Made by a program: the position numbers and the translations under genes | Part shown: positions 1 to 64,000 of the stretch, in pieces | Layout of the letters: each line of letters starts with the position of its first letter | Numbering within the stretch: position 1 is the stretch's first letter | NCBI GenBank assembly: GCA_964187785.1 | Contig: OZ076409.1 | Span: 7,380,001 to 7,444,000, forward strand | Direction: 5' to 3' | Origin: Amphiscolops sp. MND2022 | Taxonomy: Eukaryota | DNA: 64,000 nt | Notes under the pieces: model-generated | Databases searched by the model: none | Told to the model about the DNA's origin: nothing | What the model saw: the letters and a program-made list of their open reading frames with translations, nothing else

Positions 1-2016
1 ATAATTCACACTCCTGGGAAAAATATCTCTGTTGCCGATATGTTAGGTCGCTCTTTTACAAAAGCTGAATTACAACTCAATCAATTAAAACACAAACATT
101 TTCCACCACAAATTGATTTTGCACTGTTACAAAATGGCACTTTTAAACCTATACATCACTTAATTAAACATGAAGAAATCCTACCTCACCAAAAACATGA
201 CTCTCACCCAATTCTCGCTCATTATGGTAGAGATCAATTCTCTATACGTATCAATGACAAAGGAAATGACATTATTGTCAAGCCTTTACAATCCTTTTCA
301 TTTAAATCTATAACTCCTTTTCAAACAAAGTTCAAGACACCTATAAAAAAGAACAATGAAACTCTTCATCGACAATCTCTTTTACTCAATGATACTGATA
401 TTACAAGCGATGACGAAGATCATATATATACCAGAATTCCAAAATCTGACTCTTCTTTCTTACATGACTCAACATTACAAACAAAAAACTATTCTACTCT
501 CAACAAAGCAACCCCTAAAACCTCACAAATATCCGTCTCTGCATTAAATGTACAAACAAATTTACCATCTCTCACACATTGTCCACAGATTTTACCTATC
601 TATGATACATCATTTTTCAAGTACAAAAACTATTTTCAAGGTTTCTTCCTCCCAGATGACTACTCATTAGAGATAACAACACTTCAACAACAACAATCCC
701 AAGACCCGGTTCTCAGAACAGTTTATTTTTGGATTGTTAAAAATGAAAAACCTGAAACTCTAACACCCCTTATCACTGGCGCTCCTTTTCTACATGCTTA
801 CTACAAACGGTTTTCACAACTTTTTATAGATGATTCCACAAATCTTATTAGCCTCTTTAATAAACACCCTCCTACTCAAAACCAATCTTCTACTCCAGAT
901 TTTGTACACGCTACTATTCGAATATGTCTTCCTTTCAGACTATTCAAAACTGTTTTCGACAAAGTTCATGAACACTCTCATACAGGTATCAAGATCACAT
1001 ATAATACATTCGCACAATATTACTACATTTCATTTGTCGAAAAATGGCTTTCCATTTTTATACAAGACTGTGTTGAATGTCAACGCAATAAACACTTTAC
1101 CATGAAAATTCAAACTGCTCCTACACAATCATTTTCAGAACATGCTCCATCTTTCAACTATCGCATTTCAATGAACACTAAAAGACCTATTAATCCTCCT
1201 TCACACAACAAATTCTATATACATGTCATAATTGACGCTTTTATTCACTTTGTCGTTACAGTACCCATCAAATCAAACAATGCAAAAACTGCAATCAAAA
1301 CTCTCCTACACCATTGGATTATTAAATTTGGACCACCCATATATCTTGTTACTGATCGTGGATCAGAATATGTAAACAAAGAAATGGCACACCTTTGTAC
1401 ACTTATGGGAATTCGTCGTTCTCCTAGAACGGCTTACTCTCCTTGGACAAATGGCCTTGTCGAAGTACAAAACAAAAATCTTGGTACACATCTACGAAAG
1501 TTCTTACATGACACACCTAAAGATTGGGCATTCCAAGTCCATATGTACGCTTATGCACATAGTTCACAACCACTTTCGGAACTCAATATTTCTCCTCATG
1601 AAATTGTTTTTCACACAAGAACCAGAATACCCCTTACTTTCGATTTAAATCTTAATAGAGACACCTCTAAAACATGTATTTCACGCTATTGCTTCCAACT
1701 TCCAGAACACTCACATTATGACAAATCAGATCTCAACCCATTTTTTCATAGAACACTTTCAAAACCCATTCCACAATGGTTTCTTGCCGTAGAAACTGCT
1801 ATGTTACAAATTTATTCTACAGTATATGAAAACACTTTACGAAAAATCAATTCACACGCAAACATTACAAAAACTTACCATGAAAGTAAACCACTTCCTG
1901 TTGGCACCTTTGTTTTAAAACGAAATTTCACACATGTACATTTTTCTGGCAAACTAAAACTGGCAAACTATTCCACAACCTACCAAAAATGCAAACAGTG
2001 GTTCTTCTCTTTTTAA
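1..2016 (+). pseudogene. pol: pol C-terminal part: RNase H end, linker and integrase (damaged)
   Basis: HHCC motif (HEHSHTG...CVECQ). Core RISMNTKRP, where the expected first catalytic Asp reads Asn at 1174, plus LVTDRGSEY and NGLVEVQN. Frame is lost near 1960. Confidence 0.9.
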
Positions 2017-3119
2017 CTCAGATGGATCCTTATCAGACGATGACACTCAAACATTTATGACACCATTTACAACAGAAGATTCTCCTCAAACATTTGTGAC
2101 ACCATCTTCATTTAGTACGTCCAATCAAAATACACCATATTTAACATCCAATGACAAGCCTTCAACTTCCTCAACAAATGACAACTCCTTATACAAAATT
2201 ATAATTAACACCCCTCACACTAATATCCCTAGTGACAGATCAAGACACTCTTCTAATAATCAAACAGATTCACTTCCTCCTCGAATTGACAGAACTACTA
2301 AAACTACTTATAAACTACAACAACAACCCAAATTAGATTATAGACTTTTTATAACACCTTCAAAACTGTAACCTCATCATTCTATCAACTGGCTCACTCA
2401 AAACTAGTCACTGCAGCTGAATGCAAGATAAACATTAACAAGTTATCTCAACGATAACCTGTTGAAAACCTCTTTCAAGAATCCTGGATTCTTCCTCTGA
2501 TATATCTTCATCAGCTCCAAGTATTCCTTCTACTCCTGAGTCTTCAATATCAAACACTACAAACTCTAGTAATGTAACTCCTACTACCCCTTCTAAAAGA
2601 CCAAGATCATACGTTTCTGAAACATCATCTTCATCACTCCTCCATAGACCACCTATAACTGAAATTCCTATCACCACTCGTACTCAACAAACCTCTATTA
2701 ATACTCCTATAGTACACATACCAAATCCTGGAAGTGTTGAACAATACGTAAATTACAAACAACCTACAGCTATCAAAACTGTTAGACTACAACCTCAACT
2801 TAATCTTGTACACATCCCTGACACTGAATATACAAAATTACCTCCACTGAAATTACCATCAGAACTCAGTAATACTTCTTCAAAACTTTCTCCACCACTA
2901 AAACCTCTTCCAAAACCTACATCACTATCAAATCTCTTAGACAATACATCAGAATACACTCCATCACAAAATACTACAAGTTCACTTTTTGTACCACAAC
3001 AGAGATATAATCTTCGAGACATTCCTTCACGCAGACTTAGTACAGACACTTCTACACTCAACCTTTCTGCTCTTTCTAGCAATTCTGCTTTAAGACTTGT
3101 ACGACAACACGCACAACCA

Positions 3120-3698
3120 TTGTATTCTGAAAAAAATTCTTCCGAATTTATACCTTCTCCATATTTTGCATCTGGTTTTGAAACCGCCTCTCTACTTTCT
3201 TCAGACGCTCAGACTGCATTCCTTTCTGGAAATCTTTTCTCAGAAGTTATAATACCTACTACTGTTCCTGCACATATTAGAATACCTGAATATTATACTG
3301 CAGTTCAGTCTAGACCTCCAACTCCAAATTTTGCTGACTATCAACTTAGAGTCGATGGTATAACCATCTACGACCCACAACACGATCGTAGATTTCCTAT
3401 CCTTGCAGAACGCTTTATTACAAACAACAATCTCTTATCTCACAAAAGAAAGGAAACAGAATTAAAACGCCTTCAGACACCCAATCTAGAACTCAAATTT
3501 GAAGTTAAAGTTAAATTTCAAGGTTTAAACCCCCATCCAATATTTCACGTCTCCAAGATAGAACATAAAACTTCCCCTGCTCCTTTTAAAGTAGTACACA
3601 TTGATTTTGAACGAGACCTCAATATACCCACTATTACCTATGGCAAAATCACATTCTATAACCCATACTCTGGTCTTAAATATACTACCTCTCTCTGA
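3120..3698 (+). CDS. Element ORF of unknown function between integrase and env
   Basis: 192-aa open frame with element-like composition, preceded by Ser/Thr/Pro-rich broken frames. No motif recognised. Confidence 0.4.
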   Translation: MYSEKNSSEFIPSPYFASGFETASLLSSDAQTAFLSGNLFSEVIIPTTVPAHIRIPEYYTAVQSRPPTPNFADYQLRVDGITIYDPQHDRRFPILAERFITNNNLLSHKRKETELKRLQTPNLELKFEVKVKFQGLNPHPIFHVSKIEHKTSPAPFKVVHIDFERDLNIPTITYGKITFYNPYSGLKYTTSL

Positions 3699-6148
3699 TC
3701 TCTTTACAACCTCTTATATAACAACTCTGATACTCTATTTACACTTATTTAACTTCACCTTTTCAATACCCATAACACCCTCTGATACAGAAAACTATCT
3801 TCCATCGGATGATCCGAATATTACAAATCTCATGGTTTCTCATTATGACTGTGCAAAACAACATAATTTGAGACAGTTTAACTTACTTAATGTGAAACAA
3901 TGCACTGAAGCTCCTTCTAACATTAAACACGCAAGTGTTAAAGCCCGTGTATATGTCCGAGCAAAGGCTAAACGCATCAAAGCTTTTAATTGTGTTGCCT
4001 ATGCAAAGAAAGGAAAATTTGCTTTCAAGGTTCCGTAAAATACCGTCGTGTTGATAGAACTGTATGGAATCATAATACATTACCGCTTCCTGTTATTCTT
4101 GATCCATTAGAATGTAAAAACATTATAGGACATCTAAATGGTACAAATGATAAAATATTGAACAACCTCCACTACAATAAAACTTTCTCACTCCTAGAAG
4201 ATCATTACTTTCAAGAACGATTAGAACAATATCAAACTCCTTTCACTGTATATCAATTAAAAAAATGTATACAGGTACATTTACCTTTATGCCTGCAGAT
4301 AAAAACTGGATATATGACCCTACGCAAAACCCTTATCATAACTGTCCTGCTCATCACAAATTCGAAGTCAACCTAGTTAGTTGGCGCTTAGAAATTTCTG
4401 AAGTAGAACTTACTTATGATGACACATCTAATGACATGATAATAGATGGACATACATTACCCTGCTATTTTGCAGATGGTTTTTGCAAACCCACAACGAA
4501 AACCCCTTTTGCTCTTGTTTGGTTTAATGATTACTATTGCTTAATTTTCACATTACAAGACTTTATTGGTCGTATGACTAAAATCGAAGACAGATATTGG
4601 ATTGAAACACCTTCTTTTGTACATTCTCCACACTCAATAAAACCCAAAACAACTTCTGGTATCAAAGGTACAGAACATCCACATGTTTATGCCCCTCATA
4701 CACAACATCCAAATAACCCAAGTCTTTCACGTTTTGAAGTTTTCCCCACAGCACAAACTTTTTGTGGTAAACCTGACCCACTTTATTCTACACAATATTC
4801 AGACCTTTTTGTTACATACACTGATGGTTTCAATATGCATACAGGACAACCCAATCCTCATTCTATGATTAATGAATATATTTCTGTCAAAATAGTATTA
4901 GACCCTTCAAATAACAAATTTATAATTCCTGCACTCAATGTTTCGAACAATTTTGCTACCATTGACTATGACGCACATATAAATACAAAAATCGATTACA
5001 CTATTAACCACGTTTTTCGATCAATGACAGTACAAGAACTCAATACTCTTCATACACTATGTGAATTAGAACGAAAAGAAATTCTTACAATACTCGCAAT
5101 GTCAGTACAAAATCCTCAATTTGCTGGTTTTCTTTTGACCGGTAATCGAACTAATTTCTTGTACGTCGAAGGCTCAACCGCCTGGCTCTATGATTGTCCT
5201 CATTTCTTATCTCCTTTTTACAAAGCTGATAGATGCTTTGACCGTATACCTATCCACTTTAAAGATACTTTAATGTACGTCGATCCTATTACAAGACAAA
5301 TCTATGACTATGCTACACCAATTACACGTGATAATAATCCACGTAACATTATTGAACTAGATCCTGATTCAGACGATCAAGATTTTTACATTCTTGGACC
5401 TGAACCTTTTAAACGCAAACCTCCACTAATGTTTACACCTTCAAAAATTAAAACTACAATACGCCTTAACACTTTTACAGCTCAAGATGCTGGTATAAGT
5501 TCCAATGCAGAACTTGATCAATTTTGGAATTGTATTTTATTTTCCAAATATTCTGATTCTACACTTGAATTACTAGGCAAAGCTCTCAGTTACTCTTTCG
5601 TTTCATCTAATACTCCTAATTATGATGCAGATTCTCCTCAAGATTCTGGTAATCCTTACAATACACTACGTATAGGACTACATGATAAACTCTTAAATTT
5701 AACTCCTCTTTTTACACCTACATGGTTTTCAGATGCTTTTATTGCACTTTTTGGATACCCTTGTTATATTCTCACACAATGTGGTATATATTTTTCTACA
5801 TTCCTTTTTGTACAAGCTACTCTTACACACATTGTCAAACTTTACAAAACAATATCTATTAAATATAATCTATAAAATAATATTACTTTATTTTGCTCTA
5901 TAGCACATGGTTTTTTTAATGTTCTTACAGCACGAATGGTCACTGACCTCAATGAGACTCACAACAAAAAACCCAAAAGTACACTTTTAAATTCCAAATC
6001 CTTAGATAATTTCATTGACACTTCACCAAATTTAATTATTCATTCTACTGATGTTACTTCCCCTCCACCTTTCTATACTAAACGTCCTAACAGACTTCAA
6101 TTTCCTAAATTTAACTTGTTTCCGAAACGACACCACAATTCCCACTAA
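3601..6148 (+). pseudogene. env: Envelope-like glycoprotein resembling chuvirus G / herpes gB class III fusogens (frameshifts near 4010 and 4262, in-frame stop at 5873)
   Basis: Signal-like TLILYLHLFNFTFS, then YDC..N...FNLLNVKQC, LPCYFADGFC...LVW and LCELER...NPQFAGFLL...GSTAWLYDC...CFDRIPI...YVDPITR. Hydrophobic TM segment (IALFGYPCYILTQCGIYFSTFLFV). ORF 5936-6148 is in frame after the stop. Confidence 0.75.
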
Positions 6149-6557
6149 AAAACTGCTCCACTTCCTTTCTCTCCTGTTCAACATCCTCCACTTCCTAATA
6201 ATACTCATAGAAACTTTCATCCGAATGACAATCTAACTACTCAACATGACACTTTAATTAACAATTCTGTCACCCCTACTACGGATACACCAATTAAAAT
6301 CTATTTGCGAATAAACTATCTTTTCCCTCCTCCATCTTCTTGAACACTCTTTCAGTCTTTTGCAAACTCTCTTCCAGCACACTCGTCTACTCCTTCATCT
6401 CTTCACAATTGCTACTCCTTCACCTCTTGAAACTCTTGCAGAAGTTCATCTTCCTCAATCAAATAACACATCTCTCATCATAACCGTCTTCAAAAACTCC
6501 TCAACTAAAGTTGATAAATCCACTCGTTAGTGTCATTTAAAGTACTATAACTTTAAA

Positions 6558-7868
6558 GTGCTAAGGCCTCTTGTAATAGATAACACTGTGACTGCTGATG
6601 TTTTTCCTTTAAACACAATGACACAAGCACAAATTGATCTACAAAAACAGCTTGAACAAGCAACCCCAGCAGATCTCACAACTAGACCTCTAAATGATCC
6701 TCCCGTTCTCTATATCGAGACTTCTGAACAAACACCTCCAACGTTTCTTGAACAAATGGAACACAAAAAAGTTGAACACGAAAATCCGGAAACTACTACT
6801 TCACATGACGATACTGATCATACACAAACAACACCACCTCCTCCAAAACAGCCATACGAAATCATAAAAGATCCTGTCTTTCTTTCTTCACCAATATATC
6901 CACCTTCAATACCTTCAAAAATTTCGCTTTGTACTAATCGTGATGATCATTTTGATCCCACTTCTATTCATGGCGATTTCGTCTTTAAAGCACAACTAAC
7001 TTCTCTCTATATCCATCCTACTGATTATTCATTTCGCTTATATGACAAAAATCAAGACTTTTTCACATCAATTGGCTCCAAAACAATGGGTCCATACCAA
7101 TATTGGCTTGATAATGGAGTCAAAATTTTCTCTCTACAATTTAACTTTCTACGCCCATCTATCTACGATCTCAAAACAGATGAATCGGATCTATCTTTCC
7201 TTTCTATTTCACAAAAAGCTACTCATCATCAAACGTACACTAAATTCCTACAATACACAAAACCACAAAATCACATTTTCGTCAATTATAAAAATACATC
7301 ACCGTTCACAATGAACAATATGTACACTCTTTATACTTCACGCCCACTTATTGTACCTCAAAAATACCTCATACATTACGATGACTTTTTGTTGCCTTGC
7401 AACATTCCTACTCAAATTGTCAAACCTCTCACTGTCATTAAACATCTAGTATCTTCTCCACTTGACGATAAAGACAGAACCTACAATACAGCACTCTACA
7501 AGCAAACGTATTCCTACAATGAACTTCTCTTCATCTCTGCAAAAACTATTTCGTTTATGGTACAAGCTGAACAAAAAAACGAACATAAAACACACTCTTC
7601 ACCTACCAAAAACACTCCTGACAAACTTTCCTCTGTACTAGATAACCGAACACTGCGAGACATGACCAATTTACTAGAACCATATAAACGAAATCCTTCT
7701 GAAACACCTATCACAACACTCACACATATACTACAATGTTATGACAGAACACACAAACTTCTACAGACACTTGATTTAGACTCTAAACGCATCACTCAAT
7801 CATCCCAAGCAATTCAATCTGCTTTGGAAACTATAACTACTCTTTTTAACACAACTAATCTTCGTTAA
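6558..7868 (+). CDS. Accessory ORF of retroelement, unknown function (Pro/Thr-rich N-terminus, possibly helical C-terminus)
   Basis: 436-aa open frame downstream of env on the same strand; first ATG at 6618. Confidence 0.6.
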   Translation: MLRPLVIDNTVTADVFPLNTMTQAQIDLQKQLEQATPADLTTRPLNDPPVLYIETSEQTPPTFLEQMEHKKVEHENPETTTSHDDTDHTQTTPPPPKQPYEIIKDPVFLSSPIYPPSIPSKISLCTNRDDHFDPTSIHGDFVFKAQLTSLYIHPTDYSFRLYDKNQDFFTSIGSKTMGPYQYWLDNGVKIFSLQFNFLRPSIYDLKTDESDLSFLSISQKATHHQTYTKFLQYTKPQNHIFVNYKNTSPFTMNNMYTLYTSRPLIVPQKYLIHYDDFLLPCNIPTQIVKPLTVIKHLVSSPLDDKDRTYNTALYKQTYSYNELLFISAKTISFMVQAEQKNEHKTHSSPTKNTPDKLSSVLDNRTLRDMTNLLEPYKRNPSETPITTLTHILQCYDRTHKLLQTLDLDSKRITQSSQAIQSALETITTLFNTTNLR

Positions 7869-8324
7869 ACTCTCTTACAGGTAGTACAAATTTCTTCATT
7901 TTTATTCTCTGGTACACCCTATGGTACATATTTAGCACTATATCAAAGGTATTTATATTTTTACCTGCTTAATCAAGGTAATATCTTGTTTTTCTGAATG
8001 AATTCTCAGGAAGAGTTTTAAAGTACATACTTCTTTCCTATAGTACATGTCAAACATAACTAATTTTGTCTAAAACACTACGCATAACACAATGGTACAA
8101 AAAATACAAGACGCAAAAAACAATGGTACAAAAAATACAAGATGGTATAGCAAAAAACTACGCATCATACCTTTTAGCACCTTTTTATATGGTACTTCTC
8201 TTCTATTGTCGTTGTCAAATTCCTTACACTTCGTGTGTTTTAGAAACATCCATTCTTCTTTCTCCTCCTTCCATACTCTTTCAGAACATCTCCACTTCTT
8301 CTTCTTCTACAGGACACTCTCGTC

Positions 8325-8774
8325 ATGGCCCCCAACGCTGAAGTAGAAGATATAACAACTATGACTTCCAGTCAATCAAAAGTACACAGCCTCAAAGCCG
8401 CCATCTTTCATACAATGGCTTATAAACTTTCTATCGAAATCAACAAGAATAAAATCACACCCAAAACTATTATTGCTTTTCTCAAAGTTCTATACAACGT
8501 TGCCCACGAGACGAAAAAAATCACTTTTGAACAGTACTCTCGAATTCATTTGGCTGGCCCAAAAACTGCAATTTGCGAAACTGCATCAAATGCTGTTTTC
8601 GTTTTGAGTTCTGCATTGACATCGAAAGACCAATATTTCCACACTGCCATACAAGAAGCAATCCTTGCCTTCAACAACATTCTCAAAGATTTTGGGTACA
8701 CCCAAACCCTTGAATACTACGACCCACATGTGCATCAAGCACATCCTCCGCCGCAACACCCTTTGTTCCAATAA
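8325..8774 (+). CDS. Second small accessory ORF of retroelement, unknown function
   Basis: 149-aa ATG-initiated ORF with globular-looking composition, upstream of the presumed LTR. Confidence 0.45.
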   Translation: MAPNAEVEDITTMTSSQSKVHSLKAAIFHTMAYKLSIEINKNKITPKTIIAFLKVLYNVAHETKKITFEQYSRIHLAGPKTAICETASNAVFVLSSALTSKDQYFHTAIQEAILAFNNILKDFGYTQTLEYYDPHVHQAHPPPQHPLFQ

Positions 8775-9356
8775 TTACCAAAAACTTTCACTCACTTTTA
8801 TTTACTCTTCAACTACATCTCGTCTTCATTTCTTCATCCTTCTTCGATGATGTCCCGACATGTGGTTGCTGATCACTCCTCCAAAGAACTACGCTGACAC
8901 TTCTCACTGCTTCACGCACACCCTCCAGATGGTCAACATCATCCATCGCCACTGGGTTCTTCCATCTTGACAACCTGCTTCTGCAAATGTCAACTGGTCA
9001 TCACAATCGTCACTTCAATGCTGACTTCTTTCAACTTGACTGGTCTTCTCACTTTGCGCCACTGAACTGGACTCAATTCACTTGTGACGAACTGAACTCG
9101 CCGCAATTCATTTGCCAATTTCAAACTATTTATTTGCCGTAAATGTCAAACTGTATCTTAATAACTTTAATGTAACTTTAACGTATAATCTTATTTATTG
9201 TTAATTCATAGTATAACCTTAATCATGCATAATCTTATCTAATCTTAATCTTGTATAATCGTACTATAATTACCCCCTCTGTTATTAAACCCTTACAAAA
9301 ATTCATCTATAATTACCTTTGTAACCGCAAAATATATCCCCAAATTATATCCCCAT

Positions 9357-10619
9357 TGTCATGTGTATAATACATCTTTTAACAATTCTATAAGCCACAT
9401 CTTTTACAGAACACAAGTCCTACCTATAGTACAAGAAATTTTCTAAGATTTCTGACAAAAATTTTCTCCTTTACAAAACATGTTCTACACCTTTGTTTTA
9501 CTTCCCCAACAGCATTCCCAAAAAAGTTCCAAAATTTTTCTTTTGACCATTTCAAAACTCTAACTTTTCGTTTTTCAATGTTTGAAACTTGCAATTGCCA
9601 AAGTTCTTTTATTTCCAGAACTTCTTGCTTCTGCTTTACTCTTCACTTTCGTTGAAAATGAACTCTCACCAGAACCTTGACTTTTCGAAACTTCTTCACT
9701 TTTGGTTCACATACCCGCCAATGTTGGTTCACAACTCATTGACAACATCACGTTTTAATTTTTCAACTTGAAAAGTTTTCAAAGCTGACTAACTCCTGTT
9801 GATGAAAATTTTTTCAAACAAGCTGATGGCTGATACGAAAAAGAAACATCAAATAGTAAATAAATGTCAACAATAACTTGACCAAAAACTGTCAGTCAAA
9901 GAAACTGAAGGAACTTGAACCTTTTTGCACCAATTGAATCGCGACGTAAGAGGTCAACTCGTCTAAGGTTATTCTCACTACTTAAGTATGGTACATTTCA
10001 GAACAAAACTCATGCATAACAAATATGAACAAATCCATGCACATAACATCTGAAATAGAAACTTTAACTTTTGAGACAAAAAACTTTTAGAACTCCTCAA
10101 ACCCAAAGTGCATATATGTAATTTTAAATTTTAAATTCCCGGTTGATTGTGATGCCATGATGCATGTCCTCAAAGATTCTTTAACTTTGAAATAGCTTGA
10201 ACTCCTAACCCAAGTATTTAGCAGATGTAATCCTATTTGAAAGCTATTTATTCTAGAAGAAACTTCATTAAATATATCCTGTAACAAGCTTCTTAGATTC
10301 ATCCTGTTGCTGTCACATTGTTTATTGATGAAACCTACCCTAGTTAATAGAATATATCTACTCGGAGAAATTGAGAATTCATCCTGACGATCGGTCTTCT
10401 ATCCAGCACTTCAAGAACTGAGATCTCAGAAAAAGATTTGACTTAGAACTAGCTAGCTACCGGACTTAAAGTAAGACGACTTCGCTGTTAAAATCATAGA
10501 CTTCTTATGTCGGTAATAAAACATCCTAAAGAAACAACAACCACACTTTTTAACAGCTCATGTTGTCTCCACATGAACTCACAGAAATAACTGTCAACCA
10601 TGCTTGAAGAAATGTGACA
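9357..10619 (+). repeat. Probable 3' LTR of element 1 (start uncertain: TGTCATG at 9357 or TGTCACATT at 10311)
   Basis: Ends in TGTGACA with AATAAA ~100 nt upstream. TGTCA...TGACA termini resemble the other LTRs here. No clear PPT, and the partner LTR is outside the window. Confidence 0.4.
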
Positions 10620-10859
10620 GCTTCAGTTTTTTCGTTCACGCTGACATACAATTTTGCGAAATTCATTTTTGTGAATCAGAATAAAACCGGAAGTGAGCTG
10701 AACAAATTTTAAAGACTATTCAATATTTTAAAAAAGTGATTAATTTGTTCAAACTACGTGAAATGTTTCATTGGAAACTCAATTGAGAGAAAATTAATTG
10801 CCAGAACAATATCATAGAAAAGTGCGTGGGAAGAGAAAAAGTTCCAATAATAATTTTAC

Positions 10860-11005
10860 CGGTTTTGCAGTAGCAGGTGGTTTGGGGTAGAATTTACCCA
10901 GGGACTTCAACCCGGTCAAAGCTGGGGGCGGGGCTTGAGTTGGCTTGGCAACTGCCCTAGATGGCGTCTCACTCGTCTCCGATACTTGCGAATTGTCTGA
11001 GAAAT
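10860..11005 (-). CDS. Putative host-gene exon (Ser/Pro-rich)
   Basis: Acceptor ttcttgcag, phase-1 open frame FSDNSQVSETSETPSR...; donor uncertain. Confidence 0.45.
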
Positions 11006-12175
11006 CTGCAAGAACAGCAACCAAAATTTGGCTAAAATTGGCATATCGTAACTCTTACAATTTTCATCGCATAATCTTCAAACAAGCATATTTGTAAACT
11101 ATATATAATTTTTTCTCGGAAATATTCTAAATTGTATTAGTATGAGCTTGTTTTAAGTTGATAAAGTTCAAAATCGTATCTTAGTACATGTATTTTTGTA
11201 AAAGTCTAGTTTAACAGCGCATTTTTCTACGATTTTAGGATGATTTCTAAATCAAAACGTATCAAGGGCTTCAGTTAAATCAGGGTAGTCGATTAGACGT
11301 AAAATTTCTCTAAAATTTCAAGCAAACGTTGACTAAAAGTGAAAAAAACTTCAATTTTGACCTAAATTTGGTTAAAAATGGCTTATCCTAACTTCTACAG
11401 TTTTCATCGCATAATCTTCAAACAAACATATTTGTAAACTAGATAAAAATCTACGAAACTTTCACTTTTGTCGTTTCTCAAAAATGCTTTCAACCAGTGG
11501 AGCAACAGTGGAAGAAAGTGAAACCCAATTTTTGAAAACATTTTTCCAAAACATTTTTTGAAAAAAGTGGCAAAGTGCCGAAAAACCCAAAAGGAGATTC
11601 TTTAGACTCGCTAGTATAGACTCAAAAAGGGTGTCGCGAAATGCCCAAAAAATCAAAGGGTTCAAAAAAACTTTGTCTCTGCTCTGGTTTACTTTTGCGA
11701 AAATCAGATAAAAGTTGTCCATCCTGGGATTCGAACCCACGCACACTCACCCTTGCTTGACAGCCGAAGCAACTGATAGAATCTTAGAAAACTGTCAGTT
11801 CGCTGGTGTCAAAAAAGTCACTACTATCTATTGTCGGCTTTTTCTAACGAAATGCGCTGACTAAAAATGAGAGACGATTTTTAAGATCTTTGATGTTCTA
11901 TTTGAAACTTCTAACCGGGCTTTGAAGTGAGTAAGCTGCCTCGTCTTTTCACATGTCTGAAATAATTATTGGCTGAAAGTTTGAAAAAACTCTCAATTTG
12001 TAATTTAGACAGTTTTCATTTGGCACCAACATGCATCAAACGATGCCAAGAAGCCAGCTGCTAAACATTGACTTCTTTGAAAATTTTTAGAAAAGTCTCT
12101 GAAAATCAATATTTCGAAATGTCTCTGCGTTTGCAACTTTACACCAATGCTTCCAATTTTTTCCATAAATATTAA

Positions 12176-13309
12176 CCCTAAATGGACGAGGTAATTTCAG
12201 GATCCATCCAAAAGTCTGCTGATTAAACCTTAAACCGCAATATCTTCTAAACTATTCTCGTCCGACAAACGATTTATAGTGCGTTCGAAAGAAGACAATC
12301 AGGGCTTTCTATTTGATTTTTAAACTGCTTGGCAGAGCTCCGGGCTTTGCGCCAAACCCGTGCACGCCTCGTGTCTCTGATTGCAATTCCGTATGTTTCA
12401 AAACATGCTAGGGCCACTTTGACCCAATATTGATACCAGTGGGATAAAGTGGCCATAAACGAAAACTGAAAAAAACCAGAGCCGCATGTGCGGTAAAGGA
12501 GTCGGCTTAGGTATTTTTTTCTGAAGTCGAAAAATGGCCCTTTTTTGACCATTTTTGGGCTAATTTTGGCTATGTTTCTCACATCCCAGCCATACGATTT
12601 TGATGCCATTGCACATATAGGACTCTAATATGGTGTAGAATATTTGTAGAAAATTTCGTTCGAATCGTATGGACAGTTTTTGAGAAAATCGAAAAAAGTC
12701 GAAAAATGGCTGTTTTTTGGCCATTTTTGGGCTAATTTTGGCTATGTTTCTCACATCCCAGCCATACGATTTTGATGCCATTGCACAAATAGGACTCTAA
12801 TATGGTGTAGAACAACTGTAGAAAATTTCAAAATTTCGTTCGAATCGTATGGACAGTTTTTGAGAAAATTGAAAAAAGTCGAAAAATGGCTGTTTTTTGG
12901 CCATTTTTGGGCTAATTTTGGCTATGTTTCTCACATCCCAGCCATACGATTTTGATGCCTTTGCACACGCAGGAGCCCCTTTGGGTGTAGAATGACTGTG
13001 CAAAATTTCGTGAAAATCGTATGGACAGTTTTTGACAAATTTGAAATTTTCATGAAAAGGTCGGGAGAAAAAAAAACAACACGATTGCATAAGTAGTCGA
13101 AAATTTTTTCCGACTCCTAAAAACGGAAAATCAACGCTGATTTTTTTGGTCCCATTTTTTTCTTGATTTCCGAGACATGTCATTATTCCGTGAAAATGCG
13201 TTCAATGCTATGTAATATTGTCTGAAATTCTTTACCATACAGCCAGCTGGTGCCTTGAGAAATTTGCAGAAACTAACTGGTACGAGATCGTGCCATCGTC
13301 CATTTAGGG
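12176..13309. mobile_element. piggyBac-like MITE with internal ~175-180 bp tandem repeats
   Basis: TIR CCCTAAATGGACGA / TCGTCCATTTAGGG, flanked by TTAA and TTGA. Three internal tandem units at ~12530-13040. Confidence 0.75.
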
Positions 13310-14440
13310 TTGAGCTTGCTAATTGCATGTGTTAATTAGAAATCTGAAGGTTTTCGACATTTTTGATTCGATTTAATGCGATTCAGATTATACATACATG
13401 TCGAAATAAGTGTTTGATGCACTGTCAGTCGTGGAATCGGCAGGAAAAGACGCCCTCCGAGGCAACTTTCCACTGGAGGATGTAGACTTTGTTGCTTTCT
13501 CTTGGTCCTATACACAAACAGCAAACAATGCTAACCGCAGTCAACCAGAAAAAGATTGGAACCAGAGCCGCATGTGCGGTAAAGTAGTCGTAAATGGATC
13601 CAAACATTGGAAAACAAATTTAAAATGAATTGTTGTAAGGACAGTTTTTGAGAAAATCGAAGAAAGTCCAAAATTGGCCGTTTTTTGGTCATTTTGGGCT
13701 AATTTCGGCTATATTCTTCATATCCCAGTCATACAATTTTGATGTCATTGCGCACGCAGGAGGACCTTTGGGCGTAGATTGACACTGCTAAATTTTTATA
13801 CAGATCGTATCGAGAGTTTTTGAGGAAAAAAGTACGATTGCATAAGTAATAGAATATAAGTAATAAAAAATGGTTTTAGAAAGAGTTACCTGAGAGTTCT
13901 CTTTGTTCGTGTCTATCTGCGACAAAGACTTCATTTTCAGCAAACGATCTGGAATTCAAAAACTTTTGATGTTGCAAAATCTTTCAAAATTATCCAATAA
14001 AATACCTGGGAAAAATCTTGGAAAAAATTGAACGTTTCAACTCCTTTCAAGCTCTTAGTCAATGCAGCCACAGCCAATAACAAGAAAACCAATATTTTAT
14101 AGTTCAAGTTAGCCAGACAACAATATTCCAGTTGTATACAGGGAGACAAATACCTAGAAGTATCCGTCAACCTAAAAGCTGAAAAAGCTCAAGTATCAAA
14201 AAGCGTAAGATAGAATTTCAAACCATTTGTTCAAAATTGAAACTCACCTGAAAACTTATCATCACCAAAATATAATCTCAATCGGTGGCATTAAATGTCT
14301 CCAATCAGGCAGCATGCAGTTTTTAAAAGTATTCCCACAAAATTGTCTTTCTCTATTTCACCATTCTCCCAACCTAGATATTACCCCCACATTTGCTCGT
14401 TTTCGAGAAAGTTTTAATCTCCTGTTTGTGTTCTACTCAC

Positions 14441-14603
14441 TTTCGAGGAGGCTGTCAGAAGATGTCTTGCTAAGATCGGAAGATGTGCGAGAACTCAGTT
14501 TCCGAGAATCCTTCCTCAACTTTTGATCAGACTTCTTTCTGGGAGGTTCCAGCTTCCTGGATTCTGGAGCTAGTTGCTCTGGCCCCTGAAATCGTTGCAT
14601 TTG
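14441..14603 (-). CDS. Putative host-gene exon
   Basis: cctag acceptor, gtgagt donor, 163 nt open in phase 0->1, compatible with the 17009-17187 exon. Confidence 0.6.
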
Positions 14604-14664
14604 CTAGGTATGAAAGTACACAATTTCATGTCTTTAGTTTAACTGCATTGTATTCCTTGACTGT

Positions 14665-15395
14665 AAAAACGGGAGCGGGACAAAACAGTCGATTTTCAAA
14701 ACAGTACAAAATTGCCGATTGGTAAAAATAAAGAAGTATTTTCGCCGATTTTGTCAATGTGTGAAATTAGCAGTCAAAAAAATTATTATTCTAACGTAGT
14801 CCGCTATTTTCACATACACCTAGTGTCCTAAATGCAGGAGCGGAGCGACGTGCCATATGGCCATGCCTCAATGTTGCTACTTGACGAAGGGAGCGAAGCG
14901 ACCGAGCCATACAACAAATATACTAACCTCTTAAATAAATCAAGTTTCATGCATATTGGCTATAACAGCACTCATTTTGTTCCATTTTGAAAATCGGCTG
15001 TTTTGTTCCGTTTTGAAAATCGGCTCTTTTGTCTCGTTTTGAAAATCGGCTGTTTTGTCCCGTTTCAAAATCGGCTGTTTTGTCTCGTTTTGAAAATCGG
15101 CTGTTTTATCTCGTTTTAAAATCGGCTGTTTTGTCTCGTTTTCAAAATCGGCTGTTTTGTCTCGTTTTAAAATGGGCTGTTTTGTCCCGTTTTGAAAATC
15201 GGCTGTTTTGTCTCGTTTTGAAATTCGGCTGTTTTGTCTCGTTTAAAATTGGCTGTTTTGTTTCGTTTTAAAATTGGCTGTTTTGTCTCGTTTTGAAATT
15301 CGGCTGTTTTGTCTCGTTTTAAAATTGGCTGTTTTGTTTCGTTTTGAAAATCGCTTGTTTTGTCTCGTTTTAAAATCGGCTGTTTTCTCCTGCAT
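14665..15395. repeat. Foldback-like element with ~29-30 bp tandem array
   Basis: About 14 units of TTTTGAAAATCGGCTGTTTTGTCTCG at 14975-15390, with inverted copies at 14665-14725. Confidence 0.75.
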
Positions 15396-16399
15396 CCCGT
15401 ACAAACATTGCAACTAAATACAAAAAAGTACACCGGTAAAAAAGTTTTTTTATTAATTTTTAAGATCAAAAGTTTGTTAACGAAAAAACTTGAACAAGCC
15501 GAGCACAGCTCGAAGTCAGTGCAAAAAATTCGAACTCCGTCTTAGGAAATAAAATGAGTGGTTGTAATAGAAAGAAAGAGGAAAGAAAAGCAGCATTCAT
15601 TTCATGGCCATTGTTAGTTTAGTTCACGGCACTACTTTCAAATTCATGGATAAACATGGATAATTTCAAATTAAATTTGAATCCTGGATAATCATCCATG
15701 ATGATTTTCATTACATTCTTCCCAAGATGAAAACATTCAAATTCATGGCTACGGTGACAATCTATGAATCATTGATGAAGATAGTAGACAGAAAGCTACA
15801 TGTTTTGTTAATCGCGAAAATGTTCAGCAAGTTTGCGATAATTTCGGCAACAACTCATAAGGAGTGCTTAACTCGAATGAGTTTTGATACAAACTTTGGT
15901 ATATACTAAAGTCATCATCCTATAAATTTAAAACGCCAGATAAGTAGATTTCTCCGAAATGCGCCGGCTAAAAACGGCAATGTCTGCCCCTAGTCTGCTG
16001 CTTCTCTCGAGTTCTTATCTTCCCCACCACCAAACTTTTATGGAAATTAGTGGAAAAAATTATAACAAAATATGTCCCTTTTACCTTTCTTGCTAAATTC
16101 TCCGGATATTTTCTTCAAACTGAGAAAATGTTTTGGTTACATTGGTTTCCTGAAGTTTCTAAATTAAAAAAACTAAGCTCCCCGATTAAATGGAGTAGTC
16201 GCCGAACAAGCCGTTCTGCTTTTCTAAGTCGGCGCCCTTTATGTTACTACTATCTCTCCCTAGCAAGCTACGGTGCCATATTTGCAGCCAAGTGGTCAAA
16301 CAATAGTCGGCTGGAAGCTGAAGTTTCAAAGTGACTTGCTCAAAGTTACAAAGGTCTGACTGCTCATCGTTGTTCTTTTTGTTTTTGTAATTGATCACA

Positions 16400-16512
16400 C
16401 CACTAAGCTCAGGATGAAGGACTTGCTCAAGCCCCAACAATGATGCATTGAGAGAGGTTCGAACCTGACACTGCTCCTCGATGCCCTTACCACTACACCA
16501 TGCTTCTCTCCC
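16400..16512 (-). repeat. tRNA-derived SINE head
   Basis: A-box-like TGGTGTAGTGGTAA and B-box GGTTCGAACC on the minus strand; no intact cloverleaf. Confidence 0.55.
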
Positions 16513-17008
16513 TGTCATTTCTTAAAATTTGAACTGTGTATGCTACAAACCTGATTTTACTCGTTCAGCTCTGCGAGAGAGTATCTGTCGTTTGAGTAAA
16601 AACTTGGAAGACAAAATACGGAAAGAAATCCACTGAGAGGTTGATTGATGTTCATTTCTTGTATGCAATATCAATGAAAACTGTCAAAAAGAAACTGTCA
16701 TTGCATCGTTTAGTTTGTTTATTTCGGTTTTGCCAAATATTGCAAATATATTTACCTACGTTACATACGTTTTTTCTTCATTACGAGACACATCCCGATA
16801 AATGGGTTTCACTGAGGCAGCGTAATCTGTTCATCGCTGAAAATCGTCATTCAGCGTAAGTCAGTCAAGACGGTCTATGCCTGGATGGTGTAGCTGTGTC
16901 AACGTGCGTAATGGAAAATAGTGAAGTTCACATAACCACCTTTTTTCCCATTGCGGAATCAAGAAGAATTTTACAATTCAGGAAAAAGTCATAAAACTGT
17001 GGACATAC

Positions 17009-17187
17009 TTGATGCAGTTCTGTTTCTGATTTCCAGGAACTTGGAAGTGTCTGCATCGTGGAATCAAGACCCTTTCCATTGCCTTCTCCTTCACTTGTCG
17101 ACATCTTTTCTCGCAACGAGCATCGACTGTGTGAAAGTGATACCACCGTTCCAGTGGAAGACTTCTTCAAGGTCTTGTATGTGGTAT
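17009..17187 (-). CDS. Putative host-gene exon
   Basis: ctcttctccag acceptor, gtatgt donor, phase 1->0, open (TTYKTLKKSSTG...ELHQ). Confidence 0.65.
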
Positions 17188-17204
17188 CTGGAGAAGAGCA
17201 AAGG

Positions 17205-17800
17205 GCATATCGACATCTCATATCAGGCGACAACTCATATCAAATCAAAAAAGTCACTACTCATATCAACCGGGAAAAGCGACATGTTATATCAGGTTTG
17301 CCTTTAGGCTTGAGCATTAAGCATCTCTAATCGCAGTTAATTCTAAATGTTTTTGAAGTTTATTTCAGGTGTTTTAATTAAGTATTTTCAATTCAGGTAT
17401 TTAATTAAATACATGAATTAAAAATACCTAATTACAAATACCTGAATTAATCTTCAAAAACATTTAGAATTAACTACGATTAGAGATTCCAACGTTTATT
17501 TAGATAAACTTCTCATTTTATACGCTATATTAAAGATTATTTTCTCTACACCATGATTATCCATGACACTGGATTTATAATTTCTAAATATTTGCTCAAC
17601 TAATTATCGCTAAATATTTTAATAAAATATTTAAAATGATTATTTTGATTTTTTAAACAGGATTTAATTCTCTAAAAACAGTTCTGATTGATAAAAGTTG
17701 TCGCTTGATACGAGTTGTCGCTTCTTCAATTTGCTATGAGTTGTCGCCTGGAATGAGGTGTCGCCTGATATGACTTGTCGCTTGATTTGAGTTGCCACCG
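17205..17800. mobile_element. Foldback/MITE with GCGACAACTCATATCA subterminal repeats
   Basis: Direct units at 17209-17296 and inverted units at 17687-17797; inner palindrome at 17326-17487. Same family as 39574-40000. Confidence 0.7.
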
Positions 17801-18254
17801 TACACGAAAGAGAACGCAACAAAAATGTTTCAGAAAGATATAAGAAACAGTTGATTTTTTCACGCGTCAAATGCTCCGCAATCGCTCGGTAAAAACCAAA
17901 GTTAGTTGTTACTTGCGCTTAGGTTGTAGTCGTGCTCTATTAACCCAAAACAAACACCTCTACTGGAGCTCAAATGTAAAACCAAAAATCTCGCATTCAA
18001 TGAACGAAATTTCGATAAAGATAAGAACCTAAGATATAAGTAAAATTGAGACATCTCATTGATTCTATTACGCAAAACTTCTAGGTTAAAAACATGAAAG
18101 TTGGTTTTGAAGAAAATGTTGAAGTTCATTTTTTGACCTGAATAAGACATCAAAACTACTCTTCATTTGAAGTAGCAATGCAGGTCGCTTGAAATGTTCT
18201 ACAAGGCGGCCAAGTTGAAAACTAGATCTAAGAATTGGTCAACAAGATCTTTAA

Positions 18255-19075
18255 CCCTAAATGGACCATTGGTACGATTTCGTACCAGTTACTTTCTGCA
18301 AACTTCTAAACCCACCAGCTGACCATATGGTAACAAAAACTCTTGAATTTGATTTTCAGACGATATTACACAGCATTGGACGTCTTTTCACGGAATATTG
18401 ACATGAGGTCTCCAAACCCAAGTAAACGGGGCCAAAAAATCAAAAAAAATGTACGCAGATTTTCAGTTTTTACAGTTTTTGTTTTTGGCGACTTTATCCA
18501 ACTGGTATGAAGATTGGGTCGAAGTGGATCTAGCATGTTTTCAAACATGCTGAAATGCAGTCAGAGACACGAAGCGTGCTAAGTTTTGGCGCAAAGTCCT
18601 AGGCCAGTCCAGATTGATTTGAAAGCCCTGATTCTCTTCTTTCAAACGCGCTATAAATCGTTTGTCGGACTTCAATAGTTTAGGAGATATTGCGGTTAAA
18701 AGTTTAAGCACAAGATTTGTGGAACGATCTAGAAACGTTTCTCAGATCCCAGTTATTAGGAATTTGATGGGATTGCACAATAGGACCCTGATATGGTATA
18801 GAATGACTGTAGAAAGTTTCTTTCGAATCGTATGGGCAGTTTTGAGAAAATAAAAAAAAGTCCAAAAATGGCCGTTTTTCAGTGACTTGGGCTAATTTTG
18901 GCCATGTTTCTCAGATCTCAGTCATACGATTTTGGGGCGCACGCAGGAGCACCGTTGGGTGTAAAATGACTGTGCAAAATTTTATGAAAATCGTACGGAC
19001 AGTTTTTGATGAATTTGAAACTTTTATTGAAAGGTCGGGAGAAAAGAATTTTTTTCGACTCCTAAAAAGCGATGA
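18255..19075. mobile_element. Rearranged relative of the piggyBac-like MITE
   Basis: Starts TTAA|CCCTAAATGGACC. 18480-18720 is the reverse complement of ~12200-12450, while 18800-19070 matches 12630-13120 directly. Confidence 0.65.
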
Positions 19076-19989
19076 TTTTTCTTTGTCTGTTCGCTCGTAC
19101 GTATAAAGTGATGATTAGCACCAAAAGCGCTTGTGCTCTCCAAAAAAGCTAAGACCCAAAAAATTAAGACAGTTGATTTGACTAACGACACTTTTCAAAG
19201 TGCAATATCCTTCAATATATTGATATTATTAAAATAGTCTCAGCAGCAAAAGTCTCTCAAATTGTGATCAGAATTACAACGGTACAGTTTTGGTAGCCTA
19301 GCCTATCCTCAATGGAAAACCAACGAAGCAAGACTGTGCCCTGCAAAACTTGAAAAATTCTTCGCAAGAAAAAGTTTCTGAGCTAGATAAGGTCCGCGCT
19401 TATTGTGGGTTTTGCGTTACCAACATCGAACACGGCAGATGAACAGGAATTGCAAAATTATTTACGTTTTATGCGTACTTTCTCGTTTTCAAATGCCAGA
19501 AATTCTGAAATTTAGTTCATCAAAAAGGTCCCGAAAACGCTTTGAATAGTGTCAAAAATCGTGACACCAAAACGACAAAAGGTACCGAAAGATATTTTTT
19601 CTGATTATACGATTCTGTTATAATTTGAAATCGAAAAGAGTGTCAGTCAAATCCAATTTTAGGAATCGGAAACAATTTTCGACTACCAATGCAGTCGTAC
19701 CTTTTTTCTACCGACCTTTCAATGAAAATCTCAATTTTCTAAAATTGTCCATACAATTTTTCATCAAATTTAGCACAGTCATTGTATCCAAAGGTGCTCC
19801 TACGTGTACCATTACATTAAAATCGTATGAATGGCATCTGAAAAACATGGCCAAAATTAGTTCAAAATGACCAAGTGACAGTAAAGTAAGTCATTAGTTT
19901 TTGAATATTTTAATCCGTTTCCGACACTTTTATAGCACATGCGGTTTTCCTTGAAGGCTGACAGGTATGAGAAGTGTGAAGGTTCTTAC

Positions 19990-20173
19990 GGCTTGAGAAA
20001 GAGATGGATCCCTCTGAATCCATTCTGACACCCCCTCTCTTCTGGACTGGCTCGGCTGAGATGGACACCTGGATGTCATCAGCACTGGCGACACCCGGCG
20101 GCAACTGCAGGTCCAGATGGGTTTGAGGGGTCCGCTTCGTAACTTCCACAAATTCCCCATTGTTTCCAGGGTA
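19990..20173 (-). CDS. Putative host-gene exon, second half of an FN3-like domain
   Basis: ttgcag acceptor, gtaag donor, phase 0->1; YPGNNGEFVEV...LQLPPG...IQVSISA. Confidence 0.7.
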
Positions 20174-20327
20174 CTGCAATACAAGGGATATTTCTGCTGA
20201 TGAAAATAGTTTTTATTTTCCGCCCAATCATAATGGGGGAGGAAAATCATATTCTGTGTTGCGTTTTTTTCCCAAATTCTGCCAAATCTCCACAATCTCC
20301 ATCTTCACTTGACTATTTTGTAAATTC

Positions 20328-20450
20328 TAGTCACCATGGCACAGTTGGTAGTGCGTCTGCCTGACAGACACGAGGTCGTGGGTTCGTACCCGTGCTGATT
20401 CGTTACATTTTTAGCGGAGGATGTCCCGGTGCTTAACGGGCGTCTTGTTT
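20328..20450 (+). repeat. tRNA-derived SINE
   Basis: TGGCACAGTTGGTAG A-box and GGTTCGTACCC B-box; related inverted copy at ~62295-62381. Confidence 0.6.
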
Positions 20451-20546
20451 CATATTGATTTGAGAAGCCGATGTTACTAATATCGTATCTTGCTTCGAAA
20501 TTTTAGGCGTTTTTTTACCTTCGTCAAATTTAGCAACGTCGTGAAA

Positions 20547-21030
20547 AACAAGCCGAGAACGGCATAAGTCGGCGCTATGCCTAAGGCTCAAAAAGCGGAA
20601 TTTTATAAAATATGCTCAGGACGTTTTTCATGAACAAACTCACAAAAAAGCTTTCGAAGCACTTTCGAAAACTCAAATGACCGAACTAGCCGCGAGTACC
20701 CACTGGAGCGGACCCCTGGCGCGCTAAAAATGGGTTTGCGCGCTTTCGGTTTTTTAACATCCATTCTGTTGCAAAGTATCAAAAGAAATTAAGGGTGACC
20801 CTTTGGAGACATTAAAACAAGTCTCAAAACGCCAAAAAAACTGAAAGGGGGACCCTTTAGTCTCGCCCGCTATTGTATGTTATGCTGAAAAAAACAACTT
20901 TTATAGTTCAGGTCCTTGAGCGGAATGGTCCAATTTGACACCTTATAATTTCGCAGATCTTTGTAGAACTATTTAGGTCAGTTCGTGTGGATTGAAAAAA
21001 AAGTCACTAGTATAGTCGCGTGTCACTTGA
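20547..21030 (+). repeat. Dispersed repeat family (AACAAGCCGGGAACGGCATAAGTCGGCGCCATATCTAAGGCTCAA ... AAGCGCCGACTAAAA)
   Basis: Related copies at ~21280-22102 (+), 23246-23667 (-), 26941-27460 (-), 62400-62852 (+) and 63878-64000 (+). Confidence 0.75.
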
Positions 21031-22132
21031 AATTAGATTATGCAAGAAACTCTAAGCCAATAGAGAGAATGTGTTACTTCGTGAATACTGTTTCTATCCC
21101 AAAAAAACACTAAGGTTGAAAGATTTTGACAAATTCAATTTTTAAAATCCCGAAAACAAGTATAAGCTTCTTGACAATGAGACATCTCTTCATGCGTATG
21201 AGACAGCTTTTCATGCTCGCATGACGAAAAAAAAACATAAAGTTGATCAACGTCGCTAGTAAGTTCACGAACTATGCTTAACAAGATGGGAACGTCTAAA
21301 GTCGGCGCCATATCTAAGTTTCAAAAAGCGCAAAGTTTTAAAAATATGCCCAGGACGATTTTATGAATAATGCAGAAAACAATTCCGACACACCCAAAGA
21401 GTGCCTTTCATGCTCGATAAGACTCGGGAACTACTTTTTGACGGTCTTAAAAAAAATAAAATTCGGATATAATGTGCTTGTACACTGAGAAATCCAAATT
21501 TTAAGACGAAAATTATTCATTGTGGAAAATCTCACAATTCCCAAAGTTGTGAAAGGGATGATCCCTTTGGATTTTTGAAAATTCAGTTTGTTGCAAAAAT
21601 ATCAAAAAATGAAAAGGGGAGACATCAAAAAATTTTCGTAAAAAAGTCGCACAGTGCTTTAAAAAATGGTGACAGGGGGACTCATTCAGACTCGACCGGT
21701 TCCGCAAATGCACGAAAACGTTTCTGGTTTCACGAAAAAGTTTCTGAAGCGGGGACTTAAACCCGCAACCGCTGGGTTCCCTCTAAACCGATTAAAGCTG
21801 CACTAAAAAGTGGTATCTAATGTGTGAGCTCTGTGGTCTGACGAAAAAACTAGTCACTGAAAAAAGCGGAGGGGAAAGTCTCATAGGGCCAAAAATTGGA
21901 AAGGGGGACCCTTCTGCTCTGCAATGGTTTTGTATTTCATGTTAGAGGCTTTGGATGCGTTCCAAACCAAGTACTAAGTACTTCTGGTAAACGTGTACAG
22001 TGCACAAAAAGAGGTACATACAGGGTGAATTCTGTGGTCTGGGGTAAAAACTAGCCACTGTAATAGTCGGGCACCTTTCACTAGAAAAGCGCCGACTAAA
22101 AATACACAATTCGATTATGGATTATTACCAAC

Positions 22133-22324
22133 CTTGATTTTGACTCGGTAGAGATACTTTTGACCAGCACTGGACTCAGAATGAACTATCGCGTCGCTGC
22201 TGGAACAACTGACCCAGTCTATGCTCAGGTGGCCCCGCTCGCCATCATAAGTTATTTCAATGTTTTCTGGACTCACGCTTTTCTTCACAGCTGAAACAGT
22301 TTTTGTCTCTGAAAATTCCATGAA
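22133..22324 (-). CDS. Putative host-gene exon, first half of an FN3-like domain
   Basis: 192 nt ending at a gttggt donor; SPENIEI...LSIDW...YRVKIK. Joins the 19990-20173 exon in frame. Confidence 0.65.
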
Positions 22325-24114
22325 CTGACTCTCGATTTTAGTATCTTTTAACCAGCTGAAAGTTAATTCCTAATTCGTGACCAACTGAAAAATAAAGAAA
22401 TTCTATCATTACGATACATACGCCGGAAAAGTGGAACCTATCATTAAGTGTGAAGTGTTTTTGTCCGTAAAACGAGAGCGAACCGTATCGTGTAATACGA
22501 AATTGTGATCATCGAGCGTAATTAGAGAAAAGTGGAAACAAGTCAATAATTTTCAACCTAAAATTGGCTCAATTCCGTATCTTTAATAAAACGTTAACGC
22601 ATATATTGTGTAATGATTGGGATCATATTATAACTAGGTGTATGTTGGAAATTAAGCAAAAGGAATATTATCATGATTGTCTGATCTGCTTTCTGCTAAA
22701 CTTCTATTATGCCTTTCTTCATTTCATGTGGACAACCAATTTAGACACAACTTCAAGCAAATTGAACTACAGCAATAACTTAGTTCAAATTGATCAGAAC
22801 TCCAACCAAGTTCGACAAACTTCAAGTGAATTATCAATTCTTTGAATAGATACATTTTAGTCATATATCGGTTCTTTTGATGCTTGCCATGCTTGAAACC
22901 GCTAATTTGAAGCGGAAATTGGATGAAAAACCGACCAAACTTGGTCTGTCCAATTTGCTTGAAGTCTCATCAAACTGCTTGAAGTTTTTTCATTTGAAAG
23001 AAGATTGTCTAACTTTCTTGAAGTTTTGACGAATAAGAATGAAAAGAAGGTATATTAACTTATTACTGTATTTATAAGTCAAAGTTGGTACTTTAAAAAG
23101 TACAAACCAACATGTAGATAGCATGTGACCACTGACTGCCAGCTCTTCTACCATCCTCTGATAGGCCGACTCGATCTCAGCCCCTTTCAAATCATTCCTC
23201 TGTTCTTTCTTCATATTGCTCTTCTCTCGGCTCAAACTTTCCCTTTTTAGTCGGCGCTTCATGAAGTGAAACGCGACTATTATAGTGACTCTTTTTAAAT
23301 TTTTTTTTCAATCCACATGAACTGACCAAAATAGTTCTTAAAAGTTCTTCGAAATTTTATGGTGTCAAATTGAACCATTTGGCCTAGCGAACTGAACTAA
23401 AAACGTTTTTCCTCTTTTTCGGCGTAACATACAATACCGGGAGAGAATAAAGGGTCCCCTTTTCAGTTTTTTCGGCATTGTGAGACTTTTTTCATTTTTT
23501 TTGGATGTTAAAAAATCCAAACGGGTCCCCCTTTTAGCGCGCTAGCGGCCCCCGGTTTGCCAATTCGGCCCAACTTTCGTACTGTAAAAGAATACTTGAG
23601 ACTTTGACGGCTTTTGCTATTCTTGAGCCTTAGATATGGCGCCGACTTATGCCGTTCCCGGCTTGTTGCCCCTTCCTTTGGTTCCGATTTCTTCTTGCCT
23701 CCGACTGGCGACTTCGTTTCTACTTTCACTTTCTTTTCATCAGTCACAGGTTCTTAAAAAATACAAAAGTTTAATGTCATCTTTTTTCTATCATATCTGT
23801 TTTATTTTGGTTTCGAACTTGTAAACACACATCAATAGTTTTCCTTAGAAATGGTACCATTTGTTGCTTTCATAAATTTTGGATTGATAAGCTGCACTTT
23901 CCCACATCATTTCCTTAAATTGAACGATGCAACTTTGGAAAGAATTTTGTAAAAAATTAATGCATCTTTTGAATCGTTTTCAGCTGGAGTTTGCAAATCT
24001 TACAAGAATCTTGAAACGTTAGTGTCATATAATGCATTTTCTAACAAGATATTACAGAATTAGATGAAAGGACTTTGCAAGAAAATCTATAATTTTTATC
24101 TATGATCAGAATGT

Positions 24115-25980
24115 AGACTGGCCATGGATGGAGAGCCAGACTGGTATGGATGGAAAACCAGACTGGCCATGGATGGAGAGCCAGACTGGAATGGATGGAA
24201 AACCAGACTGGCCATGGATGGAGAGCCAGACTGGCATGGATGGAAAACCAGGCTGGCCATGGATGGAGAGCCAGACTGGAATGGATGGAAAACCAGACTG
24301 GCCATGGAGGGAGAGCCAGACTGGCATGGATGGAAAACCAGGCTGGCCATGGATGGAGAGCCAGACTGGAATGGATGGAAAACCAGGCTGGCCATGGATG
24401 GAGAGCCAGACTGGAATGGATGGAAAACCAGACTGGCCATGGATGGAGAGCCAGACTGGTATGGATGGAAAACCAGGCTGGCCATGGAGGGAGAGCCAGA
24501 CTGGTATGGATGGAAAACCAGGCTGGCCATGGAGGGAGAGCCAGACTGGCATGGATGGAAAACCAGGCTGGCCATGGAGGGAGAGCCAGACTGGAATGGA
24601 TGGAAAACCAGGCTGGCCATGGATGGAGAGCCAGACTGGAATGGATGGAAAACCAGACTGGCCATGGATGGAGAGCCAGACTGGAATGGATGGAAAACCA
24701 GGCTGGCCATGGAGGGAGAGCCAGACTGGTATGGATGGAAAACCAGGCTGGCCATGGAGGGAGAGCCAGACTGGCATGGATGGAAAACCAGGCTGGCCAT
24801 GGATGGAGAGCCAGACTGGAATGGATGGAAAACCAGACTGGCCATGGATGGAGAGCCAGACTGGAATGGATGGAAAACCAGGCTGGCCATGGAGGGAGAG
24901 CCAGACTGGTATGGATGGAAAACCAGGCTGGCCATGGAGGGAGAGCCAGACTGGCATGGATGGAAAACCAGGCTGGCCATGGAGGGAGAGCCAGACTGGA
25001 ATGGATGGAAAACCAGGCTGGCCATGGATGGAGAGCCAGACTGGCATGGATGGAAAACCAGACTGGCCATGGATGGAGAGCCAGACTGGAATGGATGGAA
25101 AACCAGACTGGCCATGGAGGGAGAGCCAGACTGGTATGGATGGAAAACCAGGCTGGCCATGGAGGGAGAGCCAGACTGGCATGGATGGAAAACCAGACTG
25201 GCCATGGATGGAGAGCCAGACTGGTATGGATGGAAAACCAGGCTGGCCATGGAGGGAGAGCCAGACTGGTATGGATGGAAAACCAGACTGGCCATGGATG
25301 GAGAGCCAGACTGGAATGGATGGAAAACCAGACTGGCCATGGATGGAGAGCCAGACTGGTATGGATGGAAAACCAGGCTGGCCATGGAGGGAGAGCCAGA
25401 CTGGTATGGATGGAAAACCAGACTGGCCATGGATGGAGAGCCAGACTGGAATGGATGGAAAACCAGACTGGCCATGGATGGAGAGCCAGACTGGCATGGA
25501 TGGAAAACCAGGCTGGCCATGGATGGAGAGCCAGACTGGTATGGATGGAAGACCAGACTGGGTATGGATGGAAAACCAGACTGGCCATGGATGGAAAACC
25601 AGACTGGCCATGGATGGAGAGCCAGACTGGTATGGATGGAAAACCAGACTGGCCATGGATGGAGAGCCAGACTGGAATGGATGGAAAACCAGACTGGGTA
25701 TGGATGGAAAACCAGACTGGCCATGGATGGAGAGCCAGACTGGTATGGATGGAAGACCAGACTGGGTATGGATGGAGAGCCAGACTGGTATGGATGGAAA
25801 ACCAGACTGGCCATGGATGGAGAGCCAGACTGGAATGGATGGAAAACCAGACTGGCCATGGATGGAGAGCCAGACTGGTATGGATGGAAAACCAGGCTGG
25901 CCATGGATGGAGAGCCAGACTGGTATGGATGGAAGACCAGACTGTCCATGGATGGAAAACCAGACTGGCCATGGATGGAA
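24115..25980. repeat. 45-bp minisatellite (~41 units; two related 22/23-bp half-units)
   Basis: Unit GACTGGCCATGGA(T/G)GGAGAGCCAGACTGG(A/T/C)ATGGATGGAAAACCA; half-unit slips after 25550. Confidence 0.97.
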
Positions 25981-27690
25981 TGCCATCGGGTGTCAGTACA
26001 GTGTACATCCATGGGGATTCGTCTTCACATTAAAATATCGTTTTTCGTCTGAAGCATCGAAGGGAGTTATCCTCAAATGCTCGGAGAAAGTAATTCAAGG
26101 TCATAGAACTTTCCCCCCTCCTCGGTTGCATGACATGTCAAGGTTAGTCAGTTTTTAATGTTTTCAAATCTACAATAACAGAGTTGAGAGCCGAAATTAT
26201 AAAGCAATGCCAGAAAAAAGTTCTGGATTTTGTAACTTTGGGTTGTTTATTGAAATGAAAAGTGAAGAAGTGATTCAACCAACCCTGTAGAGAATCAGCT
26301 TCAGTTGAACACTCGGAAGCGTCTCTTGAAGGTACATCTCCAGAAAAAGTCATATCCTGTTTGTCTATGTCTTTCGATTTGCTCGCAGCTAAAACCAAAG
26401 TATGATAAATAAGTACACCAAAATTCTCAAAGATCATCTTCTAGACTTCCTTTATATGCATGAACAAGACAATGCCCCAGCCGATACATTGATAAAAACA
26501 AAAAAAAAACAAAAAATGGGTTTACTTTACTGTAAAATTGGCCTGTACAGTTCCCTGATCTCAGCATTACATTATCGAAAATGTGTGGAGTGTCCTGAAG
26601 AAAAACAACTGTAAAAGACATCCGGAGAACCTGGAAGAACGTTGGACTTATGCACACGAAGAATTCGAAAAATTCCGGTTGAGTACATTGTAAAACTTTA
26701 AAACTCTTAATGTCTCGACGATTGCAGCTAGTTGTTGCAAGAAGAAGCTATCCGACGAAATATTACACTTTTTTCTACGTGATGGTACGTTTTGCATTTT
26801 TTTTCGTTTTTGGATACGTTTTGTTATATTTTTGATCTGACTTCAATTCGATAAAATTTTGTACGGGGTCGCGTTCTTTCCTCACACCACTGTAAATGAT
26901 TCTAATTTTATTTAGATACATGTTTATAAGCTTCGTGTATTTTTGGTCGGCGCTTCATGAACTGAAACGCGACTATTATAGTGACTCTTTTTTTTCAATC
27001 CACACGAACTGACCGAAAGAGTTCTTAAAAGTTCTACGAAATTTCATGAGACCAAATTGCAACATTTGGCTTAGCGAACTGAACCAAAAAAGTTTTTTTA
27101 TGTTTTTCCGCGTAACATACAATACCAGGACAGACTGAAGGGTCCCCCTTTTAGTTTTTTTTTCATTTTTTCAGCACTTTTAGACTTTTGTTCGAAAAAA
27201 ATATCATGAAATGGTCCCCCTTCAATTTTTAGACGTTTTGTAACAATGGATGTTATAAATCCGAAAAGATCCCACTTTTAGCGCGCCGGGGCCCGCTAGC
27301 GGGCACCCGGCTTGCAAATTTGGTCAAATTTCTTGGGTTTTTCAGGTACTGACTACTTGTAAAGAATACTTGTGAAGTAAGAAATACTTGACAGTTTGAA
27401 GTCCTTTTGCTATTTCTAAGCCTTAGATATGGCGCCGACTTATGCCGTTCCCGGCTTGTTTGGTACGAAATTGACTAATTTGCCGAAAATTCCTTTCAGT
27501 AATTTGAAATTTTCAACTCAAACATTTTTGCACTGTGTATATAGACGCAATGACTTCAGCCTTGTATGAGCGTGGGATCTTGAGGCTTTTCTTGTTTAGA
27601 GATGAATTTCAAATTTTTCTACTTTGTGAGTTCCAAAGTCATGTTTTATCAAAATTTTTGGGCCCACAATCAATACACAAGCTCCCTTGT

Positions 27691-30600
27691 AAATCAAATG
27701 AAACTATTTCTGGATCAATTGTGAGGTATTGCATCAAAAAAGACACGAAAACCACTTTCACCCTAACTCGAAAAGTCACATAGTGCCGAAAAAACACCGA
27801 GCGTGGGGCCCTCTGGTCTTCCCTTTACTTTTGTAAGCATAAAATTCTGGTTTAGTGCAATCAAATGACACTATTTTAGGATCAATTGTGAGGTATTGCA
27901 TCAAAAAAGACACGAAAACCACTTTACCCTAACTCGAAAAGTCACATAGTGCCGGAAAAAAACACCGAGCGTGGGGCCCTCTTGTCTTTCCTTTACTTTT
28001 GTAAGCATAAAATTCTGGTTTAGTGCAATCAAATGACACTATTTTAGGATCAATTGTGAGGTATTGCATCAAAAAAGACACGAAAACCACTTTCACCCTA
28101 ACTCGAAAAGTCACATAGTGCCGAAAAAACACCGAACGTGGGGCCCTCTGGTCTTCCCTTTACTTTTGTAAGCATAAAATTCTGGTTTAGTGCAATCAAA
28201 TGACACTATTTTAGGATCAATTGTGAGGTATTGCATCAAAAAAGACACGAAAACCACTTTCACCCTTACTCGAAAAGTCACATAGTGCCGAAAAAACACC
28301 GAACGTGGGGCCCTCTGGTCTTCCCTTTACTTTTGTAAGCATAAAATTCTGGTTTAGTGCAATCAAATGACACTATTTTAGGATCAATTGTGAGGTATTG
28401 CATCAAAAAAGACACGAAAACCACTTTACCCTAACTCGAAAAGTCACATAGTGCCGGAAAAAAACACCGAGCGTGGGGCCCTCTTGTCTTTCCTTTACTT
28501 TTGTAAGCATAAAATTCTGGTTTAGTGCAATCAAATGACACTATTTTAGGATCAATTGTGAGGTATTGCATCAAAAAAGACACGAAAACCACTTTCACCC
28601 TAACTCGAAAAGTCACATAGTGCCGAAAAAACACCGAGCGTGGGGCCCTCTGGTCTTCCCTTTACTTTTGTAAGCATAAAATTCTGGTTTAGTGCAATCA
28701 AATGACACTATTTTAGGATCAATTGTGAGGTATTGCATCAAAAAAGACACGAAAACCACTTTCACCCTAACTCGAAAAGTCACATAGTGCCGAAAAAACA
28801 CCGAACGTGGGGCCCTCTGGTCTTCCCTTTACTTTTGTAAGCATAAAATTCTGGTTTAGTGCAATCAAATGACACTATTTTAGGATCAATTGTGAGGTAT
28901 TGCATCAAAAAAGACACGAAAACCACTTTACCCTAACTCGAAAAGTCACATAGTGCCGGAAAAAAACACCGAGCGTGGGGCCCTCTTGTCTTTCCTTTAC
29001 TTTTGTAAGCATAAAATTCTGGTTTAGTGCAATCAAATGACACTATTTTAGGATCAATTGTGAGGTATTGCATCAAAAAAGACACGAAAACCACTTTCAC
29101 CCTAACTCGAAAAGTCACATAGTGCCGGAAAAAAACACCGAGCGTGGGGCCCTCTTGTCTTTCCTTTACTTTTGTAAGCATAAAATTCTGGTTTAGTGCA
29201 ATCAAATGACACTATTTTAGGATCAATTGTGAGGTATTGCATCAAAAAAGACACGAAAACCACTTTCACCCTAACTCGAAAAGTCACATAGTGCCGGAAA
29301 AAAACACCGAGCGTGGGGCCCTCTTGTCTTTCCTTTACTTTTGTAAGCATAAAATTCTGGTTTAGTGCAATCAAATGACACTATTTTAGGATCAATTGTG
29401 AGGTATTGCATCAAAAAAGACACGAAAACCACTTTACCCTAACTCGAAAAGTCACATAGTGCCGGAAAAAAACACCGAGCGTGGGGCCCTCTTGTCTTTC
29501 CTTTACTTTTGTAAGCATAAAATTCTGGTTTAGTGCAATCAAATGACACTATTTTAGGATCAATTGTGAGGTATTGCATCAAAAAAGACACGAAAACCAC
29601 TTTCACCCTAACTCGAAAAGTCACATAGTGCCGAAAAAACACCGAACGTGGGGCCCTCTGGTCTTCCCTTTACTTTTGTAAGCATAAAATTCTGGTTTAG
29701 TGCAATCAAATGACACTATTTTAGGATCAATTGTGAGGTATTGCATCAAAAAAGACACGAAAACCACTTTACCCTAACTCGAAAAGTCACATAGTGCCGG
29801 AAAAAAACACCGAGCGTGGGGCCCTCTTGTCTTTCCTTTACTTTTGTAAGCATAAAATTCTGGTTTAGTGCAATCAAATGACACTATTTTAGGATCAATT
29901 GTGAGGTATTGCATCAAAAAAGACACGAAAACCACTTTCACCCTAACTCGAAAAGTCACATAGTGCCGAAAAAACACCGAACGTGGGGCCCTCTGGTCTT
30001 TCCTTTACTTTTGTAAGCATAAAATTCTGGTTTAGTGCAATCAAATGACACTATTTTAGGATCAATTGTGAGGTATTGCATCAAAAAAGACACGAAAACC
30101 ACTTTCACCCTAACTCGAAAAGTCACATAGTGCCGAAAAAACACCGAACGTGGGGCCCTCTGGTCTTCCCTTTACTTTTGTAAGCATAAAATTCTGGTTT
30201 AGTGCAATCAAATGACACTATTTTAGGATCAATTGTGAGGTATTGCATCAAAAAAGACACGAAAACCACTTTCACCCTAACTCGAAAAGTCACATAGTGC
30301 CGAAAAAACACCGAACGTGGGGCCCTCTGGTCTTCCCTTTACTTTTGTAAGCATAAAATTCTGGTTTAGTGCAATCAAATGACACTATTTTAGGATCAAT
30401 TGTGAGGTATTGCATCAAAAAAGACACGAAAACCACTTTCACCCTAACTCGAAAAGTCACATAGTGCCGAAAAAACACCGAACGTGGGGCCCTCTGGTCT
30501 TCCCTTTACTTTTGTAAGCATAAAATTCTGGTTTAGTGCAATCAAATGACACTATTTTAGGATCAATTGTGAGGTATTGCATCAAAAAAGACACGAAAAC

Positions 30601-32044
30601 CACTTTCACCCTAACTCGAAAAGTCACATAGTGCCGAAAAAACACCGAACGTGGGGCCCTCTGGTCTTCCCTTTACTTTTGTAAGCATAAAATTCTGGTT
30701 TAGTGCAATCAAATGACACTATTTTAGGATCAATTGTGAGGTATTGCATCAAAAAAGACACGAAAACCACTTTCACCCTAACTCGAAAAGTCACATAGTG
30801 CCGAAAAAACACCGAACATGGGGCCCTCTGGTCTTCCCTTTACTTTTGTAAGCATAAAATTCTGGTTTAGTGCAATCAAATGACACTATTTTAGGATCAA
30901 TTGTGAGGTATTGCATCAAAAAAGACACGAAAACCACTTTCACCCTAACTCGAAAAGTCACATAGTGCCGAAAAAACACCGAACGTGGGGCCCTCTGGTC
31001 TTCCCTTTACTTTTGTAAGCATAAAATTCTGGTTTAGTGCAATCAAATGACACTATTTTAGGATCAATTGTGAGGTATTGCATCAAAAAAGACACGAAAA
31101 CCACTTTACCCTAACTCGAAAAGTCACATAGTGCCGGAAAAAAACACCGAGCGTGGGGCCCTCTTGTCTTTCCTTTACTTTTGTAAGCATAAAATTCTGG
31201 TTTAGTGCAATCAAATGACACTATTTTAGGATCAATTGTGAGGTATTGCATCAAAAAAGACACGAAAACCACTTTCACCCTAACTCGAAAAGTCACATAG
31301 TGCCGAAAAAACACCGAACGTGGGGCCCTCTGGTCTTTCCTTTACTTTTGTAAGCATAAAATTCTGGTTTAGTGCAATCAAATGACACTATTTTAGGATC
31401 AATTGTGAGGTATTGCATCAAAAAAGACACGAAAACCACTTTCACCCTAACTCGAAAAGTCACATAGTGCCGAAAAAACACCGAACGTGGGGCCCTCTGG
31501 TCTTCCCTTTACTTTTGTAAGCATAAAATTCTGGTTTAGTGCAATCAAATGACACTATTTTAGGATCAATTGTGAGGTATTGCATCAAAAAAGACACGAA
31601 AACCACTTTCACCCTAACTCGAAAAGTCACATAGTGCCGAAAAAACACCGAACGTGGGGCCTCTGGTCTTTCCTTTACTTTTGTAAGCATAAAATTCTGG
31701 TTTAGTGCAATCAAATGACACTATTTTAGGATCAATTGTGAGGTATTGCATCAAAAAAGACACGAAAACCACTTTCACCCTAACTCGAAAAGTCACATAG
31801 TGCCGAAAAAACACCGAGCGTGGGGCCCTCTTGTCTTTCCTTTACTTTTGTAAGCATAAAATTCTGGTTTAGTGCAATCAAATGACACTATTTTAGGATC
31901 AATTGTGAGGTATTGCATCAAAAAAGACACGAAAACCACTTTCACCCTAACTCGAAAAGTCACATAGTGCCGAAAAAACACCGAACGTGGGGCCCTCTGG
32001 TCTTTCCTTTACTTTTGTAAGCATAAAATTCTGGTTTAGTGCAA
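27691..32044. repeat. ~167-169 bp satellite array (~26 highly similar units)
   Basis: Unit ATCAAATGACACTATTTTAGGATCAATTGTGAGG...CTGGTTTAGTGCA repeats head-to-tail, with two interspersed subtypes. Confidence 0.98.
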
Positions 32045-32531
32045 AACTCGAACCCACGTACTCTTTCTTCATCTCAGACATCGTCTTCAAGAAATCAGAG
32101 TTAACCTCTAGGCCTAGTAGCAGTTAGAGTACAGTAACTTATCGAAATGCTTTTAAAAATCTGTCAATTCGCTAGTATTAAAATAAAACTTTTGTTGAAC
32201 TTTTTTGGTCACTTTCACAAACTTGAAAACCAACGAAAATGCTCAAAATCGTCGGCCTTTTCTTAAAATTGCGTCACATTAAAATAGCTCCTCTGTCAAA
32301 CTCCAGAAACTGTTTGGGAATTTTGAAAAAACACGTTCGAGTTATTCGATCCGTTAAGTCAAAGGTGACACTAAATTATTCTTTATAAGATCTTTATCCA
32401 CACATTATAATTATTATATTTATTTTTACCCACCCACACACAAAAAAACAATACTTTTGTTCCATTGATAAGGATCCCTCTTCAAAAGCCAAGTTCTCTT
32501 AGGGGTCCATTTCAGGGGCTGCAGTGTACAT

Positions 32532-33317
32532 GGGAGGCGGAAATTTCGTCGCCAGAAATTTCGTCGTCAGAAATTTCGTCGTAGGAAATTTCGTCGTATT
32601 CGCAAATCCAGAAATTTCGTCGTCAGAAATTTCGTCGTCGGAAATTTCGTCGTATTGATTAGAATTAACAGCGTTAACGAAAAGACATCATTTTAATTAT
32701 TCAATTATTAGGTTATTAAATTGTTAAGTTAGATCTTAAGAACAAGTTTCAGTTTGACACCAAAATTGGATCAAAAAGTTAATTGCATCTAGACAACTCA
32801 TCAAGAAGCTTATTGAGCAATGGTATACCTATTTTCAGTCCTACTGGTGGAACTACTTTACAATACAATTGAGGCTTGTTCCAGGGGTGAATTTTTGTTT
32901 TTTAATCAAAAAATTATTTTAAAACTCATGGTAATTTTTGCTTTAAGTGTCGAAACAAATTCGTGTTGGGGGTATAAGAAACAAGGTTCATCTGGGGGTA
33001 TAAAGAACATGGTCCGAAACTGATTCTCTCAAAACCATAACTAAAAGTAGTCAATGATAGCAATAATTGCACAATTATCGATAATTATAAGATAATTATC
33101 GATAATTATAAGATAATTAACAAGACTCGATAATTATTAGGACTCAATGATAAAACGGTTCCTAAAAGATTAGAAAAAATGCGACGGTTTATAGAACGTA
33201 ATCACCGACGACGAAATTTCTGACGACGAAATTTCTGACGACGAAATTTCCGACAACGAAATTTCTGGCGACGAAATTTCTGACGACGAAATTTCCGACG
33301 ACGAAATTTCTGGTAAT
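32532..33317. mobile_element. Foldback/Mutator-like non-autonomous element
   Basis: (GAAATTTCGTCGTCA)n at 32541-32656 is inverted at 33207-33312. Flanking direct repeat CAGTGTACAT at 32522-32531 and 33318-33327. Confidence 0.85.
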
Positions 33318-33377
33318 CAGTGTACATTCTTCATGTTAAAATATTTTCTATAATTTATGCCCTCTTGTAACTTGAAT

Positions 33378-33569
33378 TACACCATTTCAAACCAATTTTC
33401 GTCTTTCCCAAATTTAATTTCGTCCGAGCCAAAATCAAATTCGTCGCGGTGGCTTCCGTGAAACCAATTTCGTCCTATTTAATTTCGACTTATAATAAAT
33501 TGACAAAAAAACTTAAAACCAAGACGAAATTGAATTTGGGAAGGGCGAAAATTCGTTTGAAATGGTGTA
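33378..33569. mobile_element. Small MITE
   Basis: ~45-bp TIR TACACCATTTCAAACCAATTTTCG / CGAAAATTCGTTTGAAATGGTGTA. Confidence 0.75.
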
Positions 33570-34737
33570 TTATTGTTAATATTCTTTGTTTTTATCTTTG
33601 AACCTACCTGATTCACCTTGTTGAATTATTTCTGCTGGTAGTTCTGGACCTAGAACCCAAACTTCTTCTTCTTCTTCTTCTTCATTTCCTTCCCTGTTAT
33701 GTTCAGTCCCCTCTCCAATTCCTAAAAAACTAACCTTTTTGGCTAATATAAACTGATTGGCTTCTTAGTTCTATAACTAGGTTTGAAAAACCAATTGAAG
33801 GATTTTTGCGACTTCAATTATTTAGTTTAAACGCACAAATGGAAGGAATCACAAGACATCAGTCCTTTTCGCAGTAATGGTTTTGAAAAGTTGTTTATAA
33901 CGGGCGCGAAATAGTTATTAGGGGTGCAATGTTTTCAAAAATTGAGAAAAAAGAAAGTTAGCAAGAATATTGTGAGATTATTGGGAAATTCGGTCAAGTT
34001 CAAAAGTAATTATTTCCTTCGGTTTCAATTTTTTCGCATTCTCGTATTTTTGAACGCGTCAAGAAGAATATTTATTTATTCAAACATTTATTAATCAGAT
34101 AGCCGTTAAAATAACTGGATATTTTCCTCAAGTTTTTAGGCTCGAGATTTCCGAAAAGATTTTTTTCTGATGAATCCGCGTACGTTCGCAGTAAGCATTT
34201 TCAGCTTCAAACTGACGATTTTAGGACGAAATCACTCTTAACGTTATACAATTGATTAATTTAGAGTTTCTTCTGAACTGAAGTATACATGCATACTCTA
34301 ATCGAACTCTAAGTTACTCTAAGAAACAAAATTCTCAAGATTCTTCAACGGATCCTCAGAAAAAATGTCTAGTATTTTCCTCAAACTTAGCAAAAAAATT
34401 ATCTGAAACATTTCGAACACATCATGGTCTTGTTTCTTCCCGTGAAACCTGGAAGATTCTGACAGCAAATGTATAAATGTTCAACTAGGGTATAATACGC
34501 AGGCATGAATATATTTAGGATACATAACAGAAACCTAGGGTACCTTTGGGGCTGATTGTGATGATGGTAGGGACGCTCATGTTTTTTTCACCCACGCACA
34601 CAAAAAGCATCACTTCGTACAGCTTTTCACTGATCAGACCCTGGATTCGACATCCCCTGCGAGAAGCAAAATGATTGTTGAATTTTTTGGTTACACGATA
34701 TTTCGTCCTATGCAATTTCAACCGTTGCCGTTTCAAC

Positions 34738-36037
34738 CAGACCTTTGCCTTCAAAAATTGATTGCGTGGTCAAAAAATCAATTATTTGAAAACAATCAGT
34801 TAAATGTAATTGCAAAAGAGCATAACTCAACTATTGCAATTAATTCCAATTAATTGTTTACAATTAGCACAGTTCAGTCACAGTTTCAGCGTCCCAAAAT
34901 TTTTTGTTGATCTTCAGAAATAATTGCATTTCCAAGGCGTAAGGCCTTGCCGATGATCGCTGAAGGCAAGCCCAGATGTACTAAAAAATCGCTCGATAAT
35001 GTTCGAAGTTGCGAGCAGATATCTAGAGTCTTGAAAAGCGCATTTGGCCTGACAATATAATTTTCTAGTTTTCGCTTTCTCAGTAAATTTCCTACTGAGC
35101 CTGGAGAATCCAAGGCGTCACCAGCCTCCATTGTTGCAGAAGTTGTTTGCTGCATCTTAAGACAGAGGATAGCTGCTTCTTCATCATCCGTCAATGTTCA
35201 CTAAATTTTGCGGCCTTTCTTGGAAATTATTGTCTAGGAATCTTCGTTAAAGGTAAGCTGAGGTTGGTTAGATAGTTTGTTCATTGCTGAAAGTGAAATA
35301 CGTAAGAGCGATGTCTTCAGGCAATAAATCTACCATTTCAGAGTTCTAGGTGCGTAGCGTATGGTTTTGGCTCAGGTTAATATACGAATAACTAGCTTCA
35401 AGTAGTTTATCAAACAAGTTTTTGTGAATAGCTTGGGTAGTAATAGCGTTGCAACCACCATTTGGACAGAAGCGGCGATGTAAACTATTGTTTAAAACAG
35501 TCTTGTATACGCACTTAGCCGCCACATTGTGTATGCATAGTGCACACGGTGCTCCATATGCATGTACAGTGCACTTTGTGATCTTTTTGTAGGTATATTT
35601 CACTTCGTGCTCCAGGTGTGCCTAAAGTTTAATTGCCCTCCATGAATACGAATTTTGATCATAAAATAACGACGACTTAAACTAAGATGATAAATCGAAA
35701 ATTTTCATTAACTAGAGACCGATTGGGAGCGAAAAACACATTTCCCGCGGTCCGTACTCCAAATGGGTCACGAGGGGATACTTTTTGCAACAATGGGTTG
35801 ATAGAAGTGATAGTGGTAGCAAAAACTAATTTTTAAAATTGTACAATGTGCTCTATGTGCATGTATATTGACATATAATTTTCAGCTCATGTCCTTAGAC
35901 CAATCAATTGGCAACTAATTGCAATTAATTGAGATTGGCAACAATCAATTAATGCAATTAGTGAAGTACCAACAATCAATTATTTCGCCAATTGATTGCA
36001 ATTAGTTTTAGGGGCAGTTAAGTTTTGAAGGGGTCTG
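34738..36037. mobile_element. Possible hAT-like non-autonomous element nested in a TTCAACC-repeat element
   Basis: Imperfect TIR CAGACC..CCTTCAAAA / TTTTGAAGGGGTCTG; flanks GTTTCAAC / AATTCAAC; CAATT-rich subterminal motifs at both ends. Confidence 0.5.
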
Positions 36038-36569
36038 AATTCAACCGATCACAACAAGTTCAACCTATTGCCGTTTCAACCTTCCGCGATTTCCACCTTA
36101 ACTTCTAATTCAATTGAGTTACAGGTGAACATCGGTATAATACCTTTTCGTGGTTCAAGAAAATGTACATCATAACTGGAGTTACAGTATAACCGGTAAA
36201 GAAAAAAAACATTTCTCAACTTCAGTTGAAAAAATAAGTTGAAACAGCTTCAAGTTTTTTTATTCATAAATGAATTATAAATCGAGTTCTTGAGGTTTTC
36301 AGCAGAATATAGTTTTCCGCTGTCGCCCATCAAAGAAAAAAGGGTTTCCAGAACTTGAGCACAGTTACACGTCTCGTTAAATTGCCTCAAGTTGACTTTG
36401 CTTAGGTAAGTAAAACAATGCAATGATTAACCGTTATTTCAAGTATGAATTCTATACCTATTTCATCATTGAATAAATTCTTTTCACGAAGTAGGCAGTG
36501 AAACTTGACAGTAATTACGTATGTATGATATCCAGGTTGTAATTGGTTCGAAAACTGCCTTACTGAAAC

Positions 36570-38106
36570 CAGGGATTGGGAATAATGTAATGCATTAACA
36601 ATGGACCCTAAGCATGCATTGAATGTTAATGGACACCACGCCTCCATTCATTAAAAGCAATTAATGCATTAAATGAAAATATTAAATTTTATAAAATCAT
36701 TCATTGAAAATTTTAGAAGAAATAACGCGCCTGACTGTTCCTCCTTAAATGTTTGTCGAAAACTGTTAAGTTATCTGAAGCTTAACTAATGCTAGATCAT
36801 TAACGTACCTATTACACAAAACGAAGTGATTTTATGTCTGCAGTTTTAATCGAATATTCGAGATGTTCTTTCAATAGAAAGTACCGCTCCAACATTGCTA
36901 ACGTTGAAGATCATCGGGTGACATTTCTTGTTTGGGCGCGCAAAGACGTTTTTGACCTTAACTTTCCTGATTGCTTGAGTGACTGCAATTCGACCAAACT
37001 TTTGTTGATAAGATCTGTTTCTGTTTCAAATCCTGCGAAAATTTGCTTCAATGCCAAATTCAGTCTGTGACTGGCGAACCCAATCAGAGGTAAACCAAGC
37101 TTTTTCGAAGTAGCAAAATGCGGGGCTTGCAGTGTGCCATCATTATCACCATACAAAGCGAAAACCCCTATATAATGGCTCGAAGTTTCCATGCCTGACC
37201 ATCCATCGATCATGATTCTGAAACGTGCCGGTAGTTCTTTAGTGAGGTGTGTTATGTATTTCGTGTAGGTTTTTGTTGTCATTGGGTTTAACTTTGTGTA
37301 CTTCGCTGTATAGGAATCTTCACAAAAGCTAAAGGAAGCCTCGAGGAAATCCAGTATATTCATCCGTAGACGTTTTTAGCTTTATCAGAGAGAGAAACTG
37401 ACGATAAACGTGAATTTGACTTTATAACTGTGAGTTAATCCGGATGACACCCCCTGACTGGGCTTGTAGTTTCAAAAGATTCCGTAACCCACATATCTTA
37501 GATGTTCCCACCGACCCTGTTTTTACCACTGACCCTGTGTACAACAACCAGTACACGTATGGTGTCACGATATCCTCTTTGTCAATTCATGAAGAACGTG
37601 TTTGACGTGTTTCGTTTCTCAAATACCAAAACGGCTATGTCTAGAAAGCACAACAAGAACGCATCAACAAACGTGACAATTATTTTTCAATAAACAATTA
37701 TTTTTACAAGCCCTGCCTGCGAATATGTTTCATCAGGTTTCCGTGTCCCTGTTTTAAAATTTGTTTTCACCTAATTCCAAATTTACATACCTAATCGTCA
37801 GTTGAATCGGCTTTGCGTTTGAAATAGAGATTTACTATATCTTTGTTAGGTAACGGCATCCTTAACAAACTGGCTATTCAATAACTGTGCTGTATTTCAA
37901 TAACTCACATCCGGGAGGTTCGTGCGGCAGGCTCGCCTTAAACTAATCTAATTAGGAAGACCAATTAGTTCAATCATCGTAAAATTGTTCGCATTCATTG
38001 AATTCTTTGCATTTATCAAAGGTTAATGAAAAGACTCCGTCATTCATTAAATCCAATTAATATAATGACATTAAATGCAAACACATTATATATTTCCCTA
38101 TCCCTG
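36570..38106 (-). mobile_element. hAT DNA transposon, internally deleted, with transposase remnant at 36911-37363
   Basis: TIR CAGGGATTGGGAA / TTCCCTATCCCTG; 8-bp TSD ACTGAAAC/ACTGAAAT; motifs FRIMIDGWS, SHRLNLA and NVTR. Confidence 0.9.
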
Positions 38107-38277
38107 ACTGAAATTGTATTGTTGCGAGATTTTAACTGAAACGCATGTTTAGTATAATCGAGGTTTCATTTTTTTGGGAGAATCAATTCATTACAATATT
38201 ACGCAGGTTACAATATGAGCGACGTCTATGCTAACGCAATTCAACTGTATTATTTCAGTACTATCTTCAGTAATGAA

Positions 38278-39200
38278 CAGGGCCTATCATTAATGTAGTG
38301 TGTATTACATTCAATTACATTAGTTAAAATGCATTTAAAGAACGAGCGTTGTTAATATTACCATATATAGATTGTATATGGAAACAATTATTGCTACCAT
38401 TAATATAAACCGCAACTTCAGCGAAATCACACATTTTGATCACGAGTTCCATACTTGATACATGTAATGCGTGCGTGGGCGACGCGATATATCGAGATGC
38501 GTATTTGTCACGGTGGATGTTTGCTGACACCTAATTTCACACGTAGTTTCCAAATTGTTTTCACGCTGTTTTCACATGCACTTAACATGACACCTCAACT
38601 TCTACAGCCAATTACCCTTCAAAAATCGTCTACTCACTGACATAATTAATGACCGCAATCAGCATCTATTTGTGTGCTGATAACTTTCAACTTGCATCTC
38701 GTTCCGTAACATGGCTAGTGCTACATCAAAAAACACGGAAATTGTTAAATTCTTTTTCACTCCGGTGCCAGGAATTTCTGACAAATTCCTTTGCAAATGT
38801 GGCAAGGAAAGAAAGCAAAATCCCAAACGAGGCCATGGCAACTTATTAGAACATATTACACGGGAGCGCAAGAATTATCTGGAAGAAGTACGCTCTTACG
38901 GAATTAAATCACTTTTCCCACATCCAATATACTGGAACGATTTTTCAGCGAAGCAAAATATTTTCATCCGGAATACCGACATGCTTTACTGCCTGAAAAT
39001 CTCGAAGCTCAATTGTTTCTGCATGTGAACCATTCGTTTTGGAAAGAAAATGACATTCAGGAACTGCTCAACTCTTTACCTTTGCATAATTGAACATTTA
39101 ATGGCAAATAATGCATTTAATGTAAAACTGTTTTTAACATTAACATTCAATGAATGCCAAGGGTCCATTAATATTGACATTACATTAATGATAGGCCCTG
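38278..39200 (+). mobile_element. hAT deletion derivative
   Basis: TIR CAGGGCCTATCATTAATGTA / TACATTAATGATAGGCCCTG; TSD GTAATGAA/GTAGTGAA. BED-like remnant (FLCKCGK...NLLEHI) and dimerisation-tail remnant (PENLEAQLFLHVN). Confidence 0.9.
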
Positions 39201-39573
39201 GTAGTGAATCAAACAGCCCTAAATAATGGTGATCCTTCAAGAAGAAACCAGAACAAATCAAAACTGGCGTGAAAAGTAGTACAGTTGAATTTAGAAATGC
39301 ATGACAATAAGGACTACCATAGTCAAATTTACAAGGCTGATGAGAAGAAAGAGAATACTGAAATTTTCAAAACATTATTTAGTTTTTTTTAGAAACGCCG
39401 AGTTTAAAAGAGTCCAGAAATCTCAAAGAAAATAAATTTTCATCTTTGTCCAAAGTTTCACCATTGTTCACTGAAGAAGAAAGACCCCTTTCGAATAAAA
39501 AACTACATCCTGCTATATCATTACAATCCTTTAGGGAAAAAATAACACTATGCCTTTAGTAAGACAGTGTTGG

Positions 39574-40000
39574 GCCACAACTCATATCAGGCGACAACTC
39601 ATATTAATTTCAAAAAACGACAACTCATATCAAGCGATAACTCCTAATAATCAAAACTCATATCAGAAAATTAAAATCTATATAGGAAATTTTATTCCAA
39701 ATATATCATCAGCTAGTTACCGAAGTTTTACAAATTATAAAATAATATCAAGATTTCATGGTAAATATCAATGTAAAGGATAGTTACTTCATTTATCCAA
39801 AAAAGTTGCAGAAAAAATAACGTTGAGGAGAGCGCGTCAAAAGCAAAATGATGCCAAAGGAACTTTGAAAATTCTAATTGCAGTTAATTATAAGTTGTTT
39901 TAGTATTAATTTTAGATATTTGTACCCTATTGTCTAATTTGATATGAGTTGTCGCTTTCTCATCATTGATATGAGTTATCGCTTGATATGAAAAGTCGCT
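39574..40000. mobile_element. Foldback/MITE, same family as 17205-17800
   Basis: ACAACTCATATCA units at the left end, GATATGAGTTGTCGC units at the right end. Confidence 0.7.
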
Positions 40001-40274
40001 ATCCCATGTTTAGCACTCCCTGCAAATCTGTTCAGGTCTGTCTCGATCGAATCTCTCAGCTGCAATACTTGTTGAAGAAGCCCCAAATGAAATACGTTGT
40101 TTCACCAGAAGATCCTCAAAAATGTTCCTAAAAAATCTGTACAGAAAACTTTCGAAAATCAGTGAAGATCCTTGCAGATCTGCAGTTGTCCTTACGTAGT
40201 AGTGGCACGATCTTTACAGATCCTCAAAGAAAATTGGCTCGCAGATTTGTACAGATTCTGAAGGGAAGCTCAAC

Positions 40275-40514
40275 ATGGGATGCGGTAAGACAGAGACCTG
40301 TAGTCGGGTTCGAAGTCTACTCGGGCGTAGTTGGCAAGGAATCCATCCTGGTCGATCAAAACAAGCTTCACGGATCGCGAGACCCCCTTGGGAAGTTTTT
40401 CATGGTCGTCGAAGTCCCAACAGAGCTCTGCCCAGTCTCTGCCCTGCTTAGTGACCCAAATGTCTTCCACGGGCAATGGACGTTCCTTCAGGGTGATGCA
40501 GCTTTTGGCCTTTC
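40275..40514 (-). CDS. Putative host-gene exon, FN3-like
   Basis: ttctttacag acceptor; PLPVEDIWVTKQGRDWAELCW resembles the start of an FN3 domain; donor uncertain. Confidence 0.5.
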
Positions 40515-40878
40515 CTGTAAAGAACGATACTGTATTTAATATTTCTACTTTTTGCTATTACTTATTTTTATTTCTATTCGATTAGTGGAATACTTCAGTA
40601 GGTTTGGTAGCTTTTCACAAGTTTCGCTGGTTTATTTGCTTGCAGAATACACTTCAATGATTGTATATTGAGGTTTAGTATCATTTCACCCCACGTTCAT
40701 TTCACCACATATCAATTCACCCCAAATTCGTTTCAACCCACGTTCATTCCAGCCCAAACTTAAATTATCAAATGGGTCTCAGATACATGACTATTGCCAC
40801 CCAATTAGCGCTAATAGAAAAGCGTCTTGAACCTAATTACCAATTAGCTAAGCAAACGATGCTTGCTATGTGAACCAC

Positions 40879-42252
40879 TGTCATGCTCGATCGCATGAAT
40901 TGAATTGACGACTGCAACCCTTAGTCGTCACAAACTCTGAAAACAATAGGATTTGTTCAACCAAATTTAATGAAGCTATTAAAATGGAAAAAGCGACTGG
41001 CTTAAGTCGTCAATATAGCTCATTCCAATTTCATGTGGCAATAACAAAATTGTGCTAAACAACGACTAACACCTTTAGTGGTGGCATCTATCTTCAACAT
41101 ATCATACAAACAGTGCAATAGAAATACACGAACGGCCAAACTACTCAGACGTCAAGCGATGATCTATAATTTTTTTCCAATATTAATGCAAGTTATCTTT
41201 ATCCAGTAATGTGATTCTTCATAACGACTAAAACATTCAGTCGTCTTTTGCAGTTCAATATTCAATCTCATGTAATTTAACATTTCATTATTTATTTCGA
41301 ATAAAACCACGACCGGCCTAACCAGTCGTCAATGAGTTGAATTGTTTACATGTACCTCAATATGAATCCTTGACCACGTTGATTTGTGTATTTAGTATTC
41401 ATATTATTCATCATTTGTAAAAACATTAAAATCATAATCACTACCACGACCATTAGTCGTCATTAGTATATGGAGCCTTGATTACTCATTTAGTGTTCTA
41501 TTATCAACCATTTGTATAAGTAATGTAACCATGATGACGACTGCGACCATTAGTCGTCATTAACACGCATCACGTGATTAACCACCATTCAATCATATAA
41601 AGCAGTAGCAAGTGCGAAAGTGAGATTACAATATATCTAAATGATGATTAATAACGACTGTAGCACACTGTCGTACATAACACCATTGCGCAATAATTAG
41701 CACCTCGTATCATCAACCAATCATTATGCAGTAACCAGACACGTGACAAAGACGCACAATTTGAATTGAGTAGTTTTTCGATCTAGTAGTGAAATTCAGT
41801 AAGATTTGGATAACAACCAAGTGCAGTCGTTATACCTTGCTCCTGAGTTCATTACCACAGTCAATCGAAACAACATTTTTCTTCAATACAATAACCTTCC
41901 TTCTACTTAATTCAATTCGTAAAACTAACAACTTCTTTCAAAATGGTCAACACCAGAGCTCAGGCTTTGCAAAACAATTATAATAAACAAGACGAAACAA
42001 ACGACTATGATGACAATTCTAGTGACATTAGCTTACCAGAATTCGACACACGTACTTTCGAGTTAGAAAACAACGTCAATAACTTCAGCGAACAAGAAAG
42101 AGTACGTATAGAACGCAGATTTAATGAAATGAACAGGCAAATAGGAGAGTTGACTTCTCTAGTACGAACCCTAGCGGATAGGATTTCCTCGAGTAATCGA
42201 GAAGAGAAATGCAGTAATTCATCGCAAAATAGATCCCCAAGCCATTCTGACA
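40879..42252 (+). mobile_element. Solo LTR A (1374 bp)
   Basis: TGTCA...TGACA termini; flanks ACCAC / GCCAC (4/5 TSD match); contains the start of a gag-like ORF. Confidence 0.8.
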
Positions 42253-42284
42253 GCCACAAAATCGGAACCGAAAATTTTCACTAA
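41943..42284 (+). CDS. LTR-encoded gag-like N-terminal fragment reading out into flanking DNA
   Basis: MVNTRAQ start typical of Gypsy gag, acidic spacer, coiled coil ERRFNEMNRQIGELTSLVRTL. About 103 codons lie inside the LTR. Confidence 0.65.
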   Translation: MVNTRAQALQNNYNKQDETNDYDDNSSDISLPEFDTRTFELENNVNNFSEQERVRIERRFNEMNRQIGELTSLVRTLADRISSSNREEKCSNSSQNRSPSHSDSHKIGTENFH

Positions 42285-43706
42285 TCGGAATTGTAATTTT
42301 CGTATTTTTTGAAAATAATTTTGAAACTCCATGTTTACTCGGAGGTATTTTGAAATTGGCTATTCTATTAATTACCGCTAAGTTGAGTCGCTAATAAAAA
42401 AAGCTAACAAGTTCCTCTGCCGCCGCTAATTCGCTAATTTTGCGGTGCCAAAACCCTGAACTTCACATTTACCCAAAATATTCCCTCAGCTAAATTGACT
42501 TTTGCGCTTTCAAAGACTAAAAGAAGCGCCGCTTTGGAAAGATATCGGTTTTTATTTCTCAAACAAAGAGCTGAGAAAAAAATTTCTGTCAATCAAAGTC
42601 TGCATTTTTGGATGTTGCTAATATTCAGCAAAAATTTTCGATTCCGTTTTCCTACGGCAAAAACTTTCCTACAGGCCAGAAACTTCAAATCTAACACAAA
42701 GACAGTAGGCATCAAAGTTTAAACCTTAATTGGCTAATTAACGTGAGACGCTTTCGTATAATTACAATATGGTGTGAAATGAAAGCGGGATGAAATGAAT
42801 ATGGGGTGAAATGAATGTGGGGTGAAGTGATATGGGGTGATGTGATATGAGCTGAAATGGCATGGGGTGAAATGATTTTGGGGTGAAATGAACGCACACT
42901 TATATTGAAACTTTAATTTCCTTCCGCTTGAAAGGTGATTTTCTTGATTTGTTGTGTTTGACAAAATAAACACTTTTACGGTGCGTCTTCATTGAATGAT
43001 ACGCTTTGTAAGCTGGTAAGTTGATTGACTCTGTCTGTATTTTTGTGCACATATTTTGACCCTTTAAGTGCTGAACAATCACAAAAATTCTATAAAACCC
43101 AGTGAACGACACCAGTGAAGCTTGATTTTATTCAGAGAATATTCTTCAATTACCTTAGTGATACTCCCGGGATTCCGTACCATACAGAACCAGGTTCATC
43201 ATACTGTGCCATATTAAAGCAAGGTTGATTACAGGTTGATCACACACTGGACAATAAAGGTTTTTGGTTCCAACCTGACCATACTCTGGACCATAGATGG
43301 TTCAGTCTATGATTAACCTGTTTCCAGATTTGGCCAATATTATGATCAACATGATTTCATTAAACATTGGAGGCTCACTATTAACTGGATCATGCCTGGT
43401 CCAGAGTATGTTCAGCCTGGAACCATAAATAGAAAATTGAGATAACGTAGTCAGTTAACACATTCACTGATGCTATTACTCGATATTCCTCAATCAAAGT
43501 GTCAATACAATCACAGAACAGAAGACAAGGTGGCAATCATCAACGTGTAGCACTTTTCTCTAACAGCAGGTTTTAGCAGCAGGCTATTCCTAATATCTGA
43601 AATTTTTTCTCTAAATTGCGTGTCACAGCAACCCGCGTGGGCAACAAAATTTTATGAAATTGGTTTGATCATACTCTAGGCCCTTTATGATTCCAGACTG
43701 GACCAT

Positions 43707-45306
43707 TGTCATGCCAGCATGATGGAAATATAATCTAATAAAATCTATATTGTACCTTTTATGCCATATATACTTATCTATGGGCAAAATGATGTCATAT
43801 AATAAGATTTATGGTTGTACGCAACTATGCGTTACTATACTAACCCCCCACCCTGAGTTTTGAGCTATCTACTACTCATTTATGAGCATCCTGGATCCAT
43901 ACTGTGCATATACGTTTGTTAAATTTAAATAATGGAGAAAATCCAAACAGGGACTCAAGTCACGAAAGAGGAAAACAGAAAGACTGAAACGATGAAAGAA
44001 CGATAAAACACATAGCACGACAGAAAGCTGAGCCTCGCAGCAAACTGTTGGCTTGAAACCTGAAATTCGTCTAAATCAGATCGTCCATACATGTAAAACG
44101 ATGATCAAGTTTCATCGCTTTTACATCGCTCAAAAGAGCCGCTCACCCCAGCAATTGTGATGATGCTAAAACGATGAAAGCTATACCTAAATACAAATTG
44201 TGCTCTTCTAACACTTTTCATCTGTATTACATCGTTTTACCGAACCAAACCAGAACCACAGAAACAAAATACTAGCACGAATGTAAACGATTGCAAATGG
44301 ATGAAACTTATTGATGATTTATTCCTACCTCTTAAACAAACACCTTTGCGTTATAATTTTCACTATGTATCAGAGATGAGATTCATCCATCGTTTTCACA
44401 TCCAATAGAACATACGGATACCGCACACACACGACTATTGAAAAACGACGTGTAAACGATGAATCTCATCTACATCGTGCAATAGCCTTCCTATTACAGT
44501 AGATTTATCGCTTTTGCATCGCTCATTTGCATTTCAAAACTGCTGTTACGTGACCCCTGAGTACTACTAGACTTATCGCTTTCACATCTGATGAGTATTT
44601 TATGCAGTTTACCGATGATTCAACGCTATTTGCTATGCGATATAAAACACAATCATCATAAGCATGTAAAACAATTTGAATTTCATTTGACGCGTATTTA
44701 ACGATGGTAGCCCCTTAACACCAACGAGAAGAACTCGTCACGTGACCAGACTCACATTAACACCTCGTTAGTGGACAGATGAAATTACACGGGTGGTAAA
44801 GATTTGAGGCTTACCGCCTGCAAACACGGGTCTACCGTCGAGCCACCATTACGCGAGTTAGTACACTGATTTTCAATTCAATACGTTATGATTCTTGTCA
44901 ACTGACTATTTTATTGCGACCAGATATCAAACTACAATTCAACTCTTTTCCACCAAAATCTCTCTGCTAGTGTTACATGAGCCATCTTTCACCCAGAAAG
45001 CTTAGAAACGGTAAACTACTTAGTCAAAGAAGTTTCAATCAAGCCGATAATTCACTCAGTGAAAGTAGTACGTTAATTATGGAAAACGGTAACAATGTTG
45101 AAAGCGAAATATTGCGAACTAGATCTCCTTCCCCTCAGAATCACAAGGAAACTCAACGCAAGAACGAAGAGCGATTTAATATGCTCCAAACAGAAATGTC
45201 ATCGCTGAGGCTATGATGGAAAAATTACTTGAACAGAACAGTAAGAAAGTAAGGCAAGTAGAGGCTGCTCCAACAACGTCCTCATTTACGGTGCAGTCGT
45301 CTAACA
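43707..45306 (+). mobile_element. Solo LTR B (1600 bp)
   Basis: TGTCA...TAACA termini; perfect 5-bp TSD ACCAT (43702-43706, 45307-45311). Interrupts a GGACCATA/TATGATC repeat element at ~43160-45420. Confidence 0.88.
44977..45306 (+). pseudogene. LTR-encoded gag-like N-terminal fragment (frameshift near 45210)
   Basis: MSHLSPRKLRNGK...EERFNMLQTEMSSL, continuing in the shifted frame as AMMEKLLEQN to the LTR end. Confidence 0.6.
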
Positions 45307-45804
45307 ACCATAGAAGTTTATGATTCCGGGCTGACCATAGTAAGATCATAGAAAAAATATGCATTATTTCTATGGTGCCATTTATGATCAGAGTATGATC
45401 AACCTTGTCGGGAAACCCGGTTTATTTAAAGCAACAAGAGGCAAAATCTCGAAAACACCAATAAGTTTATTTAAAAATATGAAAGTAGAAGTTTCTTAGA
45501 TTTTTACCTAGTTTACAAAAACTGGTTGGTATACAAACTGTGGTTCTCCTCAATTTTGGTCTACTTTAGCTCAGAAGTTTTGAAAAATTTCATGTTCAAT
45601 GGACACTTCCCTGATTTCACTGAAGCTCTTGATATTTTTTGATTTGAAATCACTCTAAGATCATGTATAGAGTATACTATTTTGAAAGTTAACCTGAAAC
45701 AAGTTTATACTGATACAATATTTTCCAGAAAATCAATATTGTCGGATTCGAAAGGTTCGGAAGACTTTTTATGTCAAATTTATTTCGAAATCAAAAAGTG
45801 TTGG

Positions 45805-46500
45805 TCAAAAATTCGAAAAACTAAAAAAAATGATGTTTTGGAATTTGCTCTTGTCATAACCTTCATCATTTTCACTTTGTTCAGAATCTTCCAAACATTC
45901 CATTTGATGATTTGAAAGGTTATTTGCTGTTGTGTTTAGTCTAGGAAAATTCTCTCTTGAGTCCTGGACCTGTTGGCTGAATTTACTTTTATGCCGTCCA
46001 TATGACCCAAGGTCCAAAGTTTGGTCCATAGGGACGTTTCTACTCGGATGCCGTCCATCTGACCGAAGGTCCAATTTCGCGTTCTTAGGCTCCCTATGAT
46101 TTACTATGACATTTTCGATGCTCGGTAGTATTTTTTCATCGATAGCGGAGTTTATTACCTCCATAATATGGGAATTTAGATCAGATTTCATTTCTTCCAA
46201 TTTCCTCGACATCTGTGAAGAAATTTCTGAACTAATTGCTCTACTAGTTTCTACTGTAATTTCACTATTCTCACTCAAATTTGTATTCAAAAGAGATCTA
46301 TAGTTGCTTTCTTCTTGTCTGAAACCTTGTTGCCGTCTACTTGACTCAGGGTCAATTTCTATTTGATCTACTGTGTTTTGGTCTCTAATCTCGCTGTTTG
46401 AGTAATTTCCAAGCATCACATCTAAATTTTCAATATCTGACATTACGTCAGACTGTCTAGAACGTTTCTCTCTTGCTTTCTGCTTTCTAGTTGAAGGCAT
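45805..46500 (-). CDS. Copy of gag N-terminus in the 3' LTR, ending in flanking DNA
   Basis: Matches gag up to ...NDEGYD, then continues with flank-derived KSKFQNIIFFSFSNF*. Confidence 0.7.
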   Translation of the reverse strand: MPSTRKQKAREKRSRQSDVMSDIENLDVMLGNYSNSEIRDQNTVDQIEIDPESSRRQQGFRQEESNYRSLLNTNLSENSEITVETSRAISSEISSQMSRKLEEMKSDLNSHIMEVINSAIDEKILPSIENVIVNHREPKNAKLDLRSDGRHPSRNVPMDQTLDLGSYGRHKSKFSQQVQDSRENFPRLNTTANNLSNHQMECLEDSEQSENDEGYDKSKFQNIIFFSFSNF

Positions 46501-47405
46501 TTTCAAGGAATGGATTTGATTCCAACAGTGAATTGATCAACAGTAACAAATCAAACAGTTTTGTATCGTAGCGTTTTCAATCAATGAATGAATGTCCCTT
46601 CTTATTACAAATTCCGCGTATATATAGTTTATACTGCATGACACGCAATATTTTGCGTGTCAGGAACTAAATTTAGGGTGATATCATTCTAAGTATAGCC
46701 CCGATTTCATTATTAGGTCACTAGTCCTAAAAATAGACTGAGGGTTTTGACATTACGTCACACAAATGAATAGATATAAATAGCATCAAACAAACAGTGG
46801 GTATCTTTACATGTATTCAAATTCAGGTTAAAATCAACCTTTCATGCATTGGTAACATCAATACTCAATGAAATTCTAAATTTGACCATGCGTCAGCATG
46901 ACTGCAATGATAGACTGGTACTTTACTCTGATTGGTCAACAAGTACTTGTGACCACACGTCGGTTTGACTGCGGTAGAGTACTAGTTAATTAACTAAGAA
47001 AAGTGTCTTAAGGTACTCTTTAAACACCGTTTAACAGCACTTGAGTTACTTTGCTAAGTATTGCGTCGTTAACTAAGTGATGTACTTTAGGTCCAGATTA
47101 ATTGCAAGTAATTTCATCAATGGGAAATTCTAAATAGTAACTAATCAATAATAGCAATTGAATAAATGCACAGATTAAATGCTGTCAGTTTGACCTTTGG
47201 TCTAAATAGTAACATCGAAATTGCATGTTTAGCGTTAATAATTCGGTCATTACATGCATGAAACAAATATTAAACTATCAAAATAAATGCTAAAGTTCGT
47301 TTCAGAGTTTGTTCTAGATAGGTAGTACCCCGGGGGCTGGTGGCGTCTCATTACCTTCTGGCATCATTTGGTATAGGATGCCGTCACAAGCGGCAGCTTG
47401 CGACA
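45852..47405 (-). repeat. 3' LTR (1554 bp)
   Basis: Near-identical to 60421-61975 (roughly 20 differences by eye); preceded by the PPT. Confidence 0.97.
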
Positions 47406-48138
47406 CTCCCCCCGGTACGAGTATGAACGTCCCTGCTTTCATACCTGCCTGGAATGCATCACGTCTAGCAATCCGCTGCTCATAAGTTTCTCCGGGAATG
47501 TGTGTCTGTTCAAGGTACCCCAATGTTATTTCTTCTTTAATGTCCGCAGATGATTTCCCACAGATCACGCAACCAGTTTGGGTCGTCTCATTCGGTTGTC
47601 CACAGCTTCCCCCGACGCTAATTCCTAGGCCAGTGATGTGTGAATTGCCATACCATGAATCTGCCGAACCGTGAGGTTGCGTAGGCTGGTAGGTGTCAAC
47701 TGAGGGTCCTTGGTCTTCTAGCGGAGGTGACCATGGGGAGTCCCGTATTGGGTTTAGCTGGCCACAATACGTTATTGGGTGGTCATCCGCATTTGAGCCA
47801 TAAGAGGTTCTTGGGGGGCCCCCAACACACCAATCGAGCAAGTCTTGTGACGGGTCCGTAAAAGTGCTCACTGATCCAATTAAATCGTCATCTGGTATGT
47901 TCAGGTCGTTCAAGCAATGAGCTAATTCTGTAGTCATTGCCCGACCCGCGGTGAGTTGTGGAGGGAAGGGTATATTTTCACGATAACAAGCAAGAACTTG
48001 TATGTCGTCGTCTGAATCTTGACCGTCAGGTCCGTCTGCAATGGACACTGAGTCCACTTCCATTTCTTCATCAGATGACTGGTACGAAAGGCTAACTAGA
48101 GGTCTATCGTGTTCCTCCAAAGAAAATTGTAGAGACAT
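47314..48138 (-). CDS. Accessory sense ORF (274 aa) overlapping PPT and U3
   Basis: Intact ORF with an acidic/Pro-rich N-terminus and a CVICG motif; the last ~30 codons lie in the LTR. Confidence 0.75.
   Translation of the reverse strand: MSLQFSLEEHDRPLVSLSYQSSDEEMEVDSVSIADGPDGQDSDDDIQVLACYRENIPFPPQLTAGRAMTTELAHCLNDLNIPDDDLIGSVSTFTDPSQDLLDWCVGGPPRTSYGSNADDHPITYCGQLNPIRDSPWSPPLEDQGPSVDTYQPTQPHGSADSWYGNSHITGLGISVGGSCGQPNETTQTGCVICGKSSADIKEEITLGYLEQTHIPGETYEQRIARRDAFQAGMKAGTFILVPGGVSQAAACDGILYQMMPEGNETPPAPGVLPI
47406..47413 (-). promoter_or_regulatory. Polypurine tract
   Basis: Minus strand GGGGGGAG lies immediately before the TGTCGC start of the 3' LTR. Confidence 0.85.
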
Positions 48139-48770
48139 TTCCTTGTAGAAACGTTGAATGAGAAGTTTTTAGCAATTGTGACAAACAAGGTTTGTAGCAA
48201 CTGAGTTTCACAAAGTTTGGGAGGCAAGTAATTTCCTGCCGCCTGCCGTCTTCTTGACTTCAGGTCCAACCCCAATTTTGGCGTGGGTTGGGCGCGGGGT
48301 TTTCCCCGAATCATAGTTTTCACATTTCCTATTTAGGTTTCGATTAAGAGCGGAGTCTCGAATAATTTTCGAGTAATTTATCTGCGAAGCTTGTTAATTG
48401 CCTCTTCAAGTTGTTTTACTTTATTCTTCAAAGGCGTCACTTGATAATCTAAGTGTTGTCTCTCTTAATTCTTCGTCAACAATTAACTTGAAAGACCGTC
48501 GGTCCTTTCGACGGCAGCAATGATGATAACCAATCAAATAACACTGGATTGATTGGTAAAATATGACGAATAATTTTATGAATGTGAAATGAAATAAGTA
48601 ATTTGATGCATTTTTAGGTGAAGAGAGAGTAATAAAGCGAAACAAGTAAAGAAGTCCATGAATATTTCACTGGCAGATTCCATACCATGAACTGTGAATA
48701 AAGAGCATGACTAAAGGAAAGGAGAAGATGGAAACATAAAAGAAAGTCTTACATGTAGCCACGACATCCA

Positions 48771-48835
48771 AATAATAATGATAGTAATAATAATATTAAT
48801 AATAATAATAATATCAATAATAATAATAATGATAA
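48771..48835. repeat. Imperfect (AAT)n microsatellite inside the element's intergenic region
   Basis: AATAATAATGATAGTAATAATAAT... run. Confidence 0.8.
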
Positions 48836-49453
48836 GAAGTCCGAGACTCTAAATTATTGGTAGGAGGTAGTAATTAGTCAAAAGAGTAGTTGTTGAGTAG
48901 AGGAAGTGAAATAAAGTACATTTGGTAACAAGTAACGTTGTGCCGTCATGATGACTCATCGTCCAATACGTTAGTTTTGGTTGAATATTATTTGATTGTG
49001 AACTAGTAATACATTGCCGTCAGGTTGACATTACGTCCACAGCTCTGTGCTTTTGCGTTAAAGACCATTGCCTTCATCAATTGTTTCCTCTTGTAGTATC
49101 ACTTGAGCTAGACTGTATTACCTAGTAATCAGGATAGTCTCTCTGACCTTGAGCAACAGATTGATTCAGTCTAAATTTCACCTTTTCCTAACCTCTCACC
49201 AGCATAAATTCACAAATTTTGCTTGCGTTAATTTGAATTGATATCCTCATATTCCACTTTTCTCCATTATTCGTCATCTAGAGGATCTTACTTCACTACA
49301 CGGCTCTCCAGACACAAATTCCGTGTGAAAGAATTTGGCAAATTCCTATTTGTCTGCTTTACTAAAAAATATCTGGGATTACGTTGTGAAGTCAAACAAA
49401 ATTCATCTTCAACAGCGTACAACAATTGGTCACATCAATTCTGTTGATCGAAT

Positions 49454-52400
49454 ATGGATTCAACATCAGGTTGGTTCTTTTGAAAGTGTTAAAATTAGGC
49501 TTGATCAGGGCTCATAATTCTAACTAAGTTACTTCCTCCATCGTGAAATGTTTGCTGTCAGCATGAACATTGTGTCAAAAGTATTTCCGGAAATATTTAT
49601 TAAGCGCGGCTAGATGGATTCATATTCAGGAAGTGAACCGCGTTTATTCATCTCATTCCGTTTAGGTGATGAATCTAATGGCCAACCTCTCCAATTGGTC
49701 GCTGAAGAAGAAAAAATGGATACAACTGATTCCTTTGTAACTGCCTCTTCCACTGTCAATAGTTTCCCCACCGTAAAGTCTATGACTCACGGCCAGAATG
49801 ATAATGACGACAAGTCAGATGATCCTGAGAGAGTAGTGGAAGACGATCCCAGTCTGGTGAGTGAGGGAGCAACTACAAGTTTGGGGAACATCACTGTGAC
49901 GCCTCAAGATCCCCCCATCACTATTTCCAACACAGAGGCCACTCCTCCTGCTATTACAGCAACTGGGAACGTTGAGAGTAGTAGCACTGATGAGAGTTGT
50001 GGGGCTTACATCGCTCGAAAGTGGGAACAATTGGGCTGTTCGCAAGAAACTGGTACATCGAGTCAGAACGACTGGAGCGGCAAGAAGTTTAGCGAGAGTA
50101 GCATGATGGAGCTGATGCCCGGTCAGTATTCCCCTACCCAAGATGAATTGGAGTTGGACGAAGCGCCAGAGGTTGCATTCCTGGACTCTCCCAAAGTACT
50201 ATTGAAAAGCAGTCTCAAGTCTCGATATGGGCCTTCCGAAGCAAAAGTTCAAAGACTGAGCGTGAAGTTGATTGCTCCAAGGACTGATTTGTCTGATGCC
50301 GCCGCCGGGACGGAAGGTCTCTCAAGTTCTGAAGCTGGATCCGAGTTCGCTGGGGAATTTGAAGCCCCCAGATTTGCAGATCCAACAGCGAACAGAGAAT
50401 CCGATAAGGTAACCAGTGACGCCGGGTTAGAGTCTGAAGGATTAGTCGGGTCCACAGTGGCTGATGTCCTGTTTGCACCTGCCCAAGCTAACGTATTTAG
50501 AGTGAGTGATGTAGCCAGCAACACGTCAGTAGATTTCCCTGAATCAGCACCTCGAGTCCCTCAACTGTCAGCTAGTAGTCGCGCTTTGATAAAGGAGTAT
50601 TTTGACGAGGCCACCCCCATCAGATTGTCTCCTGGGCATCCTACCCTTGCATTGAATGAGGGCCAAGTAAGTAGCTTGTTAAAAGTTGTAGCAGATGAAG
50701 CAGTTAAATCGTCGCTGAAAGCTATGGAAAACTTGGTACAACAAGCAAGCAGATTGAGCCTTGGAGCCCAGCGATCACCGACGGCCGTCATTCCGAGGTC
50801 GAAGAAAGCAATTTCTCAGACCAGTTATGCTGGGTCACAATCTGGTTTGTCATCAGGTCATACAAGCGATACCAGTGGGGGAATCAGAAGTGACGATGAT
50901 TTCGCCAGTATTGGATATGTTTACGAACATTCCGACCTGGAGAGTCAGCATTTTACTCCTCCCCCAACCGGTCCGTCTGGAAGCCGTCAAATTGACCTTG
51001 TGTCACCTGGAGCTTCAACCCAGACTGATAGCCCCGGAGGACAAACCTTGGCTGCGCTCAAAGCGGAGGCAGTATCGGAAAGGACTAAGTCTGGAACACG
51101 CCGAAGACAAAGCAAGAAGCCTACTCGTCCCAAAGGAGAGAGCAGACATCGGGTGCCTCGTGCCTGTAAAATCATGAAAGAGGCATATTTTAAAGGAATG
51201 GAGTGGACGAAGACGTTTGTAAGCGGACCAGTTGATCCTCGCTGGAATCCGTACAAATTTTATTGCCAAATCTGTAAAGGCAATATATCAATTTATGGAC
51301 GCGGCGCTCGAGAGATCCTTCGTCACCACTCCACCGAACGTCACCTTCGTAAGGATCAGAGGTGGCGTTACGAGCATCTTGCCATAGAAGACCCCGTGAG
51401 TGGAAGGAAAAAACACCATGTCAGAGGGAAGGACGGACGACTTCTCACCCCCTACGAGCTTCAATTAGAATTACCCAAGTTCATTGGGGTGGAACTCGTG
51501 GACATCGGAGAGAAGCTTCCGTTCTACGAAGAATACGCTCAAGGAGTTGACTACATGGCTTCTTCATCCGACAACCGTGTTCGAGTCCAGATGTCAGTTC
51601 TGGGTAACTACTTGCGAAGCTACGGCGATATCAGCACCCTGAGGAACCTCTGGCGGGATGTTGGGGTCGTTGTAAACCATCAGTCGCTCTTTACTGACTT
51701 TGACTGGAGTAAAGAACGGCTATCAGTAAGTACTTTCCTGCCGTTAAATCGACTTAAGGTCTTCCCCAGCCCAGTAATCGTTACCTTTGGCCTGCATTAA
51801 ATATGATGTTTTCATTCTAGGCTCTCTTCCACCACCTGTTCCTACAAAGTATACATGACATTGGAGACCATGTAGTTGCAGCGGGCGAGTATTCGCTGGA
51901 ATTTATCAAGCAAGGAGTCTTCCTGTTAGTGTTCATTCGTTTCTGGAGAAAGGACGAGCTCTGCCGAGTTTTCCTGAAGCGAACCGGCCGGGTCCTGGGA
52001 CAGTCGGCAGCCGAATTAAGCCTCATAAGTGACGTTTTGGCAGTTTTCTCACTCGGCCCCAACATTGTCAGTTGCTCCGGTTGCAGCCTGGAAACGATCC
52101 AGAAGGTAAATAGTTCTCCTTACAGTAAGCATGGACTCCAACACCCTCTCAGATTTGAGGACTTTTCAATCGCGCGGCTAATGCATAAAGAAAGCTATAG
52201 TGTCTTTGGACGCATCGACTTCCACTCCGTTCTCAAGTATCTAATCATCTTCTTGGGGGGAAGCCTCGACTGCGATTGGACCTTGATGACGCCAGTGTTG
52301 GCAAAGGTTAGACTCTCTCATTTTAGGCTTTTAGTCCACGGCTCTTTCAAAGGTACTAATAAACTTGTTGTGTTCAGGCTGTTCGTACTTGCCAAATTGA

Positions 52401-53866
52401 ACTCGCCACTCTCCCAACACTGTGTCAGGAGCTGCTTGCTAACTGGACAGATGTGACCAAATTCCTGAATGAACATGCACCTCCGCATGAAATGATGGGA
52501 GTGAGAAAACAAGTAAGTCGCTGCCGTCCCGTTGACCTTCAGTCTAATTTCAGTTGTTTCAATTTTCCTTTTGTTGTTCTAGCCTCAGAACCTAGAGCGA
52601 GCCATGATCCATGATGAGTTGTTTCTGTGCCGGCTTGAACTCTTCTATCGCTTGGTCAGGGATTGTAAGTATAATCCACCCGTAGTACGTATCATTTCTT
52701 GAGCTTTCGACAATCATAGTGAACGCAAGTGTTTAGGTACCACGAGCTTTGTGCCACATCTGACTGAACGACGGGATCATGGATTCCATATCTACAGGCA
52801 GTTATGCCAGTACCTCTTCAAGCTAGGAAGACGCTGTATCAAGCCGAAAAGTCTGCCACAGGAAACAGATCTGTCAGGGATTTTGGGTATTGCTATGTCG
52901 GATGCCAAAGCCTTAGCCATTCCCGATTTCATCGCCCGATCGAAGCTCGACCAACGACTGAACGTGGCTTGCAAAGTCAAGGCAGAAAAGGAATTGAGCG
53001 ACAAGAAGGGCAATCGGGCTAATCTTCCGAAACTCGTGAAAGAGAACAAAGAAGAGTTTGGGCGACTTGGGAGGAGCTACGTTGCCTACCTTTTCCATGC
53101 TGCCCAAAACAACTTACAACTGACCTCCACCATTGTGAAAGGATTGGGCTCCTTTGATCTGGACATTATGTATCGTTCTCCCCTTAGCCAGGCGCTGAAT
53201 TGTTTCAAGCATCTTTTCCGTAGCTTTCATCTTCGCGGTTACTTTCAAGCCGACGCGGAGTCCATCTATACAGAGGAATATTTATCATTCCTTGACGAGA
53301 TCCGCAAAGAGATGCCTGATCTGAGCCAACCAAGGGTCATAATCCAGGATGCAGTGACTCACATTTCCAATCATGTTGCCTTAGAGTCACGACCCCATCT
53401 TGCTCGGATCTTTAAGCTGAGCTGTTTATGTTTGGATGAGAGGTATGTTAGTATGCCTACCGTGAAGTTTGGTCCAGTGCGGACAGATGACCCCAAAAGT
53501 AAACTTATTGACACCATTCTGCCCGTTCAATCCTTCTTTATTAACGTGGGGCGGAGCATAGATGCCTTCACTTCAGCTTCTTCAATAGCTAAGTTCCTTT
53601 CCTTCGAACCTACGTTCGGGAATACTGCCTTCTCTGACATGTATAGCCCCTGGGACAGCCTCAATCGCTTCGATCGCTCTGAAATTCTTGCTGCTTTACG
53701 TCCGGGCTCAATGAAGAGGAAGACTGAAAGTCGAAAACTGAGGTTTAAAGATCTGAAAAGCAACAGCAGTTCCAAGAGTCTTCCGCCAGCCAGTGCCAAA
53801 GGATCGCCTGTGAGGCGTCAATCAGACAGCGAGTTGCCCTCTAGTTCATCTATTAAAGACACTTAA
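49454..53866 (+). CDS. Antisense spliced gene (~1300 aa), zinc-finger protein probably derived from a hAT-type transposase
   Basis: Predicted GT-AG introns at 51726-51820, 52307-52377, 52513-52582, 52665-52736 (and possibly 49470-49665) all join the ORF pieces in frame. Zinc finger FYCQICKGNISIYGRGAREILRHHSTERH. Confidence 0.85.
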
Positions 53867-54093
53867 TTGTACTATTTGTACATTTGTTTTTCGTTGTATT
53901 TATGTATCTTTCGTTTGTTGGCAGATTTGAGTTTGTTTATTTTATCGTTATTTGAAGTCTGTTTGTACCGTTGTGTCATTATGATGCCTGTGTTTGATCC
54001 ATTATTGTGGACTACAAGTCAGTCGAGGCCCATAAAAAGATTATTGGAGAGTCAAACGGTGTTGAGTCGGGCCAGTGAATATACATGTTCTAA

Positions 54094-57000
54094 CTAGTAC
54101 CTGTATTCGTCAGTGAAGTTGGGGGTAGGATTGGGGCGTAGGTTATATCTCCCTCCCCTAGGACTTTCATTTTCTACAACACAATCATCAGTTTCTTCAA
54201 TTAATACATCGGGCACGGTTGTATTGTTCCCCCCGGAAGTTGAAATTTCTGAATTTTCATCTCTAGGAAAGTCCTGATCGATCAATTCATCGTTTTTAGA
54301 TTCGGTACTTTGTTGCCGTCTAGCGGACTGACGGTCCTCATTGTGTGCGTTTCTTGAGTACTGCTCCGTATTATCAGCCTCAGTATTTGTTTGCCGTCGC
54401 GCGGACCGAAGGTCCGCTTCGTTTATTTCGTTTGAGCGTGAGTCACTATCAGTATCATCAGCGTGAGCGGCGTCAGTATTTGTTTGCCGTCGCGTGGACC
54501 GTAGGTCCAAATCTGTGATTATAGCATCTTGTTCATCGGAATTGGTAGGGAGTTCATTAGTAACAGTCCGATTTTCAGAATTAGGAGGGAAATCGTCAAA
54601 ATTGGTTTCCCATGAAATGATGTACAGATCATCTTGTGGAATAATAATTTCATCGTCTGCTTGTAAATTTCCTTCGGGGCGAATGTCTTGTGGGGTAGTA
54701 TTTGGAGTGTATTTTCTAAGGCGTATTCGGTGTAATATCTGCGTTTTGTTAGTACTAAGTTTGCGAACAATATAGTTGTCGTTAGGTAAAACTTTTTCAA
54801 TGACGTACGGTCCGATCCAACGAAATTCACGAAAAGGAATTTTAGAGCCTTGATGGTCAGCTAGAGGTTGTAAAATGAAGCAAAAATCTCCTTGTTGTAG
54901 AGGAGCTGCTTTAGCCTTTCGGTCATAATATTCCTTGTACTTTAAATATGATTGCATGATGTTTTTCTTTGTTTGATCAATTAATATTTGCGTACGTCTT
55001 TGAAATTCTTCAGCAAAATCAGTCGTTGGAGTGATCTTTGGGTTAGGGTTTAATCCAAACCGATGGTCTAAGATATTATAGGGTACTCTTCCGTGAAAAA
55101 ATCGGGTGGGTTCGCATCCAAGACTTGAATGATAGGTCGTGTTATAATTAAGGACAGCCAATGGGAGATATTTGTGCCATTGACGCCTGTATTCACCTGA
55201 TGCCATTTTAAGGTTGCCCTTAAGGCTGGCATGAGTGCGTTCTAGTTTGCCTATCGTCTGAGGATGCTTTGTGGTCGCGCACCGAAGGTGAATTCCTAAA
55301 ATTTTGGTATTTTCTTCTAGTAGTTTGGACGTAAAGGCAGTGCCTTTGTCGGTGATCAGCGTAGTCGGCAAGTAGGAATGTTTTGTCATGATATCAATAA
55401 TGACCTTTGCCGTATTGACGACCGAAGCGTCCGTTACTGGGTAGGCAAAAAGATATCTTGAAAACACGTCCAGAGCCGTTATGACATTTTCGTAACCTCC
55501 ACTTGGGGGTAAGTTGGGCAGAATGTCAATTTGTAAAGCATCTTCTGGGCCAAGATCCCATTCAGGTAAATTGAGTAATTCAGGTGTTATGGATGCATTG
55601 TTGATTCTTTTGTCTTTTATACAAATTTCACACCCTTGGACCCACTTTTTGACAATTTTTACAATTCCAGGAAAGTAGTATTTTCGTCGAATTTCGTGCA
55701 GCATTTTTGAGATTCCCGGGTGTTTGTTCGCGGAACCATGTAGTGATTGAAGTAATTCTGTGACTAGATGTTTCGGTAATAATGCTTGGCGGAATTGGAC
55801 ACTGCCTGTTTCATCGTAGTAGTCTCTGAAAATGATGTCATCATGTACGGACAGACGGTCAATTTGACGGCAGTAATGTCGGTAGCGCGAATCTTGCTGT
55901 AAGATGGTTTCAGAGTATTCTTCTTTTTGCAGTTTGAGTCGTAATTGATGCAAGATAAGGTCGTTCTGTTGTTCTATAGCCATGGTGGTTGGTTTTGCCA
56001 GTTTTTGTATATTTTGAGTTTGGAAGTGTGTATTATCATGAGTGCTAAGATGATCTAACAAAATATCAGGAGGTTGATTCATTGGGTTTGACCTGGCGTC
56101 TTGTTTGCGTTTCCAGATTTGTTCTTCTGTTTCTTCATCATCGTCCGTATAGAAGATCTGTTCCTCTTCAGTAACTCCCGCTGATTGGACGTTGAGTTCA
56201 ATGGGTGTGGTGGAAATATCTTCTCGTATCTGGAGTATGAGTTTTTCTTTGGGACAGATTTCTAGACGCGACAAGTAGTCAGCGGCAGTATTGTTTTTGC
56301 CAGGTATATGGGCTATTGTGAAACTGAATTGCATAACGTAGTCACACGCGTTCCACAATGTAGGTGGAATGATTTTTGTTTGAAAAGAGCGAGTGACTGA
56401 CTTGTTGTCTGTTAGTATTATCACCGGTTTCGGGGTCCCCCAGAAGATATGGCCAAACTCTTTGAATGCAAAGAATATTGCTAGGAATTCTTTCGCATAA
56501 ATGGTTATCTTCAGTTGGGCAGGACTAAAGGTCTTGGATCCATATGCTACAGGTGCGAAGGCTTTTCGCGTCGAAGTATATTTTTCCATCGGATCGTCCT
56601 CGATGAGAACTGCATAACCTGCTGCCGAAAAACTAGCGTCTGTCATTAGGGCTATCTGTTTATCGGGTAGAGGTTGTTTGAGTGCCAGTTCACAACATCG
56701 GTCAAGAGCTTTGTTGATCTCGGTGAATTTTTCTAACAGATCGGGTGTCACCATGACTTTGGCATCACTTTTCAATAACTTGAAAAACGGTGTGAGTTTT
56801 TCTGAGAGCCTTGGGATGTAGTTACGGTATTAGTTCAAGAATCCCAAGTGTCTTTGAAGTGCTTTCTTGGATTTAGGGATTTTGGTCTTTTCCAAGAAAT
56901 TCTGGACCCTGGGTCGTTGTGGCCGCACCCCTTCAGGAGTGATAGTGCGTCCCAGGAAGTCAATTTCCTTGGCTCCGAAATGGCACTTGTGCATCGTTAG

Positions 57001-59270
57001 TTTGAGACCAGCGGTCCTGATGCACTGGAACGTTGCTCGAAGGTTGTTGATGAGCTGAGTAGCGTCGTTTGCAGCTATCCCAATATCATCTACGTACTGA
57101 GCACATTGGTCAGCTTTTATCACTTTATCCAGGTATTCGCGCATAAAGCTCGAGAATGCGGACAGCGCTCTGCTGTGACCTTGGGCAAGTCTCCGATAGG
57201 CAAAGGTTCTGCTGGCAAAATTGAATGCCAGCATCTCGATTGACATCTGGTCAGCCATCTGAAGGCAGTGGTATGCTTGAGAACAATCAAGTTTGCAAAA
57301 TAGTCGTTTGCCTGCCATGTGCTGCGCAGCATCCGTTAGTGTGCTGACAGGATGGTTGTTGTTGATATAATCGTCGGAAATCAGGTTGTTGATCTTTCGG
57401 AGGTCGACCAGGAGTCGAAGTTTGCCGTTAGGTTTTTTCTGGGCACAAATGGGACTTGCATATTTGGAAAATGGGAGAGTTGTTATAATCCCATATCGAT
57501 GTAGTAGGGCTAGTTCTACAAGGATATCTTCTTTGAGGTTGATAGGAGTAGGTAAGCTTTGACTATAGGCAGGAGAGTCATCTTTAGGGGTCAAAGTGAC
57601 CTTGAAGTCCTCGTTCATACCTATATCAAAGCGGTGTCGTGCAAATATATCGTGAAATTCAACAAGTAATTCTTCAATTTGGGCAATTTCGGCTGGGTTT
57701 AGCGTCGAGTCTGTCCAGTCGAAATTAGCAAGAAATTGTTTCCGCGATTCAGGGTCATCCTGGGGGTTGAGTTTCTCTAAATCTTTGAGATTTCGTAGTT
57801 CTCTAAGGATTCTTTGTTGTATTGGTGTGTGAGTTTGGGGATCTCCTGGTTCTTCTGGAGTAGGGAACCAATAGTTCTCACTATCATCGCTAGTTTTCGG
57901 AGATTTGATCAGGCTACTGGCATAATAGGCAGCATGTTCCGGGTTATCCTTCAAAAGGTGCCAAGTGGTCACAGGATCAATGGGTTTGACGTATTTCATC
58001 TGCTCTGGTGTGAGGACAGAGAAATTGGCAATGTGCGCACCTCTTTTGAGGGTGTACGGTTGGTCAGTGAAGTTGTTGACATGGATTGATACCTGACCTT
58101 GGGTCAGTGTGACTAGAGCGGCGCAGAAGGTTATATCACCATCTTCTGCAAGGTCGTTGCTCGGTTGAAGAATTCCAGTGACGTTTGTGTCGTCATATAG
58201 TTGTGAGAACATGGAAACCATATGTCTGTCGTTGGGGGGAATAGTTATGTCCTCCCGTGCACAGATAGGTTCCATGACGTTAGTGTACTTGTGGTCAGCT
58301 GTTTTCAATTGCATGGAGAAGAAAGGGAAGTTTAAAACTCCTTGACGCATGTCCAGTATGGTATTGTTCCGTTGCAGGAACGAGAGACCAATTAACGGAC
58401 TTGTGAGTTTTTCCATAACAATGAAGATCTCATGGAAATCGATGTCCCCGACCTCGAATTTGAGTTCAACGGTGCTCTTTGGAGTCTCCAGCTGTCCATT
58501 GGCTACCATAATCTGGAAGTTGGGTGCCGGGCCCTCTTTAATTATTGACTGAGGGGCTAACAATCGGATTTTACGTAGATCAGCTTCTGGGATAGCGCTA
58601 GATAGGGCTCCCGTGTCTACAAGGCCATCTAATGTTAGTTCGCCAAAATCCATGGGGAAGTAGAGCATTCGTCGTTTGTATTTGAGTCCCAAATTGGTCG
58701 TCAACGGGACGTAGTCGGGTTCACTGTTTCGTGAGATCAGCGTATTCAGAAAGCGTTCTTCCACTGTTGCCGTCAATGTGACCAAAGGTCCATTGTGTGG
58801 AAGTTGTTCGGTTATTTCCTCCTGGATTGGTGAATTGGTTTAATCCACACATTTTGCCAGGGGTCAACAGAGGCCGTGGATAGTTTTGTGTTCAGCATCT
58901 GATCAATGTGGGGTTGATCGTGTTCGATATCTGCAATGTTTTTGGTAAAGTTTTTGTAGAAGTGTAGCTGATGTTGGTTGTAGATTTGAATGTCCCAATA
59001 GGGGTCGAATCCGAAGTCCGGTTCAGGATAATATGGGTTGTAGTTATCGATTAGGGGAAGGGGGCGAATGGTCGTAGTATTAGAGTGCTGTCTGTCGGAC
59101 TGAAGGTCCGGGTTGTGTAAGTGAGTAGGCAAATGCTTCACCTGCTGCTGCCAGTCAGCTGATGAATTTTCTTTAATGGAAGAGTAATATTCTGTATAAT
59201 ATATATTAGGAGGATCAGATATTATATATTGTCTGATACGTAATTTTTCATTAATATGGAGTCGTGGCAA
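54094..59270 (-). pseudogene. pol: pol: protease, dUTPase-like spacer, RT, RNase H, integrase (frame break near 58810, in-frame stop at 56830)
   Basis: LVDTGA, LDCSQAYH, YVDD, MTDAS, AKEFLAI, TDNKS, ADYLSR, HHCC, LQID, ITDKG and GKLER motifs. Confidence 0.97.
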
Positions 59271-59272
59271 AT

Positions 59273-61069
59273 CTAGTTTTTTGAGTTTTTAAGGATAGAA
59301 GTAGTGGGTTTATTGGTAGGGTCATCACGACTACTGGTCGTGTCGTCATCCTTTGGACTATCCAATTTGAGGTTCTTGGGCTTGAGGTGGGCTCCAGCGC
59401 CTTTCCAACATCTCTCCGCCGGGTGATTGGTTTTGTCACAAGTCGGGCACTTTGGGTACTCTTTTTTGGTACTCGAGCCTTCATTGCGTTTTTGCTCTTC
59501 CTTTCGTTTTAGTTTTCGGCAATCGTCTTTGACATGTCCAGGTTTTTTGCAGTAGTTGCAAGTTATTCCTGGGTCAATGCCTGATGAAAGGAGTCCTTGA
59601 CCCGGTCGTGTAGCTGTCGGGGCTGTTGACATTGTGGGAACGGGAATGTCGTCGCCTTCCTCAAGTCCATTCAACTCCAGCTCTCGTTCGAGATGAGTGA
59701 CAATTTCTTCATAGGTGGCATTCTCTAATCGCGCCATGTTGACTGAACGTTTGAGTTTCGGTGGGAGTTTTGCGTATAGCAGACTGTCAATCATGGCTTG
59801 TGCGTGCTCGCCAAAGGCTTTTTCGGCGCCCTGATTGAGTTCCTCGAGAAAATCGGGCAATTTCATTGTGTTTGGGTCAAATACCAATTTGTGCCATTTA
59901 TGTTTGGCAGTTGCCTGGGATTCAGGTTTGACATATTTCCTACGAAACACAGCCAGTACGTCTTCTAAGGTTTGTCTATTTGCTGACCTGATGTTGCGGA
60001 AGGTTTGCAGGGCATTTTTGCGCAACAGTGAATGAAAGTGATTAATTTTCATTGCTTTCGTCATATCGGGTTGCATCTTTATCACCGTGTGAAAAAGGTC
60101 TTCAAACAGTTCGAATTTTTCAGATTTGCCGTCAAATGTAAGTGTGGCAGTTTTGACTGGTCGTACCATCAGTGTTTGTGCTGATGATTTGTTGTTCATT
60201 CCCATAATGACATCGGCAAGTCTGTTTATGGGGTCTAATGGTGTTTGGGGCTGCATTTCCCGGTCATTGATAGGGTTTGAGGGAATCTGTGCCGGGAGAT
60301 TGGTATCTAATGTGTCATCGTTGACGCATTGTTGATGGGGAATTTTGTTTCTGGACTGCGTGGGACGTCCGGTCAGAAATTCAGGGACTACATGTGGAGT
60401 AAGGTTGGCTCCTGTCACCATGTCATAACCTTCATCATTTTCACTTTGTCCAGAATCTTCCAAACATTCCATTTGATGATTTGAAAGGTTATTTGCTGTT
60501 GTGTTTAGTCTAGGAAAATTCTCTCTTGAGTCCTGGACCTGTTGGCTGAATTTACTTTTATGCCGTCCATATGACCCAAGGTCCAAAGTCTGGTCCATAG
60601 GGACGTTTCTACTCGGATGCCGTCCATCTGACCGAAGGTCCAATTTCGCGTTCTTAGGCTCCCTATGATTTACTATGACATTTTCGATGCTCGGTAGTAT
60701 TTTTTCATCGATAGCGGAGTTTATTACCTCCATAATATGGGAATTTAGATCAGATTTCATTTCTTCCAATTTTCTCGACATCTGTGAAGAAATTTCTGAA
60801 CTAATTGCTCCACTAGTTTCTACTGTAATTTCACTATTCTCACTCAAATTTGTATTCAAAAGAGATCTATAGTTGCTTTCTTCTTGCCTGAAACCTTGTT
60901 GCCGTCTACTTGACTCAGGGTCAATTTCTATTTGATCTACTGTGTTTTGGTCTCTAATTTCGCTGTTTGAGTAATTTCCAAGCATCACATCTAAATTTTC
61001 AATATCTGACATTACGTCAGACTGTCTAGAACGTTTCTCTCTTGCTTTCTGCTTTCTAGTTGAAGGCAT
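59273..61069 (-). CDS. gag: Gag with two CCHC zinc knuckles; ATG at 61069 inside the 5' LTR
   Basis: TFDGKSEKF capsid-like start, CNYCKKPGHVKDDC and CPTCDKTNHPAERC. Confidence 0.95.
   Translation of the reverse strand: MPSTRKQKAREKRSRQSDVMSDIENLDVMLGNYSNSEIRDQNTVDQIEIDPESSRRQQGFRQEESNYRSLLNTNLSENSEITVETSGAISSEISSQMSRKLEEMKSDLNSHIMEVINSAIDEKILPSIENVIVNHREPKNAKLDLRSDGRHPSRNVPMDQTLDLGSYGRHKSKFSQQVQDSRENFPRLNTTANNLSNHQMECLEDSGQSENDEGYDMVTGANLTPHVVPEFLTGRPTQSRNKIPHQQCVNDDTLDTNLPAQIPSNPINDREMQPQTPLDPINRLADVIMGMNNKSSAQTLMVRPVKTATLTFDGKSEKFELFEDLFHTVIKMQPDMTKAMKINHFHSLLRKNALQTFRNIRSANRQTLEDVLAVFRRKYVKPESQATAKHKWHKLVFDPNTMKLPDFLEELNQGAEKAFGEHAQAMIDSLLYAKLPPKLKRSVNMARLENATYEEIVTHLERELELNGLEEGDDIPVPTMSTAPTATRPGQGLLSSGIDPGITCNYCKKPGHVKDDCRKLKRKEEQKRNEGSSTKKEYPKCPTCDKTNHPAERCWKGAGAHLKPKNLKLDSPKDDDTTSSRDDPTNKPTTSILKNSKN
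59276..59282 (-). promoter_or_regulatory. -1 ribosomal frameshift heptamer A AAA AAC
   Basis: Immediately precedes the gag TAG; the -1 frame is the open 58812-59270 frame. Confidence 0.8.
60407..60420 (-). promoter_or_regulatory. Primer binding site
   Basis: TGGTGACAGGAGCC directly after the 5' LTR CA. Resembles the complement of a tRNA-Leu 3' end with a mismatch; primer identity uncertain. Confidence 0.75.
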
Positions 61070-61975
61070 TTTCAAGGAATGGATTTGATTCCAACAGTGA
61101 ATTAATCAACAGTAACAAATCAAACAGTTTTGTATCGTAGCGTTTTCAATCAATGAATGAATGTGTTTTGTTTATTACAAATTCCGCGTATATATAGTTT
61201 ATACTGCATGACACGCAATATTTTGCGTGTCAGGAACTAAATTTAGGGTGATATCATTCTAAATATAGCCCCGATTTCATTATTAGTTCACTAGTTCTAA
61301 AAATAGACTGAGGGTTTTGACATTACGTCACACAAATGAATAGATATAAATAGCATCAAACAAACAGTGGGTATCTTTACATGTATTCAAATTCAGGTTA
61401 AAATCAACCTTTCATGCATTGGTAACATCAATACTCAATGAAATTCTAAATTTGACCATGCGTCAGCATGACTGCAATGATAGACTGGTACTTTACTCTG
61501 ATTGGTCAACAAGTACTTGTGACCACACGTCGGTTTGACTGCAGTAGAGTACTAGTTAAATAACTAAGAAAAGTGTCTTAAGGTACTCTTTAAACACCGT
61601 TTAACAGCACTTGAGTTACTTTGCTAAGTATTGCGTCGTTAACTAAGTGATGTACTTTAGGTCCAGATTAATTGCAAGTAGTTTCATCAATGGGAAATTC
61701 TAAATAGTAACAAATCAATAATAGCAATTGAATAAATGCACAGATTAAATGCTGTCAGTTTGACCTTTGGTCTAAATAGTAACATCGAAATTGCATGTTT
61801 AGCGTTAATAATTCGGTCATTACATGCATGAAACAAATATTAAACTATCAGAATAAATGCTAAAGTTCGTTTCAGAGTTTGTTCTAGATAGGTAGTACCC
61901 CGGGGGCTGGTGGCGTCTCATTACCTTCTGGCATCATTTGGTATAGGATGCCGTCACAAGCGGCAGCTTGCGACA
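60421..61975 (-). repeat. 5' LTR (1555 bp)
   Basis: Matches 45852-47405; identity stops exactly at the TG and CA termini. Confidence 0.97.
61150..61200 (-). promoter_or_regulatory. Putative LTR core promoter and poly(A) signal
   Basis: Minus strand CTATATATA, then AATAAA, then an initiator-like TCATTCATT about 30 nt after the TATA. Confidence 0.5.
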
Positions 61976-61990
61976 TACACTAACGATTGA

Positions 61991-62190
61991 NNNNNNNNNN
62001 NNNNNNNNNNNNNNNNNNNNNNNNNNNNNNNNNNNNNNNNNNNNNNNNNNNNNNNNNNNNNNNNNNNNNNNNNNNNNNNNNNNNNNNNNNNNNNNNNNNN
62101 NNNNNNNNNNNNNNNNNNNNNNNNNNNNNNNNNNNNNNNNNNNNNNNNNNNNNNNNNNNNNNNNNNNNNNNNNNNNNNNNNNNNNNNNNN
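61991..62190. other. Assembly gap (200 N)
   Basis: Run of N. Confidence 1.
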
Positions 62191-64000
62191 CGAATTCCTT
62201 TGTGCCAGTTTTTTGTCTTTCGATATGTTCTGCTGTTTGTGTAGTCATTTATCTCTTCGGATATGTCTCCATTAAATAAACAAGACATCCGATAAGCACC
62301 GGAATTTTTTCACCAGAAATTCCAGGCTGGAGTCCGGGTTCGAGCCAGACGGAGCACTACCAACTGGGCCACGGTGTCTAACTTGTCCACAATGGAGTAA
62401 CCAGACGAGACCTTCTAAAGTCGGCGCTATATATAAAGCTCAAAAGCGCAAAACATTTTTTGGAAAAAAACTCGAAATTTCGAAAAATGTCGCATAGTGC
62501 CGAAAAATGTAAAAGGGGGACCCTTTTGGATTTATTAACATACTACATTCTGTTGGAAAATATCAAAAAACAAGAAGGGAGGACCCTTTGGGGTCATTTA
62601 AAAATTTTCGAAAAAAATCGCATAGAACCGAAAAAATCCGTCCGTTTTTCTAGGTTTCCTTGAAAAAATAAAAAAAAATGAAAGGGGACCCTTTGGACTA
62701 AGTTTGCCTTGGCCGGACTTGGCCTTAGGTGGTTTCAGGAATGTTTGTAAAAATTGGATCGATCAGTGTGAGGATTGTAGTCTGAAGAGAATGAAAAGGT
62801 CACTGCTATAATCGGGCATTTTTCTTTAAAAGGAAAATGCGCCGACTAAAAATAAAGCAAAGATTTGGCTAAATTGGAACAAAATGCTACACAGATGGAG
62901 ATTTGCCTCCCCTATTGCAATAAATTGTGGGCGCAAAGAATAATCCTTTCTCTTCCAATCAATGGCTAGGTTTGGTGTTTGATTCAGAGATTGTGTGACG
63001 TAACGTAGATGCAGGTAAAGGTACAAAGTATGCAAAGTTTATCTACAGCTACTTTAGGTTTTGAGGTTATCAACTGAATTAGAACAGATAAAATATCTCT
63101 CTTTTCTGGCTCGAGGGAATTTTATAGCTGTAGTATTCATTTTTTAAGGTTTCGATACTTTGCAACCATATGGGTGTGAAAAGAGCCCAATGAGAATCCC
63201 AATAAGGGTTAGAATTGATTCTTAAAAAATTTGGTCCTACTCTTTGTAATGTGATTTGTACTTTGAAATTGCCTTAAGGTGGCGCTTGGTGAGATTTTGG
63301 AATTGATGTATCGACAAATAAAAATGGATTAGTTTGAAAAAATTCTCCAGCTGAGGCATTTGATACCATTTGTTTCATTCAACAATCCAGTTTCATTCAA
63401 ATAAGTGCCGAAACGTTTGGTTCCGTCAAAATGATGCGAGTTCCCTCGTTACAAGGGAAAGGCAACCTGTAGAAAAGCATTTTGATCGACTGTTGCATTC
63501 GTAGAACTTGCAAGGATTTTAACAGTTATACAAAAACTGACGCTCCATCTTGGATCTCTGTTACTTGGATCAGCTAACTGCTAGTTCGATCACAACTGAT
63601 AGTATGATGGGGTCCTATCATTGATCGTGAGTCAAGACTCCTCAAAGAAAAAAATTTTTTGAAGTGACACAAATTTAGCAGTTTGAATAAACAGAATTCA
63701 ATATTTTACAACATAAATTTTTCTTCTGACTTTATATATAATTCAATAAAGTTCATGAAACATTAAAACCGGCATATTCGTTGTCTATCAAAGTTGATGT
63801 TTCTACATTTTTTACAATGATCTCGACCAGTGGGTTAACCGCTAAGTGTATTTCAGCTATCGCTATTGCTAATGATTAACAAAACGGGAACGTCTAAAGT
63901 CGGCACCATATCTAAGGCTCAAACAGCGCAAAGTTTTTAAAATTGTAAAAGGGGACCCTTTGGGCTTTTTGAAATTACAGTTTCTTGCAAAATATCAAAA

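Follow-up and report, generated by a model that had tools for sequence, protein, structure and literature searches.

Chary and Hayashi (eLife, PMC13524379) have described 1512 Ty3/gypsy elements with an envelope gene, among which F-type and gB-type envelopes are equally widespread. According to its main text, gB-type env genes are found in gypsy elements across animals, 114 of them detected with chuvirus-like baits, and an ancient acquisition of env is argued for. The same text leaves open whether the class III envelopes of retrotransposons serve infection. The list of groups in that survey does not cover every animal phylum, its supplements hold sequences of domains I-II only, and its prefilter tolerates, in animals other than insects, a pol-env distance of at most 1000 nt. 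Some classes of Oikopleura Tor elements have an env with an internal promoter, as stated in the corresponding report (Henriet et al., PMC4402516). The Tor4b element is reported in the survey as sister to F-type tunicate elements (PMC13524379).

The combination of a gypsy element with a gB-like envelope is already published, and the lineage described here adds one more to these 1512 elements. We have analyzed a stretch of 64,000 nt, which we call the window. The locus found at its beginning is very probably one decayed member of a high-copy group of Ty3/gypsy (Metaviridae-like) LTR retroelements bearing env, which are gB-type "errantiviruses" in the broad sense of that survey, with an env that is old in their pol lineage. 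The less ordinary part of this family is its extra gene content, chiefly a 445 amino acid gene located after env.

The envelope gene and its relatives

The env pseudogene extends from 3640 to 6343 on the forward strand, as found by tblastn with a relative, P0001. It appears as three overlapping frames downstream of pol. Pfam, tblastn and the predicted fold of this relative identify it as a class III (gB/chuvirus-G-like) fusion glycoprotein. The original prediction ended the gene at 6148, but it reaches 6343: the earlier end point is a premature stop, as there is an in-frame stop at 6146. Two frame changes are found, near 4005–4017 and 4241–4265, as expected. In-frame premature stops are also two (5873 and 6146) instead of the single one which had been noted, so the gene contains four breaks.

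The largest piece of the gene, 4181–5872, matches the Pfam family PF24664, Monjiviricetes_fusion (E 2.1e-15; 56 bits, with a cut-off of 27). The N-terminal piece only gives a weak Pfam match (E 0.02). PF24664 is also present in all 12 relatives scanned. The motifs follow each other in the sequence that had been announced: YDC at 3844, a C-x6-C "GxC" at 4463, CELER at 5060 and a CFxxIPI variant at 5234; the second of them is only an approximation to the CxYxxGxC initially described. The window copy retains 13 of the 14 ectodomain cysteines of P0001. It is about 10% diverged from the nearest cluster representative, and P0001 is 91% identical to it.

Signal peptide and transmembrane segment have been judged from hydropathy, homology and the P0001 model. 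In the window copy, the N-terminal piece shows a hydropathy (KD19) peak of 1.53 at 3718, while no 19-residue stretch of the main frame exceeds 1.5, so its transmembrane segment is weak. In P0001 there are peaks of 1.77 (residue 27) and 1.76 (residue 715), and the model has predicted helices at 694–745. Both features had been proposed for this locus. They have a basis in hydropathy and homology, with a transmembrane segment which is clear in the relative and faint in the window.

The env piece has 318 homologous proteins among 4423 candidates. The 120 of them that are listed are 52–92% identical, all from ENA. Four env clusters have 1758, 603, 424 and 1585 members. Near full-length Env is found in 3, 9, 7 and 3 of the 15 members listed for each cluster, respectively. 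Most listed members are fragments. The cluster sizes should not be read as copy numbers, since fragments are included and several assemblies may contribute. A search of 50% representatives with env gives 1554 matches at E<=0.001. Four subfamilies, 50–80% identical to one another, each keep open frames of about 860–920 residues and the set of cysteines. The closest Env relatives outside the family, full-length proteins among the matches to the 50% representatives, are 23–34% identical to P0001. Conservation of the 14 ectodomain cysteines is 91–100% at every one of these positions among the 25 distant relatives, counting those that have a residue there. In IMG/VR we have not detected any env relative among 47 candidate stretches, nor any pol relative among 133. 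A search of sequencing runs lists one run as carrying the element, with no RNA run among those listed.

The fold has been modelled on P0001, a natural open-frame relative, and not on the pieces in the window, using a 53-sequence alignment. The AlphaFold model is of middling quality (pLDDT 63, pTM 0.39) and has a long central helix (444–489) with beta-rich domains. Foldseek against PDB gives 93 matches at E<=0.001; the 34 rows listed are all herpesvirus gB, with a best E of 1.2e-12. Against BFVD, the best match is the glycoprotein of a chu-like virus (E 8.6e-29), and the best matches correspond to chu-like, xinmo- and qin-related glycoproteins, with herpes gB ranked lower. Identity to viral glycoproteins in these structural alignments is 9–16% (12–16% in the BFVD top ten). 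VIA-align, with 48,161 chains, places class III fusogens in all its top 10 rows, including HSV gB (Z 8.6, 392 aligned, rmsd 15.6), domain IV of pseudorabies gB (Z 8.4, 156 aligned, rmsd 3.8) and the PH/fusion domains of rabies G (Z 6.8, 139 aligned, rmsd 7.5), Z values near 8 falling within the range of this tool for unrelated best matches. The global TM-scores of the model to gB are low, 0.14–0.22, with rmsd 17–43 A. PDB sequence searches with the window env piece and with profile A2 give no matches at E<=10.

The assignment of the modelled Env of this family as a class III fusogen, with a gB/G-like domain architecture, is secure, since three structure searches agree and the cysteines are conserved. 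The lack of a class III match had been put forward as the result that should refute the original prediction; such a match was found, and all the PDB rows listed by Foldseek are gB. The envelope is, as proposed, chuvirus/gB-like and not baculovirus F-like, according to PF24664 and to the gB and chu-like structure matches. F-type Env proteins are recognized by a furin site and a fusion peptide. None of the four Env relatives checked has a furin site (R-x-K/R-R), and the predicted fold is class III.

Pol, element layout and origin of the envelope

The 3' part of pol occupies 1–2016 on the forward strand. It includes the end of RNase H, a spacer and an integrase with zinc finger and core, and it is supported by Pfam and by a 77% match to residues 1042–1701 of P0349, a related Pol. 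The frame 1–2013 matches rve (E 5e-13) and Integrase_H2C2 (E 5e-8), which confirms that an integrase lies upstream of env. The pol tail follows in a shifted frame at 1958–2371 (forward strand), after an internal deletion: residues 1764–1878 of P0349 match 1970–2368, while residues 1702–1763 have no counterpart in the window. This deletion, near 1960–1970, removes the C-terminal (GPY/SH3-like) region of the integrase. At the same site, a second copy of the element, in a contig of run X1, has 185 letters and the window has 9. One of the three catalytic acidic residues of the integrase has also been lost. By itself, the window copy can produce neither a complete Env nor a functional integrase.

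Sequencing or assembly errors might be invoked to explain these breaks, the copy being intact in the organism, and both env frame changes do sit in A-rich runs. Nevertheless, such errors would also have to account for two in-frame stops and one lost cysteine in env, for an integrase without one catalytic residue and with some 60 codons deleted, and for a divergence of about 10% from the nearest cluster representative. We consider this explanation very improbable and treat the locus as a decayed copy.

The integrase search gives 21 long proteins among 1299 candidates. P0349 has 1878 amino acids in an open frame, matches the window integrase at 81% and belongs to a cluster of 1183 members. Its order is a CX2CX4HX4C knuckle, a protease motif (seen by eye), RT, one RNase H, integrase and a GPY/SH3-like end; both the GPY/F motif and the knuckle are visible. 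The order protease-RT-RNase H-integrase is present in P0349, in P0353 and in L001, a near-complete gag-pol-env element in a metagenome contig (1–13166), whose protease is a Pfam match. Of this series, the end of RNase H and the integrase are all that falls within the window. In these three Pols a single Ty3-type RNase H directly follows RT. The best PDB match of P0349 is Ty3 Gag-Pol (E 3e-48, 167 bits), followed by 8r0s "enzymatic polyprotein" (90 bits) and foamy virus Pol (66 bits), so the Ty3-type affinity of its RT/RNase H is a similarity ranking. Pfam matches in Pol include RT_RNaseH, Integrase_H2C2 and SH3_Tf2-1. Peptidase_A17 is a Pao marker, and Pfam gives no match to it in the Pol of this family. 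The domain order and the Ty3 Gag-Pol match agree with the gypsy type predicted for the element.

A conserved spacer between protease and RT is common to the family and L001 (residues ~365–560 of P0349 and L001:2214–2564). Its interpretation as a decayed dUTPase is not supported, as hhalign gives a probability of 0.6% and there is no Pfam match.

The X1 contig, 9,908 nt long, is collinear with window 1534–10560 at less than 90% identity and then diverges. Because of this collinearity, pol, env and the flanking ORFs are assigned to one element, whose 3' end is near 10560. The 3' non-coding end, 9398–10560 (forward strand), probably includes the 3' LTR: the X1 contig matches it and then diverges. 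AATAAA is found at 10515 and the window reads CA at 10560. Strand skew is about -0.4 in the element and goes down to zero by 10500. GC skew is -0.28 to -0.49 over 1–10000 and is confined to the element, with flanks near zero. A second copy of the 3' end is found neither within 1–11000 nor elsewhere in the window. Of the decayed element, the 3' two-thirds are present, the 5' end lying outside the window. The gene order is pol, an ORF, env, one or more accessory ORFs and the 3' end, with about 1.3 kb (~1270 nt) between pol and env. This gap exceeds the 1000 nt prefilter mentioned above, so the lineage could have been missed in that survey (PMC13524379).

Env might also be a solo chuvirus-derived EVE, or a domesticated host gene, beside an unrelated gypsy remnant. 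Solo glycoprotein insertions are among those reported in mosquitoes (PMC7642597), and there is some 1.3 kb between pol and env. This explanation is largely refuted by the second copy in X1, in which pol, env and the downstream ORFs are found in the same order. In addition, clusters of more than 1000 members exist for env, for pol and for the accessory gene, a single strand bias runs across 1–10000, and the gene is broken in the window copy. A solo insertion is extremely unlikely, and we retain a single element.

Some relatives are rearranged natural copies: P0167, P0346, P0355 and P0405 correspond to tandem env, tandem integrase, a gag-integrase fusion and an env-accessory fusion. To judge from these sequences, members of the family seem often to undergo internal deletions and duplications.

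The rest of the window contains other repeated sequences. A second, unrelated gypsy-type element, about 16 kb long, is found on the reverse strand at 45852–61975, with gag, protease, a dUTPase domain (PF00692, E 6.7e-6, above cut-off), RT, RNase H and integrase. It is flanked by direct repeats of 1555 nt, 98.7% identical, which include the start of gag, and it has opposite-strand ORFs at 49614–51797 (728 codons) and 52703–53863 (387 codons) with no Pfam match above cut-off. There are two long tandem arrays: 23980–26200, with a 45 nt unit in about 48 copies (95–97% identity), stop-free in several frames, and 27622–32175, where a 167 nt unit is repeated about 26 times at near 99% identity. Repeats of 50–180 nt, both inverted and direct, are scattered in large numbers over 12195–27487 and 32538–33325 and suggest MITE-like elements; the latter region also has 15 nt tandem units in inverted orientation. 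A weak match to a transposase zinc-binding domain, below cut-off, is seen at 35349–35621 (reverse strand). Scanning 61 of the 96 short ORFs outside the env element with Pfam gives no host gene and one transposase-like match below cut-off.

A metagenome scan for env yields seven loci from 17 candidate stretches, of which only L001 reaches pol. Its Env is 27% identical to P0001. Its Pol is 32% identical to P0349 over 1169 columns, with a bit score of 541; three other gypsy-type Pols, one of them from the second element in the window, give bit scores of 55–128 against P0349. In L001, both Env and Pol are thus related to those of the family, which points to a long co-inheritance of both genes. As far as this one locus can tell from its sequence, it points to an env inherited with the pol lineage for a long time, with no recent pickup. 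Its env is followed by two ORFs that are paralogues of each other (35% identity over 188 amino acids), and one of them weakly matches the ORF after env in the locus L005 (E 8e-5).

A tree of env, made with a quick method from 33 rows, with no named outgroup and a weak backbone, shows the family as one branch with support 100 and length 1.38. Only the family branch has been read from this tree, which has not been used to establish the origin of env.

The original prediction favored an independent capture of a class III glycoprotein from a chuvirus-like negative-strand RNA virus, apart from other gB-type gypsy elements. An event of this kind is proposed for the BEL/Pao element Anakin in the report describing it (PMC7642597), the best viral structural neighbours of Env are chu-like, xinmo- and qin-related, ahead of herpes gB, and the family branch in the env tree is long and fully supported. 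On the other hand, identities to the viral proteins are just 9–16%, against 23–34% for the closest env relatives outside the family, although these measures are not strictly comparable. No relative appears in IMG/VR (0 of 47 candidate stretches). L001 couples related env and related pol, and the cysteine spacing of domains I-II fits by eye the Insecta_C1 and Platyhelminthes_C1a rows available from the survey (PMC13524379). An independent capture is not supported by our results: the combination of a gypsy element with a gB-type envelope has been published as widespread and probably ancient (PMC13524379), and we regard such an event as improbable. As co-inheritance is deduced from one locus, a separate ancient capture keeps a small part of the probability. 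An env which is old in its pol lineage is the explanation we prefer.

Additional open reading frames and the role of Env

A conserved accessory gene, about 445–470 amino acids long, is found after env at 6531–7868 on the forward strand. It is identified by its homologues, by the P0405 fusion and by length controls. Its 445-codon ORF has 256 homologues among 2044 candidates, one listed match being the protein of the window itself. They include clusters with 1036 members (82%) and 502 members (61%), whose open-frame representatives have 460–473 amino acids. None of 1000 controls is as long. In the window copy about 25 residues are missing in frame, and the profile matches it in two blocks. The linkage between env and this gene is confirmed in another copy, as P0405 is a natural fusion of both. 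The ORF has no Pfam match above cut-off and no usable match in the ESM Atlas, and the model of the protein is unusable (pLDDT 32).

A stop-free frame of 410 codons occupies the gap between pol and env, 2466–3698 (forward strand), and overlaps the start of env. It is 35% Ser/Thr/Pro and has no Met in the window copy. Its length is reached by none of 1000 shuffles and by none of 1000 Markov controls. A protein, P0126, is 74% identical to it over 144 amino acids, the X1 contig differs from the window by small indels in this region, and there is no Pfam match. This frame might possibly be an accessory gene between pol and env. Another frame, with 176 codons, is found at 8244–8774 (forward strand), its first Met being at 8325. 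Frames as long occur in two of the shuffles and in 11 of the Markov controls (1000 of each). The segment 8223–8488 is conserved in the X1 contig. No Pfam match above cut-off and no usable ESM Atlas match have been found for this frame, which could conceivably be a second downstream accessory gene.

The three extra ORFs of the window show no similarity to the nine env-flanking ORFs compared from L001–L005. The layout may still mark the whole clade, since the distant L001 also has two ORFs after env. In a search of the literature, mostly of open-access papers, neither this family nor any accessory gene of gB-type gypsy elements was found described. LTR elements with added ORFs do have a precedent, as extra ORFs have reportedly been found in LTR elements of rotifers. 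The family might represent a "complex" retrovirus-like lineage of invertebrates: a divergent gypsy clade with a class III envelope and accessory genes of its own (one in the pol-env gap and as many as two downstream of env, the main one belonging to no known family), present in very high copy in several subfamilies, in a host group which may lie outside the published survey. We offer this description tentatively, as its chances seem slightly short of even. With a conserved accessory gene next to env, invertebrates would have a counterpart to the regulatory genes that complex retroviruses carry.

The way in which intact copies may work is suggested by the errantiviruses of Drosophila, by the Tor elements and by what is general to class III fusogens. 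Judging from the family, they would replicate by reverse transcription and integration. Env would be made from a subgenomic RNA, enter the secretory pathway and trimerise in the membrane wrapping Gag particles. It would act as a stand-alone fusogen, whose fusion loops insert and whose trimer refolds to a hairpin. Most likely, it would serve to bring particles out of somatic cells and into the germline. For the protein encoded after env, regulation or the avoidance of silencing (RNA export, expression or counter-defence) would be the most likely function, a guess by analogy with complex retroviruses.

Env could instead be a passenger. The family would then multiply in germ cells without it, env being in decay or having another role, such as receptor blocking or cell-cell fusion. 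The window copy and most listed cluster members are truncated, and the four relatives checked lack a furin site, both of which speak for this explanation. Nevertheless, four diverged subfamilies have each kept open frames of about 860–920 residues and the cysteine set, and furin sites are reported not to be always conserved in gB-type Env, at least in the main text of the survey (PMC13524379). A passenger Env appears unlikely, and we favor a role in the transfer of particles. The many open-frame Env proteins in diverged subfamilies are good material for testing whether retrotransposons use class III envelopes for infection.

Comparison with known systems

The gB-type errantiviruses, as described in the main text of PMC13524379, are the closest to this family: they have a gypsy Pol followed by a class III env, a similar signal and transmembrane architecture and multiple copies, and a furin site is not obligatory. 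The domain I-II cysteines of the family (C-x10-C ... C-x6-C, eight cysteines) have the same spacing, by eye and unaligned, as in the C1-type Env of insects and planarians shown there. A single RNase H is found both in the "ancient" group of that study and in our family. The family differs in its stretch of about 1.3 kb between pol and env, with a long frame, and in having env followed by one or two further ORFs; the main text of that paper makes no use of the word "accessory". Its Env is also longer, with a long cytoplasmic tail.

Anakin (Dezordi et al., PMC7642597), as reported there, carries the same broad type of glycoprotein in an LTR retrotransposon, but the Pol of our family is of the Ty3/gypsy type and not BEL/Pao. 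The Tor elements are divergent gypsy elements with env, and Tor4b has a gap between pol and env, according to their description (PMC4402516). The classic Drosophila errantiviruses (gypsy, ZAM, Idefix) are also gag-pol-env Metaviridae and provide the model for spread from soma to germline; their Env is F-type, while that of this family is class III. Chuvirus/Monjiviricetes G and herpesvirus gB share PF24664 and the class III fold with the family Env, which is only 9–16% identical to them in structural alignments and is encoded by an integrating retroelement, not by an RNA or DNA virus. Retroviridae, lokiretroviruses and Odin, as defined by Kojima (PMC12440569), have a tether domain and a second RNase H, in contrast with the one RNase H after RT found here. 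Troyka elements are described in the same source by the absence of env and GPY/F, a CX2CX8-10HX4C knuckle and CG termini (PMC12440569), a set of features from which this family departs.

Follow-up and report, generated by a model that had tools for sequence, protein, structure and literature searches.

Two solo long terminal repeats (LTRs) with protein-coding ends, called A and B here, lie in the window (the whole 64-kb stretch of DNA that was analysed), which also contains a full element, W. They raise the question of how a gag reading frame came to lie inside the LTR, and whether a solo LTR makes any use of the peptide it encodes. The preliminary description treated A, B and W as unrelated families, each with its gag start in the LTR, and each solo LTR as a promoter-plus-ORF cassette from which Gag inhibitors or new genes could arise. 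Very probably, A and B are solo copies from a single large superfamily of Ty3/gypsy-type retrotransposons whose gag begins in the LTR and continues across the primer-binding site (PBS) into the capsid; their open reading frames (ORFs) are likely to be unselected, decaying remnants of this arrangement.

Anatomy of the two solo LTRs

The features of A and B are as follows.

40874..40878 (left, ACCAC) and 42253-42257 (right, GCCAC): target-site duplication of A, 4 of 5 bases matching
40879..42252, plus strand: solo LTR A, 1374 bp, bounded by TGTCA...TGACA; alignments to the genome break off at query base 1374-1376
41740..41747, plus strand: CACGTGAC in A, 203 nt upstream of the ATG at 41943
41943..42284, plus strand: gag N-terminal ORF of A, 103 codons in the LTR (to 42251), 10 flank codons and a stop
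42063..42209, plus strand: predicted long helix of A (residues 41-89) with the conserved heptad segment, from AlphaFold2, heptad columns and alignment
43702..43706 (left, ACCAT) and 45307-45311 (right, ACCAT): target-site duplication of B, 5 of 5 bases matching
43707..45306, plus strand: solo LTR B, 1600 bp, begins TGTCATGCCAGCA (start TGTCATGCC) and ends ...TCTAACA
44737..44746, no strand: palindrome GTCACGTGAC in B, 238 nt upstream of the ATG at 44977
44977..45216, plus strand: gag N-terminal ORF of B, frame 1, 79 codons, stop at 45214-45216
45207..45305, plus strand: remainder of the B gag N-terminus, 33 codons, in a shifted frame open to the LTR end

The identification of A and B as solo LTRs was borne out by their TG...CA inverted termini (TGTCA...TGACA in A, TGTCA...TAACA in B), the flanking 5-bp duplications, the occurrence of paired LTRs elsewhere and the lack of an adjoining PBS, with nothing PBS-like in the flank after 42252 (the sequence next to A) or after 45306. 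LTRs of the A type are found in pairs at L025 and L026, and a homologous N-terminus is present in intact elements of the E33/E38 type. For B, a sister locus exists (L030, C1:7149300-7159200) in which a full but decayed LTR-gag-pol-LTR element stands at the position of the solo LTR, and the sequences to either side are homologous at the two loci (92% over 180 nt and 84% over 479 nt).

Both solo LTRs had been described as having an ORF that runs to the LTR end. This is true of A, whose frame is open from its ATG through the final LTR base, but not of B, where a stop follows after 79 codons and a different frame reaches the end. The B ORF carries a frameshift about 90 nt ahead of the LTR end; the stretch split off by it forms a single frame with the preceding part in the intact relatives L031 and L057. 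The B frame then ends 5 codons into the flank.

Full-length parents read gag through the PBS

Full-length parents were found for both types: the intact A-like elements E33, E39, E40 and E38 and the B-type element E84 all have the gag ATG in the LTR and continue through the PBS into the capsid. The opposite pattern, named beforehand, of a gag start 3' of the PBS and out of frame was not found in the parent elements. The proposed gag start in the LTR is thus upheld, and decayed PBS-flanked copies of the two families show it as well. The third lineage is represented in the window by W.

60421..61975, minus strand: 5' LTR of W, followed by the PBS TGGTGACAGGAGCC
45852-47405: 3' LTR of W, 98.7% identical to the 5' LTR
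59273..61069, minus strand: gag of W, 598 aa, with 216 codons in the 5' LTR, MVTG from the PBS, capsid and zinc knuckle

The intact A-like elements are 15.2-15.7 kb long, with LTR pairs of 99.0-100% identity, TGTCATGCC termini, a PBS immediately 3' of the LTR and a purine tract ahead of the 3' LTR. E84 measures 16,357 bp and its LTRs are 99.7% identical, with the target-site duplication ATTGG. Such 5-bp duplications are present at E39, E38 and E84; none was seen at W, E33 and E40 at the element boundaries used. From the gag ATG to the LTR end there are 322 nt in E33, E39, E40 and E38, 331 nt in E84 and 649 nt in W. The PBS, TGGTGACAGGAG (TGGTAAC in old B copies), always lies in the MVTG frame and is translated as M-V-T-G-V in the gag frame of intact relatives. 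Eight elements with an open gag frame were sampled: MVTG is preceded by 107 residues in six and by 89 in one, and the frame of the remaining one begins at MVTG. The motif recurs in 44 of 50 database relatives of at least 480 aa, in 43 of these at residue 88-119, the relatives being drawn from 120 ENA proteins of which at least some are encoded in the same genome as the window. In the decayed PBS-flanked copies, the codons before and after the LTR end number 97 and 101 in L061, 49 and 106 in L065, and 84 and 68 in L016; L021 stays open for 262 codons past the LTR end and L082 for 134, reaching the capsid motif. The genome holds more than 9,000 capsid candidates.

Pfam searches with W identified PR, dUTPase and RVT_1 as well as RT_RNaseH, Integrase_H2C2 and rve, giving the pol order PR-RT-RNaseH-INT, which is also that of the E33 pol. 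The parents are, by this order of pol domains, Ty3/gypsy-type LTR retrotransposons. Membership in Ty1/copia was rejected, as the integrase comes after RNase H and not before RT; the likeness is one of layout alone. No tRNA gene was found within the 64-kb window, and poly(A) signals of the AATAAA/ATTAAA type occupy inconsistent positions between the families.

The LTR-coded part of Gag and its predicted helix

Open frames could arise by chance in AT-rich LTR DNA and be non-coding. The ORFs are short (79-113 aa) and compositionally biased, and they match no Pfam family at the gathering score, which would agree with such an origin. Against it, the A peptide matches a profile of six intact Gag N-termini with a probability of 98.5% (hhalign, E 2.7e-15), and frame 1 of B is 45% identical to residues 1-78 of the intact Gag P0087 (BLASTP, E 2e-13), a protein encoded at 100% identity in the same genome. 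The mean open stretch running up to the LTR end is 55-65 codons in the gag frame as compared with 0.2-40 in the other frames. Six pairs of intact elements compared over 107 LTR-coded codons give dN/dS values of 0.05-0.15. In replicating lineages, purifying selection acts on the portion of gag that the LTR encodes. The Gag homology, the continuity of the frame into the capsid and the dN/dS values contradict a chance origin, which is close to negligible in probability.

For the product of this portion, the prediction is a disordered basic/acidic head and, after it, a single amphipathic helix. AlphaFold2 models a single helix over residues 41-89, with pLDDT 94-98 over residues 51-80. In an alignment of 14 sequences, hydrophobic heptad columns fall at 74, 78, 81, 85, 88, 92, 95 and 99, a spacing of 4-3-4-3-4-3-4, and the 3.5-residue periodicity is restricted to this segment. 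The sequence thus has the hydrophobic a/d pattern of a coiled coil over at least three heptads in a helix. The heptad repeats first described are therefore real in their pattern, but they extend over only about 3.5 heptads in one helix. The predicted helix would aid the self-association of Gag. In a solo LTR the coding part runs out with the LTR, about 60 codons short of the capsid motif.

One inherited gag start or three

The presence of the same layout in three LTR types could mean that three unrelated families each moved the gag start into the LTR. At the level of the nucleotide sequence this has something to recommend it, as blastn (E<=1e-5) finds no similarity among the LTRs of A, B and W. 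Compared with the A-type profile, neither the B-type N-terminus (E 0.01 over 27 columns) nor the 216 LTR-coded residues of W (E 0.47) give a significant match, and the LTR-coded lengths are unequal, with 103-110 codons as opposed to 216. The claim that the LTRs lack similarity thus holds for blastn, but it fails for the 8-nt LTR terminus TGTCATGC, which is common to A, B, E33, E38 and E84, and for the predicted helix, in which the A-type and B-type sequences align in register. The junction is likewise common to the A-type, B-type and W lineages: the LTR ends in ...ACA and is followed by TGGT(G/A)ACAGGAG, read as (D/N)-M-V-T-G, so that the same PBS is read in the same frame in all. The capsids are homologous across the A-type, B-type and W lineages, and a quick Gag tree places all families together, with W on a long branch.

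The description of the families as unrelated is contradicted by the LTR/PBS junction and the capsid homology, and for A and B also by the terminus and the helix. Three separate relocations of the gag start are accordingly a scarcely probable explanation. Because of the shared MVTG-coding junction and the homologous capsid, the gag start in the LTR appears to be a single inherited trait and not three inventions, and A, B and W appear to represent lineages that diverged early within a single superfamily of the Ty3/gypsy type. That the LTR-borne head has a common origin, as proposed here, is argued from its position, the junction and the homology of the capsid.

Upstream palindrome and promoter-like blocks

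A shared motif 200-240 nt upstream of the two ATGs had been noted, and it is indeed present at 203 nt in A and 238 nt in B. In the 64 kb of the window, CACGTGAC occurs at just these two places (3 matches over both strands, with 1.07 expected). Only 2 of the 30 A-type copies carry it at the A position. Of 27 B-type copies, 14 retain the B palindrome as GGTCACGTGACC, and the intact E84 has it equally far from the ATG. B-type LTRs have a TATA-like block 85-100 nt upstream of the palindrome, which is kept in 7 of 8 aligned relatives and is lost in B itself, and CCAAT-like boxes lie ahead of the palindrome in A and E38. No compensatory changes were seen in the 10-nt inverted repeat around the B palindrome among eight copies. 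The CACGTG palindrome is likely to be a conserved cis element and could act as an upstream promoter site or as a palindrome of the leader RNA.

Decay of the ORF in solo copies

Recombination between the two LTRs of an element would leave a solo copy that retains the gag head, which would then likely decay neutrally. Alternatively, solo LTRs could be promoter-plus-ORF cassettes whose N-terminal Gag peptides damp transposition by co-assembly through the helix, or which seed host genes. The intact frame and ATG of A, the conserved heptad helix modelled with high confidence by AlphaFold2 and the conserved palindrome and TATA-like block upstream are in keeping with such a function. B, on the other hand, is frameshifted and without its TATA-like block, the peptide has no capsid domain, and every solo copy ends in arbitrary flank codons.

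Of 30 A-type LTR ends, 7 have a frame that is intact from the ATG to the LTR end, as does 1 of 26 distinct B-type ends; the samples consist of the best-scoring genome matches, are not a census and are of unknown age. The 5 intact frames among 22 A-type ends without a PBS could be taken to favour a cassette. The ends not flanked by a PBS pool solo and 3' LTRs, however, and in this coarse comparison their open length does not differ from that of PBS-flanked ends (Mann-Whitney p 0.48 and 0.77); solo and 3' LTR ends are no better kept than dead 5' LTRs. No selective upkeep of the ORF in non-autonomous copies was detected among the 30 A-type and 26 B-type ends. In paired LTRs, the ORF part has diverged to a similar degree as the remainder (6/649 and 13/905, 21/330 and 70/714, 13/330 and 57/1266 differences, respectively), though somewhat less in all three pairs. 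The nearest relatives of A are only 75-94% identical over parts of its ORF. That this ORF is nevertheless intact is compatible with chance, given the share of intact A-type copies, although neutrality is not thereby proven.

Because the ORFs of dead copies decay, and those of solo and 3' LTRs are kept no better than those of dead 5' LTRs, a role as inhibitor or new gene is unsupported. The frameshift and missing TATA-like block of B and the missing capsid part of the peptide likewise tell against the cassette of the preliminary description, which is very unlikely. A more far-reaching version has an equally slim chance of being correct. It sees thousands of solo LTRs as a dispersed reservoir in which each repeat, from its own LTR promoter, would express a Gag "decoy" peptide that pairs with Gag of the same family and poisons particle assembly. 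If this were true, a brake on copy number would rise automatically with each LTR-LTR recombination, and new coiled-coil genes of the host would occasionally result. The present data lend no support to a decoy function.

Comparison with known systems

The superfamily resembles Ty1 and Ty2 of yeast in that translation of Gag begins upstream of the LTR end and the PBS is read as gag codons. The start codon of Ty1 gag lies in U5, and the LTR-borne portion comprises roughly a dozen codons. Here, by contrast, 103-216 codons are in the LTR, including a whole (predicted) folded helix, and the elements are 15-16 kb long, with a gypsy-type PR-RT-RNaseH-INT and another primer site. The solo-LTR peptide also recalls the Ty1 p22/p18 protein, which is a truncated, self-encoded Gag fragment. 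Ty1 p22, however, inhibits through the capsid part of Gag, while the solo-LTR peptide is an N-terminal head without the capsid, and the LTR ends examined gave no indication of selection for it. A further likeness exists to the N-terminal domain of mammalian Arc, which is helical, precedes the capsid lobes and is required for assembly. The coiled coil of LINE-1 ORF1p is likewise a helical segment needed for assembly. The segment described here differs from both in being LTR-encoded; its self-association is predicted from the heptads and a monomer model, and the likeness drawn is one of helical form.

To our knowledge, an LTR-borne gag start with translation across the PBS is textbook knowledge only for yeast Ty1, and an exact-phrase search of an open-access library returned no relevant report of Ty3/gypsy elements whose gag begins within the LTR. 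The layout, seen here in one genome, would be ancestral in a very large superfamily of animal elements of the Ty3/gypsy type, in which 100-216 codons, including a selected and predicted helical domain, reside in the LTR. Annotation tools which assume that LTRs are non-coding would shorten these Gag proteins by about 100 residues, and at solo LTRs gene finders would predict short genes that are spurious. Three duties fall to the 3' third of the LTR, namely protein coding, provision of the integrase end and contact with the PBS, and for this reason it alone can be aligned between the families.

LTR anatomy in the window

Two LTRs with gag-head ORFs, LTR A and LTR B, and one full element, W, were delimited in the window (G000:C1:7380001-7444000; host genome of 1.07 Gb):

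40879 to 42252: LTR A, TGTCATGC... to ...TCTGACA, with 5-base flanks ACCAC (left) and GCCAC (right)
43707-45306 (1600 bp): LTR B, left junction ACCAT/TGTCATGCCAGCA, right junction ...TCTAACA/ACCAT at 45306/45307
45852-47405 and 60421-61975, minus strand: LTRs of W, 98.7% identical over 1555 bp
61069..59273, minus strand: gag of W

Genome matches to query 40879-42300 stop at query base 1374-1376 (42252-42254), which gives the right edge of LTR A, and those to query 43850-45350 stop at query base 1455-1458 (45304-45307), the right edge of LTR B. As the latter matches begin at the first base of the query, LTR B extends further left, and alignment to 13 fetched loci places its start at 43700-43711. 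Its flanks form a perfect 5-bp duplication, with ACCAT on both sides. No primer-binding site (PBS) is present in the right flank of LTR A or LTR B, and both are therefore solo LTRs.

The history of LTR B can be followed at a sister locus about 270 kb away (L030; C1:7149300-7159200), whose flanks are homologous to those of LTR B (left 92% over 180 nt, right 84% over 479 nt) and which has the same left junction, actggaccat/TGTCAT. There, an LTR, a decayed gag, a pol that ends after RT/RNase H and a second LTR stand where the window has one LTR. The shared flanks and the full element imply that both loci come from one insertion that was duplicated later; we infer a segmental duplication, after which the interior of the window copy was lost as by LTR-LTR recombination.

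LTR A lies inside a structure with inverted arrays of ~14-nt GGGGTGAAATGA-like units at both borders (40679-40781 and 42744-42890; 75-83% complementary), probably a foldback or MITE-like element that was already in place when A inserted. The window also holds tandem arrays at 23980-26100 (45-bp unit, ~48 copies) and 27622-32175 (167-168-bp unit, ~26 copies), and 200 N.

Gag-like frames in the solo LTRs

The Gag-like ORF that the preliminary description assigned to each solo LTR holds for A and only partly for B. The frame set by the end of LTR A has 119 open codons; its ATG at 41943 lies 310 nt (103 codons) before the LTR end, and the frame continues for 10 codons into the flank. In B, the LTR end is 330 nt downstream of the ATG at 44977; a stop follows after 79 codons, at 45214-45216, while the frame reaching the LTR end is a different one with only 42 open codons. 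Since the same stretch is readable in one frame in the B-type relatives L031 and L057, window B carries a frameshift near 45205-45213. The layout of basic start, acidic/Ser-rich spacer and heptads is real, but the repeats extend over ~3.5 heptads in one single helix.

Gag of intact elements is read from the LTR into the capsid

Querying the genome with the capsid of a decayed A-type copy gave over 9,434 candidates, and the 150 scored lie mostly in open frames of 515-551 aa. Eight were fetched and four, E33, E40, E39 and E38, were extended to both LTRs. These elements are 15,212-15,656 bp long, with LTR pairs 100%, 99.6%, 99.0% and 99.1% identical, respectively, an LTR start TGTCATGCC, the PBS TGGTGACAGGAGT directly after the LTR and a purine tract ahead of the 3' LTR. 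In all four, gag starts with an ATG 322 nt upstream of the LTR end. In these elements, the last base of the LTR and the PBS translate as (D)-M-V-T-G-V; 107 residues precede MVTG in six of eight sampled elements and 89 in one. W shares this junction; its LTR contributes 216 codons, and MVTGA comes next.

For B, a database search identified P0087, an intact 494-aa Gag whose residues 1-78 match frame 1 of B at 45% identity (E 2e-13) and for which the same genome has several coding copies at 100% identity. One of these is in the element E84 on C5, which spans 16,357 bp and has 1819-bp LTRs (99.7% identity) and the target-site duplication ATTGG. Its LTR starts with TGTCATGCCAGCATGA, as in B, its ATG lies 331 nt before the LTR end, and TGGTGACAGGAGTC follows that end. 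In decayed PBS-flanked copies of both families, too, the frame continues past the junction and reaches into the capsid motif.

Open codons in decayed PBS-flanked copies
L061: 97 before LTR end, 101 after
L065: 49 before, 106 after
L016: 84 before, 68 after
L080: 76 before, 64 after
L021: 262 after
L082: 134 after

The anatomy proposed for the solo LTRs is thus right and backed by intact parents: E33, E38, E39, E40, E84 and W, together with the decayed copies, read gag from the LTR via the PBS into the capsid, and a gag starting downstream of the PBS and out of frame was not found in the parents examined.

In every family the junction itself creates an ATG in the gag frame, its A being the final LTR base and its TG coming from the PBS; this codon is the M of MVTG (window 42250-42252 plus the parents' PBS, e.g. 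L033 2419-2425 and window 60419-60421, minus strand). The open gag frame begins exactly at this M in L035, one of the eight sampled elements, and translation from the junction ATG could give a shorter Gag without the LTR-coded head.

The pol of W has the order protease, dUTPase, RT, RNase H, integrase. Its dUTPase (PF00692, E 5.8e-6; region 56830-58668, minus strand) lies between protease and RT; none was reported in E33 pol at E<=0.001. About 6.7-7 kb separate pol from the 3' LTR in all intact elements (47406-54093 in W), a region whose conserved antisense ORF encodes 397-423 aa (e.g. L041 405-1598, minus strand) and has no Pfam match. The plus-strand (antisense) ORFs of W are at 49614-51800 and 52895-53866.

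The gag start codon of Ty1 lies in U5. Solo LTRs with gag heads are a long-headed variant of this known layout, and a passage in one Ty1 paper places the PBS within the GAG ORF (PMC4974528). A search of open-access papers by exact phrases found no report of a gag start inside the LTR for gypsy-type elements. 

Relationship of the A, B and W families

The families had been described as unrelated, and blastn between the LTRs of A, B and W indeed finds no similarity. Against a profile built from six intact N-termini, the A peptide scores a probability of 98.5% (E 2.7e-15); B-type peptides match it weakly (E 0.01) over the same columns, 61-87, and the W N-terminus has no match. The helices of A-type and B-type heads are in register in a 14-sequence alignment. 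The LTR terminus TGTCATGC is common to A, B, E33, E38 and E84 but not to W, which starts TGTCGC. The PBS is identical in all families and in the same reading frame (TGGTAAC in old B copies), and the capsids are homologous. These features speak against unrelated families.

Fifty-seven Gags, comprising every database hit of at least 480 aa and seven from this genome, were placed in a quick maximum-likelihood tree. It has an MVNTR/MVTTR clade and another clade with B-type, with W outside on a long branch whose place is unsure. The motif (M/L)(V/L)TG is found in 44 of the 50 database Gags of at least 480 aa, at residue 88-119 in 43 of those 44. The clade-wide design is therefore real, but inherited rather than shared between unrelated families, and we conclude from these comparisons that the LTR-borne gag start is one inherited trait of the superfamily.

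The LTR-coded head as a protein domain

The 107 LTR-coded codons have a dN/dS of 0.05-0.15 in six pairs of intact elements. Hydrophobic alignment columns fall at 74, 78, 81, 85, 88, 92, 95 and 99, and the 3.5-residue periodicity peak is confined to this stretch. AlphaFold2, run on the A peptide with a 14-row alignment, gives one helix at residues 41-89 (pLDDT 94-98 over residues 51-80), with low confidence outside the helix and a mean pLDDT of 66.8. Self-association of the helix is predicted from the heptad pattern only.

In three of the eight LTRs inspected (L033, L040, E38), the codons of the conserved helix (E-I/M-N-K/R-Q) contain AATAAA or ATTAAA 121-125 nt before the LTR end, with positions inconsistent across families; use of such a signal would place the poly(A) site inside the gag head.

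Retention of the solo-LTR ORFs

The proposal that these ORFs act as inhibitors or new genes finds no support. Retention was scored at the 3' ends of LTRs among the best genome matches, a small sample and no census. For A-type, two of the 32 matches returned are the same places as L026, and L072 has no match reaching the end; for B-type (27 returned), the two copies of L031 count as one (99.8% duplicate), and L056, with a shifted end, is an unclear case.

Retention of the frame at distinct LTR ends
A-type, 30 ends: 7 intact from ATG to end (window A, L025 3' LTR, L064, L067, L077, L079, L081)
B-type, 26 ends: 1 intact from ATG to end (L057)

Five of the seven intact A-type copies are not PBS-flanked. 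Mean open length back from the LTR end is similar in PBS-flanked and other ends, at 55 (n = 8) versus 65 codons (n = 22) for A-type (p 0.48) and 56 (n = 5) versus 59 (n = 21) for B-type (p 0.77). Post-insertion differences within LTR pairs occur at about the same rate in the ORF part and in the rest, slightly lower in the ORF part in all three pairs (W, 6/649 versus 13/905; L025, 21/330 versus 70/714; L026, 13/330 versus 57/1266). This pattern fits neutral decay. The solo-LTR head also differs from the Ty1 truncated-Gag inhibitor in having no capsid, which makes it a poor analogue.

The CACGTG palindrome and U3 motifs

The 8-mer CACGTGAC occurs in the window at only two places, 41740 and 44737/44739, and, as described, lies upstream of both ATGs (203 nt in A, 238 nt in B). 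Its count alone is unremarkable (3 matches on both strands versus 1.07 expected; at least 3 in 9 of 100 shuffles); its position stands out. Of 27 B-type copies, 14 retain the 12-nt palindrome GGTCACGTGACC, 549-581 nt before the LTR end; in E84 it lies exactly 238 nt upstream of the ATG. E38-type elements have the palindrome 172-177 nt upstream in 4/4. E33-type elements lack CACGTG (3/3) and have in its place, 228-239 nt upstream, (G/A)ACGACT-N9-AGTCGTC, a hairpin-like sequence (3/3). Among A-type ends, CACGTG is present in that zone only in window A and L004 (2/30). In the B and E38 lineages the palindrome thus appears to be conserved as a cis element, and its standing in A is uncertain.

CACGTG cores are bound by bHLH-type factors. 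A TATA-like block conserved in B-type LTRs, lost in window B, lies 85-100 nt upstream of the palindrome and would put it in the leader RNA. Palindromes of the Ty1 leader serve RNA dimerisation, according to PMC5454406.

The U3 of each LTR also carries a family-specific array of short motifs, which occur in either orientation and often pair up as inverted repeats of 7-9 bp:

40906-41680: LTR A
43985-44700: LTR B
L084 1390-2300: further U3 array

AGTCGTC/GACGACT occurs 8 times in the 1374 nt of LTR A versus ~0.2 expected, and AACGATG and AAACGAT 7 times each in LTR B. The E84 LTR has CGATGAA, AACGATG and AGCGATG 7 times each, though most of its U3 is no longer alignable with B. Either a host factor or an element protein could bind these arrays.

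Follow-up and report, generated by a model that had tools for sequence, protein, structure and literature searches.

A Ty3/Gypsy LTR retrotransposon of an animal genome with an intron-containing antisense gene between pol and the 3' LTR

The window analysed here, a stretch of 64,000 nucleotides, contains a 16,124-bp Ty3/Gypsy element on the − strand, within which an antisense gene is located. The 3' LTR was placed by self-BLAST and direct reading at 45852..47405 (− strand, 1554 bp) and the 5' LTR lies at 60421..61975 (− strand); both have TG...CA ends, they are 98.7% identical over 1555 columns in self-BLAST, and the 5' LTR is followed by an assembly gap (N) at 61991-62190. Directly abutting the 3' LTR we read a polypurine tract (GGGGGGAG on the − strand, 47406..47413), while a PBS-like TGG... 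stretch, also read from the sequence, occupies 60403..60420 (− strand) immediately after the 5' LTR. The gag frame (59273..61105, − strand), the first 228 codons of which fall within the 5' LTR, carries DUF1759 and a CCHC knuckle, and pol (54094..58839, − strand) encodes, according to Pfam, a protease, a dUTPase-like domain, reverse transcriptase, RNase H and integrase, with the family matches in the order gag-asp_proteas, RVT_1, RT_RNaseH, RT_RNaseH_2, Integrase_H2C2 and rve. By its LTRs, PBS-like stretch, polypurine tract, domain order and target duplication the element is a Ty3/Gypsy (Metaviridae-type) LTR retrotransposon, the Ty3/Gypsy assignment being based on the Pfam domain order and the Gypsy-type RT_RNaseH and Integrase_H2C2 signatures. 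Perfect 5-bp target duplications surround the whole unit in all four of the other full-length (16.1-kb) copies, and the same terminal base marks the 3' LTR end in at least 30 other genomic copies; at the window copy, where the 5' flank amounts to 15 nt before the assembly gap, a matching duplication is absent. A preliminary description of this DNA had placed the antisense gene between pol and the 3' LTR, a position upheld by the LTR mapping, and had reported two lesions in pol. Comparison with two other copies bears out both: pol here has a stop in frame at 56830-56832 and has lost one base near 58826.

Two further features separate the gene from the 3' LTR. The first is an additional sense-strand open reading frame, ORF3 (47314..48168, − strand, 284 codons from stop to stop), which crosses the polypurine tract into the 3' LTR and has no Pfam family. 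It is open in three other copies at 91-98% identity, and its dN/dS values of 0.08 and 0.11 (21 synonymous vs. 6 and 8 non-synonymous changes) mark it as a selected frame. The second is a spacer (48169..49453) between the divergently oriented ORF3 and antisense gene, in which the promoter of the latter would be situated. The spacer is about 87% identical to that of copies in which the ORF3 protein shows 97-98% identity, and the interval 49400-49700 is conserved even between subfamilies (0.79-0.87 vs. approximately 0.6 nearby). An Rfam scan of the window returned no match.

Our analysis confirms that the LTR retrotransposon contains an intron-containing antisense gene. On the + strand, five exons joined by four GT-AG introns give a frame of 3945 nt, that is 1314 codons and a stop, with 0 internal stops, in agreement with the uninterrupted product of ~1300 amino acids described before. 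Exon 1 (49614..51725, + strand, 704 codons) encodes an acidic Ser/Thr-rich N-terminus, a basic patch and a C2H2/BED-like zinc finger (C551, C554, H571); exon 2 (51821..52306, + strand) contributes 162 codons, exon 3 (52378..52512, + strand) 45 codons and exon 4 (52583..52664, + strand) 82 nt, and exon 5 (52737..53866, + strand, 376 codons plus stop) encodes an all-helical C-terminal domain. The intervening introns, all on the + strand, are intron 1 (51726..51820, 95 nt, GTAAGT...TAG, phase 0), intron 2 (52307..52377, 71 nt, GTTAGA...CAG, phase 0), which has TACTAAT at 52354-52360, intron 3 (52513..52582, 70 nt, GTAAGT...TAG, phase 0) and intron 4 (52665..52736, 72 nt, GTAAGT...TAG, phase 1). 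The coordinates given in the preliminary description and its number, lengths and phases of the introns were all reproduced, and its three GTAAGT donors and single TACTAAT motif were seen again. Further, ORF-called homologues extending beyond the end of exon 1 show V in 44/44 rows followed by S in 91%, as expected if a GTNAGT donor is read through.

The 5' end of the gene can be drawn in two ways. A first mini-exon of 16 nt (49454..49469, + strand, ATG...CAG) may be followed by a 5' intron of 160 nt (49470..49629, + strand), which in turn contains an alternative start, ATG 49614; in other copies the corresponding lengths are 160, 157, 158, 151, 167 and 94 nt. ATG 49454 and the GT donor at 49470 (GTTGGT) are each kept in 27/27 loci that have the region, and 28/28 loci retain both the AG at 49628-49629 and ATG 49614. 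Since the routes starting at ATG 49454 and at ATG 49614 yield a nearly identical N-terminus, this fifth intron, earlier called probable, is here regarded as possible. No canonical AATAAA or ATTAAA occurs on the + strand within 740 nt past the stop codon. Transcription of the gene, its promoter, its splice junctions and its start codon are described here as predicted from the DNA.

The same genome contains at least 13 other copies at 97-99% identity and at least 23 at about 70%; among 1793 candidates, about 40 were scored. Across 28 other loci the donor GT is kept in 111/112 intron copies and the acceptor AG likewise in 111/112. All four introns are retained in four diverged subfamilies, with lengths by subfamily of 95/94/91, 71/68/76, 70/69/70 and 72/76/71 nt, differences that are not multiples of three, and the spliced frame nevertheless stays open; at locus L034, in-frame stops lie inside the introns. 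Retention of GT and AG together with an open frame despite the length differences between subfamilies indicates that the intron pattern is more than chance, and in all copies examined the cassette and its splice sites proved to be shared, as a stably carried gene would lead one to expect. Of 26 other full-span loci, 10 have a completely open spliced frame and 4 more have one stop in it, and each of the six loci examined in subfamily C has at least one stop or frameshift.

The exons are under clear constraint. Between subfamilies synonymous differences are saturated (pS 0.79-0.83) vs. a pN of about 0.10-0.165, 5 to 8 times lower, and the inner introns differ by a p-distance of 0.46-0.51. Within subfamilies exon dN/dS is 0.15-0.36, far below the value of 1 named beforehand as the limit for a selected protein. 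We therefore rejected the idea of passive, decaying cargo, given the purifying selection and the conserved intron boundaries. The same data bear on the proposal that the gene is real but that its antisense transcript matters rather than its protein, by pairing with the genomic RNA and feeding small-RNA regulation. Antisense transcription acting via double-stranded RNA has been raised for plant elements (in a passage of PMC7264820), but here selection acts at the protein level, with pN 5 to 8 times below pS and both splice sites and frame kept, and since a function of the RNA alone would not preserve 1314 codons we consider this proposal very improbable.

With respect to its surroundings, the cassette is tightly linked to the element. 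The pol C-terminus adjoins it, antisense, in 28/30 loci, both exceptions being truncated copies, and four of four further pol copies, picked because they were absent from the first list, carry the cassette too. A neighbouring host gene outside the element was likewise rejected as a source of the exons, as the gene lies between the LTRs and the cassette is linked to pol. The same cassette adjoins different pol lineages, and one pol lineage can carry different cassettes. In subfamily B the pol C-terminus is 96-97% identical to that of the window, and the cassette protein just 65-83%; conversely, at L003, L008 and L011 the cassette is 98-99% identical and the adjoining pol merely 71-82%. The block of divergence runs from about 49650-49700 to about 53900-54000. 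Judged from these identities, the cassette is a module that has been exchanged by recombination among element lineages.

Such swapping of the cassette as a block between lineages is also what might result if a nested DNA transposon, or some other mobile element in its own right, had inserted into a single Gypsy copy, and weak BED / C2H2_12 leads for the finger (0.88) point the same way, as such fingers occur in hAT-type transposases. No inverted repeats flank 49454-53866, however, the only pairs found lying at 40.7-43.4 kb, and neither the window protein nor the sets of 65 and 70 homologues gave a transposase domain in Pfam scans. Moreover, the cassette was always found adjoining pol, with neither orientation nor distance varying, and the target duplications flank the whole LTR element rather than the cassette. 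The preliminary description had named a cassette unique to this copy and bounded by its own inverted repeats or target duplication as the sign of a nested transposon; we found a multi-copy cassette bounded by neither, and consider an insertion of that kind extremely improbable.

Another origin, in which one element lineage acquired a host gene or gene fragment by transduction or recombination and carries it as passive cargo without function for the element, draws on documented cases of LTR elements taking up cellular sequences (discussed in PMC11963269 and PMC7264820) and on the lack of resemblance of the protein to any known transposon or virus protein. Against it speak the purifying selection within subfamilies and across those with saturated synonymous sites, the intron boundaries kept in four subfamilies, the presence of the cassette in 32/32 pol-linked loci examined, and the fact that none of the scored matches (about 40 of 1793 candidates) is a copy outside an element. 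We judge such capture improbable. Cumulatively, the shared splice sites, the low dN/dS, and the LTRs, primer-binding and polypurine sites and 5-bp duplications of the whole unit support the earlier view of a stably carried, real multi-exon gene, and the locus very probably represents a genuine element-borne accessory gene of ~1300 residues and five (possibly six) exons, antisense between pol and the 3' LTR of an animal Ty3/Gypsy family.

The predicted product begins with an acidic region, continues with a basic patch resembling an NLS and a single C2H2/BED-like zinc finger, and ends in a domain that is all helical. Residues 1-500 have a pI of 4.6 and residues 501-704 a pI of 9.7, the acidic N-terminus is probably disordered, and among aligned rows with a residue in the respective column 96-100% retain C551, C554 and H571. 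At E <= 0.001, exon 1 has 180 unnamed homologues and exon 5 has 430 representative ones; 48 homologues were found for exon 2, and all ten homologue clusters looked up were unnamed ENA ORF calls. The product defines a large unnamed family of hundreds of clusters for which there is no Pfam model. No Pfam family exceeded its threshold for the window exons and ORF3 (E up to 0.1), nor for 70 exon-5 homologues or 65 exon-1/2 homologues (E up to 1). Below threshold, zf-C2H2_ZN292 gave 18.2 bits with the window protein vs. a cut-off of 27, and matched 29/65 homologues with a best E of 2.4e-4. In the ESM Atlas, BED / C2H2_12 led for the finger region at 0.88, below the 0.9 line of the tool, and helical-repeat families led for exon 5, all values being below 0.9.

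Neither by sequence nor by fold was there a convincing match among solved structures. The AlphaFold model of exon 5 has a mean pLDDT of 80.8, yet had no Foldseek match at E <= 0.001, and its best VIA-align hit (Z 6.0) was to helical hairpins. The P0312 model (844 aa, mean pLDDT 54.3) reached 82-98 in the zinc-finger part (10-residue blocks) and 30-56 in the exon-2 part; its best fold match (Z 6.3) was a helical hairpin outside the conserved core, a search by which the zinc-finger and exon-2 parts were hardly probed. There was no Pfam match to an RNase H-like DDE catalytic domain or a hAT dimerisation domain, the exon-2 model being of low confidence (pLDDT 30-56). Sequence profile searches of the PDB gave a best E of 0.096, to a designed protein, with profile A1 and E > 2 with profile A2, and a JGI metagenome scan with A2 gave 92 pattern matches, 0 of them confirmed; A1 contained no stretch of sufficient conservation for such a scan. 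No longer, unsplit forms turned up among proteins of 1233-3520 aa, which is weak evidence.

Introns that lie antisense to the genomic RNA of a retrotransposon are not recognised in that RNA and therefore survive retrotransposition. In the present element the genomic RNA would be antisense to the gene, so that the introns would go unrecognised and be copied intact in each round of retrotransposition. The gene itself would most likely have an internal promoter, lying in the 1.3-kb spacer that precedes 49454, and its transcript would be spliced and translated. The element would thus be a natural user of the principle that an antisense intron survives retrotransposition.

Known systems offer partial parallels. 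The HBZ gene of HTLV/STLV exists in a spliced form, encodes a bZIP nuclear regulator and is transcribed from a start in the 3' LTR. Both HBZ and the gene described here encode a protein in antisense within the 3' portion of an element that replicates by reverse transcription; they differ in host and element family, about 2 kb separate the first conserved ATG here from the 3' LTR, and no bZIP family is among the Pfam matches of the window protein. The Tor elements of the tunicate Oikopleura dioica are, like the present one, animal LTR-type elements with an extra gene beyond gag and pol, but that gene is env-like, has an internal promoter and lies on the sense strand, whereas ours is antisense.

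The closest parallel in position comes from plants, where certain Ty3/Gypsy elements, among them Retand (TRP28 proteins), maize Grande (gene23) and rice RIRE2, harbour additional ORFs (aORF-3R) in antisense orientation downstream of pol and before the 3' LTR, as described in passages of PMC11963269 and PMC7264820. According to the same passages these ORFs occur in all or most copies of a family, they are suspected, though not proven, to regulate in the nucleus or by binding DNA, and a promoter of its own is reported for the Grande gene; deltaretrovirus antisense genes are mentioned as well (in a passage of PMC11963269). The present gene shares with aORF-3R the position, the antisense orientation and the presence in most copies, but it resides in an animal host, its product of ~1300 residues is much larger, and its coding sequence is interrupted by four introns that are conserved. 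Neither PMC11963269 nor PMC7264820 uses the word 'intron' in its main text, and TRP28 / Transposase_28 (PF04195) is absent from the Pfam matches of the window exons and of the 70 exon-5 and 65 exon-1/2 homologues. From fungi, brtn is an antisense additional gene of the Boty-like Ty3/Gypsy elements of Botrytis cinerea (Zhao et al. 2011, Virology 417:248, as cited in a passage of PMC8365987), likened to ours by description in that both are extra antisense genes inside a Gypsy element.

Full-text word searches of open-access papers, with Repbase-type reports outside their scope, gave no animal precedent, and this hints that such genes may be rare in animal Gypsy elements. The host genome of the window holds 11 full-length Metazoa_SRP genes (168-218 bits), which identify it as animal. 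Up to now the antisense arrangement has been known chiefly from elements of plants and of one fungal family and from a few retroviruses; here it is met in an animal.

What the product does can be proposed tentatively. Considering its composition, its one zinc finger and the analogy with the antisense genes of plant elements and with HBZ of deltaretroviruses, on which the proposal is built, it may be a trans-acting nuclear factor of the element that binds nucleic acids and might regulate the element's transcription or counter host silencing, a role we hold to be plausible at somewhat less than even likelihood. A broader reading appears rather doubtful: the cassette could be the first to be described from a class of accessory genes that is widespread in animal retroelements, namely large antisense, intron-keeping zinc-finger genes shuffled among Gypsy lineages and used for the control of their own chromatin or for escape from silencing. 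If true, together with the selected sense-strand ORF3, it would make these 'complex' retroelements with a divergent internal promoter and a regulatory sophistication comparable to that of complex retroviruses.

The evolutionary evidence at this locus is unusually clean, comprising four conserved introns, saturated synonymous sites with little non-synonymous change, numerous young copies that are intact and have target duplications, and exchange of the gene between pol lineages, and the element offers a tractable system for studying what antisense accessory genes do for the elements that carry them. The locus also holds a warning for genome annotation, in that multi-exon gene models of 'host-like' appearance can be transposon cargo.

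From 49.6 to 53.9 kb, the + strand carries four stop-to-stop ORF pieces (49614–51800, 51821–52456, 52363–52614 and 52703–53866) distributed over three frames. A preliminary description had proposed that such fragments are joined by four short GT-AG introns into a stop-free product of about 1300 residues, and both sequence reading and scripted splicing recovered exactly the claimed sizes and phases: intron 1 (51726–51820, 95 nt, GTAAGT...TAG, phase 0), intron 2 (52307–52377, 71 nt, GTTAGA...CAG, phase 0, with TACTAAT 17 nt ahead of the acceptor), intron 3 (52513–52582, 70 nt, GTAAGT...TAG, phase 0) and intron 4 (52665–52736, 72 nt, GTAAGT...TAG, phase 1). After in-silico splicing the frame is open over 1314 codons with no internal stop; the longest ORF on the − strand across this region has at most 127 codons.

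The only long repeat in the self-comparison of the window pairs 45852–47405 with 60421–61975 (98.7% over 1555 columns). Read on the − strand, both repeats have TG...CA ends; a TGG... primer-binding-like stretch comes directly after the upstream one (60421–61975), and a polypurine run directly before the downstream one. With a single exception, other genomic copies of the 45–49.5 kb region start at window position 45851–45853. We therefore conclude that the repeats are LTRs, 1554 bp in length, and that they bound an element of 16,124 bp on the − strand. Between them, on the same strand, Pfam searches identified a gag frame (DUF1759, CCHC) and a pol with protease, dUTPase-like, RT, RNase H and integrase domains, in which RT_RNaseH and Integrase_H2C2 are Gypsy-type signatures. 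The dUTPase-like domain (PF00692, 26.3 bits, cut-off 22) lies between protease and RT at about 58020–58265 (residues 192–273 of a 669-aa pol ORF). Comparison with two other copies confirmed two lesions in this pol, an in-frame stop (56830–56832) and a one-base deletion near 58826. The antisense gene (49454/49614–53866, + strand; hereafter the cassette) is placed as first described: 228 nt separate it from the pol terminus on one side, and about 2 kb from the 3′ LTR on the other. The host is an animal, the same 1.07-Gb assembly containing 11 full-length Metazoa_SRP genes (168–218 bits). The gag frame is also open for 228 codons within the LTR (60421–61105), through the primer-binding site and on into gag, and a matching frame of 243 codons is open in the 3′ LTR (45852–46536); either the LTR contains the start of gag or it has a coding stretch of its own.

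Alignment of 29 other loci against the window revealed the introns in 28, with the whole gene spanned by 26. Three subfamilies are visible: A (the window and L002–L015), with introns of 95, 71, 70 and 72 nt; B (L017–L024), with 94, 68, 69 and 76 nt; and C (L016, L025–L030), with about 91, 76, 70 and 71 nt. L033 and L034 represent a fourth. Donor GT and acceptor AG are each conserved at 111 of 112 sites in the 28 intron-bearing loci. Despite intron length differences between subfamilies that are not multiples of three, 10 of these 26 full-span loci have a wholly open spliced frame (1314 codons in L002, L004, L006, L009, L010 and L012, 1310 in L005, and 1301 in L017, L020 and L022), and four more carry a single stop. 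In L034 there are in-frame stops within the introns, and the adjoining exons align as protein. Unnamed ORF-called homologues from other assemblies that extend beyond the end of exon 1 continue with V in 44 of 44 rows and then with S in 91%, as expected from read-through of a GTNAGT donor. Single introns are missing from more distant homologues: the exon 1/2 junction is uninterrupted in P0312, the exon 2/3 junction in P0350, and exons 3–5 in P0038 and P0125.

Substitutions in the projected coding sequences, counted by the Nei-Gojobori method, gave a saturated pS of 0.79–0.83 and a pN of 0.155–0.165 between subfamilies (0.10–0.11 for residues 501–1314 only), and the interior of the introns diverges by 0.46–0.51. 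Within subfamilies dN/dS is 0.15–0.36, well below 1 (window vs. L010 or L012, 0.15; L017 vs. L020, 0.19). These substitution patterns indicate that the protein is under purifying selection in propagating lineages. Its homologues, all unnamed, number 430 for exon 5, 180 for exon 1 and 48 for exon 2. Residues 1–500 are acidic and Ser/Thr-rich (pI 4.6), and residues 501–704 are basic (pI 9.7), with a RRRQSKKPTRPK-type patch and a finger whose C551, C554 and H571 are conserved in 96–100% of rows aligned at these positions. The sole Pfam match is a below-threshold C2H2 finger (18.2 bits, cut-off 27), present in 29 of 65 homologues, and the model of P0312 is confident only near this finger. The last exon was modelled as an all-helical domain (mean pLDDT 80.8, above 90 at residues 11–230), for which comparison with solved structures returned no convincing match.

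At least 13 other genomic copies match the 4.4-kb cassette at 97–99%, and at least 23 matches were found at 69–72%, both counts being lower bounds from 38 scored candidates of 1793. The C-terminus of pol lies beside the cassette in the same antisense layout at 28 of 30 loci, the exceptions (L013, L014) being truncated or interrupted copies. Likewise, in all four further pol copies, picked because they were absent from the cassette list, a cassette homologue occupies the expected place (59–75% protein identity). L014 and L015 (G000:C4:83809023-83819026) are the two halves, about 5.5 kb apart, of a single cassette copy, presumably split by a later insertion. The alternative that the cassette is a unit of its own, bounded by its own terminal inverted repeats and target duplication, finds no inverted repeats at the cassette borders, and perfect 5-bp target duplications lie outside the LTRs in 4/4 other full-length copies, two of which carry cassette A with its spliced frame intact. 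The whole 16-kb unit, cassette included, therefore integrates. At the window copy no matching target duplication was found, its 5′ flank comprising just 15 nt between the 5′ LTR and a 200-N assembly gap (61976–62190); its ends may reflect a mis-join or inter-copy recombination.

The cassette and its backbone have not always travelled together. Subfamily B is 0.92–1.00 identical to the window up to about 49600 and 0.93 from 54000, vs. 0.25–0.82 per 100 nt at about 49700–53900; as protein, the pol C-terminus is 96–97% and the cassette 65–83% identical. Conversely, L003, L008 and L011 carry cassettes 98–99% like that of the window next to pol C-termini only 82%, 71% and 72% identical, and their DNA homology ends 18 nt short of the stop codon. 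Such mismatches in both directions show that the cassette is exchanged between element lineages, with breakpoints near the limits of the coding sequence. Cumulatively, a multi-exon gene under purifying selection resides in a mobile LTR element, in antisense to the genomic RNA, and has been exchanged between lineages; conserved introns, selection on the protein and whole units flanked by target duplications bear out the original interpretation, in which expression from the gene's own promoter is the predicted part.

At the 5′ end, ATG 49454 followed by 13 nt and a GTTGGT donor is conserved at 27 of 27 loci, and AG 49628–49629 with ATG 49614 at 28 of 28. Joining 49469 to 49630 keeps the frame and gives an N-terminus differing by one residue from that of the 49614 start. 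A fifth intron (49470–49629) is accordingly possible. Near-duplicate 16-nt stretches (ATGGATTCA..CAG, the next base G in each), conserved in all subfamilies, stand at the possible mini-exon (49454–49469) and at the main start codon (49614–49629). Across the interval 49400–49700, conservation stays at 0.79–0.87 even when subfamily A is compared with C (neighbouring sequence about 0.6), which suggests a cis-acting start region.

The element carries an additional sense-strand frame, ORF3 (48168–47314, − strand, 284 codons), which continues past the polypurine tract to enter the 3′ LTR and matches no Pfam family. Three other copies also keep it open, and it is under purifying selection, with dN/dS of 0.08 and 0.11 (21 synonymous vs. 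6 and 8 non-synonymous changes); the spacer beside it is only about 87% identical. ORF3 and the antisense gene diverge across this 1.3-kb spacer (48169–49453), where a divergent internal promoter may lie.

Since introns antisense to genomic RNA are not spliced from it, they survive reverse transcription. We propose that the antisense gene would be transcribed from an internal promoter and its transcript spliced, and that the product would localise to the nucleus and act in trans for the element, regulating transcription or silencing.

Our literature search found no animal precedent for such a gene, though one may still exist. According to PMC11963269 and PMC7264820, the plant elements Retand, Grande and RIRE2 are characterised by an antisense ORF placed between pol and the 3′ LTR, that of most Retand elements encoding a TRP28 domain; passages in PMC8365987 (citing Zhao et al. 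2011) and PMC11963269 describe, respectively, the antisense gene brtn of Botrytis Boty-like elements and antisense genes of deltaretroviruses. The present gene has the same layout. It differs in its animal host, in a product that lacks TRP28 and comes from a large unnamed protein family, and in its four conserved introns.

Elsewhere in the window, 27692–32044 holds a tandem satellite (period about 167–168 nt from self-BLAST offsets, copies about 98% alike), and 24115–25980 a tandem array (period about 45 nt, copies 90–95% alike). The 24–26 kb bin has a GC content of 0.54 with strong G and A skew, and the first 10 kb (1–10000) show GC skew that is strongly negative, at −0.28 to −0.49 in 2-kb bins.

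Follow-up and report, generated by a model that had tools for sequence, protein, structure and literature searches.

Where does the Gag protein of an LTR retrotransposon begin? Textbook Ty3/gypsy elements start gag after the primer binding site (PBS), and LTR elements are annotated by the working rule of a non-coding LTR with gag beyond the PBS. The locus described here, in a 64,000-nucleotide stretch of Amphiscolops sp. DNA (the window), appears to break this rule. A preliminary description placed the gag ATG within the 5′ LTR and followed the frame through the LTR end and the PBS. The comparisons reported below make it very probable that a tRNA-Leu-primed element of Ty3/gypsy order initiates Gag inside its 5′ LTR. 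A 2026 survey of metazoan Ty3/gypsy elements sought LTRs outward from the GAG start codon, a procedure that reflects the usual assumption of a gag lying after the PBS (PMC13524379).

The element and the ends of its LTRs

The window carries on its minus strand an LTR retrotransposon of ~16.1 kb that is very abundant in the host genome. Self-BLAST of the window revealed one long direct repeat, 45852-47405 against 60421-61975, with 19 mismatches and one gap over 1555 bp. Read on the minus strand, both repeats run TGTCG...TATGACA; TGGTGACAGGAGCC stands directly after the 5′ repeat and CCGGGGGGAG directly before the 3′ repeat. The main features are as follows.

60421..61975, minus strand: 5′ LTR, 1555 bp, delimited by self-BLAST, by end-to-end alignments of sister copies and by the target-site duplications (TSDs) of sister copies
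45852..47405, minus strand: 3′ LTR, 98.7% identical to the 5′ LTR, with a purine tract directly before it
47406..47413, minus strand: polypurine tract (PPT) GGGGGGAG, adjoining the 3′ LTR
60409..60420, minus strand: PBS TGGTGACAGGAG, encoding (M)VTG; 12 contiguous bases complementary to the 3′ end of tRNA-Leu(UAG) plus CCA
59273..61069, minus strand: gag ORF, 598 codons and a stop, with DUF1759 at residues 312-442 and a CCHC knuckle at residues 503-519
59276..59282, minus strand: A_AAA_AAC heptamer directly before the gag stop, the end of gag being TCA AAA AAC TAG
59288-58812, minus strand: short frame in -1 after gag, from the ORF reading
54094..58839, minus strand: pol, with protease, dUTPase-like domain, reverse transcriptase (RT), RNase H and integrase, from Pfam matches and ORFs
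58839-56833, minus strand: first part of pol, with protease, dUTPase-like domain and RT
56832-56830, minus strand: in-frame stop in pol of the window copy
56829-54094, minus strand: second part of pol, with RNase H and integrase

The copy in the window is flanked by GTGTA on one side and AGAGC on the other, and thus has no TSD of its own; its 5′ LTR is 15 nt away from an assembly gap of 200 N. Sister copies were therefore used to fix the LTR ends. With neither a TSD nor an uninterrupted pol this copy is not intact, and its two LTRs may not be sisters. The 1.07-Gb assembly yielded 2279 candidate LTR copies, of which the 40 that were scored had 94-100% identity and lay mostly in pairs ~14.5 kb apart. 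All 30 genomic LTR copies that were fetched, from many contigs, aligned end to end over bases 1-1555. Among 13 LTR pairs, ten had a perfect 5-bp TSD, one matched at four of five positions and two, including the window's copy, had none; one solo LTR was also flanked by a perfect 5-bp TSD. Every 5′ LTR examined was followed directly by TGGTGACAG and every 3′ LTR was preceded by a purine tract. The tract GGGGGGAG was found before 14 of 14 3′ LTR copies and before two LTRs shared within a tandem array (L027, L029), that is, before 16 of 16 PPT-adjacent copies.

Complementarity of the PBS to a tRNA-Leu(UAG) from the same genome starts at the first base past the 5′ LTR. The putative primer was sought by a genome pattern search with the complement of the PBS, which gave 72 forward and 3 reverse matches, compared to 0 and 1 for a control pattern, in a tRNA gene array on contig 11; one fetched member of the array was identified by ARAGORN as tRNA-Leu with anticodon TAG. 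Taken together, the sister-copy alignments, the TSDs and the complementarity to tRNA-Leu(UAG) put the LTR end and the PBS where the preliminary description had them. The missing TSD and the neighboring gap could be taken to mean that the repeat is not a true LTR, or that its end was misplaced through an assembly artefact or a segmental duplication. The probability of such an error is next to nil, given identical ends in all 30 copies, the TSDs of ten of the 13 pairs and of solo LTRs in two families, and a PPT and a tRNA-complementary PBS exactly at the LTR ends. Nested insertion and segmental duplication were also considered as sources of the repeat and were ruled out by the same TSD, PBS and PPT evidence.

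The features common to LTR retrotransposons are all present: LTR ends of TG...CA, TSDs in sister copies, a tRNA-complementary PBS and a PPT. Pfam matches along pol fall in the order gag-asp_proteas, RVT_1, RT_RNaseH, Integrase_H2C2, rve, and judged by this order, PR-RT-RH-INT, the element is of Ty3/gypsy type, with tRNA-Leu as its predicted primer. The integrase follows RT and RNase H, which is not the pol order of Ty1/copia elements (Pseudoviridae). With respect to BEL/Pao, neither Peptidase_A17 nor DUF1758 was matched; the protease matches gag-asp_proteas/Asp_protease_2, and the DUF1759 match in Gag is barely over the cut-off (26.1 vs. 25.4 bits). Canonical Ty3/gypsy elements (Metaviridae) share with this one the TG...CA LTRs, the 5-bp TSD, a PBS adjoining the LTR, a PPT at the 3′ LTR, a zinc-knuckle Gag, the PR-RT-RH-INT order and a -1 frameshift heptamer at the end of gag; here A_AAA_AAC is likely to be the site of a putative -1 frameshift into the 59288-58812 frame. 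The element departs from the canonical form in starting gag 649 nt upstream of the PBS rather than downstream, in its dUTPase-like domain and in ~6.7 kb of extra internal sequence past pol, which holds conserved antisense ORFs. No Pfam match to an env was found in the ORFs downstream of pol (284 aa in sense, 728 and 387 aa in antisense). The 284-codon sense frame crosses the PPT and ends ~92 nt into the 3′ LTR.

The gag frame inside the LTR

The gag ATG, at 61069, is position 907 of the 1555-bp LTR, and 649 LTR nucleotides extend from it to the LTR end, so the start lies inside the 5′ LTR as first described. Three features define the reading frame at this point and its duplicate at the other end of the element.

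60422..61069, minus strand: the 216 LTR-borne gag codons, 648 nt
60419..60421, minus strand: codon 217, ATG, made of the last A of the LTR and the first two bases, TG, of the PBS
45805..46500, minus strand: second copy of the Gag N-terminus, with its ATG at 46500, in the 3′ LTR; 231 aa, of which 15 codons lie in the flank before the stop

The count of 216 LTR-borne codons in the preliminary description holds; they make up 36% of Gag. Codon 217 is followed by GTG ACA GGA (V T G), and no stop is met before the one at 59275-59273, for a total of 598 aa. The LTR end and the PBS are thus crossed in frame, as YDMVTG, with VTG supplied by the PBS. The nearest upstream in-frame stop is 12 codons before the ATG at 61069. 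Each of the five other frames of the 648 LTR-borne nt contains 7-27 stops, which argues that the open LTR frame is not a chance feature. The second Gag N-terminus expected in the 3′ LTR is also there. It has no stop before the LTR end, and four synonymous and two non-synonymous changes separate it from the 5′ copy of the coding part.

The frame is retained in other copies. Twelve of 15 PBS-adjacent copies are open from the LTR ATG, at 598 or 603 aa, and 13 of 15 other LTR copies are open up to the LTR end. LTR length varied from 1552 to 1556 nt among the 30 copies, and all of this variation was upstream of the ATG. In a protein search with the 216 residues, in which 150 of 15558 candidates were scored, at 88-100% identity, 144 of the 150 genomic matches were free of stops. 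One copy has an in-frame insertion of a single codon. M217 is at least 90% conserved in gag alignments.

A dN/dS analysis of the LTR-borne codons across copies had been proposed as a check. When the window's copy was compared with six diverged 5′ copies from other subfamilies (L061-L066), there were 37-40 synonymous and 19-25 non-synonymous differences, and omega was 0.10-0.13, compared to 0.9-1.9 in two control frames of the same stretch. In four of the comparisons the differences at codon positions 1/2/3 were 9/11/43, 8/8/40, 10/12/41 and 13/10/42. Each of five disjoint pairs of copies gave an omega in the same range of 0.10-0.13; pooled, these pairs had 126 synonymous vs. 77 non-synonymous differences where 20% synonymous were expected (p = 3e-39). 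It had been allowed that the upstream frame might prove unconserved, and it is instead kept across copies and families. By these tests the LTR-borne codons are under purifying selection at the protein level, and the LTR-borne part reads as a real protein segment that evolves faster than the Gag core.

R/U5 and the leader of retroviruses contain signals for packaging, dimerisation, strand transfer and integrase binding. Conservation of the 648 nt could be ascribed to such cis-acting functions of the nucleic acid rather than to a protein, and the stretch next to the PBS is indeed the most conserved. Constraint on the nucleic acid, however, would not spare third positions, nor would it give an omega of ~0.12 in a single frame. 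In addition, a comparison of three elements only has shown that a block from LTR position ~802 to 1545 is more diverged in nucleotide sequence than its flanks, differing by 8.6-9.7% as against 2.0-4.5% (3.7-4.5% in U3 and 2.0-2.4% in the remainder of gag). This is a 2-4 times higher divergence, and the differences in the block are mostly at synonymous sites. A purely cis-acting explanation therefore has hardly any probability left.

No Pfam family matched residues 1-216, and a search of the ESM Atlas with them gave no look-alike, the best score being only 0.75, to an unrelated cluster. AlphaFold models Gag poorly overall (mean pLDDT 40.5); it predicts a long helix at residues 83-135 (pLDDT 67-90) and, less strongly, another at residues 4-29. 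Within the segment the conserved parts are the basic N-terminus and the predicted helix at 83-135; the remainder is probably disordered. Speculatively, the pairing of a basic N-terminus with a long helix could serve to bind nucleic acid, to direct the protein to the nucleus or to form multimers.

Relatives and known systems

The N-terminal part is shared by 98 database proteins with 42-99% identity, most of them ~570-600 aa long. When aligned, they agree in residues 1-33 and in the helical stretch and show little or no variation in DMVTGA; conservation is much stronger in the Gag core than in the N-terminus. The first 33 residues are nearly invariant among 13 aligned family members whose LTR-borne parts are as low as ~43% identical to that of the window. 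A profile search of 1.84 billion representatives yielded 2716 relatives. Eleven gag sequences, 33-68% identical to the Gag of the window, were aligned: MVTG hardly varies among them, and the N-terminal extension before it ranges from 0 to ~195 residues.

Two further families in the same genome have the layout. In the P0090-type family the N-terminus is 46% identical to that of the window and occurs in pairs ~14.2 kb apart. The LTR measures ~1582 bp and ends in CATGACA, followed by TGGTGACAGG; the ATG is located 583 nt inside it, and a TSD flanks one solo LTR. More distant still is the P0100-type family; N-terminus matches are found in pairs ~14.3 kb apart and the 5′ copies contain 579-aa frames, the layout in this case being read from the paired matches and the frames. 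The N-terminus of P0127 had no match in the Amphiscolops sp. genome, which marks it as a relative from elsewhere, and a metagenome contig, L079, carries a gag nearly identical to that of P0127. The order in L079 is pol, an antisense region, a third ORF, GACGGGGGAG followed by TGTCGCAG, 1792 nt, CTCACA followed by TGGTGACAGGAG, and gag. Here the LTR is delimited by the PPT and PBS junction motifs rather than by a second copy, and the gag ATG is 129 codons before the LTR-PBS junction. The presence of the layout in three diverged families of this genome and in DNA of another organism points to a stable design rather than an accident of one copy.

The principle of a gag that enters from the LTR is already known from Ty1. 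In Ty1 and Ty2 of Saccharomyces cerevisiae, which are Ty1/copia elements, gag also begins in the 5′ LTR and, since the PBS adjoins the LTR, the PBS is inside the gag coding sequence. The overlap in Ty1 is about a dozen codons of an LTR of roughly 330 bp, and the primer is tRNA-iMet. The present element shows the same geometry in its sequence, supported by coding selection on the LTR-borne codons, and differs in its overlap of 216 codons, its tRNA-Leu primer and its PR-RT-RH-INT order in place of the copia order. Searches of openly available full-text articles turned up only the statement on Ty1, and no account of an LTR-borne Gag segment of large size. What appears to be new here is the size of the overlap.

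Other partial likenesses are found among the retroviruses. Glyco-Gag of murine leukemia virus (MLV, a gammaretrovirus) starts downstream of the PBS, outside the LTR, as an alternative to the main AUG. It resembles the present case in that an upstream in-frame start adds an N-terminal segment to Gag from the leader; the extension described here is instead LTR-borne, and the sequence evidence suggests that its ATG is the main or only start. Coding sequence within retroviral LTRs is familiar from sag in U3 of mouse mammary tumor virus (MMTV) and from the ends of nef or bel, which overlap U3. The LTR of the present element is likewise partly coding, and also receives the 284-codon frame. The known cases are U3-side accessory genes, and we know of none in which the N-terminus of a structural gene lies in R/U5.

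Start sites and the fate of the LTR-borne codons

Motifs upstream of the ATG were compared in an alignment of seven copies from four subfamilies. In subfamily L061-L064 the U3 is unalignable with that of the window and the 30 nt preceding the ATG are unrelated; similarity starts at the ATG. Across the subfamilies a palindrome is kept, followed by TATATATA, a hypervariable patch and ATTCATTCATT.

61189..61196, minus strand: TATATATA, TATA box, kept between subfamilies whose U3 is otherwise unalignable
61152..61162, minus strand: ATTCATTCATT, conserved initiator-like motif, ~85-90 nt before the gag ATG

Both motifs are within 85-130 nt upstream of the ATG, and the distance from the first base of the TATA box to ATTCATTCATT is ~35-43 nt. 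From motif and spacing we infer that ATTCATTCATT is the transcription start; transcription would begin near 61158, ~30-40 nt past the conserved TATA box. No ATG is present within 100 nt upstream of the gag ATG, which has an A at -3, and 17 ATGs (8 in frame and 9 out of frame) lie between it and Met217. A ribosome scanning from the putative cap through this ATG-free leader of ~90 nt would thus start at 61069 and would be unlikely to reach Met217. In the proposed mechanism, 216 codons would be translated from R/U5, codon 217 would span the LTR end, codons 217-220 (MVTG) would coincide with the PBS, and the frame would run on into the capsid-like conserved Gag core and the zinc knuckle.

The alternative is that Gag starts at the junction Met, codon 217, and that the LTR frame is an untranslated leader which is open by chance. 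Any LTR ending in CA next to a PBS beginning with TGG creates an ATG, and several predicted proteins in public collections do begin at MVTG (P0124, P0116, P0133, P0135, P0173, P0179); the gene models may have been cut short, or the short forms may be real. A mere leader, on the other hand, would not be expected to show the low omega and the third-position bias seen here next to neutral-looking control frames. Nor does it sit well with a frame open in 144 of the 150 copies and in three diverged families, with length changes that are only in frame, with 9 out-of-frame ATGs on the way to Met217, or with the near invariance of residues 1-33 in relatives whose LTR-borne parts have otherwise diverged. 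A start at MVTG is largely refuted by the selection tests and is very unlikely.

The preliminary description had also spoken of a very long, coding U5. This holds for R and U5 combined, ~740 nt that are mostly coding; from the TATA box to the LTR end, the copies compared, L065 and the P0090-type LTR among them, have no canonical polyadenylation hexamer in common that would mark the passage from R to U5. Of 36 close copies, 35 retain the sole canonical hexamer after the putative transcription start, AATAAA at 60725 (codons V-I-N); it was rejected as a marker of R/U5 on its absence from L065 and the P0090-type LTR. A second AATAAA, at 61176-61171, downstream of the TATA box and upstream of the initiator-like motif, was considered as the signal of a very short R and was rejected because it is missing from the 3′ LTR and from sister copies. 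In L079 an AATAAA is located ~55 nt before the gag ATG; its use there might, as a weak indication, place the whole coding part in U5.

The limits of the divergent block described above, LTR ~802 and 1545, coincide with the putative transcription start and the PBS, and hence with the minus-strand strong-stop unit. Exchange during strand transfer would explain the block, and would independently place the start of transcription upstream of the ATG, in the three elements compared. A Gag domain carried in R-U5 might be swapped between lineages by strand transfer, which fits the higher divergence of the block. It is possible, if rather doubtful, that the junction ATG (CA/TGG) was the ancestral gag start, and that Gag was later lengthened upstream by overprinting U5 to give a fast-evolving module that travels with the LTR and is exchanged by strand transfer. 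Promoter and 216-codon ORF would in that case form a self-contained unit, present in thousands of 3′ and solo LTRs. Such LTRs could express truncated Gag N-termini, for example as regulators of copy number like Ty1 p22, or their Gag N-termini could become fused to host exons.

However it arose, initiation of Gag within the 5′ LTR would place three constraints on one sequence, which serves as integrase attachment site, as tRNA primer site and as protein (MVTG). The evolution of a structural-protein domain would be tied to that of the LTR and to strand-transfer recombination. Because U5 comprises everything between R and the PBS, reverse transcription by the standard scheme would leave the coding stretch in each of the two LTRs; a promoter, an ATG and 216 codons without a stop would thus be present in every 3′ or solo LTR and form a ready source of chimeric or regulatory peptides. 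Thousands of such LTRs would account for the frequent orphan ORFs, ~210-270 aa long, among predicted genes; many such predicted proteins consist of the LTR-borne part alone (P0114, P0125, P0151, P0168, P0174, P0175, P0182).

These short predicted proteins, along with the promoter, ATG and 216 codons of every LTR, also lend themselves to the view that the ORF is selected mainly as a separate product and not as the N-terminus of full-length Gag. Transcripts of 3′ or solo LTRs, spliced or prematurely polyadenylated RNA, or proteolytic release are possible sources of such a product, and the subfamily of the window has an AATAAA, at 60725, within the coding part. That hexamer, as noted, is missing from L065 and the P0090-type LTR. 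The LTR frame has no stop of its own and continues in frame into the Gag core in all three families and in L079, a continuity which separate expression would not require, and the view is improbable as the main account. A separate product and a Gag N-terminus are not mutually exclusive roles for the segment.

Reading frames outside gag and pol

The element carries, besides gag and pol, three further long frames, two of them antisense:
49614-51800, plus strand: 728-aa ORF, antisense to gag-pol
52703-53866, plus strand: another antisense frame, 387 codons from stop to stop
47314-48168, minus strand: sense frame of 284 codons (stop to stop), crossing the polypurine tract and entering the 3' LTR

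The 728-aa antisense ORF is a conserved, integral component of the element family. The source assembly holds 9158 candidate relatives; the 61 that were scored share 60-100% amino acid identity, are mostly about 700-790 aa long with frames open without a stop, and invariably lie within elements, on the strand opposite gag. Pfam returned a weak C2H2 match for this ORF and nothing else, and no match for the 387-codon frame. In one copy the LTR is 99% identical to that of the window, yet its version of the 728-aa ORF is only 66% identical; these elements are thus modular mosaics.

The 284-codon sense frame continues through the polypurine tract for about 92 nt inside the 3' LTR. Between subfamilies, the alignable part of U3 is confined to the LTR's initial 91 nt, and the same ...GGVSQ... 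junction occurs in a metagenome contig with a related gag (L079). The LTR is thus coding at both ends.

Predicted expression of gag and pol

Two features of the gag-pol region bear on its organization:
58812-59288, minus strand: intermediate frame of 158 codons, between the gag and pro-pol frames
58020-58265, minus strand: dUTPase-like domain, pol aa 192-273 (Pfam E 6.7e-06)

From gag to the intermediate frame, and from there to pro-pol, each step is offset by -1, which suggests that pol is expressed through two successive -1 frameshifts; the motif A_AAA_AAC (59282-59276) is the predicted first site. In a copy from the diverged subfamily (L063), an indel joins gag with the intermediate frame to give an 858-aa open frame. 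The dUTPase-like domain lies between the protease and RT, an unusual placement for a Ty3/gypsy-type element.

Priming and the diverged LTR block

A dense array of tRNA-Leu genes on contig C11 of the assembly (about 5.999-6.079 Mb; one member, L077, was fetched) supplied 65 of the 72 forward matches to the PBS-complement pattern. Read by eye, the anticodon loops are TAG or AAG, and several copies are degenerate. By sequence complementarity, the tRNA-Leu of this array is the primer for the element family.

Between LTR positions ~802 and 1545 (window ~61174-60431), a stretch that runs from the inferred start of transcription as far as the PBS, copies diverge by 8.6-9.7%, compared with 2.0-4.5% in U3 and the rest of gag. 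The divergence here is two to four times higher and consists mostly of synonymous differences. Strand-transfer recombination at the strong-stop stage may have left its footprint in this block. Positions 802-813 form a hypervariable patch between the TATA box and an initiator-like motif.

State of the copy and genomic abundance

In the window, this copy lacks a target-site duplication (flanks 61976-62190 and 45847-45851), adjoins a 200-N assembly gap in the former region, and bears an in-frame pol stop (56830-56832) in the conserved C-terminal segment of RT (...LGFLN*YRNYIP...). It is probably inactive, and either recombinant or mis-joined.

Elsewhere (C10:13398044-13430851; loci L027 and L029), three LTRs are spaced about 15-16.6 kb apart. 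Since two of the three have a polypurine tract upstream and a PBS downstream, this locus is a tandem array in which neighbouring elements share LTRs. For three related families whose Gag N-termini are LTR-borne, the first-look candidates numbered 15558, 27556 and 13561; at 14-16 kb each, these elements probably account for a sizeable part of the 1.07-Gb assembly.
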